Of a stretch of DNA of 64,000 nt, positions 1 to 64,000 are shown piece after piece. A program made the translations under genes and the position numbers. The stretch lies in contig JAPKAV010000005.1 of NCBI GenBank assembly GCA_028825115.1, forward strand, positions 1,563 to 65,562. Reading direction: 5' to 3'. Each line of letters begins with the position of its first letter. Within the stretch, counting starts at the first letter, position 1. Origin of the DNA: Candidatus Nanopelagicales bacterium (GTDB lineage Bacteria; Actinomycetota; Actinomycetes; S36-B12). The notes beneath the pieces are model-generated. The model searched no databases, was not told the origin of the DNA, and worked only from the letters and a program-made list of their open reading frames with translations.

Positions 1-569
1 AGATCTCGACCCAATGCATGTACATGTTTGGCTAACTCGTGCGCGAATGACACGGGTTGAGCGTGTTGCAAGTGCGTGAACCCTGGAGAATACGTCGAAA
101 TATTTTTATTGGCCTGATCCAAGAATGCCTCTTGGAGGCCAATCATCTCCCCCGCTATTTGTTGTGCGTGATCGCGCAAATAAAGTTTGAAGTCGGTCGC
201 AACCTGATCATTTCTACTACGACCCGCGCGAAGTTTCCCGCCGAGTTCTCCCAAAAGCGAAATCAATCCACGCTCAACAGCCGAATGAACATCTTCATCA
301 TCTTCATTGGGTGTGAACTCCCCACTAGCCACCTGCGTAGCCAGGGTGTCGAGCGCCAAAACCACACTTCGGCTTTCCTCATGAGTCAACAATCCAGCGT
401 GTTCTAGCACCTGCGCATGAGCCCTTGTTTGCATCAAGTCATAGGGGGCAAGCTTCCAATCAAAGTGTGTTGAACGGCTCAGTCGCGCCATGGCGGGTGA
501 AGGACCTGATGCAAAACGTCCACCCCAGAGTCTGCTTTCACTATTGCTCTGCGAACTTGTGTTTACCAC
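1..569 (-). CDS. argH: argininosuccinate lyase, N-terminal part (gene runs off the window start)
   Basis: Not in the ORF track because it is truncated by the window edge. My minus-strand translation from GTG 569 reads VVNTSSQSNSESRLWGGRFASGPSPAMARLSRSTHFDWKLAPYDL...LGGKLRAGRSRNDQVATDFKLYLRD...SPGFTHLQHAQPVSFAHELAKHVHALGRD. This is an ArgH N-terminus with the fumarate-lyase RSRNDQVATD motif. The start lies 2 nt after the argR stop. Confidence 0.85.
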   Translation of the reverse strand, partial: MVNTSSQSNSESRLWGGRFASGPSPAMARLSRSTHFDWKLAPYDLMQTRAHAQVLEHAGLLTHEESRSVVLALDTLATQVASGEFTPNEDDEDVHSAVERGLISLLGELGGKLRAGRSRNDQVATDFKLYLRDHAQQIAGEMIGLQEAFLDQANKNISTYSPGFTHLQHAQPVSFAHELAKHVHALGRD

Positions 570-571
570 TT

Positions 572-1075
572 TTAAGTCCCACTCTCGGCCAGTGCAACTA
601 AATCGTTGCAAATCTTTTTCGCTTCTGTTTCGCTCCGCGCAACCAAGAAAATTGTGTCATCTCCCGCGACTGTTCCCAGAGTATCGAAACGACCACTTCG
701 ATCAAGATGCCCGGCAAGGAATTGCGCGCCACCCGGTGGAGTACGTACCACTACCATCACTTGCGAGTATTCGGCGCTGAGTAGAAGTTCACGTAACGTC
801 CGCACTAGTGCCTGCTGGGACCCCTGAGCACGCAAGGAGGTATTCGATTCACTCGGGACGATGTAGTGCGCACCTGATCCACCAGGGTCTAACGATTTGG
901 TAGCGCCAAGTGCTTCCAAATCTCGAGAAAGCGTAGCTTGCGTGACACTGAAACCCTGCGTCCGCAAAAGTTCTATAAGCTCCTGCTGACTATGCACGCG
1001 ATTGGTACTGACCAAATCCGCGACCAAAGAACGACGCGAACTCACTGTCGCAGGAGCCCGCCTAGATTCCATCAC
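572..1075 (-). CDS. argR: arginine repressor
   Basis: 167 aa. N-terminal winged helix (SQQELIELLRTQGFSVTQATLSRDLEALG) and C-terminal ArgR oligomerisation/arginine-binding domain (GTVAGDDTIFLVAR). ATGA overlap with the argD stop. Confidence 0.85.
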   Translation of the reverse strand: MMESRRAPATVSSRRSLVADLVSTNRVHSQQELIELLRTQGFSVTQATLSRDLEALGATKSLDPGGSGAHYIVPSESNTSLRAQGSQQALVRTLRELLLSAEYSQVMVVVRTPPGGAQFLAGHLDRSGRFDTLGTVAGDDTIFLVARSETEAKKICNDLVALAESGT

Positions 1076-2256
1076 GATGGGACCTCGCTGAAATAGTTAC
1101 AGGTGAGTGCCCAGCGCAGGAGCGCTTGCTCCACCTCTGCATCAGTAATCGTGAGCGCAGGCGCCAGTCGGACCGCAGTTGGAGTCACCGCATTCAGAAG
1201 TAGACCGTGTTCGAGCGCCTTTGCCACAAATTTTGCGGCCGGATCGCTTTCGCCCTCAATGTGAACTTCCGCAGCTAAAAGGAGCCCACGTCCGCGGACC
1301 TGAGTCACAATACCGTGGGATCTGTTGACCAATGACTCTTTCAACTCCTGTCCGAGCGTAGTTGCGCGACTCAGAAGACCTTCTTGTTCGATTACGTTTA
1401 TCACTGAAATCGCAGCGGCACACGAAACGGGATTTCCACCAAATGTCGACCCGTGTGAGCCAGGTGTAAACAATTTGGATGCTTCCCCGCAAGTGATCAA
1501 TGCACCGATTGGTAGTCCACCCGCCAAGCTTTTGGCCACGGTGATCGCATCAGGAGTGACACCACTTTCCGCATGTGCCCACCATGCGCCGGTACGACCA
1601 ATTCCCGTTTGGACCTCATCAATGATCAGCAGCGCTCCGACCTCGCTTGTCAACTCCCGCGCAGACCGAATGAACTCCCATGAAAGTGAACGCACCCCCG
1701 CCTCACCCTGGATCACTTCGAGGAAAACGGCCGCAGTTGCTGAAGTAATTGCCACCCTCAAGGCCTCGAGGTCGTTAATCGCAACCACGGTTACGTCATT
1801 TAATAGTGGCTCGAATGGCTTCTGTTTAGCCGGTTGTGCGGTGAGTGAAAGGGATCCCATAGTCCGGCCATGAAAACTACCTTCCACGACAACAACTTGG
1901 GTCTTTCCTGTTAGCCGTGACAATTTTAGAGCTGACTCATTCGCCTCGGCTCCGGAATTACAAAAGAATACTTTTGCGCCGGGCCATCCCACTAACTCCT
2001 GCAATTTATTGGCCAACTTCACCGATGGGCCATTGATATACAAATTGCTGGTATGTACCAACGTCCCCACTTGATCAGAGACAGCCTGCACATATTTCGG
2101 ATGTGCGGCACCCAGAATATTGACGGCAATGCCTCCAAGTAAATCAATGTACTCGCCGCCGGTCACATCCCACACACGAGAGCCCTGACCTCGCACAAGC
2201 GTCAACTCAGGCGTGCCATAAGTGTTAAGAAAAGTCTCCTCCCAATTCACATTCAT
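1072..2256 (-). CDS. argD: acetylornithine aminotransferase
   Basis: Class-III PLP aminotransferase motifs (FCNSGAEANE, IIDEVQTGIGRTG, TVAKSLAGGLP). Start moved to ATG 2256 (MNVNWEETFLNTYG), which forms an ATGA overlap with the argB stop. The ORF-track start at 2349 would overlap argB by 97 nt. Confidence 0.9.
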   Translation of the reverse strand: MNVNWEETFLNTYGTPELTLVRGQGSRVWDVTGGEYIDLLGGIAVNILGAAHPKYVQAVSDQVGTLVHTSNLYINGPSVKLANKLQELVGWPGAKVFFCNSGAEANESALKLSRLTGKTQVVVVEGSFHGRTMGSLSLTAQPAKQKPFEPLLNDVTVVAINDLEALRVAITSATAAVFLEVIQGEAGVRSLSWEFIRSARELTSEVGALLIIDEVQTGIGRTGAWWAHAESGVTPDAITVAKSLAGGLPIGALITCGEASKLFTPGSHGSTFGGNPVSCAAAISVINVIEQEGLLSRATTLGQELKESLVNRSHGIVTQVRGRGLLLAAEVHIEGESDPAAKFVAKALEHGLLLNAVTPTAVRLAPALTITDAEVEQALLRWALTCNYFSEVPS

Positions 2257-3053
2257 GGCGTAATCAATGTCCCGAAATTGCGATTCGTGGACAGGGCTTT
2301 TATCAACGAATGTTCCGTACTGCCATTGATTATTTGGACGCTCTCGCATCCACTACGTATCGCAAGGATGGAGGATTCAAGTTTAGGGATCATGCCTTCT
2401 GTCACGCTCGGAACCAACTCGCACACTTGGTCAAGGGTCATCTCACTAAGGAGTGACTCGGGATCTGGATAGGCGGCGAAGACTCCATCCACATCAGTCA
2501 TCAAAATGAGTCTTTGTGCGCCTAGTGCACCCCCAAGAGAACCGGCTACCGCATCTGCATTCACGTTGAGGCTTTCACCGTCGTGAGTCGATGAAACAGG
2601 TGAAACCACTGGAATATATCCATTATCTAGTAACACATGAATAAGTTTCGGATTGGTAAAGGCAACTGTGCCTACTAGACCAAGATCTAGCTCCTGATCA
2701 ACTAGCCGCGTAGAAGTAAGAACCTTTGCATCCTCTCCACTGACTCCAACCGCGGGTACCTTATTCGTGTTGAGTGCAGTTACCAAATTTCTTTGTACTT
2801 CTCCAGAAAGCACGGTCGCCACCACTGATGCAATTTCTGCGGTCGTCACCCGAAGACCACCCACAAATTCGCTCTGTATTTTGAGTCGGCTTAACATCTC
2901 GGAGATTTGCGGTCCGCCGCCATGTGAAATAACAATGCGAAATCCTTGTTCCCCGAGCGCAGATACGTCCTGGGCAAAGGATGTAAATAGTTCCGGTGAG
3001 GTCATCGCGTTACCACCAAATTTTATGACCAAGATAGGTCCATGGGTACTCAT
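2253..3053 (-). CDS. argB: acetylglutamate kinase
   Basis: 266 aa amino-acid-kinase fold (LVIKFGGNAM, SHGGGPQI, VNADAVAGSLG). Sits in the argJ-argB-argD order with 4-nt overlaps. Confidence 0.9.
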   Translation of the reverse strand: MSTHGPILVIKFGGNAMTSPELFTSFAQDVSALGEQGFRIVISHGGGPQISEMLSRLKIQSEFVGGLRVTTAEIASVVATVLSGEVQRNLVTALNTNKVPAVGVSGEDAKVLTSTRLVDQELDLGLVGTVAFTNPKLIHVLLDNGYIPVVSPVSSTHDGESLNVNADAVAGSLGGALGAQRLILMTDVDGVFAAYPDPESLLSEMTLDQVCELVPSVTEGMIPKLESSILAIRSGCESVQIINGSTEHSLIKALSTNRNFGTLITP

Positions 3054-4219
3054 GTCGAGTACTCAGAATTTTCGACCACGTAACCGATGGAGAGGTCATT
3101 TGTTCGGATGATGGCTTGATGAACTCCTGCATTGAGATCAATAAGCACGTCAACCCGGCGCAGTGACAAATCAACGGCAGAGCGATCCTCGCCTGCTCCC
3201 CCACCGATACAGATTTTCACCCCGTTGATGCTCACGTCGACTTCGTCTGCCGAAAAAGTTGCACTTGTTGTGCCAACGGCGGAAAGGATGCGACCCCAAT
3301 TCGGATCCTCACCGAACATGGCGCACTTAAACAGGTTGCTACGAGACACCGACCGTCCCACCTGAACGGCGTCACTTTCGCAACTGGCACCGGTAACCTC
3401 AATATGGATGTCTTTAGTCGAACCCTCAGCGTCAGCCATTAGTTGCTGCGCCAAGTCTTCACACACCCGGGTCAGCCCCTCCTGGAATTCTTTGGGATCC
3501 GGTGACGCTCCACTGGCAGCATTGGCCAACAAAATAACCGTGTCATTGGTTGACATGCATCCGTCCGAGTCCAAACGGTCAAATGTCTGTGACGTTGCGA
3601 ACTCTAAAGCCTGCTGGAGAAATTCCGAATCAATGTCGGCGTCAGTGGTGATAACTGAAAGCATCGTTGCCATTCCCGGGGCTAACATTCCCGCGCCTTT
3701 CGCCATGCCTCCAATGGTGTATCCGTCTTCGCGGAGTTCAGAAATCTTACGTTGGGTGTCCGTGGTCATGATTGCATCGGCCGCGTCCGCACCACCAGTA
3801 GGAGCTAATCGGGAAACTGCAAGGTCGATGCCTTTCCCAAGTGCGGCCATGTCAAGCCGCTCTCCAATCAACCCGGTTGAGCATACGAATACTTCACCAG
3901 CCCCAAAATCACCAAGCCCTCGTGCCGTTAACCCTGCGGCTACAAGTTCAGCAGTTGCATGGGCATCAGCAAACCCTGCTGGACCGGTGCACGCGTTTGC
4001 ACCTCCAGCATTGAGAACAACTACCCGTGCGTAACCCCCTAATCGAATCTGACGGGACCAAATCACGGGGGCAGCAGCAAATTTGTTGGTGGTAAATACG
4101 GCAGCAGACGCTGCTTTGAGACCAGTATTGACGATCAATGAGAGGTCTTTTGCACCGCTGGATTTGAGTCCGGCTGTCACTCCCGCAGCGGTAAAACCCT
4201 GGGCCTGTGTCACACTCAC
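3050..4219 (-). CDS. argJ: bifunctional ornithine acetyltransferase / N-acetylglutamate synthase
   Basis: ArgJ family with the self-cleavage region PGMATMLSVITTDA. GTG 4219 overlaps the argC TGA (GTGA) and gives MSVTQAQGFTAAGV. The ORF-track start at 4267 would overlap argC by 52 nt. Confidence 0.9.
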   Translation of the reverse strand: MSVTQAQGFTAAGVTAGLKSSGAKDLSLIVNTGLKAASAAVFTTNKFAAAPVIWSRQIRLGGYARVVVLNAGGANACTGPAGFADAHATAELVAAGLTARGLGDFGAGEVFVCSTGLIGERLDMAALGKGIDLAVSRLAPTGGADAADAIMTTDTQRKISELREDGYTIGGMAKGAGMLAPGMATMLSVITTDADIDSEFLQQALEFATSQTFDRLDSDGCMSTNDTVILLANAASGASPDPKEFQEGLTRVCEDLAQQLMADAEGSTKDIHIEVTGASCESDAVQVGRSVSRSNLFKCAMFGEDPNWGRILSAVGTTSATFSADEVDVSINGVKICIGGGAGEDRSAVDLSLRRVDVLIDLNAGVHQAIIRTNDLSIGYVVENSEYST

Positions 4220-5253
4220 GGCGACACTCCTGTGTGTAGTAGTCCACTCGATTCTGTAAGCCCGCACATAAGGTTTGCATTTTGAATTGCCTGTCCGGCT
4301 GCGCCTTTTCCTAAGTTATCCAGGGTTGCAATGACGATTAATTGCTGTGAATGTTCGTCAACACTCACGCTGAGTTGTACGAAATTGCTGCCGCTGACAC
4401 TTCCGGTATTGGGCATTTGACCGGGCTCAAGAACGGAGACAAAAGTCGAATGCTCATAATACTCCTGATAGATACTAATCGGTTCCACCGTGCTCGATCC
4501 GGACATTGAACTCGTGCACGAGGCGATAATCCCCCTACGCATCGGAGCTAATAGCGGCGTAAAGTTAATACGTGAACTGACTTCTGGTCGAATTGAGTTC
4601 AACGTCTGCTCAATTTCTGGGATGTGCTGGTGCACTCCACCGATCTTGTACGCACTAATCGAACCCATTACTTCCGAGGCCATAAGTGCTTGTGACAGGA
4701 CACGACCCGCTCCACTTGTCCCACTTGCGGCTACAACGTTGATCGTTGAGTGCCCCATTATTCGATGAGCAACTGCTGGTGCGCACGCCAAGGAAATGGC
4801 TGTTGCATAACACCCCGGATTTGCCACCGTGGTTGACCGTGAGATGTGTCTGCGTTGATCCCCAACCTCAGGCAACCCATAGGTCCATGACCCGGCGTGT
4901 ACCCCACTGTAATACCGGTCCCATGCGCCCGGGTCCACTAGCCGAAAATCTGCGCCCAGGTCAACAATCTTTTGGCCCGGGTCCATTTCCAAGAGTTCCT
5001 GGGCAATCGATGCTGAATGACCATGGGGCAGGGCCATAAACACGAGATCAGCCTTAAGCCGGTTCGCTGTTGTGGGGCACATTTTGACCGAGCCCACCGA
5101 AGTTGGGGCCAAAGCCGGATGAACCGAGTCCACCCGTTCGCCCACCGAAGAATGTGCCGCCGCTGCAATCACCTCGAACTGTGGATGATTATTGAGGAGA
5201 CGCATGAGCTCCCCTCCCGCGTAACCTGAGGCCCCGGCAATTGATACTCGCAT
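4216..5253 (-). CDS. argC: N-acetyl-gamma-glutamyl-phosphate reductase
   Basis: NAD-binding IAGASGYAGGEL and catalytic-Cys motif NPGCYAT. Start taken at ATG 5253 (MRVSIAGASGY); the ORF-track GTG at 5268 adds 5 unlikely residues. Confidence 0.9.
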   Translation of the reverse strand: MRVSIAGASGYAGGELMRLLNNHPQFEVIAAAAHSSVGERVDSVHPALAPTSVGSVKMCPTTANRLKADLVFMALPHGHSASIAQELLEMDPGQKIVDLGADFRLVDPGAWDRYYSGVHAGSWTYGLPEVGDQRRHISRSTTVANPGCYATAISLACAPAVAHRIMGHSTINVVAASGTSGAGRVLSQALMASEVMGSISAYKIGGVHQHIPEIEQTLNSIRPEVSSRINFTPLLAPMRRGIIASCTSSMSGSSTVEPISIYQEYYEHSTFVSVLEPGQMPNTGSVSGSNFVQLSVSVDEHSQQLIVIATLDNLGKGAAGQAIQNANLMCGLTESSGLLHTGVSP

Positions 5254-5295
5254 ACCTACAATATACACATATGCACATATAATGTAGGTATTGGC
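5254..5295 (-). promoter_or_regulatory. candidate argC promoter/operator (AT-rich palindrome; possible leaderless start)
   Basis: 42-nt AT-rich spacer between the pheT stop and the argC ATG. A 9-bp inverted repeat ATACCTACA/TGTAGGTAT (5252-5260 and 5283-5291) flanks a tandem ATATGTG-c-ATATGTG (minus strand). A minus-strand TATATT (5260-5265) ends 6 nt before the ATG, which is the spacing expected for a leaderless transcript. There is no Shine-Dalgarno sequence at a usable distance. Confidence 0.35.
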
Positions 5296-7767
5296 CTATC
5301 GCAGTGTGCCTCCCACGCGTTCTGCGACCAGAGAAATGATGCGGTCCCTTAGGTTATGCAATTGCTCGGCCGACAAGGTATGGCCCTCACTTCTTAACCG
5401 CAACGAGTAGGCCAACGATTTATGGCTAGGTGGAATTTGATCACCCTCGTACACATCGAAGAGGCGAATCGTCTCCAGTAAGTCGCCTGTGGCCTCACGG
5501 ATTATGGCTTCAACTTCGGTGGCTGGATATCCGCGTTCGACCACGAACGCAAGGTCCTCCTTGGCCAGCGGTGAGTTTGAGAAAGTCGGTGCGACGGTGC
5601 TTCTTGGCGCCGCGCTCATCAACTTGGTCAAATCCACCTCCGCCGCGCAACTCCGCTTGGGTAAGTTCCAGTATTCAACAATTGACGGGTGCAGTTCACC
5701 AGCAAATCCGATCACGCCCCCCGCTCCCGCAAGCGTCAACTTGGCACAGCGGCCGGGGTGAAAACTTGGATCGCTTCCGGTACGGATTTCTAGAGCAATT
5801 CCGAGTTCGTCCGCGACAGCGATTACGGCGTCCAATGAATCGCGCCAGCTAGCCAGTCGTGGACTCCCCCACACCCCGGCAGATTCCACAGCACCGCAGA
5901 AAACAGCCCCCAGGTGTTCAGGTTGGGCCGGCAGCGCCTGCTGCATGTCAACCCACGCCTGCTCCGAAGGTTTAGATTCCACTCCGGGGTCAAGATCGCT
6001 CTTATTCACCCCACCAAGGAACACCGACCCGATTTCATACAGCGCCAAGTCATTTTCGCCTCGGCCAACATTTCTCGCAGCAACCGAAAGTAGCCCCGGT
6101 AAGAGAGTGGATCGCATTTTGGGCGCGAGCTCTGAAAGTGGGTTGACTAAAGTTGGTGATGACCTGCGCGGATCATTCTCAGGAAACCGCAACGCATCTA
6201 GGTCCGCCGATCCGATGAAGGGATAAGCGCGAATTTCGTGCAAGCCTCGCCCCGCTAAAAGGTTACCCACTCGACGACGCGTTCGTTGTTCGAAAGTTAA
6301 CCCTCGCCCGGCCGGCGCAGTCGGCAAAGTTGATGGAAGTTTCTCGTAACCTACAAGCCGAACGACTTCTTCGACAAGATCCGCTGGCTGTGTCAAATCT
6401 GGACGCCAACTGGCCGGAGTAACTAAGAGCGTCCCAGGCCCACGTGGTTCATGTGTAGCGCCTATTGCATTGAGTTTCTCAATCACTGTTGCATGATCAA
6501 TAGACATACCCGCGGTGCGCGTTGAGAGGCCCAGATCAAATTCGATCACGGTTTCAGACAACGGTGATTCCACCGCGCTCATCCCGGCATAAGTACCACC
6601 TCCATGTTCGATTAGGAGCGCGCACACTCGAGCTGATGCAACCGGAGCCAATTCTCGATCCACACCTCGCTCAAAGCGTCGTGATGCCTCACTGGAAATC
6701 TTGTGTCGCCGCGAATTTCCGGCGACTGTGGAAGCTGGAAAGAACGCGGCTTCAATCGCAATATTGGTGGTGTTCCCATCAATTTCTGTGGCGAATCCAC
6801 CCATGGTTCCGGCAAGTGCAATCGGACCACTTGAGTCGGCAATCACGGTATCTAGTGGAGAAAGGATTCTTTCAACATGATCTAGAGTCTCCAGTTTTTC
6901 TCCGGACTCCCCGCGCCGTACCCGCACTGCTCCTTCAAGTTTGTCCAGATCAAAAGCATGTGTTGGCTGCCCCATCTCCAACATGACATAGTTGGTTACG
7001 TCAACTGCTAACGAGATGCTCCGCATCCCCGAAGCTTGCAATCGAGCGACCATGTATCGAGGAGTCAAAGCGTCGGGATTAAACCCGTTAATCGTGCGCA
7101 ATGTCAGCAATTCACAAGCGCTGAAGTCTTCGATAGCGCAATCTCGTGGAGTTGTCCCAGTTTTGGGGGCGCCCAATTCTGGTTCAAAATGGGACGCTGG
7201 ATCGCGAAAGTCAACTCCAAATGCGGTCGCGACCTCCCGCGCGATGCCGCGAACCGACAGGGCGTATCCGCGATCAGGGGTAATAGCAATGTCGAGTACC
7301 TGGTCCCCAATTCCCAGCAGTTTATTGGCATTCTGACCCGGCTCAACACCGGATAACACCATTATTCCGGCATGGTCGGGACCCAGCCCCAATTCACGCT
7401 CTGAACAAATCATGCCGTCCGAGACATGGCCGTAGGTTTCACGCGATGTAATTGTGAAATCACCCGGCAAAGTGATGCCGGGCTCTGCGACAACTACGCA
7501 CTCTCCCACTGCGAAATTGCTTGCCCCGCACACAATCCCTCGGATCTGAGTCCCTATGTCAACCTGGCACCACCGAATGGGTTTCTTGAACTCCGTCAGT
7601 TCTTCTATTTCAAGTACCCTCCCAATGACTAGGGTTCCATGAATACCTTCACCGACAGTGTCAACACTCTCGACCTCAAGCCCAGCGTTAATCAGAGCCT
7701 GCGCAACCTCGCGCCCCGATTCGTGCGCAGGGGCGAATTCCTTAATCCACGACAAGGGGAGTTTCAC
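5296..7767 (-). CDS. pheT: phenylalanine--tRNA ligase beta subunit
   Basis: 823 aa. N-terminal tRNA-binding domain (MKLPLSWIKEF...), B3/4, B5 and a C-terminal FDX-ACB domain. Lies immediately after pheS. Confidence 0.95.
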   Translation of the reverse strand: MKLPLSWIKEFAPAHESGREVAQALINAGLEVESVDTVGEGIHGTLVIGRVLEIEELTEFKKPIRWCQVDIGTQIRGIVCGASNFAVGECVVVAEPGITLPGDFTITSRETYGHVSDGMICSERELGLGPDHAGIMVLSGVEPGQNANKLLGIGDQVLDIAITPDRGYALSVRGIAREVATAFGVDFRDPASHFEPELGAPKTGTTPRDCAIEDFSACELLTLRTINGFNPDALTPRYMVARLQASGMRSISLAVDVTNYVMLEMGQPTHAFDLDKLEGAVRVRRGESGEKLETLDHVERILSPLDTVIADSSGPIALAGTMGGFATEIDGNTTNIAIEAAFFPASTVAGNSRRHKISSEASRRFERGVDRELAPVASARVCALLIEHGGGTYAGMSAVESPLSETVIEFDLGLSTRTAGMSIDHATVIEKLNAIGATHEPRGPGTLLVTPASWRPDLTQPADLVEEVVRLVGYEKLPSTLPTAPAGRGLTFEQRTRRRVGNLLAGRGLHEIRAYPFIGSADLDALRFPENDPRRSSPTLVNPLSELAPKMRSTLLPGLLSVAARNVGRGENDLALYEIGSVFLGGVNKSDLDPGVESKPSEQAWVDMQQALPAQPEHLGAVFCGAVESAGVWGSPRLASWRDSLDAVIAVADELGIALEIRTGSDPSFHPGRCAKLTLAGAGGVIGFAGELHPSIVEYWNLPKRSCAAEVDLTKLMSAAPRSTVAPTFSNSPLAKEDLAFVVERGYPATEVEAIIREATGDLLETIRLFDVYEGDQIPPSHKSLAYSLRLRSEGHTLSAEQLHNLRDRIISLVAERVGGTLR

Positions 7768-8867
7768 TAGGCCTCCAGCCCGAAAGCACCAGTGAATCGG
7801 ATGTCACCCTCAACCATCTCACGCATGTCGGAAACTCCACTTCTGAACATCAGGGTCCGTTCGATTCCCATGCCAAACGCGAAACCGGAATACACATCGG
7901 CGTCAATTCCCACAGCACGCAACACCTTGGGGTTAACCATGCCGCAGCCACCCCATTCAATCCATCCCTCACCGCCACATGCACGACAATCGACCGCGCT
8001 GGAATCACCCAAACAGACGAAACACTTCAAATCCACTTCGGCACTTGGCTCCGTAAATGGAAAGAAAGATGGGCGCCAACGGATATCAATCTGGGGCCCG
8101 AACATCACGTGCGCCAGGTGGTTCAAGGTCCCCCGAAGGTCAGCCATGGACAGTCCCTTGTCGACGGCTAAGCCTTCTATTTGGTGAAACACAGGTGTGT
8201 GAGTTGCGTCTAGTTCATCGGTGCGAAAAACTCTACCGGGGGCAACAACGTAGATAGGCAATTCGCGTTCAAGCATTGCTCGAACTTGAATGGGGGACGT
8301 ATGGGTCCGCAGCACAACTCCTGAATCTGGACTTTCCACAAAAAATGTGTCCTGCATGAGTCGGGCAGGGTGGTCCTTAGGAAAATTCAATGCATCGAAA
8401 TTTGCCCACTCAAGTTCCAGCTCCGGTCCCTCAGCTATTTCATAACCCATCGCGATAAATACGTCACATAGTCTTTCCATGAGCGTGGTCAATGGATGAC
8501 GAGCGCCGCGCTTAAGCCGATCTACCGGGACACTGACATCGACCTTTTCCGACAAGAGAACTTCATTGTCTCGGATTTGCGTAAGTTCAGCCTCACGTGA
8601 TTCCAAGGCGTCCTTTATGCGAGCCTTAGCTTCACCTATTCTCTTGCCCACCTCGGCCTTAGCCGCCGGCGGTAAAGCGCCGATTTCTCGATTGGCGAGG
8701 GAAATTGAAGAGCGGTCACCGAAGTGGGTGAGCCGAGCCACCTTGAGCGATTCCAAGTCCGATGCAGAGGAAAGTGCGGCAATAGCTTCAACGACCATTT
8801 CATCTACTGACTCGGAACTCAACGCGGAAACCTGTTTCGGATCGAATGACTTATTAGGTGCGGACAA
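7767..8867 (-). CDS. pheS: phenylalanine--tRNA ligase alpha subunit
   Basis: Class-II aaRS core ([31 protein letters not shown]). Start moved to TTG 8867, which has GGAGG 6 nt upstream and lies 1 nt after the cysNC TAA. The ORF-track TTG at 8891 would overlap cysNC. Confidence 0.93.
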
Positions 8868-8868
8868 C

Positions 8869-10704
8869 TTATGCCTCCAAGATTGCGGCAACGAGTAGAT
8901 CGGCGCTGGCTTCTAGATCGCCAGTCCCACGGAGGATTAAGTCCGGTGACACCGGTGGTTCATAGATCTGTCCCACCCCCGTCATATTCGGCAAATTACC
9001 CGCCGCAGCCTTGGCGTAGAGCCCCTTAGGATCACGCTCGGCACATATATCAACCGGCGTATCGACGAACACTTCAACGAATTCGCCCTCAATGAAAAGT
9101 GAAGCAGCCGTTTCGCGGTCAGAGCGATACGGGGATACCAGAGCAACAAATACGACCACTCCACTATCGCGCATGAGTTTGCTCACCTCGGCAACCCGAC
9201 GCACATTTTCGGCCCGGTCCTCTGGTGTAAATCCAAGGTCCTTGTTCAATCCGGTTCGAACGTTGTCCCCGTCGAGGACATAAGTATGGATCCCCATTGC
9301 GTGCAACTTGCGCACTGCCGCATCAGCCATGGTCGATTTGCCAGACCCAGAAAGCCCGGTGAGCCACACAACTCGCGCCGGGTGCCCCATCAAAGCTGAT
9401 CGCGCTTGGTGGTCCACCTCGTAGTCATGGGGGACTAAATTAAAAGCTCTGCGCATAGCGTGACGAGAAAGTCCAGCAGCAACCGTGTCCGCGGTCACCC
9501 TGTCAACAAGTAGAAACCCACCTGTATCTCGGCACTGTCCATATGGGTCCATAGGAATTGGACGATCAGTCGCAATCTCAACGCGGCCAATATCATTCAT
9601 GTTCAACACGCGCGCAGCATGCTCGTGCCCAGAGACAACGTCGAGCCGGTGTCGCACGTTAGTCACAGTTGCAGGAACCGAGCGCGAACCTGAAATCAGC
9701 AAATACGAGCGACCGTGTGCCAGCGGCTCCTCTCCCAACCAGACCATGTCGACACCGAAGCGATCAGCAGGTTGAAGGGAGCCTGATGCCAAAATATCGC
9801 CGCGCGTGATATCTACTTCATGATCGAGGGTGAGGGTGACAGCTTGGCCGTACTTAGCCTCCTGCAGGTCACCATCAGATGTCACAATCCGATCAATTCT
9901 GGCAATGCTTCCTGAATCGGCCACCATGACTTCATCTCCAGGGCGTACTGAGCCGGCGACAACAGTTCCTGCATAACCGCGGAAGTTGCCTTGCGCGCGA
10001 ACAATGAATTGAACCGGGAATCTAAAGCCTTCATTGGCGACTCGACCGACGGGCTCCCAGGCGGCAAGGGCTCCAAGTAAAGATTCACCTTTGTACCAAG
10101 GCATGTCATCAGATTTCGTGGTGATGTTGGCACCCGTCACTGCACTTACCGGAATGCCATCAATTTGTTCCACACCTAGTCGCGCCGCCGTGGTTCGCAC
10201 CTCACCCATGACTTCCTCAAAAACTTCGTGGGAAAAATCCACTAGGTCCATTTTATTGACTGCGACGATAATGGTCTGCACACCCATCAGCGCACACACT
10301 GTGAGGTGTCGGTGCGTTTGCGGGCGAACTCCACGGGCCGCATCAACCAGAAGCACGGCAACGTCACCATTTGAAGCCGCGACCGCCATATTTCTGGTGT
10401 ACTGCTCGTGACCGGGAGAGTCAGCGATCAGCACTCGTCGACCATTAGCCAGGTTCAGGTGTCGGTAAGCCACGTCAATCGTGATGCCCTGCTCTCGCTC
10501 AGCTTCGAGGCCATCGGTAAGAAGTGAATAATCAACTTCGCCCACGGGCACCGTGGAACCGCCACGCCGAGTCGTTCGAGCGTATTCCAATTGATCAATG
10601 GGAACGCTGTCAGTCTCAACAAGGAGCCGGCCAATCAGGGTGGATTTTCCGTCGTCGACTGAACCACACGTAACTAGGTGAAGAACTGGTGTGTACCCAC
10701 TCAT
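8869..10704 (-). CDS. cysNC: bifunctional sulfate adenylyltransferase subunit 1 (GTPase) / adenylylsulfate kinase
   Basis: 611 aa. N-terminal EF-Tu-like GTPase ([28 protein letters not shown]). C-terminal APS kinase with P-loop [11 protein letters not shown]. Confidence 0.9.
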
Positions 10705-11618
10705 TAGAAATAGCCTTCAGCTTTCTTAGCTTCCATTGAGCCGCCGCCTTCGCCGTCGATAAGGCGGCCTGAGCGCTCGGATAATTTGCTGGTTTCCATT
10801 TCCGCGATCAGGTCGACCAAGTTGTCCGCGGTAGACTCAACCGCTCCTGAAAGGGGATAGCAACCGAGTGTCCGAAACCGCACACTCTTCATTTCGGATA
10901 CTTCACCCTGATCAAGCGGGAAGCGTTCGTCGTCAACCATGAGCAGGGTGCCCCCTCGCTCTACAACAGGCCGTTTCTTTGCGAAATATAAATCTGGGAT
11001 TTCAATGTTTTCCCGTTGGATATAGCGCCAAATATCAAGCTCGGTCCAATTGGAAAGCGGAAACACGCGCATACTTTGCTCAGGCGCCAATTGAGTGTTG
11101 GCGGTACGCCAAAACTCCGGGCGCTGCTTGCGTGGGTCCCATCGGTGCCCCGGCTCGCGGAGTGAATAAATGCGCTCCTTTGCCCGGCTTCGTTCTTCAT
11201 CTCTACGCGCACCACCCAAAGCTGCATCAAATTGATACCGATCAATTCCTTCGCGCAATGCCACAGTTTTCATCAGCCGGGTGTACTCGTGGGTTCCGTG
11301 CGAAAAAGGCGTAACCCCTTCAGCGATCGCTTCCAAATTTTGTGCGATGCGTAGATCCAAGCCCAGATCTTGGGCTCGTTTGTCTCTAAATTCAATCATT
11401 TCCCTAAATTTCCAGGTCGTATCAATATGCATCACCGGGAATGGCACGGGCGCTGGGTAAAAAGCTTTGATTGACAGGTGCAACAAGACCGAGGAGTCCT
11501 TACCGATGCTGTAGAGCAGTACCGGATTGCGAAATGCCGCTGCGGTTTCACGGAATATGTGAATAGCTTCGGCCTCAAGTTCGTCCAGAACGGCGGAGTA
11601 CGGCACAGTTTGATGCAC
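10704..11618 (-). CDS. cysD: sulfate adenylyltransferase subunit 2
   Basis: 304 aa PAPS-reductase-fold CysD ([15 protein letters not shown], ...[14 protein letters not shown]). GTG start with AAGGAG 7 nt upstream. 1-nt overlap with the cysNC start. Confidence 0.9.
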
Positions 11619-11723
11619 TCGATTACTCCTTACGAATAATTTTCGATGGGCTGACGATTGGTCTACTTATAAGCCTAGGGCCGTGGTGGCCGTTGGGTGC
11701 GACCGACATAGAGCAAAGCCCAA

Positions 11724-12506
11724 CTAGGCCTCAGAAAGAACTTCCATGCGCGAATCCATGCCCGAATCCATAGAAGCGCTCGCCGCTTCCCGGCTCGCCC
11801 GCTTACTCATGGCCGACTCATTTCCTGCGGACATTAGCTCTGGATCTAGGTGTGGCGAATCGATGCCGGTAACTGGGTTACGCGCCGAGATCCACGAATC
11901 TAAAGCTGGACCGGATTCATAGGAGGTAATCAGGCAGTAACGTGGCACTACGCCCTGATGCCAGACCGCATGGTAGAGCCGTTGGGTGTCAATAACGACT
12001 TGGGCTCCCGCTGGAAGAGGCACCCGGACTTCGGTTGCGGGGTCATCGCGATCTTCGCGCAAAATCATGACCGAATCAGAATCCGCCGTCAAGTTGCAGA
12101 AGGAGCGAACGATCCAGCCTGTTCCTTCAGGGTTAAGCCGGTTGTTGTCGTCCCGGTGCAAATTGTAGACCGCATCAGCGTAGGTATTCGGCTGCAACTC
12201 AATCACCCGGCAACGACCCACATTCGCACCCACTTCCTGAGCCCGCGCCGTCAAAATTGGAGCGATGTCAATATTTTCCTGCACCCACACACCATCTTTG
12301 TCCGTCTTGGGCGGGGTGTGATTCCAAAATCCGTCACACTCCATATCGCCATACGCACTGGCCAGCGGGGCGAATCGAGTATCGCCGGATGACTTCCAGT
12401 CAACAAAAACCAAGTTTTCCCATTCGCGGGGGTCGGCATTTTGGTTATAGGAATCAACGATTACGTATCCGGATTCGTCAAACACCGGCAATTTAGTGTG
12501 CGTCAT
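11724..12506 (-). CDS. hypothetical protein, cupin / Fe(II)-2-oxoglutarate oxygenase-like (HxD...H triad)
   Basis: 260 aa with no family I can name. Contains LHRDD, then 59 residues, then YHAVWH followed by R 10 residues later (PRY). That spacing fits a 2-His-1-carboxylate facial triad plus a 2OG-binding Arg. Low-complexity Ser/Ala/Met tail (ASREAASASMDSGMDSRMEV). The function is inference only. Confidence 0.5.
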   Translation of the reverse strand: MTHTKLPVFDESGYVIVDSYNQNADPREWENLVFVDWKSSGDTRFAPLASAYGDMECDGFWNHTPPKTDKDGVWVQENIDIAPILTARAQEVGANVGRCRVIELQPNTYADAVYNLHRDDNNRLNPEGTGWIVRSFCNLTADSDSVMILREDRDDPATEVRVPLPAGAQVVIDTQRLYHAVWHQGVVPRYCLITSYESGPALDSWISARNPVTGIDSPHLDPELMSAGNESAMSKRASREAASASMDSGMDSRMEVLSEA

Positions 12507-12585
12507 GGTCTCATTTTCGCACTTCGTGCTGGCCGATGGGCCACTCGGGGGGCGTGTTGTCCAGCATTTTTACTTAAAAATGAAA

Positions 12586-13335
12586 CTAAATTACCTGCGA
12601 GTACAAACACAATGCGGCGCTTACAGCAGCATTGAGCGATTCGACGCCAGTATCCATCGGAATCCGAACTTGAGAGAAGCTCCACTTACCGGAAACCCAT
12701 GTTTCGCTCACTCCATGGGCTTCTGAACCAATGACCCAGATCGGGTTGCCGGTGCCCACGACCGTTTCCGGGCCCAGTTCAACTGTGGCCTGCGCGCTGA
12801 GCACGAAAACCGAGCGATCACGTGGCAATACCTCAGGGCCCGCCAATTGAGCGATCGGTACATGAAACAGTGACCCGGCGCTGCTGCGAACCACTTTTGA
12901 GTTGAATGGGTCCACGCACGAACCGAACGTCAATATCCCTGCAGCACCTGCGGCGTGCGCGGTTCGAATGATAGTTCCCATATTGCCAGGGTCTGCCAGG
13001 GAATCAACCACCACTATCTGACCTGGGCTGGACAAGATTTCAGTGGGGTCGCGGTTAACAATCGAGCACAATGCCAACACACCTTGGGGTGATTCGGACT
13101 CACATAGTGCACTCATGGCCTCACTGGACACCAATGTTGTGGAAGTATCAAAACTCTCAAATTGCTCAAGATATTCCTCGGTCAGGAACAACTCTTCGAT
13201 CTGGTCACCGGGAGCCATCGCAACCACAGCTGGGCCTTCTGCAAGGAACTGCCCAGCTGCGTACCGAGACGACTTCTTGTGGAGTTTACTTAATTCTTTA
13301 ACCCGCTCTGACTTACGCGAGGTTATGGTGCGCAA
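12586..13335 (-). CDS. TrmH/SpoU-family RNA 2'-O-methyltransferase (TsnR-like)
   Basis: 249 aa. SpoU methylase motifs (DSLADPGNMGTIIRTA, IGSEAHGVS, PMDTGVESLNAAVSAAL). Located directly after rplT, as in other Actinobacteria. Confidence 0.8.
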   Translation of the reverse strand: MRTITSRKSERVKELSKLHKKSSRYAAGQFLAEGPAVVAMAPGDQIEELFLTEEYLEQFESFDTSTTLVSSEAMSALCESESPQGVLALCSIVNRDPTEILSSPGQIVVVDSLADPGNMGTIIRTAHAAGAAGILTFGSCVDPFNSKVVRSSAGSLFHVPIAQLAGPEVLPRDRSVFVLSAQATVELGPETVVGTGNPIWVIGSEAHGVSETWVSGKWSFSQVRIPMDTGVESLNAAVSAALCLYSQVI

Positions 13336-13704
13336 CTATGCACTCTGCGCGGTAATCGCGTCGCGAGCGACTTCAATCAATGCGGCGAAAGCAGCTTCGT
13401 CATTCACAGCGAGTTCGGCCAACATGCGACGATCGACTTCAATGTCAGCGGCCTTCAAGCCCTGGATAAAACGATTATAAGTCATGTCGTGGGAGCGAGC
13501 TGCGGCGTTGATGCGCTGAATCCATAGCCGACGAAAATCACCTTTGCGCTTGCGACGGTCCGCATAGGCGTAGACCATGGAGTGGGTGACCTGCTCCTTG
13601 GCCTTTCGATACAAACGTGAACGTTGCCCACGGTAACCGGAAGCGCGCTCGAGAACTACCCGACGCTTCTTATGCGCATTTACTGAACGCTTTACGCGTG
13701 CCAT
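13336..13704 (-). CDS. rplT: 50S ribosomal protein L20
   Basis: [38 protein letters not shown] is a canonical L20 N-terminus. Confidence 0.97.
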
Positions 13705-13780
13705 AACTTCTCCTGAATGTTTGTGAGTTGAAAGATATTTATTTGTACTTTGCTAGTGAAAGCTTTTCTCGGTTCGGTAC

Positions 13781-13975
13781 TTAGCGACCTAGCATTTTCT
13801 TCACCCGTTTTAGGTCCGCTGGTGCAACTTCAAGATCAGCTGCCAGGCGACGGGTGCGCTTACTTGACTTGACTTCGAGCAAGTGGCGACGGTTAGCTTG
13901 CTCGCGCATGATTTTTCCAGAACCGGTGACCTTGAAACGCTTCTTGGCACCGCTATGTGTTTTTTGCTTCGGCAT
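13781..13975 (-). CDS. rpmI: 50S ribosomal protein L35
   Basis: [34 protein letters not shown] is canonical L35. Confidence 0.97.
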
Positions 13976-13986
13976 TATCTTTCCTT

Positions 13987-14568
13987 TCAGTCCGTTTCCT
14001 GCGAAACAGGAGCAGCGTCGGGTCCAGGAGTGTTCTCCTGCTTCTTTCCTTCAGACTTTTTCCGCAGCGGTGCAAGCACCATGAGCATGTTGCGCCCATC
14101 TTGCTTTGGAGCAGCCTCTACAAATCCAATTTCAGCAACATCTTCGGCTAGGCGACCAAGTAGCTTGATTCCAAGCTCAGGCCTGCTCTGCTCACGTCCA
14201 CGGAACATAATCGTGATCTTTACTTTGTCTCCACCCAAGAGGAAACGCATCACATGGCCCTTTTTTGTTTCGTAATCATGTGAATCAATCTTGGGTCGAA
14301 GCTTCATTTCTTTAATCACGGTATGCGACTGGTTCCTGCGCGATTCACGGTCCTTGAGAGCTGCTTCGTATTTGAATTTGCCAAAATCCATGATCTTGCA
14401 CACGGGTGGTTTTGACGTGGGCGCAACTTCAACAAGGTCCAGATCTGCTTCAATTGCAAGACGGAGGGCGTCTTCAATCTTGACAATCCCTACCTGCTCG
14501 CCCGCGGGTCCCACGAGGCGCACCTCAGGGACACGGATCCGGTCGTTGATCCTTGGTTCGACGCTGAT
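13987..14568 (-). CDS. infC: translation initiation factor IF-3 (non-canonical ATC start)
   Basis: IF-3 N- and C-domains ([42 protein letters not shown]). The conserved [10 protein letters not shown] lies upstream of the ORF-track GTG. The in-frame ATC at 14568 has GGAGG 4 nt upstream and gives [18 protein letters not shown]. Confidence 0.88.
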
Positions 14569-14618
14569 GGCGCCTCCTATCAGTTGACAATAAATCTACG
14601 TTGCTGATCCCCCGCACC

Positions 14619-14648
14619 AAAAAACCTCCGGCGCAGCGCGCACGGAGG
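14619..14648 (-). terminator. intrinsic terminator/attenuator about 50 nt upstream of infC
   Basis: The minus strand reads CCTCCG-tGCGCgctGCGC-CGGAGG followed by TTTTTT. That is about 10 GC-rich bp with one bulge, then a U6 tract. Confidence 0.6.
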
Positions 14649-14892
14649 AATCGGCAGGATTAGGAGATCCTGAAGCATGACGCCCCGAAGGACTCATGCC
14701 TTAACCGGAAAGACTCTCTCTTGTGTGCACGCATGCACAAATCGACTTGTCTTCTGGTGGGAACCGACGCTCCGCTTGCCAGACCTGGGTCTCACCCCAA
14801 ACCTAAGACTACTTAGGGTAACAGGTAGGAATGAGGACAATTCCTCAGGCCTAGACATTGCCAAGATACCCGCCGTCGAAGCGGGGTTCAGC
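14649..14892 (-). promoter_or_regulatory. hairpin-dense non-coding region: candidate infC-rpmI-rplT leader or small RNA
   Basis: Longest non-coding stretch in the window apart from the carAB pseudogene locus. It holds consecutive perfect short hairpins: TGAGGA/TCCTCA (14832-14847), CCTAAG/CTTAGG (14802-14817), TGTGCA/TGCACA (14723-14738), GCATGA..GTCC-UUCG-GGGC..TCATGC (14675-14699) and CAGGAT/ATCCTG (14655-14672). It ends at the terminator above. Confidence 0.3.
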
Positions 14893-15618
14893 CTATTCAC
14901 CTGATCTCTCCCGCTCGTACATCGCGATTCCTGCCGGCACGAAGCTATGTAGGGCAAAATTCGTCTGAACAATTTCGCGCACACGCTCCAACATGGAATT
15001 TGGTACGTCGAGTTGCAACACTCCATCCGGACGCTGAAAGAAAGTCACCAGCTCACACACTTCGCCAAGGAGCCCCTGTAACAGGTGAACTGCTCTTTCT
15101 CGCTGATCTCGTCCAGACAGGGCCACTAAGTCGGGTAACGTGAAAGTCGTTGCACGCGGGCCCGCAAGATCAAGGATAAGCGCCTGCGCATTCTCATCAA
15201 GTGCCGCTTCTGCTGCCTCGGGGGCAGAAATGGGTACCGGCCTCGCTCTAGGATTCCATTCTGCCAACGAATCAAGACCCGTGAAACCCAAAAGTCCCAA
15301 CCGACCATCGGTTGCCCTTAAGCACGCCACGCTCATATCTGAGCTCTTATCCCCGGCACTTGGCTGACCGGCGGTTTCGGCAACAAGTGCGATAAAAATT
15401 CGCGAAAAAGAGAGCGCCGTCAACAAGGGACCAATTTCCCCATTTGACAGCGCTACCTCCAGCATCGGGTCCACCTCGCCCAGGTCATGTGAGAACTTGG
15501 ACTGGAAGTCCCCAAGCTTCGCCCCATGCCCACGATCACTTTCGCCGCTTTTGGCATGCTCGTGCATATCGATACTGTACGCAAGGGAGAATGCGCGCGT
15601 GACATCTGCGTTAAACAA
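14893..15618 (-). CDS. SseB-family protein (putative)
   Basis: 241 aa. Its pattern (LGLLGFTGLDSLAEWNP..RPVPISAPEAAEAAL...ALILDLAGP) resembles the SseB N-terminal domain proteins found near infC in Actinobacteria. The start is uncertain; the internal ATG at about 15465 (MLEVALSNGE) is possible. Confidence 0.5.
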   Translation of the reverse strand: MFNADVTRAFSLAYSIDMHEHAKSGESDRGHGAKLGDFQSKFSHDLGEVDPMLEVALSNGEIGPLLTALSFSRIFIALVAETAGQPSAGDKSSDMSVACLRATDGRLGLLGFTGLDSLAEWNPRARPVPISAPEAAEAALDENAQALILDLAGPRATTFTLPDLVALSGRDQRERAVHLLQGLLGEVCELVTFFQRPDGVLQLDVPNSMLERVREIVQTNFALHSFVPAGIAMYERERSGE

Positions 15619-15652
15619 TCAGACCGGAACCGCAAAAGCGCCCCCATCGTGG

Positions 15653-16801
15653 ATGGTGCTTACCGCTGTCGCCCTAGTGGCCGTGAACCTGCGCCCCGTC
15701 CTATCAAGCCTTCCCACTCTTACCAGTGACATTGTCGCAACTACTGGTTGGAGCTCCGCAACAATAGGAGTCCTCACAACAATCCCAGTTTTATGCATGG
15801 GAATTTTCGCACTCACCGTTCCCGCGCTGGCCATGCGCTTTGGTCGCAAGCACTTAGTGATCTTGGCTCTGGTCTCTTTAAGCGCCGCAACTATACTCCG
15901 AGCGGTAGAAGCAGTACCCGAATTGCTCTTTCTTTCAGCTTTTCTTGCGGGAGTTGGAATCGCATTTGTCGCCGGACTCATCCCCGGAATCGTAAGGGAA
16001 CAGCTCCCCCACGCCCTCGGTACGGCAACATCAACCTGGATCGCCGCCCTTATGGTCGGGGCCGCACTAGGTGGGGCGTTCACCGTGCCCATTGCACAAT
16101 GGCTTGGGTCATGGTCTCTCGCACTGGCGTTCTGGGCGATCCCGGCGCTAATAGCGCTGGCAGCCTGGACCTACACCGAACGCAACTCCCCCGCCCATGA
16201 TCGGCCCTCAGCGATAGTACGGATCCGAGAATTGCCATGGCGAAACAAAATCGCCTGGGCGTTGGCACTGAGCATGGCCCTCAACTCAATCATCTTTTAC
16301 AGTTCACTCGCTTGGATTGCGCCTTCCTACCAAGCTCGTGGCTGGACCCAGGAGGATGCCGGATGGCTCTTTGGTCTCTTCACCAGCGCTCAGGTTGTGG
16401 CCGGTTTCTTGCTCGTCGCACTAGCCGTACGGGTAAGACATCGTCGGACACTATTTACCATCGCGATCGTGGCAACTTCAATTGCGCTCATCTCAATGGC
16501 TTGGCTGCCCGACTTCTTGCCTTGGCTGATTCTCTCGATTCTCGGTTTTTTCCTGAGCGGCACATTCGCAATGACCCTCGGACTGATCAGCGAGTACAGC
16601 AAGGATTCAGCCAGTGCTGCTCGACTCTCCGCGATGACGTTCTTTGTTACTTACTCGGTCGCTGCTGCCGGCCCATTAATTGCCGGAGTGCTCCTTGACT
16701 ATTTTGATTCATGGTCAATGGTTTTCACAATCTTGGCCGGCGTTTCTGTGCTGCAACTACTCACGGTTCTGCCACTCCGTCGAAATGTTCACGTCGACTA
16801 A
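15653..16801 (+). CDS. MFS transporter (CynX/NimT-like)
   Basis: About 12 predicted TM helices and an MFS loop motif (MRFGRK). Start moved to ATG 15653 (MVLTAVALVAV). The ORF-track start at 15497 overlaps the divergent gene and encodes a non-membrane, Cys/Ser-rich extension. Confidence 0.8.
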   Translation: MVLTAVALVAVNLRPVLSSLPTLTSDIVATTGWSSATIGVLTTIPVLCMGIFALTVPALAMRFGRKHLVILALVSLSAATILRAVEAVPELLFLSAFLAGVGIAFVAGLIPGIVREQLPHALGTATSTWIAALMVGAALGGAFTVPIAQWLGSWSLALAFWAIPALIALAAWTYTERNSPAHDRPSAIVRIRELPWRNKIAWALALSMALNSIIFYSSLAWIAPSYQARGWTQEDAGWLFGLFTSAQVVAGFLLVALAVRVRHRRTLFTIAIVATSIALISMAWLPDFLPWLILSILGFFLSGTFAMTLGLISEYSKDSASAARLSAMTFFVTYSVAAAGPLIAGVLLDYFDSWSMVFTILAGVSVLQLLTVLPLRRNVHVD

Positions 16802-17643
16802 AGCCTGCACGCCTGAATGTCGGTTACCAGGATGCCCTTTGCCCCTAGTTCAAATAGTTCATCCATAATGCGATGCACATCGATGCTGAGAACCATTGCA
16901 CGTACTGCAGACCATGCTGGATCTTGCAGCGCAGAAATTGTTGGTGATTCAATACCTGGGGTGATCTTGCACGCTTGGGGCAACCGATCATTTGGTATAT
17001 CAAAATCAACCAATACATATGATCTCGCCACGTTTACACTATGTAGCCGTCTGACAAAGGTCTCTTGTGACTGCGTCCTCTCGGATTTCTCAGGTCGAAT
17101 CACAATCGCTTCCGACTCTAAAATCGGATCCCCCAGCCATTCCAGTCCGGCGGCACGCAATGTGGCGCCAGTATCCACCACGTCAGCTACGGCATCGGCA
17201 ACGCCAAGTGCTACCGCGTTTTCGACTGCGCCATCAAGGCGAACGATTTGGCCTGAAATCTGGAACCGATCTAGCCAGGCGCGTAGAAGGCCTTCATAGG
17301 AAGTGGCGATTCTCTTGCCATTGAGCTCTGCACGTGAACTCATAGAACCTTTGGGGACAGCCAATCGAAATGTGGATGGAGCAAAGCCAAGCTGCATTAT
17401 TTCCTGCGCCGGAGCTCCGCTATCGAGCAGCATGTCTCGGCCGGTGATTCCCAAGTCAATGGTTCCCGCGCCAACATAAATCGCAACGTCTTTTGGACGA
17501 AGGAAGAAGAACTCAACCTCGTTTGCCAAGTCGGTTACGGTAAGTGCGCTGGCATTAAGTGAGGCCAGATAACCTGCTTCCTTAAGAAGTTGCGCAGCCG
17601 GCTGGGCCAATTGCCCCTTATTAGGGATTGCAACCCGCAACAT
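16798..17643 (-). CDS. hisG: ATP phosphoribosyltransferase (long form)
   Basis: MLRVAIPNKGQLAQPA..., DLGITGRDML, C-terminal regulatory domain. 281 aa. Confidence 0.93.
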   Translation of the reverse strand: MLRVAIPNKGQLAQPAAQLLKEAGYLASLNASALTVTDLANEVEFFFLRPKDVAIYVGAGTIDLGITGRDMLLDSGAPAQEIMQLGFAPSTFRLAVPKGSMSSRAELNGKRIATSYEGLLRAWLDRFQISGQIVRLDGAVENAVALGVADAVADVVDTGATLRAAGLEWLGDPILESEAIVIRPEKSERTQSQETFVRRLHSVNVARSYVLVDFDIPNDRLPQACKITPGIESPTISALQDPAWSAVRAMVLSIDVHRIMDELFELGAKGILVTDIQACRL

Positions 17644-17672
17644 GGCGTGCCCCTTCGGTTCGGAAAATGGGT

Positions 17673-17954
17673 CTATAGATTCTTGTAAATATCTTGAATG
17701 CTTAATTCATGTGTATGCATGAGTATTTCAAGGTGATAAATCAATTGTGAAATTTCCAGTGCCAACGCTTCTTTGCCTTGGTATTCCGCCGCCATCCAAA
17801 CTTCCGCCGCCTCCTCAACGATCTTCTTCCCAATCGCATGTGTGCCCGCCTGAACGAGGCGAACTGATGCTGAATTGGCATCGCCCGAGGCAAGTTTGCC
17901 AGACAGCTCTAGATAAAGGTCTTCAAAAGTTTTCGTCGAGGGCGTGTGCGTCAC
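17673..17954 (-). CDS. hisE: phosphoribosyl-ATP pyrophosphatase
   Basis: 93 aa MazG-like HisE (FEDLYLEL...KKIVEEAAEVWMAAE...EISQLIYHL). Confidence 0.9.
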   Translation of the reverse strand: MTHTPSTKTFEDLYLELSGKLASGDANSASVRLVQAGTHAIGKKIVEEAAEVWMAAEYQGKEALALEISQLIYHLEILMHTHELSIQDIYKNL

Positions 17955-17963
17955 GCTACAACT

Positions 17964-18470
17964 CTACCGAAAGTCGGTTGCACTTGAGCTTCCCGTCAGC
18001 GCGAACGTGTCCCGCGCCAACAAGGCCATGGAAAGGGCAGCCCCCACCGCCTCTGATCCCTTGTCTTGAGGGGAATCCGCAAAACCCGCTCGGTCAAGCG
18101 CTTCCTGCTCACTATCGACTGTCAGTAGGGCAAACCCAATCGGTATCTGGCTGTCAAGGCCCACTCGGAGCAAACCCTGAGTCGCTGCGCTGCAGACATA
18201 TTCAAAATGTGGCGTGCCACCACGAATCACCACGCCGAGGGCAATCAACGCGTCAAATTTCCCGCTTCGGGCCGCAAGTTGGGCCCCAAGGGGTAATTCA
18301 AATGCGCCGGGAACCTGGATTAGTTCATACGTAGAGCCGGCTTGATCACAAGCTCGAGTGGCACCGCCGATTAAGCCGTTCAGCACGACCTCATGCCATT
18401 GCGCGGCAATTATGCACGTGCGAAGACCTTCCGCGTTCAAGTCCAAATGTGGAGCACTTCCGCCACTCAT
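17964..18470 (-). CDS. ribH: 6,7-dimethyl-8-ribityllumazine synthase
   Basis: 168 aa. VPGAFELP, VIRGGTPHFEYV. ATGA overlap with the ribE stop. Confidence 0.93.
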   Translation of the reverse strand: MSGGSAPHLDLNAEGLRTCIIAAQWHEVVLNGLIGGATRACDQAGSTYELIQVPGAFELPLGAQLAARSGKFDALIALGVVIRGGTPHFEYVCSAATQGLLRVGLDSQIPIGFALLTVDSEQEALDRAGFADSPQDKGSEAVGAALSMALLARDTFALTGSSSATDFR

Positions 18471-19090
18471 GAGGTCCCCTTCGGTGGTGCGAACGCGAGA
18501 ATGCGTTCAACGTATTTAGCAATTGCGTCGACCTCAAGGTTAACTTGGCTACCGACATCAAGTTTTCCCAATGTTGTATCTTTCAGCGTTGTGGGAATCA
18601 GCGAAACACTAAACCACTGGTGTTTCGCGCTAGGCTCCGTCACTGCGACCACCGTTAATGAAACCCCACTCACCGTTATTGAACCCTTTTCAACGACGTA
18701 CCGAGCGATCTCGGGTGATAGGTCAAATGAGATAATTGTCCAGTCTTCACTGGGCTCAATCGATCGCACGACTGCGACGGCATCAACGTGCCCCTGCACG
18801 ATATGGCCGCCCATGCGACCCGTGAGTGGCATTGCCCGTTCAATATTCACCGAATCACCAATGTTCAATTCCCCCATCGCACTGCGCATGAGTGTTTCGT
18901 TCATAAGGTCGGCTGAAAAACTTTCCTGATCAAATTCGGTAACGGTTAGGCACACTCCGTTGACTGCAATTGAGGCGCCAACCTTTGCATCTGCTAACAC
19001 ACCGCGCGCCAAAAAGGTCATGTAAGCAGAATCTGAACCGGCGCTTATTGCGCCCACCGAACCCGTGGTTTCAACAATGCCGGTGAACAT
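18467..19090 (-). CDS. ribE: riboflavin synthase alpha chain
   Basis: MFTGIVETTG... with the duplicated lumazine-binding barrel (SIAVNGVCLTV / SITVSGVSLTV). Confidence 0.93.
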   Translation of the reverse strand: MFTGIVETTGSVGAISAGSDSAYMTFLARGVLADAKVGASIAVNGVCLTVTEFDQESFSADLMNETLMRSAMGELNIGDSVNIERAMPLTGRMGGHIVQGHVDAVAVVRSIEPSEDWTIISFDLSPEIARYVVEKGSITVSGVSLTVVAVTEPSAKHQWFSVSLIPTTLKDTTLGKLDVGSQVNLEVDAIAKYVERILAFAPPKGTS

Positions 19091-19106
19091 GACTCAACTC
19101 TAGTGC

Positions 19107-20069
19107 CTATCCCAGTTCTCCGATCTGGATAAGGTCATCTCCTAAAGTAAAAGTTGAGGTAATTTTAACGCGGCCTAAAAATGGCGAATTTGTGGCCAAC
19201 GCCCGTGGCCCTGCTCCAAGCGTGACCGGAGCTGTGATGCTAATCACTTCATTCACCAAGCCCGATTCAACAAATGCGGCAGCCAGAGTCGGTCCCCCTT
19301 CTAACAAGAGATGATTGACACCCCGCTCCGCTAAGTCGACGAGGGCAACTTTGGGATCCCGAGTTGCCAATTGCAGAAACTCCTTCGGGGCGACGTTGCG
19401 CATGCCCATAACCACCCGCAGTGGCTGATTCGCTTTGAGAGAACCGTCGACTTCACGGGCAACAAGACTCGGAGAATCGATCAGATACGTTTGTGACCCC
19501 ACCATAATTGCGCCGACCCGCGCACGCAGTTCATGGACGAAACCCCGTGACTGTATTCCGCTAATCTTGGTGCGTTGACCAATTGCCGCGGCGACGCGCC
19601 CATCAAGGCTCTGCGCAAACTTCCATGTCACGAACGGCATACCTGTGGCCATCCGATGGTTCCATTCGCGGTTTAATGCAGACGACAGCGCCGAATCGAA
19701 CCCGCCTACGACTTCGAGCCCCGCGTTTCTCAGCACACTAGCTCCACCGCCAGCCTCACTGGTCGGATCATCTTGTGCGTAAAACACGCGGGCAATTCCG
19801 GCGTCGATAATTAATCGGGTACACGCAGGAGTGCGACCAAAATGTGAACACGGCTCTAGAGAAACATAAAGATCCGCCTCATGAGTTCCTGCACCAGCAC
19901 TTGCCAGCGCTTCAACCTCGGCATGGGCGGTACCCGCACCACGGTGGACGCCGGTTCCCAACACAATTCCATCTTTCACGCATACGGCGCCAACGCGTGG
20001 ATTGGATGAATACGGTCCGAGCTGCGCAAATTCGATTGCTTGCGAAATGAACTGCGGGTCGATGGTCAA
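19107..20069 (-). CDS. ribD: bifunctional diaminohydroxyphosphoribosylaminopyrimidine deaminase / 5-amino-6-(5-phosphoribosylamino)uracil reductase
   Basis: CMP/dCMP deaminase zinc motifs (HAEVEAL, PCSHFGRTPAC) plus a RibD C-terminal reductase domain. Confidence 0.9.
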   Translation of the reverse strand: MTIDPQFISQAIEFAQLGPYSSNPRVGAVCVKDGIVLGTGVHRGAGTAHAEVEALASAGAGTHEADLYVSLEPCSHFGRTPACTRLIIDAGIARVFYAQDDPTSEAGGGASVLRNAGLEVVGGFDSALSSALNREWNHRMATGMPFVTWKFAQSLDGRVAAAIGQRTKISGIQSRGFVHELRARVGAIMVGSQTYLIDSPSLVAREVDGSLKANQPLRVVMGMRNVAPKEFLQLATRDPKVALVDLAERGVNHLLLEGGPTLAAAFVESGLVNEVISITAPVTLGAGPRALATNSPFLGRVKITSTFTLGDDLIQIGELG

Positions 20070-20072
20070 TTA

Positions 20073-20711
20073 TTACTCCACCAAAGCTTTGAGATCGCGC
20101 ACGACTTGAGCCGGATCAGGGTTGGAGTAGACACACGACCCTGCAACGAAAACATTGGCGCCAGCTTCCTTACAATCCTTAATGGTATTTTGGGAGACGC
20201 CACCATCAACCTCGATCCACATGTGAGCGCCGCTTAATTCTCTCGCTCGGGCTATCTTGGGCATCATGTCGTACATAAATGCCTGACCGCCAAATCCGGG
20301 TTCCACCGTCATAATCAAAATCATGTCAAGGTGTTCAAGCAATCCATCAAGTGAATCAAGGTCAGTCCCTGGTTTCAATGCGGCAGCAACTCTTGCTCCC
20401 GTAGCGCTAATATTTTTGCTCAGCGTCACAGGATCTTTAGCTGCCTCAATGTGAAAAGTGACCGAATACGCACCCGCTTCGCCATACGCTGGTGCCCACC
20501 GATCTGGATCGTCGATCATGAGATGAACATCGACGGGGAGTGACGTGTGGGCAAGCACGCCGGCAACCACGGGAAGCCCAAATGAGAGGTTTGGTACAAA
20601 GTGGTTGTCCATGACATCAAGGTGGATGAGGTCAGCCACACCCTCCACTTTTGAGATTTCTTCACTCAGTCGTCCCAGATTGCTATTGAGAACACTCGGC
20701 GAAATCAGCAC
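20073..20711 (-). CDS. rpe: ribulose-phosphate 3-epimerase
   Basis: ISPSVLNSNL..., HLDVMDNHFVPN, VEPGFGGQAF. Confidence 0.93.
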   Translation of the reverse strand: MLISPSVLNSNLGRLSEEISKVEGVADLIHLDVMDNHFVPNLSFGLPVVAGVLAHTSLPVDVHLMIDDPDRWAPAYGEAGAYSVTFHIEAAKDPVTLSKNISATGARVAAALKPGTDLDSLDGLLEHLDMILIMTVEPGFGGQAFMYDMMPKIARARELSGAHMWIEVDGGVSQNTIKDCKEAGANVFVAGSCVYSNPDPAQVVRDLKALVE

Positions 20712-20734
20712 GCTCTCAGACTATCTGCACTGAA

Positions 20735-22072
20735 CTACACCCGGCGTAACAGGGCAAAAAACATGGCATCCGTGGAATGAACATGCGGCCAGAGCTGAAC
20801 ACATGGTCCTTCTCCTAGATTACTCACTCCCGGGAACAGTGATCTTGCGTCTTCGAGTTGAACATTGGCTCTCGCGTGAAGAACACTCTCCACGACAGCC
20901 CATGTTTCCTCCAAGTAGGGCGTGCACGTGACATAGGCAATGATCCCGCCGACTCGCGTTGAATCGATGGCCGCAAATAGTAATTCCTCTTGCAACTCGG
21001 TCAGTTCGAGTGTTTGCTTCTTGGTTTTGCGCCAACGCGCCTCAGGTCGGCGACGCAATGCTCCCAACCCCGAACAGGGAGCATCGAGTAGTACCCGGTC
21101 AAAGAATCGATTACCCCAAGGACGCTCTCTCGCGTCGCCGGTTAGCAACGTCGCGGAAGGCCCAATGATCTTGCTCATCAGATCCACTCGATGTTTGTGT
21201 AGATCCACTGCAATGAATTCGACTCCAGAAGGTACCGAGTCAGAAATCAGCGCAGCTTTTCCTCCCGGACCTGCGCACATATCCAGCCACGCACTTTCAG
21301 GCCCGGTTGGGGCAGCCAATAAAAATGCCTGTGCCACTAGCTGACTGCCCTCATCTTGAACAATAGCGCTACCATCGCGAACCTGATCAAGTTCGAGCGG
21401 AATTACGTCAGTGAGAATTCGTGCCTGCTTACTCCAAAGCCCAGAGATAGTCCCCTCAATCTCCTGGTCGCCTTCGCGCACCGCGATGACCGGATGTGCG
21501 GCAGTGTTATTTGATTGCAAGAGTCTTTCCAGGTCGGGTAACGGAAGCCCATTACGCATTAATGATTCCTCGAAGGCCTGCACAATCCAGTCTTGATGAG
21601 AGTAACGAATTCCTAGGGTCAAGGTTTCGGCGTCGAACTCAGACGTAGTGATGCAGCGAAGGACCGCGTTGACAAAACCAACGCGCGCCTTTACATGCCC
21701 CGTTTCTTTGCCCTTGGCAGTCACTCGAGCCAAGGCTGCGCAAGTGTCCACCGCCGCGTGGTCGGGTACCCGCATTGCGTAGATCTGGTGGATTCCGAGC
21801 CGCAGGATGTCAATAATTTCCGGCTCTGTGTTCGATAATGGGCGTGATGAACATTGCTGTGCCATCGCGTCGTAAAGCATTTGATTGCGCAAGACACCGT
21901 AAGCAAGTTCAACACTAAAGGCAGCATCTCGACCATTTAGCTTGTATTTCCGTAACACCTGAGGAAGCGCTAGGTTGGCGTAGGCGCCTTCATCTCGCAC
22001 CAAACGCAACAACTCTAGAGCTGCCATGCGTGGCTGATCGCCATTGGGATGCTCCTTTGCTTCATCCTCCAT
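20735..22072 (-). CDS. rsmB: 16S rRNA (cytosine-C5) methyltransferase, RsmB/Sun family
   Basis: NusB-like N-domain plus NOL1/NOP2/Sun core (DMCAGPGGKA, LDAPCSGLGALRRRPE, YVTCT). Start moved to ATG 22072, which overlaps the fmt TAA (TAATG). Confidence 0.85.
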   Translation of the reverse strand: MEDEAKEHPNGDQPRMAALELLRLVRDEGAYANLALPQVLRKYKLNGRDAAFSVELAYGVLRNQMLYDAMAQQCSSRPLSNTEPEIIDILRLGIHQIYAMRVPDHAAVDTCAALARVTAKGKETGHVKARVGFVNAVLRCITTSEFDAETLTLGIRYSHQDWIVQAFEESLMRNGLPLPDLERLLQSNNTAAHPVIAVREGDQEIEGTISGLWSKQARILTDVIPLELDQVRDGSAIVQDEGSQLVAQAFLLAAPTGPESAWLDMCAGPGGKAALISDSVPSGVEFIAVDLHKHRVDLMSKIIGPSATLLTGDARERPWGNRFFDRVLLDAPCSGLGALRRRPEARWRKTKKQTLELTELQEELLFAAIDSTRVGGIIAYVTCTPYLEETWAVVESVLHARANVQLEDARSLFPGVSNLGEGPCVQLWPHVHSTDAMFFALLRRV

Positions 22073-22998
22073 TAGAAAAATTTCACCTCTTCCGCGCGCA
22101 GTCCACGCATCCAATCTGCGCCCAACATGAATTTTTTGCCCGGTGGTTTAACGAGATTCAATTCCAGGGCATAGGTCGCGCTGCCCACGAATACGCCTTT
22201 GTCGATCATAAAAACGGCTCCCGGATCAAGCTGGATATCACGATTGGGGGACACGGGACCGATTGACAACGAAATCTCTTGTCCACTTATCACCATGGTG
22301 GTCCACGTTCCCGGTTTCGGCGTCATCGCACGAATCCGACGGTCAATTTCAATAGCCGGAAGCTGCCAATTTATCCGGGAGTCAGACTTTTGTAACTTAG
22401 GTGCATAAGTTGCTTGATCGTGGTGTTGTGCAATTGGTGTAATCATTCCGGCTTCTACAGCATCTAGGGTTTGCCTCAGCAAGTGTGACCCTGTGTCGGC
22501 AAGCCGAGCAAGCAGCGCCCCACTGGTGTCCTTCGGATCCACCAATTGCGTTACATGGCCAAGGATCGGACCGCTGTCCATTCCTTGTTCGATTCGGAAG
22601 GTTGTAGCTCCCGTAATTGTGTCACCGTGCCAAATGCAGTGCTGAACGGGAGCTGCGCCACGCCACTCCGGCAGTAGTGAGAAATGCAGGTTGATCCAAC
22701 CATGTGCGGGAATGTCCAACATGGTCCCAGGGATCAACTGGCCGTAGGCCACCACGGGGATAGAGTCAGGTTGTAGTTCTCGAAGTACCGCATCAATCTC
22801 GCAGATCGAGTCCGGGTACAAGACCTTGATGCCGTATTTTTCGGCTAACTCATGTACCGGACTTGGTTGCAATTCACGCCCCCTCCCGGCTCTGGCCGGA
22901 GGTTGGGTGATTACGGCCAGGACGTCGTGCTGAGATGAAATCAACGCTTCCAGAGCTGGCCGCGCCACATCGGGGGTCCCAGCGAAAACTAATTTCAA
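22072..22998 (-). CDS. fmt: methionyl-tRNA formyltransferase
   Basis: MKLVFAGTPDVA..., INLHFSLLPEWRGAAPVQ. Confidence 0.93.
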   Translation of the reverse strand: MKLVFAGTPDVARPALEALISSQHDVLAVITQPPARAGRGRELQPSPVHELAEKYGIKVLYPDSICEIDAVLRELQPDSIPVVAYGQLIPGTMLDIPAHGWINLHFSLLPEWRGAAPVQHCIWHGDTITGATTFRIEQGMDSGPILGHVTQLVDPKDTSGALLARLADTGSHLLRQTLDAVEAGMITPIAQHHDQATYAPKLQKSDSRINWQLPAIEIDRRIRAMTPKPGTWTTMVISGQEISLSIGPVSPNRDIQLDPGAVFMIDKGVFVGSATYALELNLVKPPGKKFMLGADWMRGLRAEEVKFF

Positions 22999-22999
22999 T

Positions 23000-23542
23000 T
23001 TACATCCACTTGTGCGAAATTGCGTGCGGACTTGTTTTCACGACTAAGTCGTCCCCGAACCACTCACTAGCCCGGATCTCCTTCATGGCTTCTTTTCGCT
23101 CCTCTGGTCCGAGGCGGTCAATGAAAATGATTCCGTCAAGGTGGTCCGTCTCATGCTGGACGCACCGAGCCATGAGATCGGCGCCAAACAACTCGATTGG
23201 TTCACCATGCATATTGAAACCCCTTGCGATGAGACTTCGCGAGCGCGCAGTATCAAATGAGAGTCCCGGAAGTGACAAACACCCTTCCTCCCCTAGTTCT
23301 GTGTCATCGGAAAGTTCCAAAGTCGGGTTCACAACGTGACCCAGCTCTTCCTCAACCCAGTAGGTAAATACGCGAAGGGAAACACCCAATTGAGGTGCCG
23401 CCAGTCCCACGCCTGGCGCGTCTTGCATAGTGTCGGTGAGATCTGCCACCAATTTGCGCAATTCCTTATCAAAATCCACAACCTCTGCAGCGGGGGTCCG
23501 CAAAACCGGGTCGCCGAAAATTCTAATAGGTTGGATCGCCAT
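23000..23542 (-). CDS. def: peptide deformylase
   Basis: GVGLAAPQLG, EGCLSLPG, HETDHLDG metal-binding motifs. Start taken at ATG 23542 (MAIQPIRIFGDPVL). Confidence 0.93.
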   Translation of the reverse strand: MAIQPIRIFGDPVLRTPAAEVVDFDKELRKLVADLTDTMQDAPGVGLAAPQLGVSLRVFTYWVEEELGHVVNPTLELSDDTELGEEGCLSLPGLSFDTARSRSLIARGFNMHGEPIELFGADLMARCVQHETDHLDGIIFIDRLGPEERKEAMKEIRASEWFGDDLVVKTSPHAISHKWM

Positions 23543-23571
23543 ATTACAAGTGTAGGACATGACCTACCGCA

Positions 23572-25533
23572 TCAGAAATCACGCGGATCGATTTGGATTC
23601 GCACAAATGAAGATTTCGGATCAGCCGAGCGAGTTCGCATGATGTAAGTCAAAACCTCGGTCAGAGCCTTACCCTGCGCCCGAGGCACCATGAGAAAAAC
23701 TTGTGAAGGATCTCCTTCAATCGGTCCTAACAATCGCGCTTGAATTTTTTCCTGTGCACTCGAGGCGACGTCCATTACGGCATCACGGTCCCCGATCAGT
23801 AGTGCCACTCGAGCCAAAGGCGCCAAATGAGCCTGGGCGCGATCGATCAACTCACGCTCAGCAAACCATGGGCTATCCCAACGGGCTAAAGCTTGGTTTT
23901 CTCTGCTTCCCGGATCGCCCGTGAGCACAACTGGTGCGCCGACCCTGGACCTCACGGCCGCTGAAAACCCTCGGCGAGCCAACGACTCACTGGCCGTTAA
24001 GGAAATCGAGTGTGATGCCATATCCAAAATCACAACAGCGGCGAATCCATTTTCCGCAAAAGGCTCTGCACCCTGAGTTGCGACCACAATGCGCGGCTGC
24101 GCATCAACATTGGCGATCACGTGCTGCTGCTGTGACCACAGCACAGGTGTCCCCGCAAAGGCCCGCTCTAACTCTTCGGCTGTTCGTTCGGCGCCAATCG
24201 CAAGTGCCTTGATTTTTCTTCCACCACAGGCGCACTTCCAACCACCGGATCCGCAACGGCCACACAGTACCTGCTCTTGGGAATGATCAGCCTGTGTAAA
24301 TCGAATTGCTCCACCGCAGGCGCAGACAGCTCGCTCACCGCAGTGGGTGCACAAAAATGCTGGGATATATCCGCGTCGACCCACAGATACCAACACTGGT
24401 CCAGCCGGAAGTGAGTCCTTAATGGCCTGCCACGCCAATCGTGGGATTCGAGATTGATGTGGATCACGCTCGACAGCAGTGTCAGTCAGCGTGCGGACAT
24501 GTGAGCGAAAGATCTCGACGGCAGACTTTTCGGCAGTAATGCTTTCGCACCATCCCGACTCGCACCATGAGGCTGTTACTACTGACCGAATGTAGCCGCC
24601 GACGATCAGTGAGCAGTCAGATTGGTGACTGCGCAAAGCAGCTACCTCTCTGGCATCCCAATAAGGTGCATGCGGATCACTATACGCATCATTAAAATCG
24701 TCCCACATAATTATGGCCTTTAGATTGTGAACCGGTGCAAATACCGCGGACCGAGTTCCAATCACGATCTTTGCACTCCCCGAACGCACCTCGAGAAAAT
24801 TTTGATACCTCTGGCCCTGACCCAAGTGATGAGAAATAATTCCAGCGTCAGTCATCAATGCCACTAGCCGCTCAATGGACGAGGCGTCAGGGACGAGAAC
24901 AATCACTCCGGCCGCGGAGTCGTGCGCCCGAACAGCATCAACGAGTGCCGCTATTTCCTGCCACCAAGATGATGCCGGCGCGCTACACCAAGCTGCCCGA
25001 ATCCGATCCCCCGACCTTAATTTGAATATGAGTTCTGATCCCCGCGCGTACCGAGCCCATGAATCATTTTCTTGGGGTGCCTTATCGACGATGCTCTCGA
25101 TCTTGTGGGCGCCGACGGCCTTAGATTTATTGGGAACGGCTGCTCGTACTACATCCCAGAACATTCCGACATAACGCTCGGCAACACCGTGTACTAATTC
25201 AATCGTCTCAGCAGTGAGTGCGGGACCTACTGCGCGCTCAATGAAAGCTAGCTTTGCGAACTCTGAATTCATGATCCTGTCGATAACAATCGCATCGGCT
25301 AATTTTCCAGCAAAACGCACCCGGACTCGATCTCCGACCTGGCATTGCGAATCGATGCTTGCTGGGACCAGATAATCAAAGTCTCGATCAAGATGGGACA
25401 CAGGAACGTTGACCCGAACTCGAGCTACCGGATTCACCCCAGCAGGGGCAATAATCTTCTTCTCACGCACTTGCGCTCGTTTTCGCACAGCCGGTAGATC
25501 AGCCAGCAAGAGGAGCTGATCACCCGTTTCCAT
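23572..25533 (-). CDS. priA: primosomal protein N' (PriA) homologue with degenerate helicase motifs
   Basis: 653 aa. 3'-DNA-binding N-domain (PVSHLDRDFDYLVP), Cys-rich zinc region (CTHCGERAVCACGG...CGRCGSGGWKCACGG) and conserved position after metK. No GxGKT/S motif is present, and WDDFND replaces DEEH. Confidence 0.8.
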   Translation of the reverse strand: METGDQLLLLADLPAVRKRAQVREKKIIAPAGVNPVARVRVNVPVSHLDRDFDYLVPASIDSQCQVGDRVRVRFAGKLADAIVIDRIMNSEFAKLAFIERAVGPALTAETIELVHGVAERYVGMFWDVVRAAVPNKSKAVGAHKIESIVDKAPQENDSWARYARGSELIFKLRSGDRIRAAWCSAPASSWWQEIAALVDAVRAHDSAAGVIVLVPDASSIERLVALMTDAGIISHHLGQGQRYQNFLEVRSGSAKIVIGTRSAVFAPVHNLKAIIMWDDFNDAYSDPHAPYWDAREVAALRSHQSDCSLIVGGYIRSVVTASWCESGWCESITAEKSAVEIFRSHVRTLTDTAVERDPHQSRIPRLAWQAIKDSLPAGPVLVSVGRRGYIPAFLCTHCGERAVCACGGAIRFTQADHSQEQVLCGRCGSGGWKCACGGRKIKALAIGAERTAEELERAFAGTPVLWSQQQHVIANVDAQPRIVVATQGAEPFAENGFAAVVILDMASHSISLTASESLARRGFSAAVRSRVGAPVVLTGDPGSRENQALARWDSPWFAERELIDRAQAHLAPLARVALLIGDRDAVMDVASSAQEKIQARLLGPIEGDPSQVFLMVPRAQGKALTEVLTYIMRTRSADPKSSFVRIQIDPRDF

Positions 25534-25568
25534 ATGCGCCTAATTGATCACCCGCGGGAAATCTGAAA

Positions 25569-26771
25569 CTAATTCTTGATCGCAGCCGCGAGTAAATCTG
25601 CACGATCCACCCGTTCCCAGGTGAAAAGTCCACCTTCTGTCATGCGACCAAAGTGACCGTAGGCCGCGGTTGGGCGATAAATCGGCCGCAAGAGCTCCAA
25701 GTCCCGAATTATCGCGGCAGGACGAAGATCAAAGACGTTTAGGACCGCCTGTTGAATTTGCTCATCGGGCACAACACCAGTGTCAAAAGTCTCAACGAAA
25801 ACTCCCACAGGATGCGCTTTACCAATTGCGTAAGCCACTTGAACTTCACACCGGGTCGCCAAGCCAGCCGCCACCACATTTTTTGCAACCCACCTCATTG
25901 CGTAGGTAGCTGAGCGGTCCACCTTTGACGGATCCTTGCCAGAAAATGCGCCACCGCCGTGACGAGCCATGCCGCCGTAAGTATCAACGATAATTTTTCG
26001 ACCAGTAAGTCCGGCGTCACCCATAGGTCCACCCACTACAAAGTTTCCGGTGGGGTTCACAAGCAGCAGAACTTTAGATGAATCCAAGTCCACATTTTCC
26101 AAGATCGGGTCCACCACAAATTTTTTTACCTCAGGCGACAGCGTTCCGTCCAGATCAACGCCTTCGGCGTGCTGGCTGCTCACCACTATTGTCTCAATGT
26201 GAATGGGTTGGTCATTTTCGTCGTATGCGATCGTGACCTGGGTCTTGCCATCCGGCCGCAAGTAGCCCATCTGGCCGGACTTACGCACAGCCGATAACTG
26301 CTGGGCCAACTTGTGAGCGAGCGAGATGGGTAGTGGCATTAGTTCGGGTGTATCCATGCATGCGTACCCAAACATCAGCCCTTGGTCACCGGCACCTTGA
26401 CGGTCTAATGGATCGGCGCTGCGACCCTCACGTTCCTCAATTGCGTCATTGACACCTTGGGAAATATCGGGTGACTGCTGCCCGATAGATACGGATATAC
26501 CGCACGACCCGCCGTCGAATCCTTTTTCGGAACTGTCGTATCCGATCTCAAGAACGGTGTCCCGCACCAAGCTCATGACATCAGCGAAACCTTCAGTTGT
26601 CACTTCACCAGCAACGTGCACCTGCCCGGTCGTGAGCATTGTTTCGACCGCAACTCGACTCGTAGGGTCCTGGCGAATCAGATCGTCGAGAATTGCGTCA
26701 CTGATCTGATCTGCCATCTTGTCTGGGTGGCCTTCGGTCACTGACTCCGAAGTAAATAGACGATGAGCCAC
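25569..26771 (-). CDS. metK: S-adenosylmethionine synthase
   Basis: [48 protein letters not shown]. Confidence 0.97.
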
Positions 26772-26808
26772 AGGACTCCCCTTTTCATTTTCGAGTGTAT
26801 TTGGGCAA

Positions 26809-28041
26809 CTAGATTTTACTTTTGCGCGAACCTGAGTCTACCTGATCCAGCAGCTGGGCAAGCCGATGAACCACAGCGTGGCCCACATTTAGTTTGGATC
26901 CCTTGATTGGCGCAACGGCATGATCAGGTTCAATGAACAGGACTTCAGTGTTCTCTGATCCAAATATTTCGCCGTTGCTCACATTATTGACCACAATTGC
27001 ATCTGCGCCTTTCGCCGCCAGCTTTCCGGATCCAAGTGCGATCAAGTCTTCGCGGTTGCTCGAGGTTTCAGCAGCAAATCCGATAATAATTGGCAATGTT
27101 CCCAAAACTCTCTGCCGACAAATATCCGTCAAAATATCTGCTGTCGGCTCAAGCTCAAGATTCTGACCACCGTGCGCCTTTTTGATCTTGGCGGTTGCCT
27201 GTTGTGCGGGCCGAAAATCTGCAACCGCGGCCGCCATGATGACACCATGGGGTTGCCCACCCATAAGGTCAATGAGGGCTTTATGCATATCCGCACTGCT
27301 TTTTGCTTGAACCACTTCTGCCCCGGCAGGTGGATCAATGTCCATATGCCCAGCAACGAGGGTTACCCTCGCACCCGCCGCGAGTGCCGCTCTCGCCAAA
27401 GCGACGCCCTGCTTGCCACTACTCCTATTGCCTATGTAACGCACCGGATCCCAATCTTCTTGGGTCCCGCCCGCACTAATGACAATGTGCCGGGCGGCAA
27501 GTGCGCCAGTATTCGCATTGAGCTGGGCCTCCAGGGCATCAAAAATTTCTTGTGGGGCCGGAAGCCTGCCTTTTCCACTATCGGTTCCTGTCAACGGACC
27601 TGTATCCGGTTCGAGAACTATGTAACCGCGGCTGCGCAAACTCTCGACATTGGCTCGTGTTGCCGGGTGTTCCCACATTTGCGTATGCATAGCGGGGGCG
27701 AGCACCACGGGGCACGTAGCGGTCAAAAGAATGTTGGACAATAAATCACTTGCTATTCCATGCGTCGCCCGAGCCATAAAGTCAGCGGTTGCTGGGGCAA
27801 TCACTACAAGATCCGCGCCAATTCCTTCTGCGACATGGGTTACGTTTCCACCGCCATCCCACAAGCTGGTATTGATCGGTTTACCCGAGAGCGCCTCAAA
27901 TGTTGGTTCACCGACGAAACGCAGTGCATTCGATGTAGGAACAACGCTCACTTCATGTCCTGCTCGCACGAGCAGGCGCAACAATTCCACCGATTTGTAT
28001 GCCGCTATGCCGCCGCATACACCCAGGATTACCCGAGGCAA
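26809..28041 (-). CDS. coaBC: bifunctional phosphopantothenoylcysteine decarboxylase / phosphopantothenate--cysteine ligase
   Basis: [18 protein letters not shown] flavoprotein domain plus the CoaB domain ([25 protein letters not shown]). Start is uncertain. TTG 28041 lies 1 nt after the rpoZ stop; the ORF-track start at 28104 overlaps rpoZ by 62 nt. Confidence 0.88.
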
Positions 28042-28042
28042 G

Positions 28043-28366
28043 TTAGTCCTGCTCAACCTCGGCGCTTGCAGCAGCGAGACCGTTGTCGGTGCCGCCGGAT
28101 GCAATCGGTGATTCAGGGAATGTTCGTTCAGAAGTCAAAAGCCCCGCGTCAATCTCACGAAGGGAAATCGACAGTGGTTTCTCCTGCGCATGGGTCTCAA
28201 CAAGCGGCCCGATGTATTCAAGGAGTCCCTCACCCAACTGTGAGTAGTACGCATTGATCTGGCGAGCACGCTTAGCGGCATAGCTGACCAGGGAAAACTT
28301 TGAATCAGTTTTGGTCAACAGGTCGTCAATGGAGGGATGGGTAATGCCTTCAGGGCGTGCGTTCAT
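28043..28366 (-). CDS. rpoZ: DNA-directed RNA polymerase subunit omega
   Basis: [32 protein letters not shown] is canonical omega. Confidence 0.9.
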
Positions 28367-28956
28367 GAATCCTCATTTCGGGGGTCAGCCATTAACTCTA
28401 GCAAAGCCTGGGCCGTGTGGGTCACATCGGAGTTCACCAGAACGTGATCAAATTCAGAAATCGCGGCCAATTCCTCGTGTGCTATTTTTAATCGGGTCGA
28501 TAAAGCCGCCTCGTCTTCGGTCCCTCGGCCTCTGAGCCGGGCGTCTAACTCGGCAACACTCGGGGGTGCAATGAACACTAAAGTCGACTGCGGTGCACGC
28601 TCTCGTACTTGGCGGGCCCCCTGAACTTCGATCTCCAAGATCACTGGCACACCAGCTTGGCGACTGGCCTGGACCGGATCGCTGGGCGTTCCGTATTTAT
28701 TTCCTGCATATTGCGCCCACTCCAGCATCTTGCCGGTCTCAACCATCCGGGTGAATTCCAGATCAGAGACAAAAAAGTACGAGGTGCTCTCACGTTCCCC
28801 CGCTCGCGGAGCCCGTGTAGTCGCTGAGACCGAGAGCCACATCTGAGGGTTCAACTCAAGTGCTCGAGCCACCACAGTGCTTTTTCCTACACCGGATGGA
28901 CCCGATACCACGATCAGTGGTGCGATGTGGTCTTGGTCAGGACTTATCTCATTCAT
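28363..28956 (-). CDS. gmk: guanylate kinase
   Basis: P-loop [12 protein letters not shown], then [18 protein letters not shown] overlaps on both sides. Confidence 0.93.
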
Positions 28957-29639
28957 GCTGAACCAAGTTCTCGAGCAATTGCATCAGCGGCTTCTTTCAA
29001 ATTCGGGCTGCCAGTAATGGGTCGTCCAATTACGAGTAGATCTGCCCCAGAATCAAGTGCCTCCTTCGGCGTCATTACTCGCTTTTGGTCGCTGGGCACC
29101 GACCCTGCGGGGCGCACGCCCGGGGTAATCAGGATTATCCCGCCACCCACTTCCGCACGAACCCGAGCAACTTCATGTGGTGAACACACGATCGCTCTGG
29201 CGCCTGCCGCAACGGATGAAGCAGCCTGCCGTACTACCGTGTCCTGTGCCGGAGTGCAGATCCCCACTTCGGCGAGCACATGGTCATCTAGGCTTGTCAA
29301 CACGGTGACAGCGGCAACCAAGGTCTCGGGTAATTCCTTACACGCCGCTCGCATCATGTCAGGTCCTCCGGAGGCATGCACGGTTAGGTACTTTGGCGCA
29401 TACCGGGACAGGGCTGCTGCAGCTCCCGCAACAGTATTAGGAATGTCGTGTAATTTCACATCAAGGAACAGATCACAACCACTCTCGCGGACCACCTCGA
29501 TTGCGTCTGCGCCATTGCGATAAAAAGTTTCTAATCCAATTTTGAGCGTGGAGACAACCTCCTGCGTCTGCCAAACCCACTCTCGCAGTACTTCAATTTT
29601 TTGTGCATCAAGTGCCACAGCAATTGGAGCTGTTCCCAT
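28953..29639 (-). CDS. pyrF: orotidine 5'-phosphate decarboxylase
   Basis: 228 aa OMPdecase (LFLDVKLHDIPNTV, lysine motif, ...LVIGRPIT). Confidence 0.9.
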   Translation of the reverse strand: MGTAPIAVALDAQKIEVLREWVWQTQEVVSTLKIGLETFYRNGADAIEVVRESGCDLFLDVKLHDIPNTVAGAAAALSRYAPKYLTVHASGGPDMMRAACKELPETLVAAVTVLTSLDDHVLAEVGICTPAQDTVVRQAASSVAAGARAIVCSPHEVARVRAEVGGGIILITPGVRPAGSVPSDQKRVMTPKEALDSGADLLVIGRPITGSPNLKEAADAIARELGSA

Positions 29640-29663
29640 TAAATGCCTTCCTTTTCACACTGG

Positions 29664-30710
29664 CTATTCAGAGATGAAATCCCAGTCCTGTTCACTTTCA
29701 TCTTTGGACTCACCCATTTCGTCTTCGATAACGGCCTCAATCACTTCTCTGTGCGCGAACGAAATAGCTTGCGTGAGGCTTTCGAAGCCGCGATTGCGTA
29801 GTTCTTGCTCCAATTCTCTCTGAATTCGCATTGGTGCCCCTGGGTCGTTAAAGATTGAAGTGCCTACAGAAATTGCGCTAGCACCAGCAAGAACCATTTC
29901 GAGGGCATCTTGGCCAGTTCTGACCCCGCCCATTCCAATAATGGGCAAATTGGGCAATGCGCTTCGGATCTGCCAGATACAACGCACCGCAATTGGCCGG
30001 ATCGCAGGGCCAGAAAGTCCTCCGGTCACACCCGCGAGGGCCGGGCGCATCGTCTGCGTATCGATGACCATGCCCAAAAGCGTGTTTATCACCGACACGC
30101 CAGTCGCGCCCGCCTGCGATACTGATGTTGCAATCTCAACAATGTCTGTGACATCGGGCGACAACTTCGCAAAAATGGGGATCTTGTTATCGCTATTTCG
30201 CCGGACAGTTTGAATTATTTGCGCGGAAATATCGGCCCGACAGGCAAACACTTGACCGCTGTCTTCCACATTGGGGCAAGAAATATTGACTTCAATTGCG
30301 TCGAAACCTCCTGCGACGCGGAGCTTGGCAGCAACTTTGCCAAATTCGTCAGCTGTTCTACCGGCAATGGAAACGATAGTGCGCGCTCCCCGCTGCTGTA
30401 ACCAAGCAAGGTCAGTTTCCAGAAAACTTTCGACACCAGGGCCTTGTAACCCGATCGAGTTCAACATGCCACTCGGAGTTTCCGCCATGCGTGGCGTTGC
30501 TCGGCCGGATCGCGGTGCCAACATGATGCTCTTAGTGACGATGCCACCGATCGCAGTGATGTCAAAATAGTTGTCGAGTTCGCGTCCGGCCGCTGCACAA
30601 CCGGAAGCTGTCAACACGGGTGACGACAACTCAAGTGAACCCAAATGGGTCCGCAGATCGAATGTTGATTCAGGTGAGGGTTTGACCGTTGAAATTATGG
30701 TTGGCGTCAC
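29664..30710 (-). CDS. pyrD: dihydroorotate dehydrogenase, class 1B catalytic subunit
   Basis: SPVLTASGC, catalytic Cys in EVNISCPNV (class 1), GGLSGPAIRPIA, IGMGGV. GTG 30710 overlaps the pyrK TGA (GTGA) and has GGGGAGGGG upstream. Has an acidic C-terminal tail. Confidence 0.9.
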   Translation of the reverse strand: MTPTIISTVKPSPESTFDLRTHLGSLELSSPVLTASGCAAAGRELDNYFDITAIGGIVTKSIMLAPRSGRATPRMAETPSGMLNSIGLQGPGVESFLETDLAWLQQRGARTIVSIAGRTADEFGKVAAKLRVAGGFDAIEVNISCPNVEDSGQVFACRADISAQIIQTVRRNSDNKIPIFAKLSPDVTDIVEIATSVSQAGATGVSVINTLLGMVIDTQTMRPALAGVTGGLSGPAIRPIAVRCIWQIRSALPNLPIIGMGGVRTGQDALEMVLAGASAISVGTSIFNDPGAPMRIQRELEQELRNRGFESLTQAISFAHREVIEAVIEDEMGESKDESEQDWDFISE

Positions 30711-31591
30711 GATCGCGGCCCCTCCCCACCCCAAGTACCCTCTGGGATTGTGCCAATGTCGGCCCAGCGAACCCGATCACCTCTGAAAACAGGGCCCTCG
30801 ACACAGGAGCGGAGCATGCGGGTTACACCGTCTTCACCGATTACGGGTAGCACGCAGGTCATGCAAACACCAATCCCACAGGCCATGGACTCTTCGACCG
30901 AACACTGACTAAAAATCTTCCGCGTCGTGCACTCCTCGGCGACACTGGCCAACATCGGCATCGGGCCACACGCGTAAACGACATCAACTTTAGATGAATC
31001 GAGGGTATTAATTAAGCCGTCAGTCACCCTTCCGCGGATTCCTGCCGTGCCGTCTTCCGTGGCCAAAGTCAACGAGGTTGATACACGTTTGAGATCAAGA
31101 CTTCCATAAAGCTTTTCCTCGGTGGATGCCCCAATAATCGAGTCAACCCGGCAACCACGTTCACGCAAAGCTTGCGCCAACATGATTAATGGCGCCGCGC
31201 CGTAACCACCACCCACAAGAACGCAGGTGACGGGTTTGGTGGGAAGCGTAAACGGTTTGCCCAATGGTCCGACCAAATTTACGGGATCGTGGCGCCGCAA
31301 TTTAGTCAGCCATTGCGAACCCTTACCCACAGGGGAGACAATAAAATCAAGCGTTCCACCATACATTCCTCGAACTTGCACACCTTGAATTGCGAAAGAC
31401 CTGCGAAGAACCATCGAACTTTCTTCGCCGCCCATGCCGACGGTCACGAATTGCCCAGGTCGGGCTCGCTCAGCTAACCCGGGAGCAGTTACCGACATGA
31501 GGAAGTAGTTACCTGATCGCTGCACATCAAGCACTTCACCCAGTACCTGCATCGCACCCAAAGTTGCACTCTCACTTGCACCCACGCTCAT
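30707..31591 (-). CDS. pyrK: dihydroorotate dehydrogenase electron-transfer subunit (FAD/2Fe-2S)
   Basis: FNR-like FAD/NAD domains (LRRSFAI, VLVGGGYGAAPL) and the C-terminal cluster motif CGIGVCMTC...SCVEGPVF. Confidence 0.88.
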   Translation of the reverse strand: MSVGASESATLGAMQVLGEVLDVQRSGNYFLMSVTAPGLAERARPGQFVTVGMGGEESSMVLRRSFAIQGVQVRGMYGGTLDFIVSPVGKGSQWLTKLRRHDPVNLVGPLGKPFTLPTKPVTCVLVGGGYGAAPLIMLAQALRERGCRVDSIIGASTEEKLYGSLDLKRVSTSLTLATEDGTAGIRGRVTDGLINTLDSSKVDVVYACGPMPMLASVAEECTTRKIFSQCSVEESMACGIGVCMTCVLPVIGEDGVTRMLRSCVEGPVFRGDRVRWADIGTIPEGTWGGEGPRS

Positions 31592-31600
31592 AGGACCACG

Positions 31601-32075
31601 CTACACGTTGTCCCAGTTCATACCTTGTACATGCTCTTGAATGGACTTCACACCTTGCTGGTCGTGCAGTAAGGAGTCGATACCCTGCACTACTGCAGCC
31701 AACCCTTGCACCATTGCGATGCATGGAACTCCACCAAGAACCGCGGCGGTGTGAATTTCATATCCATCTCTTCAAGGGCCAATGCCATACGGGGTGTTAA
31801 TGACCAGGTCAATTCACCGGCGTTAATTAAATCCACCGCTGTCGGCTCTCCACCCGGGCCTACGCCCTCAAATTGCTTTCTGGTCACCCGCGCAGGTACA
31901 CCATTGCGTTGCAAAATTTCGGCGGTGCCTTCCGTCGCAACAATCTCGATACCGAGGTCTGCCCGGTCAAAAAGACTGCTTCACCAAAGGCCGTCCCGCA
32001 CGCACCGAACCCCTTACCAACGAGCGAATATCCGTCTGCGATTACCAATACAGCCCTAGCCACACTGCCCATCAC
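31601..32075 (-). pseudogene. carAB: carA'-'carB fusion remnant (carbamoyl-phosphate synthase deletion scar)
   Basis: My minus-strand translation has three segments. 32075 to about 31962 reads [38 protein letters not shown] (CarA N-terminus). About 31959 to 31815, in another frame, reads [44 protein letters not shown] (CarB C-terminal MGS-like domain). After a 1-nt loss near 31813 it reads [44 protein letters not shown]..., with an in-frame TGA at 31772-31774 and the native stop at 31601-31603. Confidence 0.85.
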
Positions 32076-32241
32076 ACACTCATCTCACTTTCGAGTAACT
32101 TCGTCAATTTTTGATGACCTGCGCACGTATTAACAACCACTCCAGTTTTCTCGACGGGTCTTTCTCAGATCCGGCATAATCGTGAAAAGGCCCAATAACA
32201 GGCGCGATCGTATCGGCGATCGCCTCACCGTAGACCAATTT

Positions 32242-33543
32242 TCATGCATTGAGCACGCCACCTTGGACCTGATGTATGCCATTGAAAAAAACATCGGTGA
32301 CTGACACCGGAAGGGTCATGCCCGCGTACGGTGTATTTCCCGACAGTGATGCGAGTTGTTCTGCAACTACCAAGCGACCTTGGTCAGGGTCGATGAGGAC
32401 TAGGTGGGCTCTTTCACCAACGGCCAGCGGTCGACCGTGATTGATTGCACGACCAATTCTTGCGGGTGTACTCGACATCCGATCACTTAAGGTACGCCAA
32501 TTCCAATTTGGTACATCTCTCATCGCAGATACGACCACGCCCAGTGCAGTTTCTAGTCCAAGCATTCCAAATGCCGCATTGTCCCATTCACAATCCTTGG
32601 CTTCATGTGGATGGGGAGCATGATCGGTTGCAACTATGTCGATTGTTCCGTCTACCAAGGCTTCGCGTAATGCGAGCGTATCCGCTCGAGACCTCAACGG
32701 TGGATTGACTTTGTACACCGGATCAAAACCGGCAACAAGGTCCTCGGTGAGTAACAAGTGGTGCGGGGTCACTTCGGCACTAACTCGCACTCCCATTTTC
32801 TTGGCCCATCGGATTATTGCGACGCTTCCTGCGGTTGACACATGGCAAATGTGCAGCCTCGAGTCTACGTGAAGGGCAAGAAGTACGTCGCGGGCAATGA
32901 TTGCCTCTTCCGCCACCGCGGGCCACCCCGTCAAGCCGAGTATTCCCGACAGTTCACTCTCGTTCATCTGGGCACCCTGTGTCAATCGTGGGTCCTGTGC
33001 GTGTTGGGCGATAACGCCATCAAAAGTTTTTACATACTCTAAGGCTCTGCGCATGAGCAGGGGGTCAAATACGCAGTGCCCATCATCGCTGAATACGGTC
33101 ACACCGGCAGCTGAGCCAGCCATGGCTCCCAACTCGGCAAGAGCCTGGCCGCGCAGCCCAATACTTACGGCTCCAACGGGGAACACATCGACTAAACCGC
33201 TCTCCCGGCCAATTCGCCACACTTGCTCGACCACGCCGGCCGTGTCGGCAACCGGTGCTGTGTTGGCCATAGCAAATACAGCCGAGAATCCACCCAGAGT
33301 CGCCGCGCGCGAACCCGATGCAATGGTTTCGGCGTCCTCTCTCCCTGGCTCGCGTAAATGAGTGTGCAGATCAACAAATGAGGGCAGACAGACCCGTCCT
33401 TTTGCCTGCACCGCGTCGAGATTTTCGGGGTCAAGCCCAATGCCAATCTCCGCGATACGCCCATTAATTATTCGAATGTCTTGTTCTTCTTCACCGTATG
33501 GCCGCGCACCCACAATCAAATATGAATTAAGCGACACTGACAT
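32242..33543 (-). CDS. pyrC: dihydroorotase
   Basis: 433 aa amidohydrolase ([25 protein letters not shown]). Confidence 0.92.
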
Positions 33544-34465
33544 TTCCCCCGATCAGTAAGTACATGCTTGCCATGCGCACTACGAGCCCATTGACCACCT
33601 GTTCTGTAATCACACTTTGCGCACTGTCTGCTACCTCAGCCGTAATTTCCACACCGCGGTTCATCGGTCCAGGATGCATCACGATCGCGTGCTCAGGCAG
33701 TTCCCTGGCTCGTTTACGGTTAAGACCAAATGTTCGGCTGTATTCAAGTTCACTCGGGAAGAAAGTTCCATTCATACGTTCCTGTTGAACCCGTAACATC
33801 ATGATTGCATCCAACTCAGGCAGGTAAGCATCGAGGGAGTAGCTCACTTCACACGGCCAGTTCTCAATGCCCACAGGCAATAAGGTGGGTGGGCCGATCA
33901 CTATAACTTTGGCACCGAGAATTCCCAAAAGAAAAATATTGGAACGCGCAACCCGCGAGTGTAAAACGTCGCCCACAATTCCAATTGTCAATCCGGCGAA
34001 ATCTTTTGCCCCCGGGCGCAGGTGCGCTCTAAGAGTAAATGCGTCGCCGAGCGCTTGAGTTGGGTGCTCATGTTTTCCATCACCAGCATTAAGCACACTT
34101 GATTCCAGCCACCCGGCATGCGCCAACCTGTGGGCCGCTCCAGGAGAAGGATGACGCACAACAATCATGTCGGCGCCCATCGCATTTAAGGTCAGTGCCG
34201 TGTCCTTTAGACTCTCGCCTTTGGAAACACTCGACCCTTTTGCAGAAAATGTTACTACATCCGCGGAGAGTCTTTTTGCAGCTCGCTCAAATGAAATCCT
34301 AGTGCGAGTAGAGTCTTCATAGAAAAGATTCACAACAGTTCGGCCGCGCAATGTCGGCAAAATTTTGGTGCCACCATCGGTTACTTGGTTCAACTCGAGA
34401 GCCGTGTCAAGAATTCGCAGTGTGCCTGCCCGGCTCAGTTCCTGCACCGAGAGGAGGTGCTTCAC
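33527..34465 (-). CDS. pyrB: aspartate carbamoyltransferase catalytic subunit
   Basis: STRTR carbamoyl-P motif ([11 protein letters not shown]), [14 protein letters not shown]. Confidence 0.95.
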
Positions 34466-35049
34466 AGTTGCTCCGTCGTTGATTGAATTACGATTTGATC
34501 AACCGAGTCAATTTCGCTTATCTGGACGGAAACTTTTTCATTCAACGACGTGGGCAGATTTTTCCCTACGTAATCAGGTCGAATAGGCAATTCCCGGTGT
34601 CCCCGATCAACCAGTACTGCCAGTTGAACAACCGCCGGGCGCCCATACTCATTCATTGCGTCAAGCGCCGCTCGAATGGTGCGCCCAGAAAACAGAACAT
34701 CATCGACCAAAATCACCGTTTTTCCGTCAATCCCTCCAGCAGGAAGGCGCGTCTGCTCCAAGGCTTTGGACGGACGCATTTGCAGGTCGTCCCGAAAAAG
34801 GGTGACATCCAACGAACCCACCGGAATACTGATTTTTTCGATGTCACGAATATTTTTAGCCAGTCGCTCGGCAATAGGGACACCGCGGGTGGGAATGCCT
34901 ATGATCACAATATTCGTGACGTCCTTCACATTTTCAACAACTTGATGGGCAAGCCTGCGCAGCATCCGGGAAATATCCTCTGGATCGGCGACCATCCGAT
35001 TGTTTGTTCGGGAAGAGCCCGCGGATGCGCCCGGTGACGACTCGCTCAT
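34462..35049 (-). CDS. pyrR: bifunctional pyr operon regulator / uracil phosphoribosyltransferase
   Basis: 195 aa. PRTase motif [18 protein letters not shown], plus [13 protein letters not shown]. First gene of the pyr block. Confidence 0.93.
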
Positions 35050-35053
35050 GTGT

Positions 35054-35092
35054 TCGCCCTTCCCCGCCTCACTGGACGAGTCTTAAAGGTGT
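35054..35092 (-). promoter_or_regulatory. candidate PyrR-binding RNA hairpin overlapping the pyrR ribosome-binding site
   Basis: The minus strand reads CCUUuaagaCUCGUCCAGUGAGGCGGGgAAGGgcgaacacAUG. GUCCAGUGAGGC is one mismatch from the PyrR box core UCCAGAGAGGC as I recall it. Stems CUCG/CGGG and CCUU/AAGG would enclose it and pair with the purine-rich SD region. Confidence 0.5.
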
Positions 35093-35145
35093 GTGATTTA
35101 GATTGAAATGTGTGACCCTAAACTTATCTGATCCTTTTGATGGCG

Positions 35146-36579
35146 CTAGACACCACCACCGCGCCCCGCGGTTCCCATTTTGTGAACGCGCATGCCGTTA
35201 GTCGTTCCTGGCACACCAGGTGGTACTCCTGCAACAATCACCACGCGCTCCCCTGCGCTCGCTCGCCCAATATCTAATAACGCTTTATCAACCTGCGTCA
35301 CCATATCGTCGGTATGGCTTACTTGTGGGACCAGAAAGGTTTCAACTCCCCACGTCAACGATAACTGGCTACGGACCCGAGGATTTGGTGTAAACGCAAG
35401 TAGGGGGGTGCGGGCTCGCCAACGTGCGATCAACCGAGCCGATCTACCGGTTTCGGTGAATGCAATTAGATGAGAGGAACCGGTTCCCTTCGCGACGTCG
35501 ACCGCGGCGTGCGTAAGAGCTCGGGCAGTCGAGCCAGTCGGCGAGTCCTGCAATGCAGGAATTCGGTCGAGGGCCTCTTCTTCCAAGTGCTCAATGATCG
35601 TGGACATAGTCGACACCACATGCGAAGGTCGGGCACCAATGCTTGTCTCACCAGATAGCATGAGCGCATCTGCCCCGTCAAGGACCGCATTTGCTACGTC
35701 ACTTACTTCAGCCCGCGTGGGACGACTCTCGGTAATCATCGAATCAAGCATTTGCGTTGCCACAATGACCGGTTTTCCCGCCTCGCGACACATTTGGATG
35801 GCCCTTTTTTGCACGAGTGGAACCATCTCGAGTGGAAGTTCAACCCCAAGATCCCCCCGTGCAACCATGACTCCGTCAAATGCGGCGATGATGTCTTCAA
35901 GGTTGTCTACCGCTTGTGGTTTTTCTACCTTAGCAAGGACGGGGAGTCGCACTCCCTCTTCATCCATGATTGCGTGTACGTCATGAATATCTGCCGAAGA
36001 ACGCACAAATGACAGTGCGATCACGTCGGCGCCATTACCCAACCCCCAGCGCAAATCTTCGCGATCTTTTTCCGAAAGTGTGGGCACGCTCACAGCTACT
36101 CCGGGCAAATTGAACCCTTTGTTATTGGAGACAATTCCACCATCAATTACTCTGGTATACACCCGTGGGCCAACGATTTTAGTTACCTGCAATTCGATCC
36201 GGCCGTCGTCTACGAGGACCATGTCTCCCGGGTTGACGTCACCCGGTAGTCCGGTAAAGGTTGTGGAAACCATATGTGCGTCACCCGGACATTCTTCGGT
36301 CGTGACAATGAATTCCTCTCCCACCATTAGTTCAACTGGCCCTGAAGAGAATCGCCCGAGTCTGATTTTTGGTCCTTGAAGATCAACCAAAATCGCCACA
36401 CTTCGCCCTGATTCTTCTGAGGCCTGCCGAACCCACTTGCAGGCGTCCACATGATCTGCATAATCTCCATGGGAGAGGTTCAATCGAGCGACATCCATGC
36501 CCGCTGTGACCAACTCCAAGATAGATTCCGCGCTTGCAGTAGCTGGGCCAAGGGTTGCAACGATTTTTGCTCTTCTCAT
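35146..36579 (-). CDS. pyk: pyruvate kinase
   Basis: MRRAKIVATLGPA..., MVARGDLGVE, full 477-aa PK with C-terminal domain. Confidence 0.95.
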   Translation of the reverse strand: MRRAKIVATLGPATASAESILELVTAGMDVARLNLSHGDYADHVDACKWVRQASEESGRSVAILVDLQGPKIRLGRFSSGPVELMVGEEFIVTTEECPGDAHMVSTTFTGLPGDVNPGDMVLVDDGRIELQVTKIVGPRVYTRVIDGGIVSNNKGFNLPGVAVSVPTLSEKDREDLRWGLGNGADVIALSFVRSSADIHDVHAIMDEEGVRLPVLAKVEKPQAVDNLEDIIAAFDGVMVARGDLGVELPLEMVPLVQKRAIQMCREAGKPVIVATQMLDSMITESRPTRAEVSDVANAVLDGADALMLSGETSIGARPSHVVSTMSTIIEHLEEEALDRIPALQDSPTGSTARALTHAAVDVAKGTGSSHLIAFTETGRSARLIARWRARTPLLAFTPNPRVRSQLSLTWGVETFLVPQVSHTDDMVTQVDKALLDIGRASAGERVVIVAGVPPGVPGTTNGMRVHKMGTAGRGGGV

Positions 36580-36644
36580 GCCCGTATCCTACGGTAACCG
36601 ATTAGACATGGGTCGTTCCGACAATAACGCTCTCCAAGAAAGAT

Positions 36645-38099
36645 TCACACAACCAACGGTCGATCAAATGCTGAGATGGGACGGGGCAGGTTGGTCGACC
36701 CCATCAAGAATTTGTCTACTGATGCGGCAGCCGCTCGCCCTTCGGCGATCGCCCAGACAATCAATGACTGGCCGCGGCCGGCATCACCGGCAACAAACAC
36801 TGCGTGCGTCCCCGAAAAGAAATCTGCGTCACGCTTAATAGTGCCCCGCGCATCGAGTTCGAGCCCCAGCTGTTCAACGTAGGGGGCGGGTTCTGGCCCG
36901 GTGAAACCCATTGCGAGCAGGACAACATCCGCCTTGAGAATTTTTTCGGTACCGGGAATAACAGCGAAACTCCCATTCGCGAACTCCACTTCGGCAAGTT
37001 CTATTCCCGAAAGCTTCTGACCGTCCTCGCTCAAGAATCTTTGGGTTGACATCGAGAAAAGTCTTTCTCCCCCCTCTTCATGTGCACTCGAAACCCGATA
37101 AATCATGGGATAGGTCGGCCACGGCGCACTTTCGCTGCGTTCAGCACCGGGATTAGGCATGATTTCAAGTTGGGTCACACTGGCCGCCCCTTGTCGGTGT
37201 GAGGTGCCCAGACAGTCAGCACCGGTATCCCCACCGCCCAGGATCACAACATGTTTCCCAGCAACGTCATAGGGGGACTTCTCTAGGTCGCCTTCCTGCA
37301 CCCGATTGGCCAGGGGCAAGAACTCCATCGCTTGATAGATTCCATCAAAATCACGGCCAGGGACTTCAAGCTCTCGAGCGAGGGTTGAGCCAACACACAT
37401 CACGACCGCGTCATAGCGGTGGCGTAAATCCGAACCGGTCAGATCAACCCCAATCTCGATTCCCGCGCGGAATTTAACCCCTTCGGCTTCGAGCTGGCCT
37501 AGTCGCTGATCGAGATGATGCTTTTCCATTTTGAACTCTGGAATTCCATATCGCAATAAGCCTCCAATCCGGTCCGCGCGCTCGAACACAGCTACCGTGT
37601 GCCCGGCCCGTGCTAATTGTTGAGCAGCGGCGAGCCCGGCCGGACCCGAGCCAATCACGGCGACCGTGCGACCAGAAAGACTTTCCGGTGGCGCAGGGTT
37701 GATCCAACCGGCTTGCCATGCGCGGTCAACAATGGAGACTTCCACTTGCTTAATGGTGACGGGGTCTTCATTGATGCCAAGAACGCAGGCGGACTCACAC
37801 GGCGCAGGACACAGCCTTCCGGTGAACTCTGGGAAATTATTTGTTGCATGAAGACGTTCAATTGCTTGCCCCCAGTCCCGGTCAAATATCAATTCATTCC
37901 ATTCGGGGATCAGATTGCCCAGCGGGCAACCGTCGTGGCAAAACGGAATGCCACAATCCATGCATCGGCCAGCCTGGAGTTCAACATCTCGGGCATCGAA
38001 GTCTTCGTAGACTTCGCGCCAATCCCGAATCCGAATATCTACCGGTCGGCGCTTGGGTAGCTCTCGGTCGGTTGTGAGAAAGCCCCGCGGATCACCCAT
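36645..38099 (-). CDS. gltD: glutamate synthase (NADPH) small subunit
   Basis: N-terminal Fe-S Cys motifs ([22 protein letters not shown]) and the dinucleotide fold [14 protein letters not shown]. Confidence 0.93.
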
Positions 38100-38126
38100 A
38101 ATAACTCCTCAACATCTTGGCCATTA

Positions 38127-41100
38127 TTAAATCCTGCTCATGATTGCCAGCATCGGATCTTCACCGTGGCTAAGTGCATCGGCTTCGATTTCAAGGACAC
38201 GTTTGTAGTCCCGCGGTATCACTTTTGTGAATCGGGTCAATGCCGCACTCCAGGCGGCAAGCAGATCGCTTCCACGACTCGACTCCGTGTGTTCGACGTG
38301 AGCTGACACCAATTTAAAGAGCTCATGTGAATCTGCCTCATCGAGTCGATTGAGCTCGACCAAGTCGTGGTTAATCAAAGTCGGGTCAAGGTCGAGCAGG
38401 TACGCAATCCCACCTGACATGCCTGCACCAAAGTTGCGACCAATTGGTCCCAACACGACCACCTTCCCACCGGTCATGTATTCACAGCCGTGATCTCCGA
38501 CTCCCTCAACCACCGCGTACGCGCCAGAGTTTCTCACGCAGAAGCGCTCACCTACATGGCCTCGGAAGAACATTTCACCCGAGGTTGCGCCGTAGCCGAT
38601 CACGTTTCCAGCGATTGTGTTCTCACTGGGATCAAATGGCGCAATACGGTGCGGATGGGTAATTATTCGACCGCCGGAGAGTCCCTTTCCGACATAATCA
38701 TTCGCATCACCGGTCAGTCGAAGTGTGAGTCCTTGCGGAATGAAAGCACCAAAACTTTGACCCGCTGAACCGGTGAAGGAAATGTCGATGGTGCCGTCCG
38801 GTAGCCCGCCGCGCTTAGTGATCTCACTACCTAACATGGTTCCAACTGTCCGATTCACGTTTCGAATTTCCACGGCAAGCTTGGTGGGAAGCCCTGATTC
38901 TAAAGCATCGGCACTCATCCGAATGAGCTCCTGATCCAGCGCATGTTCTAAGCCATGTTCCTGATTCTTCATGTGCCGTCGATGCCCGTTCCCCTGCAGG
39001 TCAGGAACATGCAAAATCGGCTCCAAGTCGAGGCCATCCGCCTTCCAGTGCTTAATGGCTTTATTCAGATTGAGAGTTTCAATATGACCGATTGCTTCGT
39101 CGAGTGAGGTGAAACCCAATTCTGCGAGCAACTCACGCACTTCCTGGGCAATATATTCAAAGAATGTTTCAACGAACTCCGGCTTGCCAGAAAACTTTTC
39201 ACGCAAGGCTGGGTTCTGGGTCGCCACCCCAACCGGACAAGTATCTAGGTGGCATACCCGCATCATGATGCAACCCATAACTACCAGTGGCGCTGTTGCA
39301 AAGCCAAATTCTTCAGCGCCCAAAAGCGCGGCGATTACCACATCCCGTCCGGTTTTTAGTTGGCCGTCTGTTTGCAAAACTACTCGGTCACGCAAACCAT
39401 TGAGCAGCAATGTCTGCTGTGTTTCAGCCAAACCCAGTTCCCACGGCGCACCCGCGTGCTTCAACGATGTGAGTGGCGAAGCACCGGTGCCACCGTCATG
39501 CCCAGAAATGAGGATCACATCGGCATGCGCTTTAGCAACTCCAGCAGCGACTGTTCCCACTCCAACTTCGGCCACCAACTTCACATGAATACGTGCATCG
39601 GAGTTGGCATTCTTGAGATCATGAATTAACTGAGCTAAGTCTTCAATGGAATAGATGTCGTGATGCGGTGGCGGCGAAATAAGGGTTACCCCTGGGGTTG
39701 AGTGCCTCGTCTTTGCGATCCACGGATACACCTTGGAGCCCGGCAGCTGACCGCCCTCGCCTGGCTTTGCCCCTTGTGCCATCTTTATTTGAATATCATC
39801 ACTGTTTACCAAATATTCGCTCGTGACTCCGAATCGCCCCGAAGCGACCTGCTTAATCGCCGAGCGCTTGAGGTCGCCATTACTCATGGGCACAAACCGC
39901 TCAGGATCCTCCCCACCCTCGCCCGTATTGGACCTAGCGCCCAGACGATTCATGGCGATCGCGAGGGTCTCGTGGGCTTCAGCTGAAATAGATCCATAAG
40001 ACATCGCGCCAGTTGAGAACCTTTTTACGATGTTCTTAATTGACTCAACTTCATCAATGGGAATTTCCGGCCGATCGGAATTGAACTCAAAAAGTCCCCG
40101 CAGGGTCATCAAACGTTCTGATTGGTCGTTGACTCGACCGGTGTACTCGCTAAAAATATCAAACCTTTTTGACCGTGTGGCGTGCTGCAATCGAAACACC
40201 GTCTCGGGGTCAAATAGATGCGGTGACCCCTCACGACGCCATTGATACTCACCACCATCGCGCAACGTCCGATGCGACGGCGAGATTCCGGACACCGGAT
40301 AGGCATCAGCGTGTCGAGCAGCGTTCTCGTCGGCAATCACCTCGATCCCCACTCCGCCTAGTTGCGAAGTAGTTCCGGTGAAGTACGCATCAATGAATTC
40401 CTGCGAAAGGCCAATCGCCTCGAAAATCTGAGCCCCACGATAGGAAGCCACCGTTGACACTCCCATTTTGGACATCACCTTGAGTAGTCCTTTGCCCAAC
40501 GACTTGATCACATTGCGCATGGCTTTTTCGGGAGTGATGTCTGAAATCACATTGCGGCGCACCAAATCTTCAACAGTTTCTAAGGTGAGATATGGATTAA
40601 TCGCCGCAGCACCGTAACCGATCAAAAGGGCGACATGGTGTACCTCGCGAACATCGCCCGTTTCAATGAGCAAGCTGATCATGGTGCGGTTCTTGGTGCG
40701 CACCAGGTGGTGGTGCACTGCCGCGCACAGCAGCAGCGATGGAATTGGTGCCAAACTCGCGTTACTCTCGCGATCGGAGAGAACAATAAACCTCTTTCCC
40801 TGACGAATCAAAGCATCAACTTCATTAAAGATCTCAAGGATGCGCTTCTCCAGCGCAGCTCCACCGCCGTACACGTTGTAAAGACCTTTGATTCGAGCCG
40901 CAGCGAACTCGGGCAGTTGTCCATCTGCATTAATGTGCAGAATCTTGGCAAGTTCGTCGTTATCAATGACTGGAAATGGCAGCACAACTTGACGGCAATG
41001 CCCCGGCAACGCCTCAAGTAGATTCCCCTCCGGTCCGATGATGCTGCCCAACGAAGTCACGATTTCCTCACGGATCGCATCAAGTGGTGGATTTGTCACT

Positions 41101-42635
41101 TGTGCAAAAAGCTGGCTAAAATAATCAAAGAGCATGCGCGGACGATCAGACAAAGCAGCGATGGGCGTGTCAGTTCCCATTGAGCCAATCGCCTCGGTAC
41201 CGCTTTTCGCCATTGGCTCGATGATGAGTCGCAAATCTTCCTGGGTGTACCCAAAAGTTTGTTGGCGACGGGCCACAGAATCTCGCGTGTGCACAATGTG
41301 CTCCCGCTCAGGCAACGCCTCAAGATGGATTAACTCGTGGGTCAACCACTCTTGATATGGGTGCTCCCCAGCAAGAGATTCCTTAATCTCTTCATCTTCG
41401 ATCACTCGTCCCGCTGCAGTGTCAACCAAGAACATTTTTCCTGGCTGTAATCTGCCCTTGCGGACAACGGTGCCGGGGTCAATGTCAAGCACTCCAGCTT
41501 CAGAAGCCAGCACAACAAGCCCGTCATCACACACCCAAAAACGCCCAGGCCGAAGGCCGTTACGGTCTAGCACGGCACCAATGATGGTTCCATCAGTAAA
41601 ACACACATTTGCCGGACCATCCCAGGGTTCCATAATCGTTGCGTGGAATTCGTAGAAGGCGCGCCGCGACGGCGACATGTCGAGATTGTTCTCCCACGCC
41701 TCAGGAATCATCATAAGAACGGCATGGGGCAGTGAGCGACCACCAAGGTGGAAGAGCTCTAGAGCCTCATCAAATGATGCGGAGTCGCTCGCATTCGGTG
41801 AGCAGATCGGGAACAGGCGCGTCATGTCTCCAGGCAAAATATCGGAAGTCAACATGGCCTCGCGCGCGGTCATCCAGTTTCGGTTTCCTCGGACCGTATT
41901 TATTTCACCGTTATGGGCAATAAGCCGAAACGGGTGCGCAAGTGGCCACGAAGGAAATGTGTTGGTGGAAAAACGGGAGTGGACCAGAGCCAATGCGCTG
42001 TGCACTAAAGGATCCGTAAGGTCAGGGAAAAACGGAGACAATTGCCCGGTGGTCAACATCCCTTTATATAACAATGTGCGGCTTGATAGGGAGGAGAAGT
42101 ACACGCCCAAATCATGTTCGGCGAGCTTGCGAAAACCGTAAACTGCCCGGTCAAGCTCAATTCCGGTTGACACATAGTCAGTGATAAACAATTGCCAGAA
42201 ATCCGGTTTACATTTCTTTGCTGTTGCCCCGATCATTGAGTCATCGGTGGGTACTTGGCGCCAGCCGATAACGGTTAAGCCTTCTGAGCGAGCAAGCTCC
42301 TCTAGCGCTCCCATAGCGAGTGTCGCTTGGCCCTGATCAAAAAAAGCCGTGCCTACGGCATATCCGCCAGCTGCGGGTAGCTCAAAGTCGACATTTTGGC
42401 GCAAGAATAGGTCGGGGACCTGCAACAAGATCCCAGCCCCGTCACCACTGTCGGGTTCGCTACCGGATGCGCCTCGGTGCTCGAGATTAGTCAGTGCTTT
42501 GAGAGCTTTCACCACGATGTCGTGGCTGGGGATCCCCGTCAGAGTAGCTACAAATGCCACGCCACATGCATCATGTTCACGTGCCGGGTCGTACAAACCC
42601 TGCGCTCTCGGCTGCAGACTGATCGCCATCTTCAT
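38127..42635 (-). CDS. gltB: glutamate synthase large subunit
   Basis: 1502 aa. Ntn amidotransferase Cys ([10 protein letters not shown]), FMN/3Fe-4S central domain and C-terminal GXGXG domain. The second ATG at 42629 has better SD spacing. Confidence 0.95.
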
Positions 42636-42749
42636 ACTCCTTCAACGTCAAGTATTACGCGGACTGATCTCCAACGTGAAGTTGAGCGCGCGAAGCGCAT
42701 AACAACACGTTGCAGATAATTCCGGGACGACGTTGGCCCGAGATCATTA

Positions 42750-43598
42750 TTATACAGGTTCTACTTCGATTTCTTCAACTGGAGCAACCATGACTTCCCG
42801 GCCGGGGCGAATCCGACTCAAAATCACCAAATAGGTCAAAGCACCTAGACCAACCAGGATTGACGTCCACACGTTAAGCCGAATTCCTAGAATTTGATTA
42901 GCCGGATCAATTCGAAGTGCTTCGATCCACACTCGTCCTAGCGTGTAGAGAAGTACGTACAATGCAAAAACTCGCCCGTGCCCAAGGTTAAATCTTCGGT
43001 CAGCCCAAATCACCACTAGCGCAAGTGCGACCAGCCACAAGGATTCATAAAGAAACGTCGGGTGAAATGTCGCGTATTCTGCGAAGCCCTTGGGTCGATT
43101 TGCCAGTGAGATCTCCAGTCCCCACGGCAATGTCGTGGGTGACCCAAAAAGTTCCTGATTGAAATAGTTTCCCAGACGTCCAATTGCTTGGGCGAGTGCA
43201 ATCCCTGGAGCGATCGCGTCCGCGATCGGAGGTAATGCAACCCCACTGCGACGAGCACCGATCCAGGCGCCTACGCCGCCGAGCATTACCGCTCCCCAAA
43301 TCCCTAACCCGCCGTCCCAGATCCGAAGTGCTGCCGCGAATCCTCGACCTTGTTCGCCGAAATATATTTGCCAGTCGGAGAGGACGTGATAGAGACGACC
43401 CCCAACGATTCCAAATGGAACCGCCCAAATGGCGATGTCGGTGATAACGCCTGGCTGACCACCACGTGCCTCGTAGCGCTTATTTCCTAATACGACGGCA
43501 ACGATTATCCCTAGCACGATAAACATGGCGTATGCCCGGATAGGGACCGGGCCTAACTCCCATACTCCGGTCTCAGGGCTGGGAATGTAAGTCAACAT
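42750..43598 (-). CDS. lgt: prolipoprotein diacylglyceryl transferase
   Basis: 282 aa polytopic protein with Lgt motifs (GGRLYHV, GRLGNYFNQELFG, HPTFLYESLW). Confidence 0.93.
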   Translation of the reverse strand: MLTYIPSPETGVWELGPVPIRAYAMFIVLGIIVAVVLGNKRYEARGGQPGVITDIAIWAVPFGIVGGRLYHVLSDWQIYFGEQGRGFAAALRIWDGGLGIWGAVMLGGVGAWIGARRSGVALPPIADAIAPGIALAQAIGRLGNYFNQELFGSPTTLPWGLEISLANRPKGFAEYATFHPTFLYESLWLVALALVVIWADRRFNLGHGRVFALYVLLYTLGRVWIEALRIDPANQILGIRLNVWTSILVGLGALTYLVILSRIRPGREVMVAPVEEIEVEPV

Positions 43599-43616
43599 GT
43601 AGGAAGCAACCAGTCG

Positions 43617-44444
43617 CTAAGACTTTGACGCGACTAAGTCGGCAAGCGCCACCTGATCTGCCAACACTTCGGTGCCAACGTCTTCACCGTTGAGAAAACC
43701 AGAAGGAGTTCCACCAATTTGAGAGGTAGAAAATTCCTGGTTTGAGTTTGCCGCCCACGCTAGGTAGGTGCCGTCGGTGACGCATTGCGAGAAGGCCGCT
43801 AGATCGTCATCACTTAAATCCAACCCTGATGCAAATGACACGAGTTCCTCGTCAGTGAACCCAACGCCCTCTTCTGCTGGCTGGTTGTCATAGACCGAAT
43901 TATGAAATTCGATGGTCTTTCCAGCGTCGATCGCGCAACCCCATGCACCTATGGCCCGATGCGATGAATCATTTCCTAAGTTGGCGTCAAGAAAAGCGGT
44001 AGGTCGGTAGATAAGTTGAACTAGGCCTTCTTCTGCCAGTTCCTCAATTCCTGCTCCGTTTACTTCCTCCAGTGCGCCGCAGGCCGGGCACTGAAAATCT
44101 TCCCAAATCTCAAGCACCGGCACATCGGCGCTACCGTTGCCGTAAGGCACCCCAAAGGGCATTGTCGAGTCGGCCGCCAAGACGCCTGCCGGCAAAGCTG
44201 CCTCTGGATCGGGTTGAACGATTCCACTGAGTGATCCACTTGCGTCATTCGATGGTGAATTGCTACTTGCAAAGATCGCTACCCCGATAATTGCGGCCAT
44301 AATCACCACCACTGTCGTTCCACCGATAAAGCGAACCGTGCGCTCGCGACGTTTTTCACTCGCTTGTGCCACTCCCCGCGCCTCTGCAGCCCTTTCACGT
44401 CGGTTCTTTGCACCCATGGCTCTTACTCCTCTTCGCACTTTCAT
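43617..44444 (-). CDS. membrane-anchored DsbA-family thiol:disulfide oxidoreductase
   Basis: Basic N-terminus, one TM helix, and a thioredoxin-fold domain with CxxC (FQCPACG). Confidence 0.75.
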   Translation of the reverse strand: MKVRRGVRAMGAKNRRERAAEARGVAQASEKRRERTVRFIGGTTVVVIMAAIIGVAIFASSNSPSNDASGSLSGIVQPDPEAALPAGVLAADSTMPFGVPYGNGSADVPVLEIWEDFQCPACGALEEVNGAGIEELAEEGLVQLIYRPTAFLDANLGNDSSHRAIGAWGCAIDAGKTIEFHNSVYDNQPAEEGVGFTDEELVSFASGLDLSDDDLAAFSQCVTDGTYLAWAANSNQEFSTSQIGGTPSGFLNGEDVGTEVLADQVALADLVASKS

Positions 44445-44488
44445 GGCTCATCACGCATAACTTGAAGTCTTAGAATATGCGAAGGCCC

Positions 44489-45289
44489 TTAGCGAGCCCG
44501 ATGTACCCCACCAGCAAGTTCTCTCGCCAGCTCGCGCACCGCGGCGACACCACCAGTGTTCGCTGCTGTGACAAAGGCGGACCCGACGATTACCCCGTCC
44601 GCATATTGGGCGATCTCGGCGGCCTGGGCACCATTTGACACGCCCAGACCTACCGCGATGGGTAGGTCGGTGGACGCACGGACGCGGGCTACCAATTGCG
44701 GTGCCATATTGCTTACCCGGTCCCGCGCCCCGGTTACACCCATGGTTGACGCCGCATAGACAAATCCTTGAGTCACCTGAGCGATCCGGCTGATTCTTTC
44801 ATCGGTAGAAGAGGGTGCGACCAGAAAAATAGGCGCCAGCTCTTGACTGCCCGCTGCCGCGATCCACGGTTGGCCCTCTTCAATTGTGAGATCGGGTGTG
44901 ATCACCCCAGCCCCACCAGCCTGTCGGAGTTCCTGGGCAAATGCTTCAATCCCGAATTGTTCAATGGGATTCCAGTAACTCATGACGACCGGGACTACAC
45001 CGTGATCGGAAACCGCCTTAACTACCGTTAACACCGATTGTGGAGTTGCGCCGTTACTCAATGCTTGGTCCACCGCCTGTTGAATCACGGGTCCGTCCAT
45101 CAAAGGATCGGAATAGGGGAGCCCCACCTCGATCAGGTCAACTCCCCCGTCACACATTGCTTCCACAAGTGCAACAGATTCCCCTAAAGTGGGAAATCCA
45201 GCCGGTAGGTAGCCAATCAGCAGCGCCCGATTCTCACTTTTCGCTTCGGCAAATACCGAGCCGATTCGGCCGACGCCGGTTGGGCTCAC
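44489..45289 (-). CDS. trpA: tryptophan synthase alpha chain
   Basis: LIGYLPAGFP, IEVGLPYSDPLMDGPVIQ. Confidence 0.95.
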   Translation of the reverse strand: MSPTGVGRIGSVFAEAKSENRALLIGYLPAGFPTLGESVALVEAMCDGGVDLIEVGLPYSDPLMDGPVIQQAVDQALSNGATPQSVLTVVKAVSDHGVVPVVMSYWNPIEQFGIEAFAQELRQAGGAGVITPDLTIEEGQPWIAAAGSQELAPIFLVAPSSTDERISRIAQVTQGFVYAASTMGVTGARDRVSNMAPQLVARVRASTDLPIAVGLGVSNGAQAAEIAQYADGVIVGSAFVTAANTGGVAAVRELARELAGGVHRAR

Positions 45290-45292
45290 AGG

Positions 45293-46546
45293 TTAACGCC
45301 CTTCGGACAGTTCAATGCTGGCCCCAAATTCACTGTGTTCCAGTTCGATTCCAAACCAACGGGCGGCTGTAGCAACGTCTTTATCTCCACGACCGCTGAG
45401 ATTCAAGATGATCACCGAATCTGGACCCAGTTCCTTGCCGAGTCGAATCACACCGGCCAAGCCATGTGCGGTTTCAATCGCAGGGATGATCCCCTCCGAG
45501 CGTGAGCACAGGGCAAAAGCATCCATTGCCTCAGAATCGTTGACGCTTTCATAGATCGCTCGACCCGTGTCGTGTAGCCAAGCGTGCTCAGGTCCGACCC
45601 CTGGGTAGTCAAGGCCTGCACTGATCGAGTGCGACGGCACTGTTTGCCCCCACTCATCTTGCATAACGTAGGTGCGGGCACCGTGCAATACGCCCGGTGT
45701 CCCTGCGGCAAATCTTGCGGCATGCCGACCGGTGTCTACCCCTTCCCCGCCGGCTTCGTATCCCCGTAGTTGAACGTCGGGGTCATCAATGAAGCCGCTA
45801 AAGAGTCCCATGGCATTTGATCCGCCACCAACACATGCTGCTACCGCATCAGGCAAACGTCCCTCAACCGCAAAAATCTGCTCACGTGACTCGCGCCCGA
45901 TCACCGAATGAAAGTGGCGCACCATCTCGGGAAAGGGGGCAGGGCCCGTTACCGTTCCCAACACATAATGTGTGCTGTCCACGGAGGCGACCCAGTCGCG
46001 CATTGCTTCATTGATGGCGTCCTTGAGGGTCATGCTGCCGGTGGCAACAGAAAAAACCTCCGCACCGAGGATTTTCATTCGTGCCACATTGAGTGCCTGG
46101 CGTCTGGTGTCCTCGGCACCCATATAAACGGTGCATTGTAGGCCCAAAAGTGCCGCAGCAGTTGCCGTCGCCACTCCGTGCTGACCAGCACCGGTTTCAG
46201 CAATAATGCGCGTTTTCCCCATCCGCTGGGCCAAGAGCGCTTGGCCCAATACATTATTTATTTTGTGAGACCCGGTGTGATTCAAATCTTCGCGCTTGAA
46301 ATAAATCCGCGCACCTGCGCAATGCTCGCCAAATCTGCGTGCGCGAGTCAGAGGCGATGGTCGCCCCGTGTAGTCCCGCTCCAGGTCAACTAACCGGCTA
46401 CTGAACTCGGGATCAGCGATCCCGGCGCGAAATGCTGCATCTAATTGATCCAGCGCGCTTATGAGAGCCTCCGGCACGAACCTACCGCCGTAGGGACCGT
46501 AGTGACCTGAAAGATGAGTCTCGAGGTCGGCTTGGGTCGTGCTCAT
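45293..46546 (-). CDS. trpB: tryptophan synthase beta chain
   Basis: [22 protein letters not shown] (PLP lysine), GGGSNAMG. Start moved to ATG 46546, an ATGA overlap with the trpC stop. Confidence 0.95.
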
Positions 46547-47355
46547 GCCCTGCCCCGAGATCGACATGAAGGATGCGCCCCGGCGGTCACAAGTTCGTGC
46601 ACCGCCTGCCGAGGGTTCCCTCCCACCACCAGTGACTCACCAACGAGAACCGCATCTGCCCCTGCATCAGCATAATTCATAAGATCATGATGGTCCCTAA
46701 CTCCAGACTCGGCAATTCGGATGCAGGACGTGGGAATCTTTTCGACTACCCGGCTGAACGTGGATCGATCTACCTCAAGGGTTTTCAAATTCCGAGCATT
46801 GACCCCAATAACCGTGCCCCCAGCTCCAAGGGCACGATCAATTTCCTCCTCGTCGTGAACTTCCACGAGTGCAGTGAGTCCCAAGCTCTTAGTTCGTTCA
46901 ATGAGGGAGATCAGAACCTCTTGGTCAAGAGCTGCCACAATCAATAACACCATGTCCGCTCCGTACGCCTTCGCTTCCCATAGCTGGTAACTCCCAATCA
47001 CAAAGTCTTTGCGCAAAACCGGAATATCGACCGCTGCACGAACCTCGGTCAAATCAGTCAGACTTCCGCCAAAGCGACGCTCCTCGGTAAGAACGCTGAT
47101 GACGTGCGCGCCACCCGCTTCGTATTCTGCAGCGAGCAACCCCGGGTGCGGGATTTGCGCGAGTACACCCTTACTTGGACTTGATCTCTTCACCTCCGCA
47201 ATCACACACACATCAGGTCCACTAAGAATTGCTTGTACGTCCTGGGCCTCACGGATCTGGAGTGCGCGCTGCTTTAACTGATCAAGGGTGGTGAGCGCCA
47301 TTCGCATGGCAACGTCTTCGCGAACACCGGCGATTATGTCGTCTAGGACCGTCAC
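46543..47355 (-). CDS. trpC: indole-3-glycerol phosphate synthase
   Basis: [26 protein letters not shown]. Confidence 0.93.
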
Positions 47356-47378
47356 GCTCTTACCCTAGCCGCACCACA

Positions 47379-48830
47379 CTACGCATCCCAATTAGGAGCC
47401 TGATTAAGAACTGGATGATGAACCGACCCATCGCTGCGGTGTTTTTCGTTGACAGAAATACTTTGCCGCTGCCCGTATTGGGGAATCTCTATCCGAAAAA
47501 ATGCGCCTCCTTCAGGCGCTGCTCCCACCAAGGCAGTGCCACCCATTCGTAGGGCAAGCCGCCCCACCAAGGCCAAACCAATGCCTGTGCCGACTGGCCG
47601 CACTCCCCGGTAACGTTCGTATAGCGCACCAGGTTGAAAAGCGACTTCGTGGTCGTCTGCACTCAATCCGGGACCGGAATCCCGCACCTCGATGACCACT
47701 GAATTCGCCAATTGCTCAATGCGAATTGCCAAAGTGCTGCCACTGGGACTCAGCCTCAAGGCATTTTCGGCCAGATTGTCGACAATTTGCCGAAGCCGGA
47801 TCGGGTCACCGACAAACTCGCCGTGTACCGAGATTTCACACTTGCAGTTCACCTGCAAATCTTTGCAGCGATACTCCCAGACTTGACACACCTCGTTTGC
47901 AAAATCATTCAGGTCAATGGCTACCGCAGAAATAGTAAAGTCGACTGCTCCCAGTTTGGCCAAGTCCAATAAATCGCTGACGAGCCGATCGAGTCGAGCT
48001 GACTCGGATGAAATTAATCGCGCGGCGTCAACTGCCTGATCGCCCTCAAGGATACCATCGGAGATCGCCTCGCTGTAACCCTTTACCGCGGTGAGCGGTG
48101 TGCGAAATTCATGGGAAACCGATAGCAAAAATTCTCGCTGTCTGGCTTCGGATGTTGTCAACGCCGAATCAAGGGCATTCAGTGAAGTTGAAATCTCATC
48201 AACTTCTCTGGGACCCTCAGATTCAAGCTCAACGCCTCGAAGACCTCCAGCCATCGATATCGCCGCGGCACGCGCTCGCCGAAGGGGTTTGGCCAAACGC
48301 TGAGCGGCAAAAAAACCTAACGGGATCGCAATTATTAACCCGATCACCAGTGCCACGGCCAGCCGCCAAATAATCGTTCCAGCGCTGGCCCCAGCAACCG
48401 AGATCGGCTGAATCAGAATTACTGAGCCGTCCGCGCTCAGCGGACGTCCCTCCAGCAGGTACTCGCTATCTGAAGATGAGACCCGCCCAGAAATATCTTC
48501 GCCGTTATCGAGTTGATCAACAAACGATTGAGAAAAATCAAAGGGTAAATCCTCAAGATTTGATGTGCCCCTGGGAATCAAATAAGCGGTTATAGATTCT
48601 CGCTGTAGAGTTTTAATAAGAGCCGGCCCTACTCCCGCCCCTGGCACCCGCTGGTCAATTGCATTAGCGGTGACATTAGCCAATTGCGCAAGATTTCTTG
48701 CTCCAACCTCTTGTGAACTAGAAACAACAAGTGGATAGGACACCAGCCCCGCAATCACAATCGCGATGGCCGCAACTGCGCTGGTCAACAACACCAGAAG
48801 AGTGACGATACTCCATTTACGCGTCGTCAT
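47379..48830 (-). CDS. sensor histidine kinase (HAMP-HisKA-HATPase_c)
   Basis: Two TM helices flank an extracytoplasmic domain of about 130 aa. H-box SVSHEFRTPLTAV, N and G boxes (DNLAENALR, DSGPGL, GTGIGLAL). Start taken at ATG 48830 (MTTRKWSIV), a 14-nt overlap with the regulator gene. Confidence 0.85.
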   Translation of the reverse strand: MTTRKWSIVTLLVLLTSAVAAIAIVIAGLVSYPLVVSSSQEVGARNLAQLANVTANAIDQRVPGAGVGPALIKTLQRESITAYLIPRGTSNLEDLPFDFSQSFVDQLDNGEDISGRVSSSDSEYLLEGRPLSADGSVILIQPISVAGASAGTIIWRLAVALVIGLIIAIPLGFFAAQRLAKPLRRARAAAISMAGGLRGVELESEGPREVDEISTSLNALDSALTTSEARQREFLLSVSHEFRTPLTAVKGYSEAISDGILEGDQAVDAARLISSESARLDRLVSDLLDLAKLGAVDFTISAVAIDLNDFANEVCQVWEYRCKDLQVNCKCEISVHGEFVGDPIRLRQIVDNLAENALRLSPSGSTLAIRIEQLANSVVIEVRDSGPGLSADDHEVAFQPGALYERYRGVRPVGTGIGLALVGRLALRMGGTALVGAAPEGGAFFRIEIPQYGQRQSISVNEKHRSDGSVHHPVLNQAPNWDA

Positions 48831-49518
48831 GTGTTGGCGCTTCCCACGAATATCCAACCCCGCGAACGGTACGAATGGACGCATTCGGCCCAAGCTTTGT
48901 TCTTATTTGAGCAATATGAACATCAACTGTCCGGGTCCCCAACGCCTCCGAGTAGCCCCAGACATTTTCGAGTAATTCAGAGCGCTCAATCACCCGCCCC
49001 GGTCGGGCCATCAAATAGGCCATTAAGTCAAACTCTGTTGCGGTCAAAATTAATGAGGTTCCATTATGGGAGGCACGCCGCGTCCGAAGATTTACACTCA
49101 CACCGTCAGCTTCGAGGGATTCTCCTGCATTCACCTGATAAGCAGACCTGCGCACAATCGCTTTAACTCTCGCCACGAGCTCGCGGGGGCTGAACGGTTT
49201 GGTCAAATAATCATCGGCCCCCAACTCAAGACCTAGCACCCGATCTACTTCGTCATCACGTGCAGTGCAAAACACAATCGGCGTCCAATCATTTGCCGCA
49301 CGCAGCCGGCGGCAAATCTCAGTACCATCGATTTTGGGCAGACCGACATCGAGAATTATCAGATCAAAGTTTTCAATTTGTGCAGCCGAAAGTCCAGAAT
49401 CTCCATCGTAGCAGGACTGCACTTCAAATCCCTCGCGCGCGAGGTATACGCCGATGAGATCCGAAATGGGCCACTCGTCTTCGACCACTAGTACTCTCAT
49501 AGGGTCACCGTGGACCAT
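48817..49518 (-). CDS. OmpR-family response regulator
   Basis: Receiver domain (MRVLVVEDE, LIILDVGLP, K in YLTKPF) plus a winged-helix output domain (RTVDVHIAQIRTKL..IRTVRGVGY). The start may be ATG 49500. Confidence 0.9.
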   Translation of the reverse strand: MVHGDPMRVLVVEDEWPISDLIGVYLAREGFEVQSCYDGDSGLSAAQIENFDLIILDVGLPKIDGTEICRRLRAANDWTPIVFCTARDDEVDRVLGLELGADDYLTKPFSPRELVARVKAIVRRSAYQVNAGESLEADGVSVNLRTRRASHNGTSLILTATEFDLMAYLMARPGRVIERSELLENVWGYSEALGTRTVDVHIAQIRTKLGPNASIRTVRGVGYSWEAPTHDDA

Positions 49519-49525
49519 TCCGGAC

Positions 49526-49735
49526 TTACGCGCTAGCCGGCTTTTTGCCCAAACCCATTAGGGCCATGACCTTTCCCACCGCTGCACCAACAAATACCAG
49601 AGCCACTCCCGCCCAAAACAATGGCCAATTTGACAAAATGAGTGCGACTGTTCCCACAGTGAATGCCAAAGTGATGATTACAACGGCAGTCCAAGCGGCG
49701 GGTGTAGAACCATGATCCTCGTGTTGGTCATTCAT
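49526..49735 (-). CDS. HGxxPAAW-family small membrane protein
   Basis: 69 aa. HGSTPAAW motif followed by two TM helices. Confidence 0.8.
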   Translation of the reverse strand: MNDQHEDHGSTPAAWTAVVIITLAFTVGTVALILSNWPLFWAGVALVFVGAAVGKVMALMGLGKKPASA

Positions 49736-49743
49736 GAGCGTAG

Positions 49744-50256
49744 TTAATCATGTGAATCAGCTGGATCTGGCGTTGCGTCAGCAGTGGGATCCACTCCAGC
49801 ATCAAGTAGCTCCCACGTGTTCATTTTTGCGGGAGCAGAACGCGAGTACTTGCCACCTAGAGTTGGCCATTTCTTTGAAAAAACAGCGATCACCAAATTG
49901 GTCACAAATAGGCCAACGCTCAACGCGAGAGCAACCCTCCACAATGAATTTAGCGCGTCTGCATCCAACATGATCAGAGAATAGGTTCCCATAATGGAAA
50001 TCACTGCCCCTAACGAACCAAGAATCCTTCGCCCCCACGTTCTGGTTGCTAAGACCCCAATGACCACCGCTAAAGAAACTGCCCCTACCGCGAAAACAGA
50101 TGAATCCACATCTGACCCGATAAATTCCTGTGTAGCAAGTTCTCCTGGCACCGAACTCCATGTCAAGCTACCTATCCATATCAGAGCGCCGCCGAATGTT
50201 ATTTGCAGAACCATCGTTACGAAGTATTTTCTGGCCGGTGACAGATCAGATTTCAT
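49744..50256 (-). CDS. Trp-biosynthesis-associated membrane protein
   Basis: 170 aa, 4 TM helices. C-terminal WELLDAGVDPT motif typical of the conserved actinobacterial membrane protein that follows trpE. Confidence 0.7.
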   Translation of the reverse strand: MKSDLSPARKYFVTMVLQITFGGALIWIGSLTWSSVPGELATQEFIGSDVDSSVFAVGAVSLAVVIGVLATRTWGRRILGSLGAVISIMGTYSLIMLDADALNSLWRVALALSVGLFVTNLVIAVFSKKWPTLGGKYSRSAPAKMNTWELLDAGVDPTADATPDPADSHD

Positions 50257-50259
50257 TGA

Positions 50260-51795
50260 CTAATCCTCAAGCTCTTCAGCTAATCCCACAGCTCGAATCA
50301 CAGCCATGGCCTTATTTACGCACTCGGCATTTTCACTGGCCGGAATGGAGTCTGCAACGATCCCTCCGCCAGCTTGGATATGCGCAGTTCCATTCTTTAG
50401 CAACGCCGTACGAATCGCAATCGCCATGTCCATGTTACCCGCGAAGTCAAAATAACCGACACATCCGCCATAAAGTCCCCGTCGTTCAGATTCGAGTTCT
50501 TCAATGATTTGCATTGCCCGTGGCTTAGGCGCGCCTGAAAGCGTGCCCGCCGGGAATGTTGCCCGAAGGGCGGTATACGCATTTTGATTTTCTTCGAGTT
50601 CACCCGTCACTGTGGACACTAAATGCATGACATGGGAATAACGCTCAACGTGCATGAAATCAATAACATTGACGCTACCGGGGGTGCACACTCGCCCAAG
50701 ATCGTTCCGGGCTAGGTCCACCAACATCAAGTGTTCGGCCCGCTCTTTTTTGTCCATGAGTAAGTCCTGGGCTAGCTCGCGATCGCGATCAGAATCGGCA
50801 CTGCGACCACGCGTTCCCGCGATTGGATGCACCACTGCCTGACGATCACGAACTGTCACTAAAGCCTCCGGTGATGACCCAATAATTTCACACGCAACCC
50901 GGTTGAAATCTTGAGGATCCGGGACCCTGATCAAGTACATATAGGGGCTCGGATTTGTCGATCGCAGAATTCGATAAATACTCAATGCACTTGCCGTAGT
51001 CGGCACGCAAAACCTTTGCGAAAGCACCACTTGAAAAGCGTCCCCTCGAAGAATGTACTCCTTGATTGTGTCCACGTTCGCTAGATATGAACCCTCGCTA
51101 GACGCACGCGGAGGCAACTGCATTTGTGGATCGGACTCAGGAGTGGCGACAGCCCCACTTGGCGTGAAATGGGAAATTGACTGCTGCATCTGACCTAACC
51201 GGGCGAGCGAATCAGCGTACGCTTGATCAACTCGTTCGGGTGAATTATCGAAATTGATTGCATTAGCAATCAAAGTGACGGTGCTCGTCAGATGGTCAAC
51301 TACCGCGAGATCAGATGTGAGCAAAAAACTTAGATCAGGAATATTCAGGGAATCATGTGTTGAATTACCAATTTCTTCCCAGTTGCGCACGATGTCGTAG
51401 GACAGGTATCCAACAAGTCCGCCCGTGAACGGAAAATCGCCAACGCCAGGTACAGCGGACTTTTCCGTATGCAATTGCCTCAAGGTCGCCTCAAGTACAT
51501 CCAGCACCTGGCCACTGTGCGGCAACCCTTCTGGCACTCGCCCACTCCACACCGCATTTCCCGCCGACTCAGAGAGCATCGCTGCGCTATTGACCCCAAT
51601 GAACGAGTAACGAGACCACTGAACACCGGCCTCGGCGGATTCAAGGAGGAACGTTCCGGCTCGGTCCCCACACATGGCGTGAAATAAACCGATTACGCTG
51701 ACATGATCGATCAAGAGTGTTCGAGAAACTGCTACGACTCGCTGGTTCCGAGCGAGCGCACGAAACTGCTCCAGATCTGGGGTGTCTGACGCCAT
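50260..51795 (-). CDS. trpE: anthranilate synthase component I
   Basis: 511 aa chorismate-binding enzyme (LLESAE, GSSPEALV, GTLSGAPKPRAMQIIEELE, GGIVADS). Confidence 0.95.
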   Translation of the reverse strand: MASDTPDLEQFRALARNQRVVAVSRTLLIDHVSVIGLFHAMCGDRAGTFLLESAEAGVQWSRYSFIGVNSAAMLSESAGNAVWSGRVPEGLPHSGQVLDVLEATLRQLHTEKSAVPGVGDFPFTGGLVGYLSYDIVRNWEEIGNSTHDSLNIPDLSFLLTSDLAVVDHLTSTVTLIANAINFDNSPERVDQAYADSLARLGQMQQSISHFTPSGAVATPESDPQMQLPPRASSEGSYLANVDTIKEYILRGDAFQVVLSQRFCVPTTASALSIYRILRSTNPSPYMYLIRVPDPQDFNRVACEIIGSSPEALVTVRDRQAVVHPIAGTRGRSADSDRDRELAQDLLMDKKERAEHLMLVDLARNDLGRVCTPGSVNVIDFMHVERYSHVMHLVSTVTGELEENQNAYTALRATFPAGTLSGAPKPRAMQIIEELESERRGLYGGCVGYFDFAGNMDMAIAIRTALLKNGTAHIQAGGGIVADSIPASENAECVNKAMAVIRAVGLAEELED

Positions 51796-51800
51796 TTGAG

Positions 51801-52139
51801 CTACTTATTAATCTTTTCGCCAAAAAAACATGAGTCATGCCCCGTGTGACACGCCGGACCACTTTGATCTACGCTCAATAGAAGCGTGTCTTGGTCACAA
51901 TCTGCCTGAAGGGTGCGCACTGATTGACGATTTCCTGATTCCTCGCCTTTCACCCAAATCTTGTTTCTGCTACGCGAAAAATAGGTTCCCCAGCCAGAGT
52001 CGATGGTCAGATGTATCGCCTCGGCGTTCATCCAGGCCACCATGAGAACCTCTTTGCTTGTGGCATCCTGGGCCACAACGGGAACTAACCCTTGTGCATT
52101 AAAATGAATACCGGAAATAAATTCCTCCACCTGGTTCAC
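51801..52139 (-). CDS. hisI: phosphoribosyl-AMP cyclohydrolase
   Basis: [21 protein letters not shown], ...[18 protein letters not shown]. Confidence 0.92.
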
Positions 52140-52936
52140 GACACCAACTTAGTGGGAAGGCGCACAGGGATTGAATCGTGCTTCAGCGCATCTTTGACTT
52201 CTGATACCGAGACCTCGCCAAAATGGAAAATACTCGCAGCCAGGACCGCCTGTGCTCCCGCCCTGATTGCGGCCGGAAAGTCACTCGCGACACCTGCACC
52301 ACCGCTAGCAATCAAGGGAACGTCGACGGCCGCGCGAACTGCCCGAATGAGTTCGAGATCAAATCCGGACTTGGTTCCATCCGCGTCCATCGAGTTCAAC
52401 AATATTTCACCGACCCCGTAATCTTCAGCCGCTTTAGCCCACTGGACTGCATCGAGTCCCGTAGATTTCCGGCCACCATAGCTCGTCACCCCAAACCCAC
52501 TTGGCTGATCCGACTCGCGGCGCGCATCTAGTGACAACACAATGCATTGTGAGCCGAAGCGATTGGCCGCTTCGCGCAAAAGTTCCGGACGTGCAATCCC
52601 GGCGGTGTTGATGGACACTTTATCGGCCCCGGCGCGCAAGAGCGCGTCAATATCTTCGATACTGCGAATCCCACCGCCAACAGTTACCGGGACAAACACC
52701 TGGTCCGCGCTCCGACGCACGAGTTCAAGGGTTGTTTCGCGGTCTGAACTCGAAGCCGTAATGTCAAGAAATAACAGTTCATCAATTCCGGCCGCCCCGT
52801 ACCAAGATGCCAGTTCGATTGGATCTCCCGCGTCAACAACGTCAACAAAATTGACACCTTTGACGACTCTTCCGGCGTCAACATCGAGACAGGCAATCAC
52901 TCGAGCGGTTAATGTCACGGCTGAGGAGGTCCCCAC
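52136..52936 (-). CDS. hisF: imidazole glycerol phosphate synthase cyclase subunit
   Basis: [35 protein letters not shown]. The alternative GTG at 52918 overlaps the hisA TGA (GTGA). Confidence 0.95.
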
Positions 52937-53673
52937 TGATAGGGGTCGTATCGACCTTCCACCGCGACTAGCGCCTCAGAGAGACTAAAAGCCTGCTCGT
53001 AGAGCGCCTTACCAATGATGGCGCCTTCAATTCCCTTCATTTCGGCCAACTTATGTAGATCCTCTAGCCGCGAGATTCCACCCGAAGCAATCACCCGCGC
53101 TGTAGTCGACTCCGTGACTTGCTTCAAAAGATGGAAGTTAGGCCCGTGCATCGTGCCGTCCTTGTGCACGTCGGTGAGTACGTAACGGGCACAACCGGCT
53201 GCATCAAGCCTGCCAATGGTCTCCCACAGATCGCCACCTTCGGTTGTCCAACCCCGAGCGGCCAAGGTGTGCCCTTTGACATCTAGGCCAACGGCGATTC
53301 GTTCTCCGTGCTCGGCGATCACCTGCTCGGTCCAGTCCGGATCCTCTAACGCGGCGGTTCCAAGGTTTACTCGAGTGCAACCCGTGGCAAGAGCGGCCTT
53401 CAAACTATCATCACTTCTGATTCCTCCCGAAAGTTCAACTTTGACATCTCGCCCGATTCTTTTCACAACTTGGGAAATCAATTCCGCGTTATTGCCGCTA
53501 TCAAATGCCGCGTCAAGGTCCACTAAGTGAATCCACTCTGCACCTTGATCAACCCATGTCAAAGCTGCATCAAGCGGTGAACCGTACGCGGTTTCACTTC
53601 CAGCTTTCCCTTGAACTAGGCGGACAGCTTTGCCATCTTTTACATCAACAGCGGGCAGGAGGGTGAATTTCAT
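52915..53673 (-). CDS. hisA: bifunctional ProFAR / phosphoribosylanthranilate isomerase (actinobacterial PriA-type HisA)
   Basis: [27 protein letters not shown], (beta/alpha)8 HisA. No trpF lies in the adjacent trp cluster, which fits the dual-function type known from Actinobacteria. The dual function is inferred. Confidence 0.9.
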
Positions 53674-53682
53674 GCCCCCACT

Positions 53683-54318
53683 CTAGACCAAGGTCCGGGC
53701 CCAGTTGTTGATCAGAGTTAGCCCCGCGTCACCACTCTTCTCCGGATGGAACTGCACCGCCGATAACGGTCCATTCTCGACCGCCGCGATGAAAGGGGTC
53801 CCGTATTCGCTCCAGGTGACACGCGGAGGACGCTGGTAGGCATCGGTATCGCTCAAGACCCATTCCTGGGCCGCATATGAATGCACAAAATAGAACCACT
53901 CTGACTCGACACCGGCGAACAGCATTGATTCTGCCGGAGGTGTCACACTATTCCAGCCCATGTGTGGCACGATCGGGGAAACTAGCCGATCGACCACACC
54001 TGGCCATTGCGCAAGCCCGCTGGTTCTTATTTCGTGCTCGATTCCTTGTGCAAACATGATTTGCATACCGACACAGATTCCCAGTATCGGGCGGTTAGCA
54101 ATTAATCTTGCATCGACGAGTGAACCGCCACGTACTTTGTCGATTCCTTGCATGCACGCCGCGAACGCTCCCACCCCAGGAATAATCAAACCATCAGCAT
54201 TGAGACATGTATCGAAATCTGAGCTCAGAATCGCCTGGGTGCCCACGTGCTCGGCCGCTCTCACCGCTGAACGCACATTGCCAAATCCGTAGTCAAGGAC
54301 TGCTACGGTCGGTGTCAT
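53683..54318 (-). CDS. hisH: imidazole glycerol phosphate synthase glutamine amidotransferase subunit
   Basis: VAVLDYGFGNVRS, catalytic GICVGMQ, FHPEKS. Confidence 0.95.
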   Translation of the reverse strand: MTPTVAVLDYGFGNVRSAVRAAEHVGTQAILSSDFDTCLNADGLIIPGVGAFAACMQGIDKVRGGSLVDARLIANRPILGICVGMQIMFAQGIEHEIRTSGLAQWPGVVDRLVSPIVPHMGWNSVTPPAESMLFAGVESEWFYFVHSYAAQEWVLSDTDAYQRPPRVTWSEYGTPFIAAVENGPLSAVQFHPEKSGDAGLTLINNWARTLV

Positions 54319-54332
54319 AGAAAACTACTTCT

Positions 54333-54932
54333 TTACTGCGATGCTGTCAGCGTGCCTTTAGTTGACGGCACTCCCACTACCCGCGGATCTAGCGCAACAG
54401 CGGTGCGCATCGATCGGGCAACACTTTTAAATTGCCCCTCGACTACGTGGTGGGCATTACGCCCGGAAAGCACATTGACGTGCAGGGTTATTTGCGATGT
54501 AGCCACAATCGATTCCCAGATATGGCGGGTCAACGTTGTGTCATAGGTTCCAATGAGCTCAACGAGTTCTGGTTCAGTGTGCACCAGGTAGGGGCGGCCT
54601 GACAGATCAATCGCGCTTTGCACCAAGCATTCATCCAGTGGAACGAGCGCGTCTCCGTAGCGTGTGAGTCCCGCCCGGTCGCCCAGAGCCTGATTGATTG
54701 CTTGACCAAGTGCCAAACTCGTGTCTTCAACCGTGTGATGGGCGTCCACGTGTAAGTCACCCTTGGTGTTCACCAGCAGATCGAATCCACCGTGCTTTGC
54801 AAGTTGGGCCAGCATGTGGTCAAAGAAAGGTACCCCGGTCTCAATTGTGCTGTGCCCAGTGCCATCAAGTGATAACTCCACAAGAACGATACTTTCTTTG
54901 GTCTCTCGCTCAATCCGTGCCATTCTGGTCAT
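54333..54932 (-). CDS. hisB: imidazoleglycerol-phosphate dehydratase
   Basis: IERETKES, FFDHML, DAHHTVED, NAHHVVE metal-binding repeats. Confidence 0.95.
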   Translation of the reverse strand: MTRMARIERETKESIVLVELSLDGTGHSTIETGVPFFDHMLAQLAKHGGFDLLVNTKGDLHVDAHHTVEDTSLALGQAINQALGDRAGLTRYGDALVPLDECLVQSAIDLSGRPYLVHTEPELVELIGTYDTTLTRHIWESIVATSQITLHVNVLSGRNAHHVVEGQFKSVARSMRTAVALDPRVVGVPSTKGTLTASQ

Positions 54933-54948
54933 TTTTTTCCTCCTGCGC

Positions 54949-56043
54949 TCAGACTATCGCTCTCATGCTGTGAATAAATTGGTCATTCTCACTGGGCGTG
55001 CCGATGCTGACTCGGAGCCAACCCGAAGGACCCGTCTCTCGAACCAAGATTCCTTGTTCGAGTAACGACTTCCAGATCAGATGCGCATCCAAGAACTCCC
55101 CAAAGTACAAGAAATTGGCATCACTGGGGGCAACCCGCACCCCCAAGTCCGCCAAGGCACTCGCCATGTAATCACGGCCCTCCGTGATTACATGAACACG
55201 TGCAAGTGACTCTTGTGCAAATGCCAGTGCGGCGATTGCTGCCGCCTGCGAAATCGAAGAGAGGTGATAGGGCAATCGTACCAATTTGAGTGCCCGAACG
55301 ATCCCTTCTCCACTCACAGCGCAATAACCGAGTCGCCCACCCGCGTAACCGAATGCTTTGCTCATGGTTCGAGACACGACCACGTTTGGATAGGTATCCA
55401 GCAGCCTCAACGCCGTTGCATTTTTCTCCCTGCGAAACTCTGCGTACGCTTCGTCAATAACCACTAAAGCCCCAACTTCCCGAGCGGCAATCACGATTTT
55501 TTCAATTTCGACGAGTTCAATTAAAGTCCCCGTTGGATTATTGGGCGAAGCAAGAATTACTAGGTTGGGCGCGTGCAATGTGATTTCCCCGATTGCTAAC
55601 TCAATATCAACGGTGAAATCAGCCCGCCGAGGAATAGCCACCATTTTAGTAAACGAATCTCGGGCATACCCCGGATACATTGAGTAGGTGGGCTCAAATA
55701 TCAATGCTGTTGCTTCTGGCCCACCGAACGCGCTGAACAATTGCGACATAATCTCGTTAGAACCATTTGCCGCCCATATGCGCTCAGGTGCAATTTTCAT
55801 CCCGGATTCGTGATTCAGATAATCAGCTAGGACCGCCCGCAGCTCCACAGCGTCGCGATCGGGGTACCTATTTACTTCACGGGCCGCTGTGCCAACAGCC
55901 GCTGAAATCGCTGCGACCACTAACTCGCTCGGAGGATACGGGTTTTCATTTACATTAAGCCGGACCGGCACCCGGTCGACCGGCGCTCCATACGGCGATT
56001 GCCCCTGTAAGTCGGCACGAAGCGGTAACTCAAATTTGCTCAT
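54949..56043 (-). CDS. hisC: histidinol-phosphate aminotransferase
   Basis: LNVNENPYPP, NPNNPTG, SRTMSKAFGYAGGRLGY (PLP lysine). Start moved to ATG 56043 (MSKFELPLRADL). The ORF-track start at 56142 overlaps hisD by 89 nt and encodes a Cys/Arg-rich extension. Confidence 0.93.
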   Translation of the reverse strand: MSKFELPLRADLQGQSPYGAPVDRVPVRLNVNENPYPPSELVVAAISAAVGTAAREVNRYPDRDAVELRAVLADYLNHESGMKIAPERIWAANGSNEIMSQLFSAFGGPEATALIFEPTYSMYPGYARDSFTKMVAIPRRADFTVDIELAIGEITLHAPNLVILASPNNPTGTLIELVEIEKIVIAAREVGALVVIDEAYAEFRREKNATALRLLDTYPNVVVSRTMSKAFGYAGGRLGYCAVSGEGIVRALKLVRLPYHLSSISQAAAIAALAFAQESLARVHVITEGRDYMASALADLGVRVAPSDANFLYFGEFLDAHLIWKSLLEQGILVRETGPSGWLRVSIGTPSENDQFIHSMRAIV

Positions 56044-56053
56044 CCGCACACAC

Positions 56054-57367
56054 TCACTTCTCGGTCCGAACCGAGATCGCTTGCCCGTGAGCAGGCAGGT
56101 CCTCAGCGCTCGACAGAGCAAGCACGTGCGGGGCCACCTCAATTAAAGCCTCTCGCGAGTATTCAATGATGTGTACTCCGCGCAGAAAGGTCTGCACCGA
56201 TAAGCCCGATGAGTGCTTTGCTGAACCGGCGGTGGGCAAAACATGGTTCGAGCCAGCGCAGTAATCACCTAGAGATACGGGGGCGTACGTTCCGACAAAA
56301 ATGGCACCGGCATGTGTGACTCTGCGCGCCACCTCGCGCGCATTTTGAACGTGTACTTCTAGGTGCTCGGCCGCGTAGTCATTAACGACCGCCAAACCTT
56401 GTTCAAGATCGTCTACCAAAATTATAGCGCTTTGCGTTCCACCAAGCGCCTTTTCGATGCGCTCCAAGTGCTTCGCCAGAGGCACCCGTACCGCTAGCGA
56501 AGCTTCTACCCGTTGGGCCAAGGACTCACTGTCAGTAACCAGAACAGCCGCAGCAAGTTCGTCATGTTCAGCCTGACTAATTAAATCAGCCGCAACATGC
56601 GCGGGGTCCGCAGTGTCATCCGCCAAAATCAGGATCTCCGTTGGTCCCGCCTCAGAATCAATGCCAATAACACCTTGTAACGCGCGCTTCGCGGCCGTTA
56701 CGTAAACATTTCCGGGCCCGGTTACCAGGTCCACCCGCTGACACTCCCCTGTCGGGAGCGTCACGCCATAAGCCAACATTGCCACGGCTTGTGCGCCACC
56801 GACGGAATACACCTCTTCAATGCCGAGTAAGTGGCAAGCAGCCATGACCACCGGGTGCGGCCAACCCCCCCAGTCTTTTTGCGGCGGTGAGACAACAGCA
56901 ATGGAACCGACTCCCGCAATCTGCGCTGGCACAACATTCATGACGACGCTGCTCGGATAAACGGCTTGGCCACCGGGCACATAAAGTCCCACGCGGTCAA
57001 CCGGAATCCACCTTTCGGTGACAGTCCCGCCCACCACGACTTCGGTTTCGCTTTCGACACGGACTTGGTCTGAGTGCACGATTCTTGCTCGGCGAATTGA
57101 TTCCAGCAACGCCGCCCGCACTGCCGGATCCAAATTCTCCGCCGCCTTTTTAAGTTCTGCGGCAGGAACACGAAGCGATGGGGGTGCAATGCCGTCCAGC
57201 GTGAGAGACCAGCGAGCTACCGCCTCGGCCCCGTTCTCCCGAATATCTTCCACGATTGGGGCAACTATTTTTGAGGCGTCAGCGACATTAATGGCTGCTC
57301 GAGGCACCACGTTGGTCACAGACACCCCGCCAGCGTCACTCGCCCGAAGATCGATGCGCCGAATCAC
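56054..57367 (-). CDS. hisD: histidinol dehydrogenase
   Basis: 437 aa. [17 protein letters not shown], zinc ligands ([13 protein letters not shown]). GTG start. Confidence 0.95.
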
Positions 57368-57390
57368 GTAGATCAGTTTACCCTATATCC

Positions 57391-58071
57391 GTGACTTCAC
57401 ATATCTCGCTCTTTCCCCTGAACACCATTTTGGTACCGGGCCTGGTGCTCCCGCTGCATATTTTTGAACCAAGGTACCGATTGATGGTCCAGGAGCTTCT
57501 TGAAATCCCCGATGAAGAGCAACGTGAGTTTGGGGTCGTTGCGATTCGAGATGGCCACGATGTAACCACAATGGGGATAGACGCACTTCACCCGATCGGC
57601 ATCTCGGCCGTTATGCGCGAAGTTACCCCGAGTGAAGGCGGCCGATACGACATCGTCACAACGGGTGCTCGTCGATTTACCGTCAAGGCTTTGGATACCA
57701 GTTCACCCCTTTTGAGCGCGGACGTTGAGTGGCTCCCCGAGCCCGTTCCCGTGGAGTCAGCGGAACTTTCCCTTCTTACCAAAAGCACGCTCAGTGAATT
57801 TGCCGCCTACCGAGCTGCTCTCTCGGGTGAACTCAATAGCGATGTGTCGATATTTGAAGAGCTCCCAAAAGACCCGGTGGTGGTCGGTTACCTCCTCACC
57901 GCGGCCATCTTGCTCCCAACCGATGAACGTCAGGCGCTTCTGGGCGCAGAAACAGCCGAGTCGCGGCTTGAACTAGTGCGCACGTTACTGCGGCGTGAGA
58001 CCAGCCTGATCCAACATTTCGGCGCCTTGCCTGCGATTGACCTTCTGACTGATAACTTTTCGTCCAACTAG
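57391..58071 (+). CDS. LON-peptidase N-terminal (substrate-binding) domain protein
   Basis: LFPLNTILVPGLVLPLHIFEPRYRLMV is the hallmark start of stand-alone Lon N-domain proteins. 226 aa with no ATPase or protease domain. Confidence 0.8.
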   Translation: MTSHISLFPLNTILVPGLVLPLHIFEPRYRLMVQELLEIPDEEQREFGVVAIRDGHDVTTMGIDALHPIGISAVMREVTPSEGGRYDIVTTGARRFTVKALDTSSPLLSADVEWLPEPVPVESAELSLLTKSTLSEFAAYRAALSGELNSDVSIFEELPKDPVVVGYLLTAAILLPTDERQALLGAETAESRLELVRTLLRRETSLIQHFGALPAIDLLTDNFSSN

Positions 58072-58083
58072 GATCAATCTACG

Positions 58084-58563
58084 ATGAAGGCCTTGGCGAT
58101 CACTCCGGCAACAATTGCCTTAGATTCGTCCGGTGTTCCATATACATTGCTTAAATTCGAGAGCGACGCCGTGACTGGTTTCGGCAAAGAAGCTGTCATT
58201 CGGATGTCGGTTGACGAGGATCAAGTCTTCAAAACTATTCTTTTCGGCGATAAGGAAATGGCCGTCGTAGCGATCGCCCCGGTTTCACGAAAAATCAGTA
58301 CCAAGCGGCTCGCTTCAGCGGTTGGCGTCCGAAGCTTAGAACCGATGGACTCTGCGCTCGCCCAGAAAATGAGCGGCTACGTCTTGGGCGGAATCAGCCC
58401 ATTTGGGCAAAAGAAACACCTTGCGACGGTAATTGATTCGAGTGCTGAAAACTTTGAAACCATCTATGTCAGTGGCGGTCGTCGCGGGCTCGAAATCTCC
58501 ATTGCCCCTGCCGATCTCATGCACGCTCTCGACGCGCTAATGGCGCACATTCACGCTGAGTGA
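58084..58563 (+). CDS. ybaK: Cys-tRNA(Pro)/Cys-tRNA(Cys) deacylase, YbaK/EbsC family
   Basis: 159 aa YbaK fold (FKTILF, conserved K, SGYVLGGISPFG). Confidence 0.85.
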   Translation: MKALAITPATIALDSSGVPYTLLKFESDAVTGFGKEAVIRMSVDEDQVFKTILFGDKEMAVVAIAPVSRKISTKRLASAVGVRSLEPMDSALAQKMSGYVLGGISPFGQKKHLATVIDSSAENFETIYVSGGRRGLEISIAPADLMHALDALMAHIHAE

Positions 58564-59096
58564 CTTCGGCTGCGCCTGCGCTCCGACACGAAGTCGCCAA
58601 AAGCCATAATCGCAATCACCAGACTTGACCCCAATGGCCACATTAAAAGCATGGCAGGCAAAGTGACTTCAAGTGGGCCATCTAGGACCGTTGAATCGGG
58701 AAACTCGACATTTTCCAGATCAACAAAGCCCAAATTCGAACCCACCCACCACATTGCCCAAGATCCCACAGCCGAAGATGCCAAGGCCGCCACCAAACTC
58801 GCCAACAAATGCTCCCTGCGCATTGATACCAGGGCGATCGCCATAAATACGCCGGCAAGCGCGCCTACTGCCCCAAATGCAATATTGGCCGCGAAATATT
58901 CCTGGGGTTGGAATCCTTCGGGCACAACCCGACCCGGTGTCACCACCACTGACACTCTGGGGGCCAAGGACCACCACAGGACTCCGAGTGCGGCACCTGA
59001 GAGTCCGCCAGCAACCACACCGGTAATGAACACTGTTACTGCTTTGCGTGTTCGGGCCGGGGTTTTTCCCAAATCCGAATTCACTACATCAGGCAT
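58551..59096 (-). CDS. hypothetical membrane protein (4 TM)
   Basis: 181 aa with four hydrophobic helices and no catalytic motif. Overlaps the dnaE stop by 13 nt, and converges on and overlaps ybaK by 13 nt. Confidence 0.55.
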   Translation of the reverse strand: MPDVVNSDLGKTPARTRKAVTVFITGVVAGGLSGAALGVLWWSLAPRVSVVVTPGRVVPEGFQPQEYFAANIAFGAVGALAGVFMAIALVSMRREHLLASLVAALASSAVGSWAMWWVGSNLGFVDLENVEFPDSTVLDGPLEVTLPAMLLMWPLGSSLVIAIMAFGDFVSERRRSRSHSA

Positions 59097-62000
59097 GATG
59101 AACCTAACAGCGCCTTTAAATCACCAAAGAGTGACGGGGAAGGTGTTACTCGGAATATGTCATCAAGTTTCATCACCGTGGTCGACGTCCCACCGCTGAG
59201 GTGCAACTGCACCTCGGTGGTTCCCGGGTGTTGGGCAAGAATAGTTTTCAATCGCGCAACCAGCGGTGGGACACAACGCGCGGCAGCCATGGTGAGTCGA
59301 ACCGGACCTGCTGGGGCTCCGGATAGATCGGGCGCAATAACTTCAAGTGCAATTGCCCTAATTCCGTCTTCGTCGCTGCGGTCAATCTTGGTGCGAATAA
59401 CCAAAATGGAGTCATCAACTAACAGCGTTCCAAAGGATGCATACGAGGCCGGGAACACCATGACTTCTAGAGTTCCCTCAAGGTCTTCAATTGTCACGAT
59501 CGCCCACGCTGAACCTTTTTTTGTAGTCTTACGCACCACGCTTGTCACCAGACCGCCTAACGAAACCACCTGGCCATCAAGATGCTCATCGATCAGAACG
59601 GAGGCGATACTTCGATCTGAGAGTTGTGCGAGTGCACTTTCCATACCAAAAAGTGGGTGATCTGACACGTACAGTCCCAGCATGTCGCGTTCGTGCGCTA
59701 ACAGGAGCGACTTCTCCCATTCAGTGATTCCAATAACGGGGCGCTCAATCAGTGATTCCCCGCCACCCTCCTCTAGCCCTCCAAATAGATCAAACTGGCC
59801 GATCGCCTCGGAACGCTTGATGTCAACTGCGGCGTCAATTACTTGCTCGTGCACCCCGCTCAAGCCCTTGCGGGTGTGCCCCAAACTGTCAAATGCGCCG
59901 GCTTTCACCAATGACTCAACTACCCGCCTGTTACACACTGCAATATCTACTTTCGCAATGAAGTCATGGAAGTCAGCGAATCGCCCCACTTTATTTCGAG
60001 TCGCAATAATCGACTCAACAACATTGGTTCCCACATTACGAATCGCTGTCAACCCAAAGCGAATATCACTCCCGCGCGGTGTGTAATTCGCATCAGAATC
60101 GTTTACGTCTGGGGGCAACACTTTGATCCCCATTCGTCGGCACTCGTTCAGGTAGATCGCCGAGCGTTCTTTGTCATCAGCCATCGAAGTGAGAAGCGCC
60201 GCCATGTATTCAGCAGGGTAATTAGCCTTTAAATAGGCGGTCCAATACGACACCAATCCATAACCAGCCGTATGCGCCTTATTAAACGCGTAATCAGAAA
60301 AAGGGACCAAGACTTCCCACAATTTATTGATAGCGGGTTCTGAGAATCCACGCTCGCGCATTCCCTCACTAAACGGGACGAATTCTTGCTCAAGAATTTC
60401 TTTCTTCTTCTTGCCCATTGCACGGCGCAGTAAATCCGCTTTCCCTAACGAGTATCCGGCCAGTAATTGAGCAATCGCCATCACCTGTTCCTGATAAACA
60501 ATCAGACCATAGGTGTCCCCAAGAATCTCGCCCAAGGGCGCTTCAAGTTCAGGGTGAATCGGGACAACCGGCTTGCGCCCATTTTTTCGATCTGCATAAT
60601 CGTTATGGGCATTTGCACCCATAGGGCCGGGTCGATACAGCGCGAGCACTGCCGAAATATCTTCGAAATTGTCCGGTGCCATGGAGCGTAAAAGCGAACG
60701 CATGGGTCCACCGTCAAGTTGGAAAACACCCAATGTGTCACCGCGGGACAGCAGCTCATAGGCAGGGCCATCGTCAAGGCCGAGTGTTTCCAGCACGACC
60801 TCGACTCCGGTATTACGCATGATATTTTCTAGGCAATCGTCAAGAACTGAGAGGTTGCGTAATCCCAAGAAATCCATTTTCAGTAGTCCGAGCGCCTCAC
60901 ATGCACCCATGTCAAACTGGGTAATTATTGCGCCATCTTGTTCGCGCTTCCACACCGGAATCACGTCCATGAGTGGTTCACTGCACAAAATCACGCCCGC
61001 GGCGTGCACCCCCGGCTGTCGTTTAAGACCCTCTAAGCCTTTGGCCGTGTCAACTACCGTCTTCGCCTCCGGATCACTTAAATAAAGCGCCCGGAACTCG
61101 GCCGCTTCAGAGTAACGAGAATCTTCCGGATCAAACGCACCTTTGAGCGTGATATCTTTGCCCATGAGCGACGGCGGCATGGCCTTCGTGATCCGTTCGC
61201 CTACCGAATACGGCAGACCCAGGACCCGAGCACTGTCCTTCACAGCCGCCTTCGCCTTGATCGAACCGTAAGTAACAATCTGCGCGACTCGCTCTTCACC
61301 ATATTTTTCTGTTGCGTACCGGATCATGTCTGCGCGGCGACGTTCATCAAAGTCAATGTCAATATCAGGCATTGAGATTCGCTCAGGGTTAAGAAAACGC
61401 TCAAAAAGCAACCCGTGCTCAATCGGGTCAAGATCGGTAATGCCCAATGCGTATGCGATCATGGCGCCCGCTGCCGAGCCTCGGCCCGGCCCAACTCGAA
61501 TCCCACTAGTTTTCGCATGCTTCACCAGATCGGCGACAACGAGGAAATACCCCGGGAATCCCATTTGTGCAATGACACCCAATTCGTATTCGGCTTGGGT
61601 CCGGACCGGATCAGGTACACCTGCTGAGTACCTGCGCGCTAGACCAATTTCGACTTCCTTTACCAACCATGACTCTTCACTCTCACCGGCTGGAATGTCA
61701 GCGCGCGGCATGAGATTCGCACCCTCACTGAACTCAACATTGCACCGTTCCGCGATAAGAAGCGTATTGTTACACGCCTCAGGGAATTCGCTCCATAGCT
61801 CTCGCATTTGCGCGGCAGACTTCAAATAGAAATCACGCGCATCAAATCTAAACCTTTTAGGGTCATCAAGAGTCGTTCTGGTTCCAATGCATAGCAACAC
61901 ATCATGTGTATCGGCATCGCCCTCATGGATGTAGTGCATGTCATTGGTTGCAATTAATGGCAAATCGAGCGCTTTGGCGATCTTGATCAAGTCGGGCATG

Positions 62001-62629
62001 AAGTTTCGCTCGATTGCTAACCCGTGATCCATGATCTCGGCAAAGAAATTTCCCGTACCGAAAATGTCACGATAGTCCGCGGCCGCCGCGAGTGCCTTCT
62101 TGTACTGACCGGCTTGTAACCAGCGATTCACTTCACCACTCGCACAACCGGTTGTCCCGATCAAGCCTTTTCCGTAGCGGTCTAAAAGTTCCCGGTCAAA
62201 GCGGGGCTTGTGGTAGTAGCCTTCGATACTGGCTAGGGATGACAAGCGAAACAGGTTATGCATCCCCTGGGTGTTCTCTGCCCAAAGGGTCATATGCGTG
62301 TAACTTTGCTTACCGCGACCAGCCCCAGGATCTTCGGGAGCTCCCTCGTCAAAACCACCGCCAAAATCAAACCGAGAACGCTCAAATCGGCCCTGGGGGG
62401 CGTAATAACCTTCCAGCCCGATTATTGGCTTTACACCGTGCGCCTTGCCCTTTTTCCAGAAGTCATATGCGCCAAAGAGGTTGCCATGGTCGGTCATGGC
62501 AATAGCGGGCATGCCTTGTTCTTTTGCCGCTAAAAAAAGCTCATCTAGCTTCGATGCGCCATCAAGCATCGAATATTCGGTGTGAACATGCAGGTGGACA
62601 AAGTCGCCACCTCTATCCGTTGCACCCAC
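59084..62629 (-). CDS. dnaE: DNA polymerase III alpha subunit
   Basis: 1181 aa. PHP domain (FVHLHVHTEYSMLDG), palm/fingers (PDIDIDF, GLLKMDFLGL) and an OB-fold C-terminus. Confidence 0.97.
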   Translation of the reverse strand: MGATDRGGDFVHLHVHTEYSMLDGASKLDELFLAAKEQGMPAIAMTDHGNLFGAYDFWKKGKAHGVKPIIGLEGYYAPQGRFERSRFDFGGGFDEGAPEDPGAGRGKQSYTHMTLWAENTQGMHNLFRLSSLASIEGYYHKPRFDRELLDRYGKGLIGTTGCASGEVNRWLQAGQYKKALAAAADYRDIFGTGNFFAEIMDHGLAIERNFMPDLIKIAKALDLPLIATNDMHYIHEGDADTHDVLLCIGTRTTLDDPKRFRFDARDFYLKSAAQMRELWSEFPEACNNTLLIAERCNVEFSEGANLMPRADIPAGESEESWLVKEVEIGLARRYSAGVPDPVRTQAEYELGVIAQMGFPGYFLVVADLVKHAKTSGIRVGPGRGSAAGAMIAYALGITDLDPIEHGLLFERFLNPERISMPDIDIDFDERRRADMIRYATEKYGEERVAQIVTYGSIKAKAAVKDSARVLGLPYSVGERITKAMPPSLMGKDITLKGAFDPEDSRYSEAAEFRALYLSDPEAKTVVDTAKGLEGLKRQPGVHAAGVILCSEPLMDVIPVWKREQDGAIITQFDMGACEALGLLKMDFLGLRNLSVLDDCLENIMRNTGVEVVLETLGLDDGPAYELLSRGDTLGVFQLDGGPMRSLLRSMAPDNFEDISAVLALYRPGPMGANAHNDYADRKNGRKPVVPIHPELEAPLGEILGDTYGLIVYQEQVMAIAQLLAGYSLGKADLLRRAMGKKKKEILEQEFVPFSEGMRERGFSEPAINKLWEVLVPFSDYAFNKAHTAGYGLVSYWTAYLKANYPAEYMAALLTSMADDKERSAIYLNECRRMGIKVLPPDVNDSDANYTPRGSDIRFGLTAIRNVGTNVVESIIATRNKVGRFADFHDFIAKVDIAVCNRRVVESLVKAGAFDSLGHTRKGLSGVHEQVIDAAVDIKRSEAIGQFDLFGGLEEGGGESLIERPVIGITEWEKSLLLAHERDMLGLYVSDHPLFGMESALAQLSDRSIASVLIDEHLDGQVVSLGGLVTSVVRKTTKKGSAWAIVTIEDLEGTLEVMVFPASYASFGTLLVDDSILVIRTKIDRSDEDGIRAIALEVIAPDLSGAPAGPVRLTMAAARCVPPLVARLKTILAQHPGTTEVQLHLSGGTSTTVMKLDDIFRVTPSPSLFGDLKALLGSSCLM

Positions 62630-62726
62630 GCCATCACCCTTATCAATCTACGACTTGCCTGCCAATAATTTCCGTGAAAACCATCTGCCGGACCACTGCA
62701 TAAGGGGAAGATGCAGAATTTAGCTC

Positions 62727-63653
62727 TCAAGCATCGCGCAAAATTCCTAGAGCACGAGTGAGGTCTTCGCTGTATTCACTTTTCAGTTCAACTTTTTCAC
62801 CCGTCCGCGGGTGATCGAATCCAAGTTCAACCGCGTGTAACCACTGGCGATCTAGACCTAATCGAGCCGCTAAAACCGGATCTCCACCGTACATGGTGTC
62901 CCCGGCAATTGGATGACGCATCGCTGACATATGCACCCGAATTTGATGGGTTCTCCCGGTTTCCAGTTGCACCTGCACTAATGAAGCATGCCGAAATGCT
63001 TCCAAGGTTTCGTAGTGGGTGACGCTAGCCTTACCACCCATGGTGACTGCATACTTGTACTCGTGACCGGGATGACGCCCAATGGCAGCGTCAATTGTTC
63101 CCACAAGTGGATCCAGTAGTCCTTGGACAACCGCGTGGTAGCGCTTGCGCACCTCCCGATTCCGGAACAGATTTTTCATGCGCGAGTAAGAAATCTCGTT
63201 TTTGGCCACGGCCATGAGCCCAGAAGTCCCTGCATCAAGTCGGTGGACGATACCTTCTCGTTCTGGAGCTCCTGACGTACTAATTGTGTACCCGGCCGCA
63301 GCCAAGCCACCAATCACTGTCGGACCTTCCCAACCGCGGCTGGGGTGGGCTGCGACCCCAGGTGGCTTATCAACGACAACTAGATCCGAGTCATCGTAAA
63401 TAATTTGCATCCCTGGAACTGGCTCGGCAATGATCTTAATCGTTTGCTTTGTTGGTGAAATATCTAGATCAACATCAATCTTTTGACCTTCAATCACGCG
63501 ATCACTTTTGACCAATGAACGGTCAGAAGCACAGATTGCACCAGTCTCAATCAGTGCCACGGCAGCGGAGCGGCTCAGACCCAGCAGTCGGGTTAAGGCG
63601 ACGTCAACCCGTTCACCGGCAAGACCTTCCGGGATTGTGAACTCACGAATCAC
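62727..63653 (-). CDS. rluD: RluA/RluD-family 23S rRNA pseudouridine synthase
   Basis: S4 domain plus the catalytic motif HRLDAGTSGLMAVAK, then HQIRVH. ATGA overlap with the lspA stop. Confidence 0.9.
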   Translation of the reverse strand: MIREFTIPEGLAGERVDVALTRLLGLSRSAAVALIETGAICASDRSLVKSDRVIEGQKIDVDLDISPTKQTIKIIAEPVPGMQIIYDDSDLVVVDKPPGVAAHPSRGWEGPTVIGGLAAAGYTISTSGAPEREGIVHRLDAGTSGLMAVAKNEISYSRMKNLFRNREVRKRYHAVVQGLLDPLVGTIDAAIGRHPGHEYKYAVTMGGKASVTHYETLEAFRHASLVQVQLETGRTHQIRVHMSAMRHPIAGDTMYGGDPVLAARLGLDRQWLHAVELGFDHPRTGEKVELKSEYSEDLTRALGILRDA

Positions 63654-64000
63654 AGGTCTGTCTCCAACTGGGAGCCAGCCACTTCTGGCTTTCCATCAAG
63701 CGGCACCCCACGAACCAACAAAATCGCCATGCCGATTCCTGAAATGACCACGGCCATATCTGCAATGTTAAAAATTGCCCAATAAGGAAGTTGGATGAAA
63801 TCAACAACCGCACCCTCGAATGGGCCTGGTGAGCGAAACATGCGGTCAATCAAGTTTCCCAATGAACCACCGAGTATCCCGCCGAGAGCAAGCGCCCACC
63901 GAAGGCTTCCCAGCCGTAACGCATAACGAAAAATAACCACAACAACGGCAATTGCGATCAATGTGAACAGCCAGGTGATGCCCGTACCTATGGAAAAGGC
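63650..64000 (-). CDS. lspA: lipoprotein signal peptidase II, C-terminal part (gene runs off the window end)
   Basis: GGSLGNLIDR, VVDFI, FNIADMAV catalytic-Asp motifs. The frame stays open to the window edge (AFSIGTGITWLFTLIAIAVV...), so the ORF-track TTG at 63961 is not the true start. Confidence 0.85.
   Translation of the reverse strand, partial: AFSIGTGITWLFTLIAIAVVVVIFRYALRLGSLRWALALGGILGGSLGNLIDRMFRSPGPFEGAVVDFIQLPYWAIFNIADMAVVISGIGMAILLVRGVPLDGKPEVAGSQLETDL

Follow-up and report, generated by a model that had tools for sequence, protein, structure and literature searches.

A carA'-'carB deletion scar within an otherwise intact pyrimidine operon of a Nanopelagicales-like planktonic actinobacterium

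In a 64,000-nt stretch of DNA (hereafter the window; GC content 52-57%), we found that the carA and carB genes of a pyrimidine operon have been reduced to a 472-nt carA'-'carB remnant, which lies on the minus strand between pyrC and pyrK (window positions 32072-31601). We regard it as very probable that this remnant is a unitary pseudogene left by a single 3,926-nt deletion in the operon of a Nanopelagicales-like planktonic actinobacterium, and that the surviving pyr genes are still fed carbamoyl phosphate from outside the window. Ordinarily, one enzyme encoded by carAB makes the carbamoyl phosphate for both the arginine and the pyrimidine pathway (PMC6245113). The gene order on the minus strand is pyk, pyrR, pyrB, pyrC, a 641-nt stretch without a long ORF, pyrK, pyrD, pyrF, gmk, rpoZ, coaBC, metK and priA, with the following features around the scar (L165 being a close relative in which carAB is intact):

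35146-36579, minus strand: pyk
34462-35049, minus strand: pyrR, 195 aa, intact (Pfam Pribosyltran)
33527-34465, minus strand: pyrB, aspartate carbamoyltransferase, which consumes carbamoyl phosphate; 312 aa, intact (Pfam OTCace_N and OTCace)
32242-33543, minus strand: pyrC, dihydroorotase, 433 aa, intact, with no indels relative to L165 (Pfam Amidohydro_1 and DHOase)
32073-32241, minus strand: pyrC-carA spacer, what is left of a bPH_11 (Rv1382-like) gene, whose reading frame is broken by a 1-nt insertion near 32166
31963-32072, minus strand: carA' stump, about 96% identical to and collinear with L165 5593-5702
31956-31963, minus strand: deletion junction, located by alignment beside carA and carB of L165 and L167-L171, and identical in L181 and L182
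31601-31962, minus strand: 'carB stump, delimited by profile matches and by nucleotide alignment to seven intact relatives
30707-31591, minus strand: pyrK, electron-transfer subunit of dihydroorotate dehydrogenase (DHODH), 294 aa, intact (Pfam DHODB_Fe-S_bind)
29664-30734, minus strand: pyrD, dihydroorotate dehydrogenase, intact (Pfam DHO_dh, E = 9e-74); 348 aa in relatives, from an internal start
28953-29639, minus strand: pyrF, OMP decarboxylase, 228 aa, intact (Pfam OMPdecase, E = 5e-47)

Profile searches recovered both ends of the scar, matching only positions 1-31 of 361 of the CarA model (TIGR01368) and 958-1056 of 1058 of the CarB model (PRK05294), in agreement with the original prediction of a carA'-'carB deletion scar between pyrC and pyrK. 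That prediction had assigned the first 38 codons of CarA to the scar; a CarA N-terminus is indeed present, but alignment to relatives places the true start at the ATG at 32072-32070 rather than at the GTG at 32075, leaving 36 full codons and two bases of codon 37, and the original description of the scar is thereby correct to within one codon. The Pfam small-chain model (PF00988, CPSase_sm_chain) matched this stump at positions 1-29 of 126 only, with 19.6 bits and under the 27-bit cut-off, and its orthology was set by synteny together with its 96% nucleotide identity to the carA of L165. The class-I GATase domain of CarA falls entirely inside the deleted L165 interval (5703-9628); the carA' stump is thus a gene fragment and not a functional CarA.

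The 'carB stump holds the last 120 codons of the gene, as had been estimated, and comprises the MGS-like allosteric domain, the C-terminal tail and the native TAG stop (31603-31601), which precedes the pyrK ATG at 31591 by the 9 nt originally described. Its MGS domain (PF02142) becomes recognisable (E = 1.2e-18) once the frameshift is conceptually repaired, the reading frame being interrupted by the loss of 1 nt and by a TGA. The CPSase_L_D1, D2 and D3 domains, all found in L165, are missing from the window, and the two ATP-grasp synthetase units and the oligomerisation domain that characterise CarB are absent from the stump. Since neither the GATase nor an ATP-grasp domain remains, the glutamine-dependent CPSase of this operon is, on its domain content, predicted to be dead.

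At the junction, carA (...GACCGG) runs directly into carB ((G)CAGACCTCGG), with the last carA base at 31963 and unambiguous carB sequence from 31959, close to the breakpoint of about 31960 that had been proposed; bases 31962-31960 probably derive from carB too. The join is out of frame, as predicted (carA and carB lie in different frames, and 3,926 is 2 mod 3). Alignment to close relatives, which had been suggested as the way to map the breakpoints, shows collinearity with L165 up to its position 5702 (window 31963) and again from 9629-9632 (window 31962-31959), such that the deletion runs from carA codon 38 through carB codon 974 and amounts to 3,926 nt, against the roughly 4 kb first estimated. 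A 4-nt microhomology, GACC (31959-31956), is found at both parental sites, where it sits within the imperfect 7-mers TATGACC in carA and TCAGACC in carB (T(C/T)(A/T)GACC).

The closest relatives retain the genes that the window has lost. Full-length carA (373 aa) and carB (1094 aa) lie between pyrC and pyrK in the relatives at about 96% nucleotide identity (L165, L173 and L174) and likewise in those at about 91.5% (L167-L172), and the alignments of L165 and L167-L174 to the window extend over more than 16 kb and include both flanks of the gap. Intact carAB in perfect synteny was also found in L001-L003, and, of the 103 actinobacterial loci fetched whose sequence reaches 4.7 kb or more beyond pyrK on its upstream side, 100 have full carA and carB adjoining pyrK; two of the three exceptions carry a full carB but no carA that the filter detected, and the third is L180, discussed below. 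As for the placement of the organism, the closest species-representative genomes are lake metagenome-assembled genomes (MAGs) with 82-83% PyrK identity, two of them mislabelled 'Bifidobacterium breve', followed in the same scan by 'Candidatus Nanopelagicales' MAGs at 65-69%; the best match in the metagenome-collection scan reached 68%. Relatives closer than the best matches in these genome and metagenome collections (83% and 68%) were found only via the protein index, which holds PyrK clusters at 92-96% identity under the NCBI name 'Candidatus Nanopelagicales bacterium', and the PyrK of the window is 95.9% identical in amino acids to P0134.

The same scar also occurs in DNA from other environmental samples. 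Using the junction-spanning chimeric ORF (62-63 aa) as a query against 5.8 billion proteins, we obtained four matches. The first, L181 (P0269; ENA ERZ27317660, 612 nt), is 99.0% identical to the window over 612 nt without gaps, and the second, L182 (P0270; ENA ERZ27317462, 506 nt), matches the window at 96.2% identity and shares its junction. The third, P0271, is a CarA N-terminal fragment without the junction, and the fourth, P0272, belongs to L180, which carries a separate deletion. Two smaller lesions distinguish these carriers from one another:

31812-31815, minus strand: loss of one A from an A run (GAAATT to GAATT), which frameshifts the 'carB stump; present in L181, not in L182, where the A run is intact
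31772-31774, minus strand: nonsense change of CGA (Arg) to TGA in GP[R]RDGYEI; CGA in all intact relatives, TGA in L181, CGG in L182

Both had been anticipated from the window alone. The A-run loss was located at 31813, where GGTGAAATT has turned into GGTGAATT; it is absent from the intact relatives and constitutes the sole gap across 11.2 kb aligned to L165, L173 and L174. L181 thus bears all three changes, namely the junction, the 1-nt deletion and the TGA.

Because L181 and L182, two independent metagenome assemblies from different samples, both contain this very junction, the scar exists in the organism and is not an assembly collapse, an outcome that had been named as a possible refutation. 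The contrary explanation, in which a collapse or mis-join during assembly or binning dropped carAB from a chromosome that is in reality intact, draws on the fact that one of the lesions is a homopolymer indel, a typical sequencing error. Against it, carA codon 37 and carB codon 975 have just 4-7 nt in common, which leaves no repeat to collapse, and the remnant carries neutral substitutions that an artefact could not create. Homopolymer error is also unlikely to account for the lesions because the window shows only two indels in about 23.5 kb relative to the 96% relatives, the loss at 31813 in the remnant and the 1-nt insertion at about 32166 in a dead mini-ORF, so that both fall in dead DNA. 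We therefore consider an artefact extremely improbable.

The carriers additionally allow the lesions to be ordered. Since L182 has the deletion without the two small carB lesions, the large deletion preceded the frameshift and the nonsense codon, both of which arose later, in the sub-lineage of the window and L181. The window and L182 differ by 3.8% in remnant DNA, and carriers that have diverged by about 4% in neutral DNA imply that the lineage without carAB has long persisted.

The spacer upstream of the scar has a history of its own. In L001 and L002, a gene for a 193-aa bPH_11 membrane protein lies between pyrC and carA, at what we take to be the position of Rv1382 in Mycobacterium tuberculosis. 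Only a 58-aa mini-ORF is left of it in the clade of the window, which begins inside the stop region of pyrC and ends at carA, whose start it overlaps in TGATG; this ORF is called in L167, L168, L171-L173 and L180, and in L165 and L167 indels that offset one another preserve its frame. The +1 insertion near 32166 breaks it and is common only to the window, L181 and L182. These observations fit a role of the mini-ORF in translational coupling to carA, which would have become pointless after the death of carA. Joint loss of the bPH_11 gene with carAB was ruled out, as the same spacer of about 168 nt is present in carAB-intact relatives.

To follow the fate of the remnant, changes were polarised with L167 as the outgroup and pN and pS were counted in the style of Nei-Gojobori; the window branch has about double the length of the L165 branch, and recombination or a rate change may distort these polarised counts. 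On the window branch, we counted 22 substitutions in 456 aligned sites of the remnant, spread 7:7:8 over the three codon positions, compared with 102 at positions 1 and 2 vs. 246 at position 3 in 16 flanking intact genes. The remnant's pN of 0.041 (pS = 0.070) stands against 0.0086-0.0089 in the intact genes (Fisher p = 0.0009 vs. the other genes), while this segment shows two nonsynonymous and four synonymous changes (N2/S4) on the L165 branch, which retains an intact gene. The remnant has thus evolved neutrally on the carrier branch, and its pN implies, by our own arithmetic, that the stump evolved without constraint over very roughly half to two-thirds of the window branch, in agreement with the depth of the L182 split. 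Together with the intact carAB at about 96% identity and the lesion order given by L182, this pattern bears out the view that the locus is a genuinely decaying pseudogene.

A second deletion was encountered in L180 (P0272; ENA ERZ1699696, a 160-kb contig), which matches the carAB-intact L167 at 97-98% identity on either flank, and the window at only 91.5%. Here carA and carB are joined on a TTTTC microhomology (L167 5692-5696 and 9609-9613) with about 3,917 nt deleted, leaving 26 nt more of carB and 7 nt less of carA than in the window, and none of the window-specific substitutions or lesions is present. Neither allele can be derived from the other, because each retains sequence that the other lost, and the simplest reading of these alignments would be two separate carAB deletions in sister lineages. 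With about 28 indels in 16 kb vs. L167, the L180 contig has the look of an error-prone assembly of long reads, and we left its small lesions, split genes and apparent fusion uninterpreted.

The near-coincidence of endpoints (breakpoints within 7 nt and 26 nt, with a random chance of about 5e-5 by our own rough arithmetic) raises the alternative that the retained ends were selected for signals of operon expression, namely the translation-initiation region of carA and a 3' element of carB serving pyrK-pyrD-pyrF. However, the third positions of these ends (4/36 at the carA end and 20/130 at the carB end) are no less diverged between L165 and L167 than those elsewhere (188/1300), the substitutions in the remnant are even over codon positions, and the microhomology blocks TTTTC and CAnGAC lie near each other at both sites and could make a local hot spot. 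Scans of the region for promoters, terminators and Rfam families found nothing above chance, with no promoter-like site on the coding strand of the remnant and no Rfam match. We find selection on the retained ends doubtful, although worth keeping in mind; with n = 2 events, the coincidence could instead reflect a local deletion hot spot at two adjacent microhomology blocks.

Either scar might also be thought to encode a new small functional protein, as a 62-aa peptide of CarA' with a frameshifted tail in the window or as a fusion of CarA(1-34) with the MGS domain in L180, given that gene callers predict these ORFs, that the 62-aa ORF recurs in L181 at 98% identity and that the L180 fusion is in frame as assembled. 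Yet the ORF is cut to 46 aa in L182, the part in the carB frame has a frameshift and a stop, the substitution pattern is neutral, and the in-frame state of L180 hangs on one extra homopolymer T in an assembly that departs from L167 by about one indel every 600 nt. Such a protein is accordingly given almost no weight here, and we continue to read the remnant as a pseudogene.

The neighbouring genes present a different picture. As originally described, the pyr genes look intact: pyrR, pyrB, pyrC, pyrK, pyrD and pyrF are all full length and without indels relative to relatives. Across the 4.8 kb of pyrB, pyrC, pyrK, pyrD and pyrF (pyrBCKDF), there are zero indels and zero stops, where we estimate that about 10 nonsense codons and about 15 indels would be expected had these genes been neutral at the lesion density of the remnant. 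Their pN of 0.0089 cannot be told apart from the background of 0.0086, and pyrB shows N4/S12 on the window branch. Because the expected stops and indels are missing, these five genes appear to be under normal purifying selection and in use. Their pN/pS is nominally raised on the window branch (0.22 vs. 0.12 in other genes; Fisher p = 0.036, uncorrected), which we read as noise, as pS is lower and pN is not higher; relaxed selection on the remaining pyr genes was accordingly not supported.

These data bear on whether the organism has another source of carbamoyl phosphate or depends on external supply, the two outcomes that the original prediction had put forward. Under true auxotrophy, the cell would take up arginine or citrulline together with pyrimidines, and the remaining pyr genes would be relics that have yet to decay. 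Nanopelagicales are genome-streamlined with several known amino-acid and purine auxotrophies (PMC12817590), which lends this idea some plausibility, as do the intact pyrR, encoding a PRTase-fold protein, and the nominal rise in pN/pS. It is opposed by the contrast between the long decay of the remnant, which spans at least about 60% of the branch, and the clean state of pyrBCKDF, whose pN equals that of housekeeping neighbours, and we judge it improbable. Carbamoyl phosphate is labile, no exchange of it between cells is known, and pyrB has no known use without it. Since pyrB to pyrF appear to be under selection and pyrB needs carbamoyl phosphate, we infer that another source exists; on these substitution patterns, purifying selection on pyrB to pyrF would favour an internal alternative source over simple pyrimidine auxotrophy.

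We propose the following course of events for the pseudogene and its operon. The ancestral operon would have read pyrR-pyrB-pyrC-(mini-ORF)-carA-carB-pyrK-pyrD-pyrF, and the deletion may have arisen through illegitimate, RecA-independent recombination or replication slippage at GACC, given that the breakpoints have this motif in common; the argument is one of consistency rather than proof, 4 nt being weak evidence for a mechanism. It took place after the split from the relatives at about 96% that have carAB, and subsequently went to fixation in a sub-lineage whose neutral sites have by now diverged by about 4%. The remnant and the mini-ORF then drifted neutrally, with the mini-ORF frameshift followed by the 1-nt deletion and the CGA-to-TGA change in the carB stump. 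Carbamoyl phosphate would be supplied from outside the window, the candidates being another CPSase, a carbamate kinase, or an ornithine carbamoyltransferase acting on citrulline by phosphorolysis; no arcC, argF or second carAB was found within the 64-kb window. The separate deletion in the sister lineage suggests a back-up across the clade, with loss of carAB tolerated or even favoured.

The arginine cluster of the window, argC-argJ-argB-argD-argR-argH, has neither argF nor argG. The argCJBD and argH genes are intact, as had been stated, with the caveat that the lack of argF and argG is clade-wide and includes carAB-intact relatives; a tie between their absence and the loss of carAB was therefore ruled out.

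Several aspects lift this case above the routine: a central enzyme has been lost, the downstream genes appear to be still selected, and a parallel deletion seems to have arisen independently. The carAB pair encodes the entry enzyme common to arginine and pyrimidine synthesis and is not a peripheral function, and its loss looks tolerated or favoured rather than accidental because two independent deletions appear to have removed these genes with nearly coincident endpoints. Gene shedding and a scarcity of pseudogenes are considered typical of streamlined Actinobacteria of fresh and brackish waters. The events of this streamlining loss can be ordered and roughly dated, from microhomology deletion through mini-ORF decay to frameshift and stop. 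It would be overlooked in MAG-based metabolic reconstructions in which the pyrimidine pathway is rated 'nearly complete', and carriers are predicted to make carbamoyl phosphate another way. A bolder version, which we consider doubtful, is that the clade has an unrecognised or non-canonical carbamoyl-phosphate route that renders the operon's CPSase dispensable and permits repeated, independent carAB loss with retention of pyrB to pyrF, the nearly coincident endpoints marking the minimal flanks needed for operon expression; if true, sister strains with and without carAB at 96% identity would form a ready system for studying how free-living plankton adaptively lose an enzyme of central biosynthesis.

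Among known systems, the locus resembles the actinobacterial pyr operon of M. tuberculosis, where we take Rv1379-Rv1385 to be of the type pyrR-pyrB-pyrC-(Rv1382-like)-carA-carB-(pyrK-pyrD)-pyrF, and of L001-L003: order, orientation and overlapping or close gene boundaries are the same on both flanks of the scar, whereas here carAB is cut to the short remnant and the bPH_11 gene of the clade had already been reduced to its mini-ORF. Several routes to carbamoyl phosphate exist in other bacteria, including the two CPSases of Bacillus and of Lactobacillus plantarum, and carbamate kinase with the catabolic ornithine carbamoyltransferase of the arginine deiminase pathway. These multi-route bacteria illustrate how pyrB can remain of use once the CPSase of the pyr operon has gone, although here such a route is a prediction, with no gene of this kind in the window. 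The scar is also akin to the unitary pseudogenes of reductive evolution known from Mycobacterium leprae (PMC8790229) and from the gene-loss model of streamlined plankton (PMC12817590), with which it has in common an intact orthologue nearby, an inactivating deletion, later frameshift and nonsense lesions, and neutral substitution. The host here is a free-living, streamlined planktonic bacterium, in which pseudogenes are said to be rare, and Nanopelagicales in particular are streamlined, with many auxotrophies and few pseudogenes expected (PMC12817590); the case differs further in that the first step of a pathway is gone while the later steps appear to be selected, and in that the loss seems to have happened twice within the clade. 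In kind, this is ordinary lineage-specific gene loss, unusually well resolved in its lesion order, its natural carriers and its intact sisters.

The deletion that joins carA to carB in the window is flanked on both sides by further sequence changes, listed here with other features of the window and its relatives:
Window 32073-32294, minus strand (L167:5417-5593): 58-aa mini-ORF region, from the pyrC stop to the carA start
Window 31592-31600: 9-nt spacer separating the carB stop from the pyrK start
L180:10001-10600 (ENA ERZ1699696 contig_7328): another carA'-'carB deletion, carried by a sister lineage
Window 1-5268, minus strand: arginine cluster argC-argJ-argB-argD-argR-argH
Window 42750-57367, minus strand: ordinary, apparently intact housekeeping genes

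On the pyrC side, relatives carry a 58-aa mini-ORF that connects the stop of pyrC with the start of carA, and this is a remnant of a 193-aa bPH_11 (Rv1382-like) gene. Its reading frame stays open in the carAB-intact relatives L165 and L167, which differ from one another by compensating indels, whereas it is frameshifted by a shared 1-nt insertion near window 32166 in the window and the metagenome contigs L181 and L182. Because all of these carriers of the window-type deletion have the frameshift, we suggest that translational coupling to carA was the mini-ORF's only role. On the pyrK side, the window and L181 share the 9-nt spacer sequence CGTGGTCCT, where every other relative, L180 among them, has CGTGGGCCT. 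In the deletion lineage, the putative ribosome-binding region of pyrK is altered by this difference.

The second deletion, in L180, lies in a contig with 97-98% identity to carAB-intact L167 and has TTTTC microhomology at its breakpoints, which are offset from those of the window by only 7 nt on the carA side and 26 nt on the carB side.

Comparing window 21000-37665 with L165 and L167 (the latter as outgroup), we found approximately twice as many substitutions on the window branch as on the L165 branch (e.g., 250 vs. 130 in non-pyr genes), with coaBC (26809-28104) especially divergent (N23/S52). Either a higher rate in the lineage without carAB or recombination between the lineages of L165 and L167 could account for the longer window branch.

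Gene boundaries in the arginine cluster overlap or adjoin, neither argF nor argG is present within it, and its layout is identical in carAB-intact relatives L175-L179. The housekeeping stretch holds lgt, trpA/B/C, a two-component system, trpE, hisF/A/H/B/C/D, dnaE and gltB/gltD. We noticed no pseudogene in the window besides the carAB remnant, and no tRNA or Rfam match across its 64 kb.

The MAG records of two more distant relatives, L001 (CAMAVT010000066.1) and L002 (CAMCYV010000015.1), are titled 'Bifidobacterium breve', an organism name that looks wrong. In their operons, PyrK is 82-83% identical to that of the Nanopelagicales-like window, and their gene order matches that of lake Actinomycetota.
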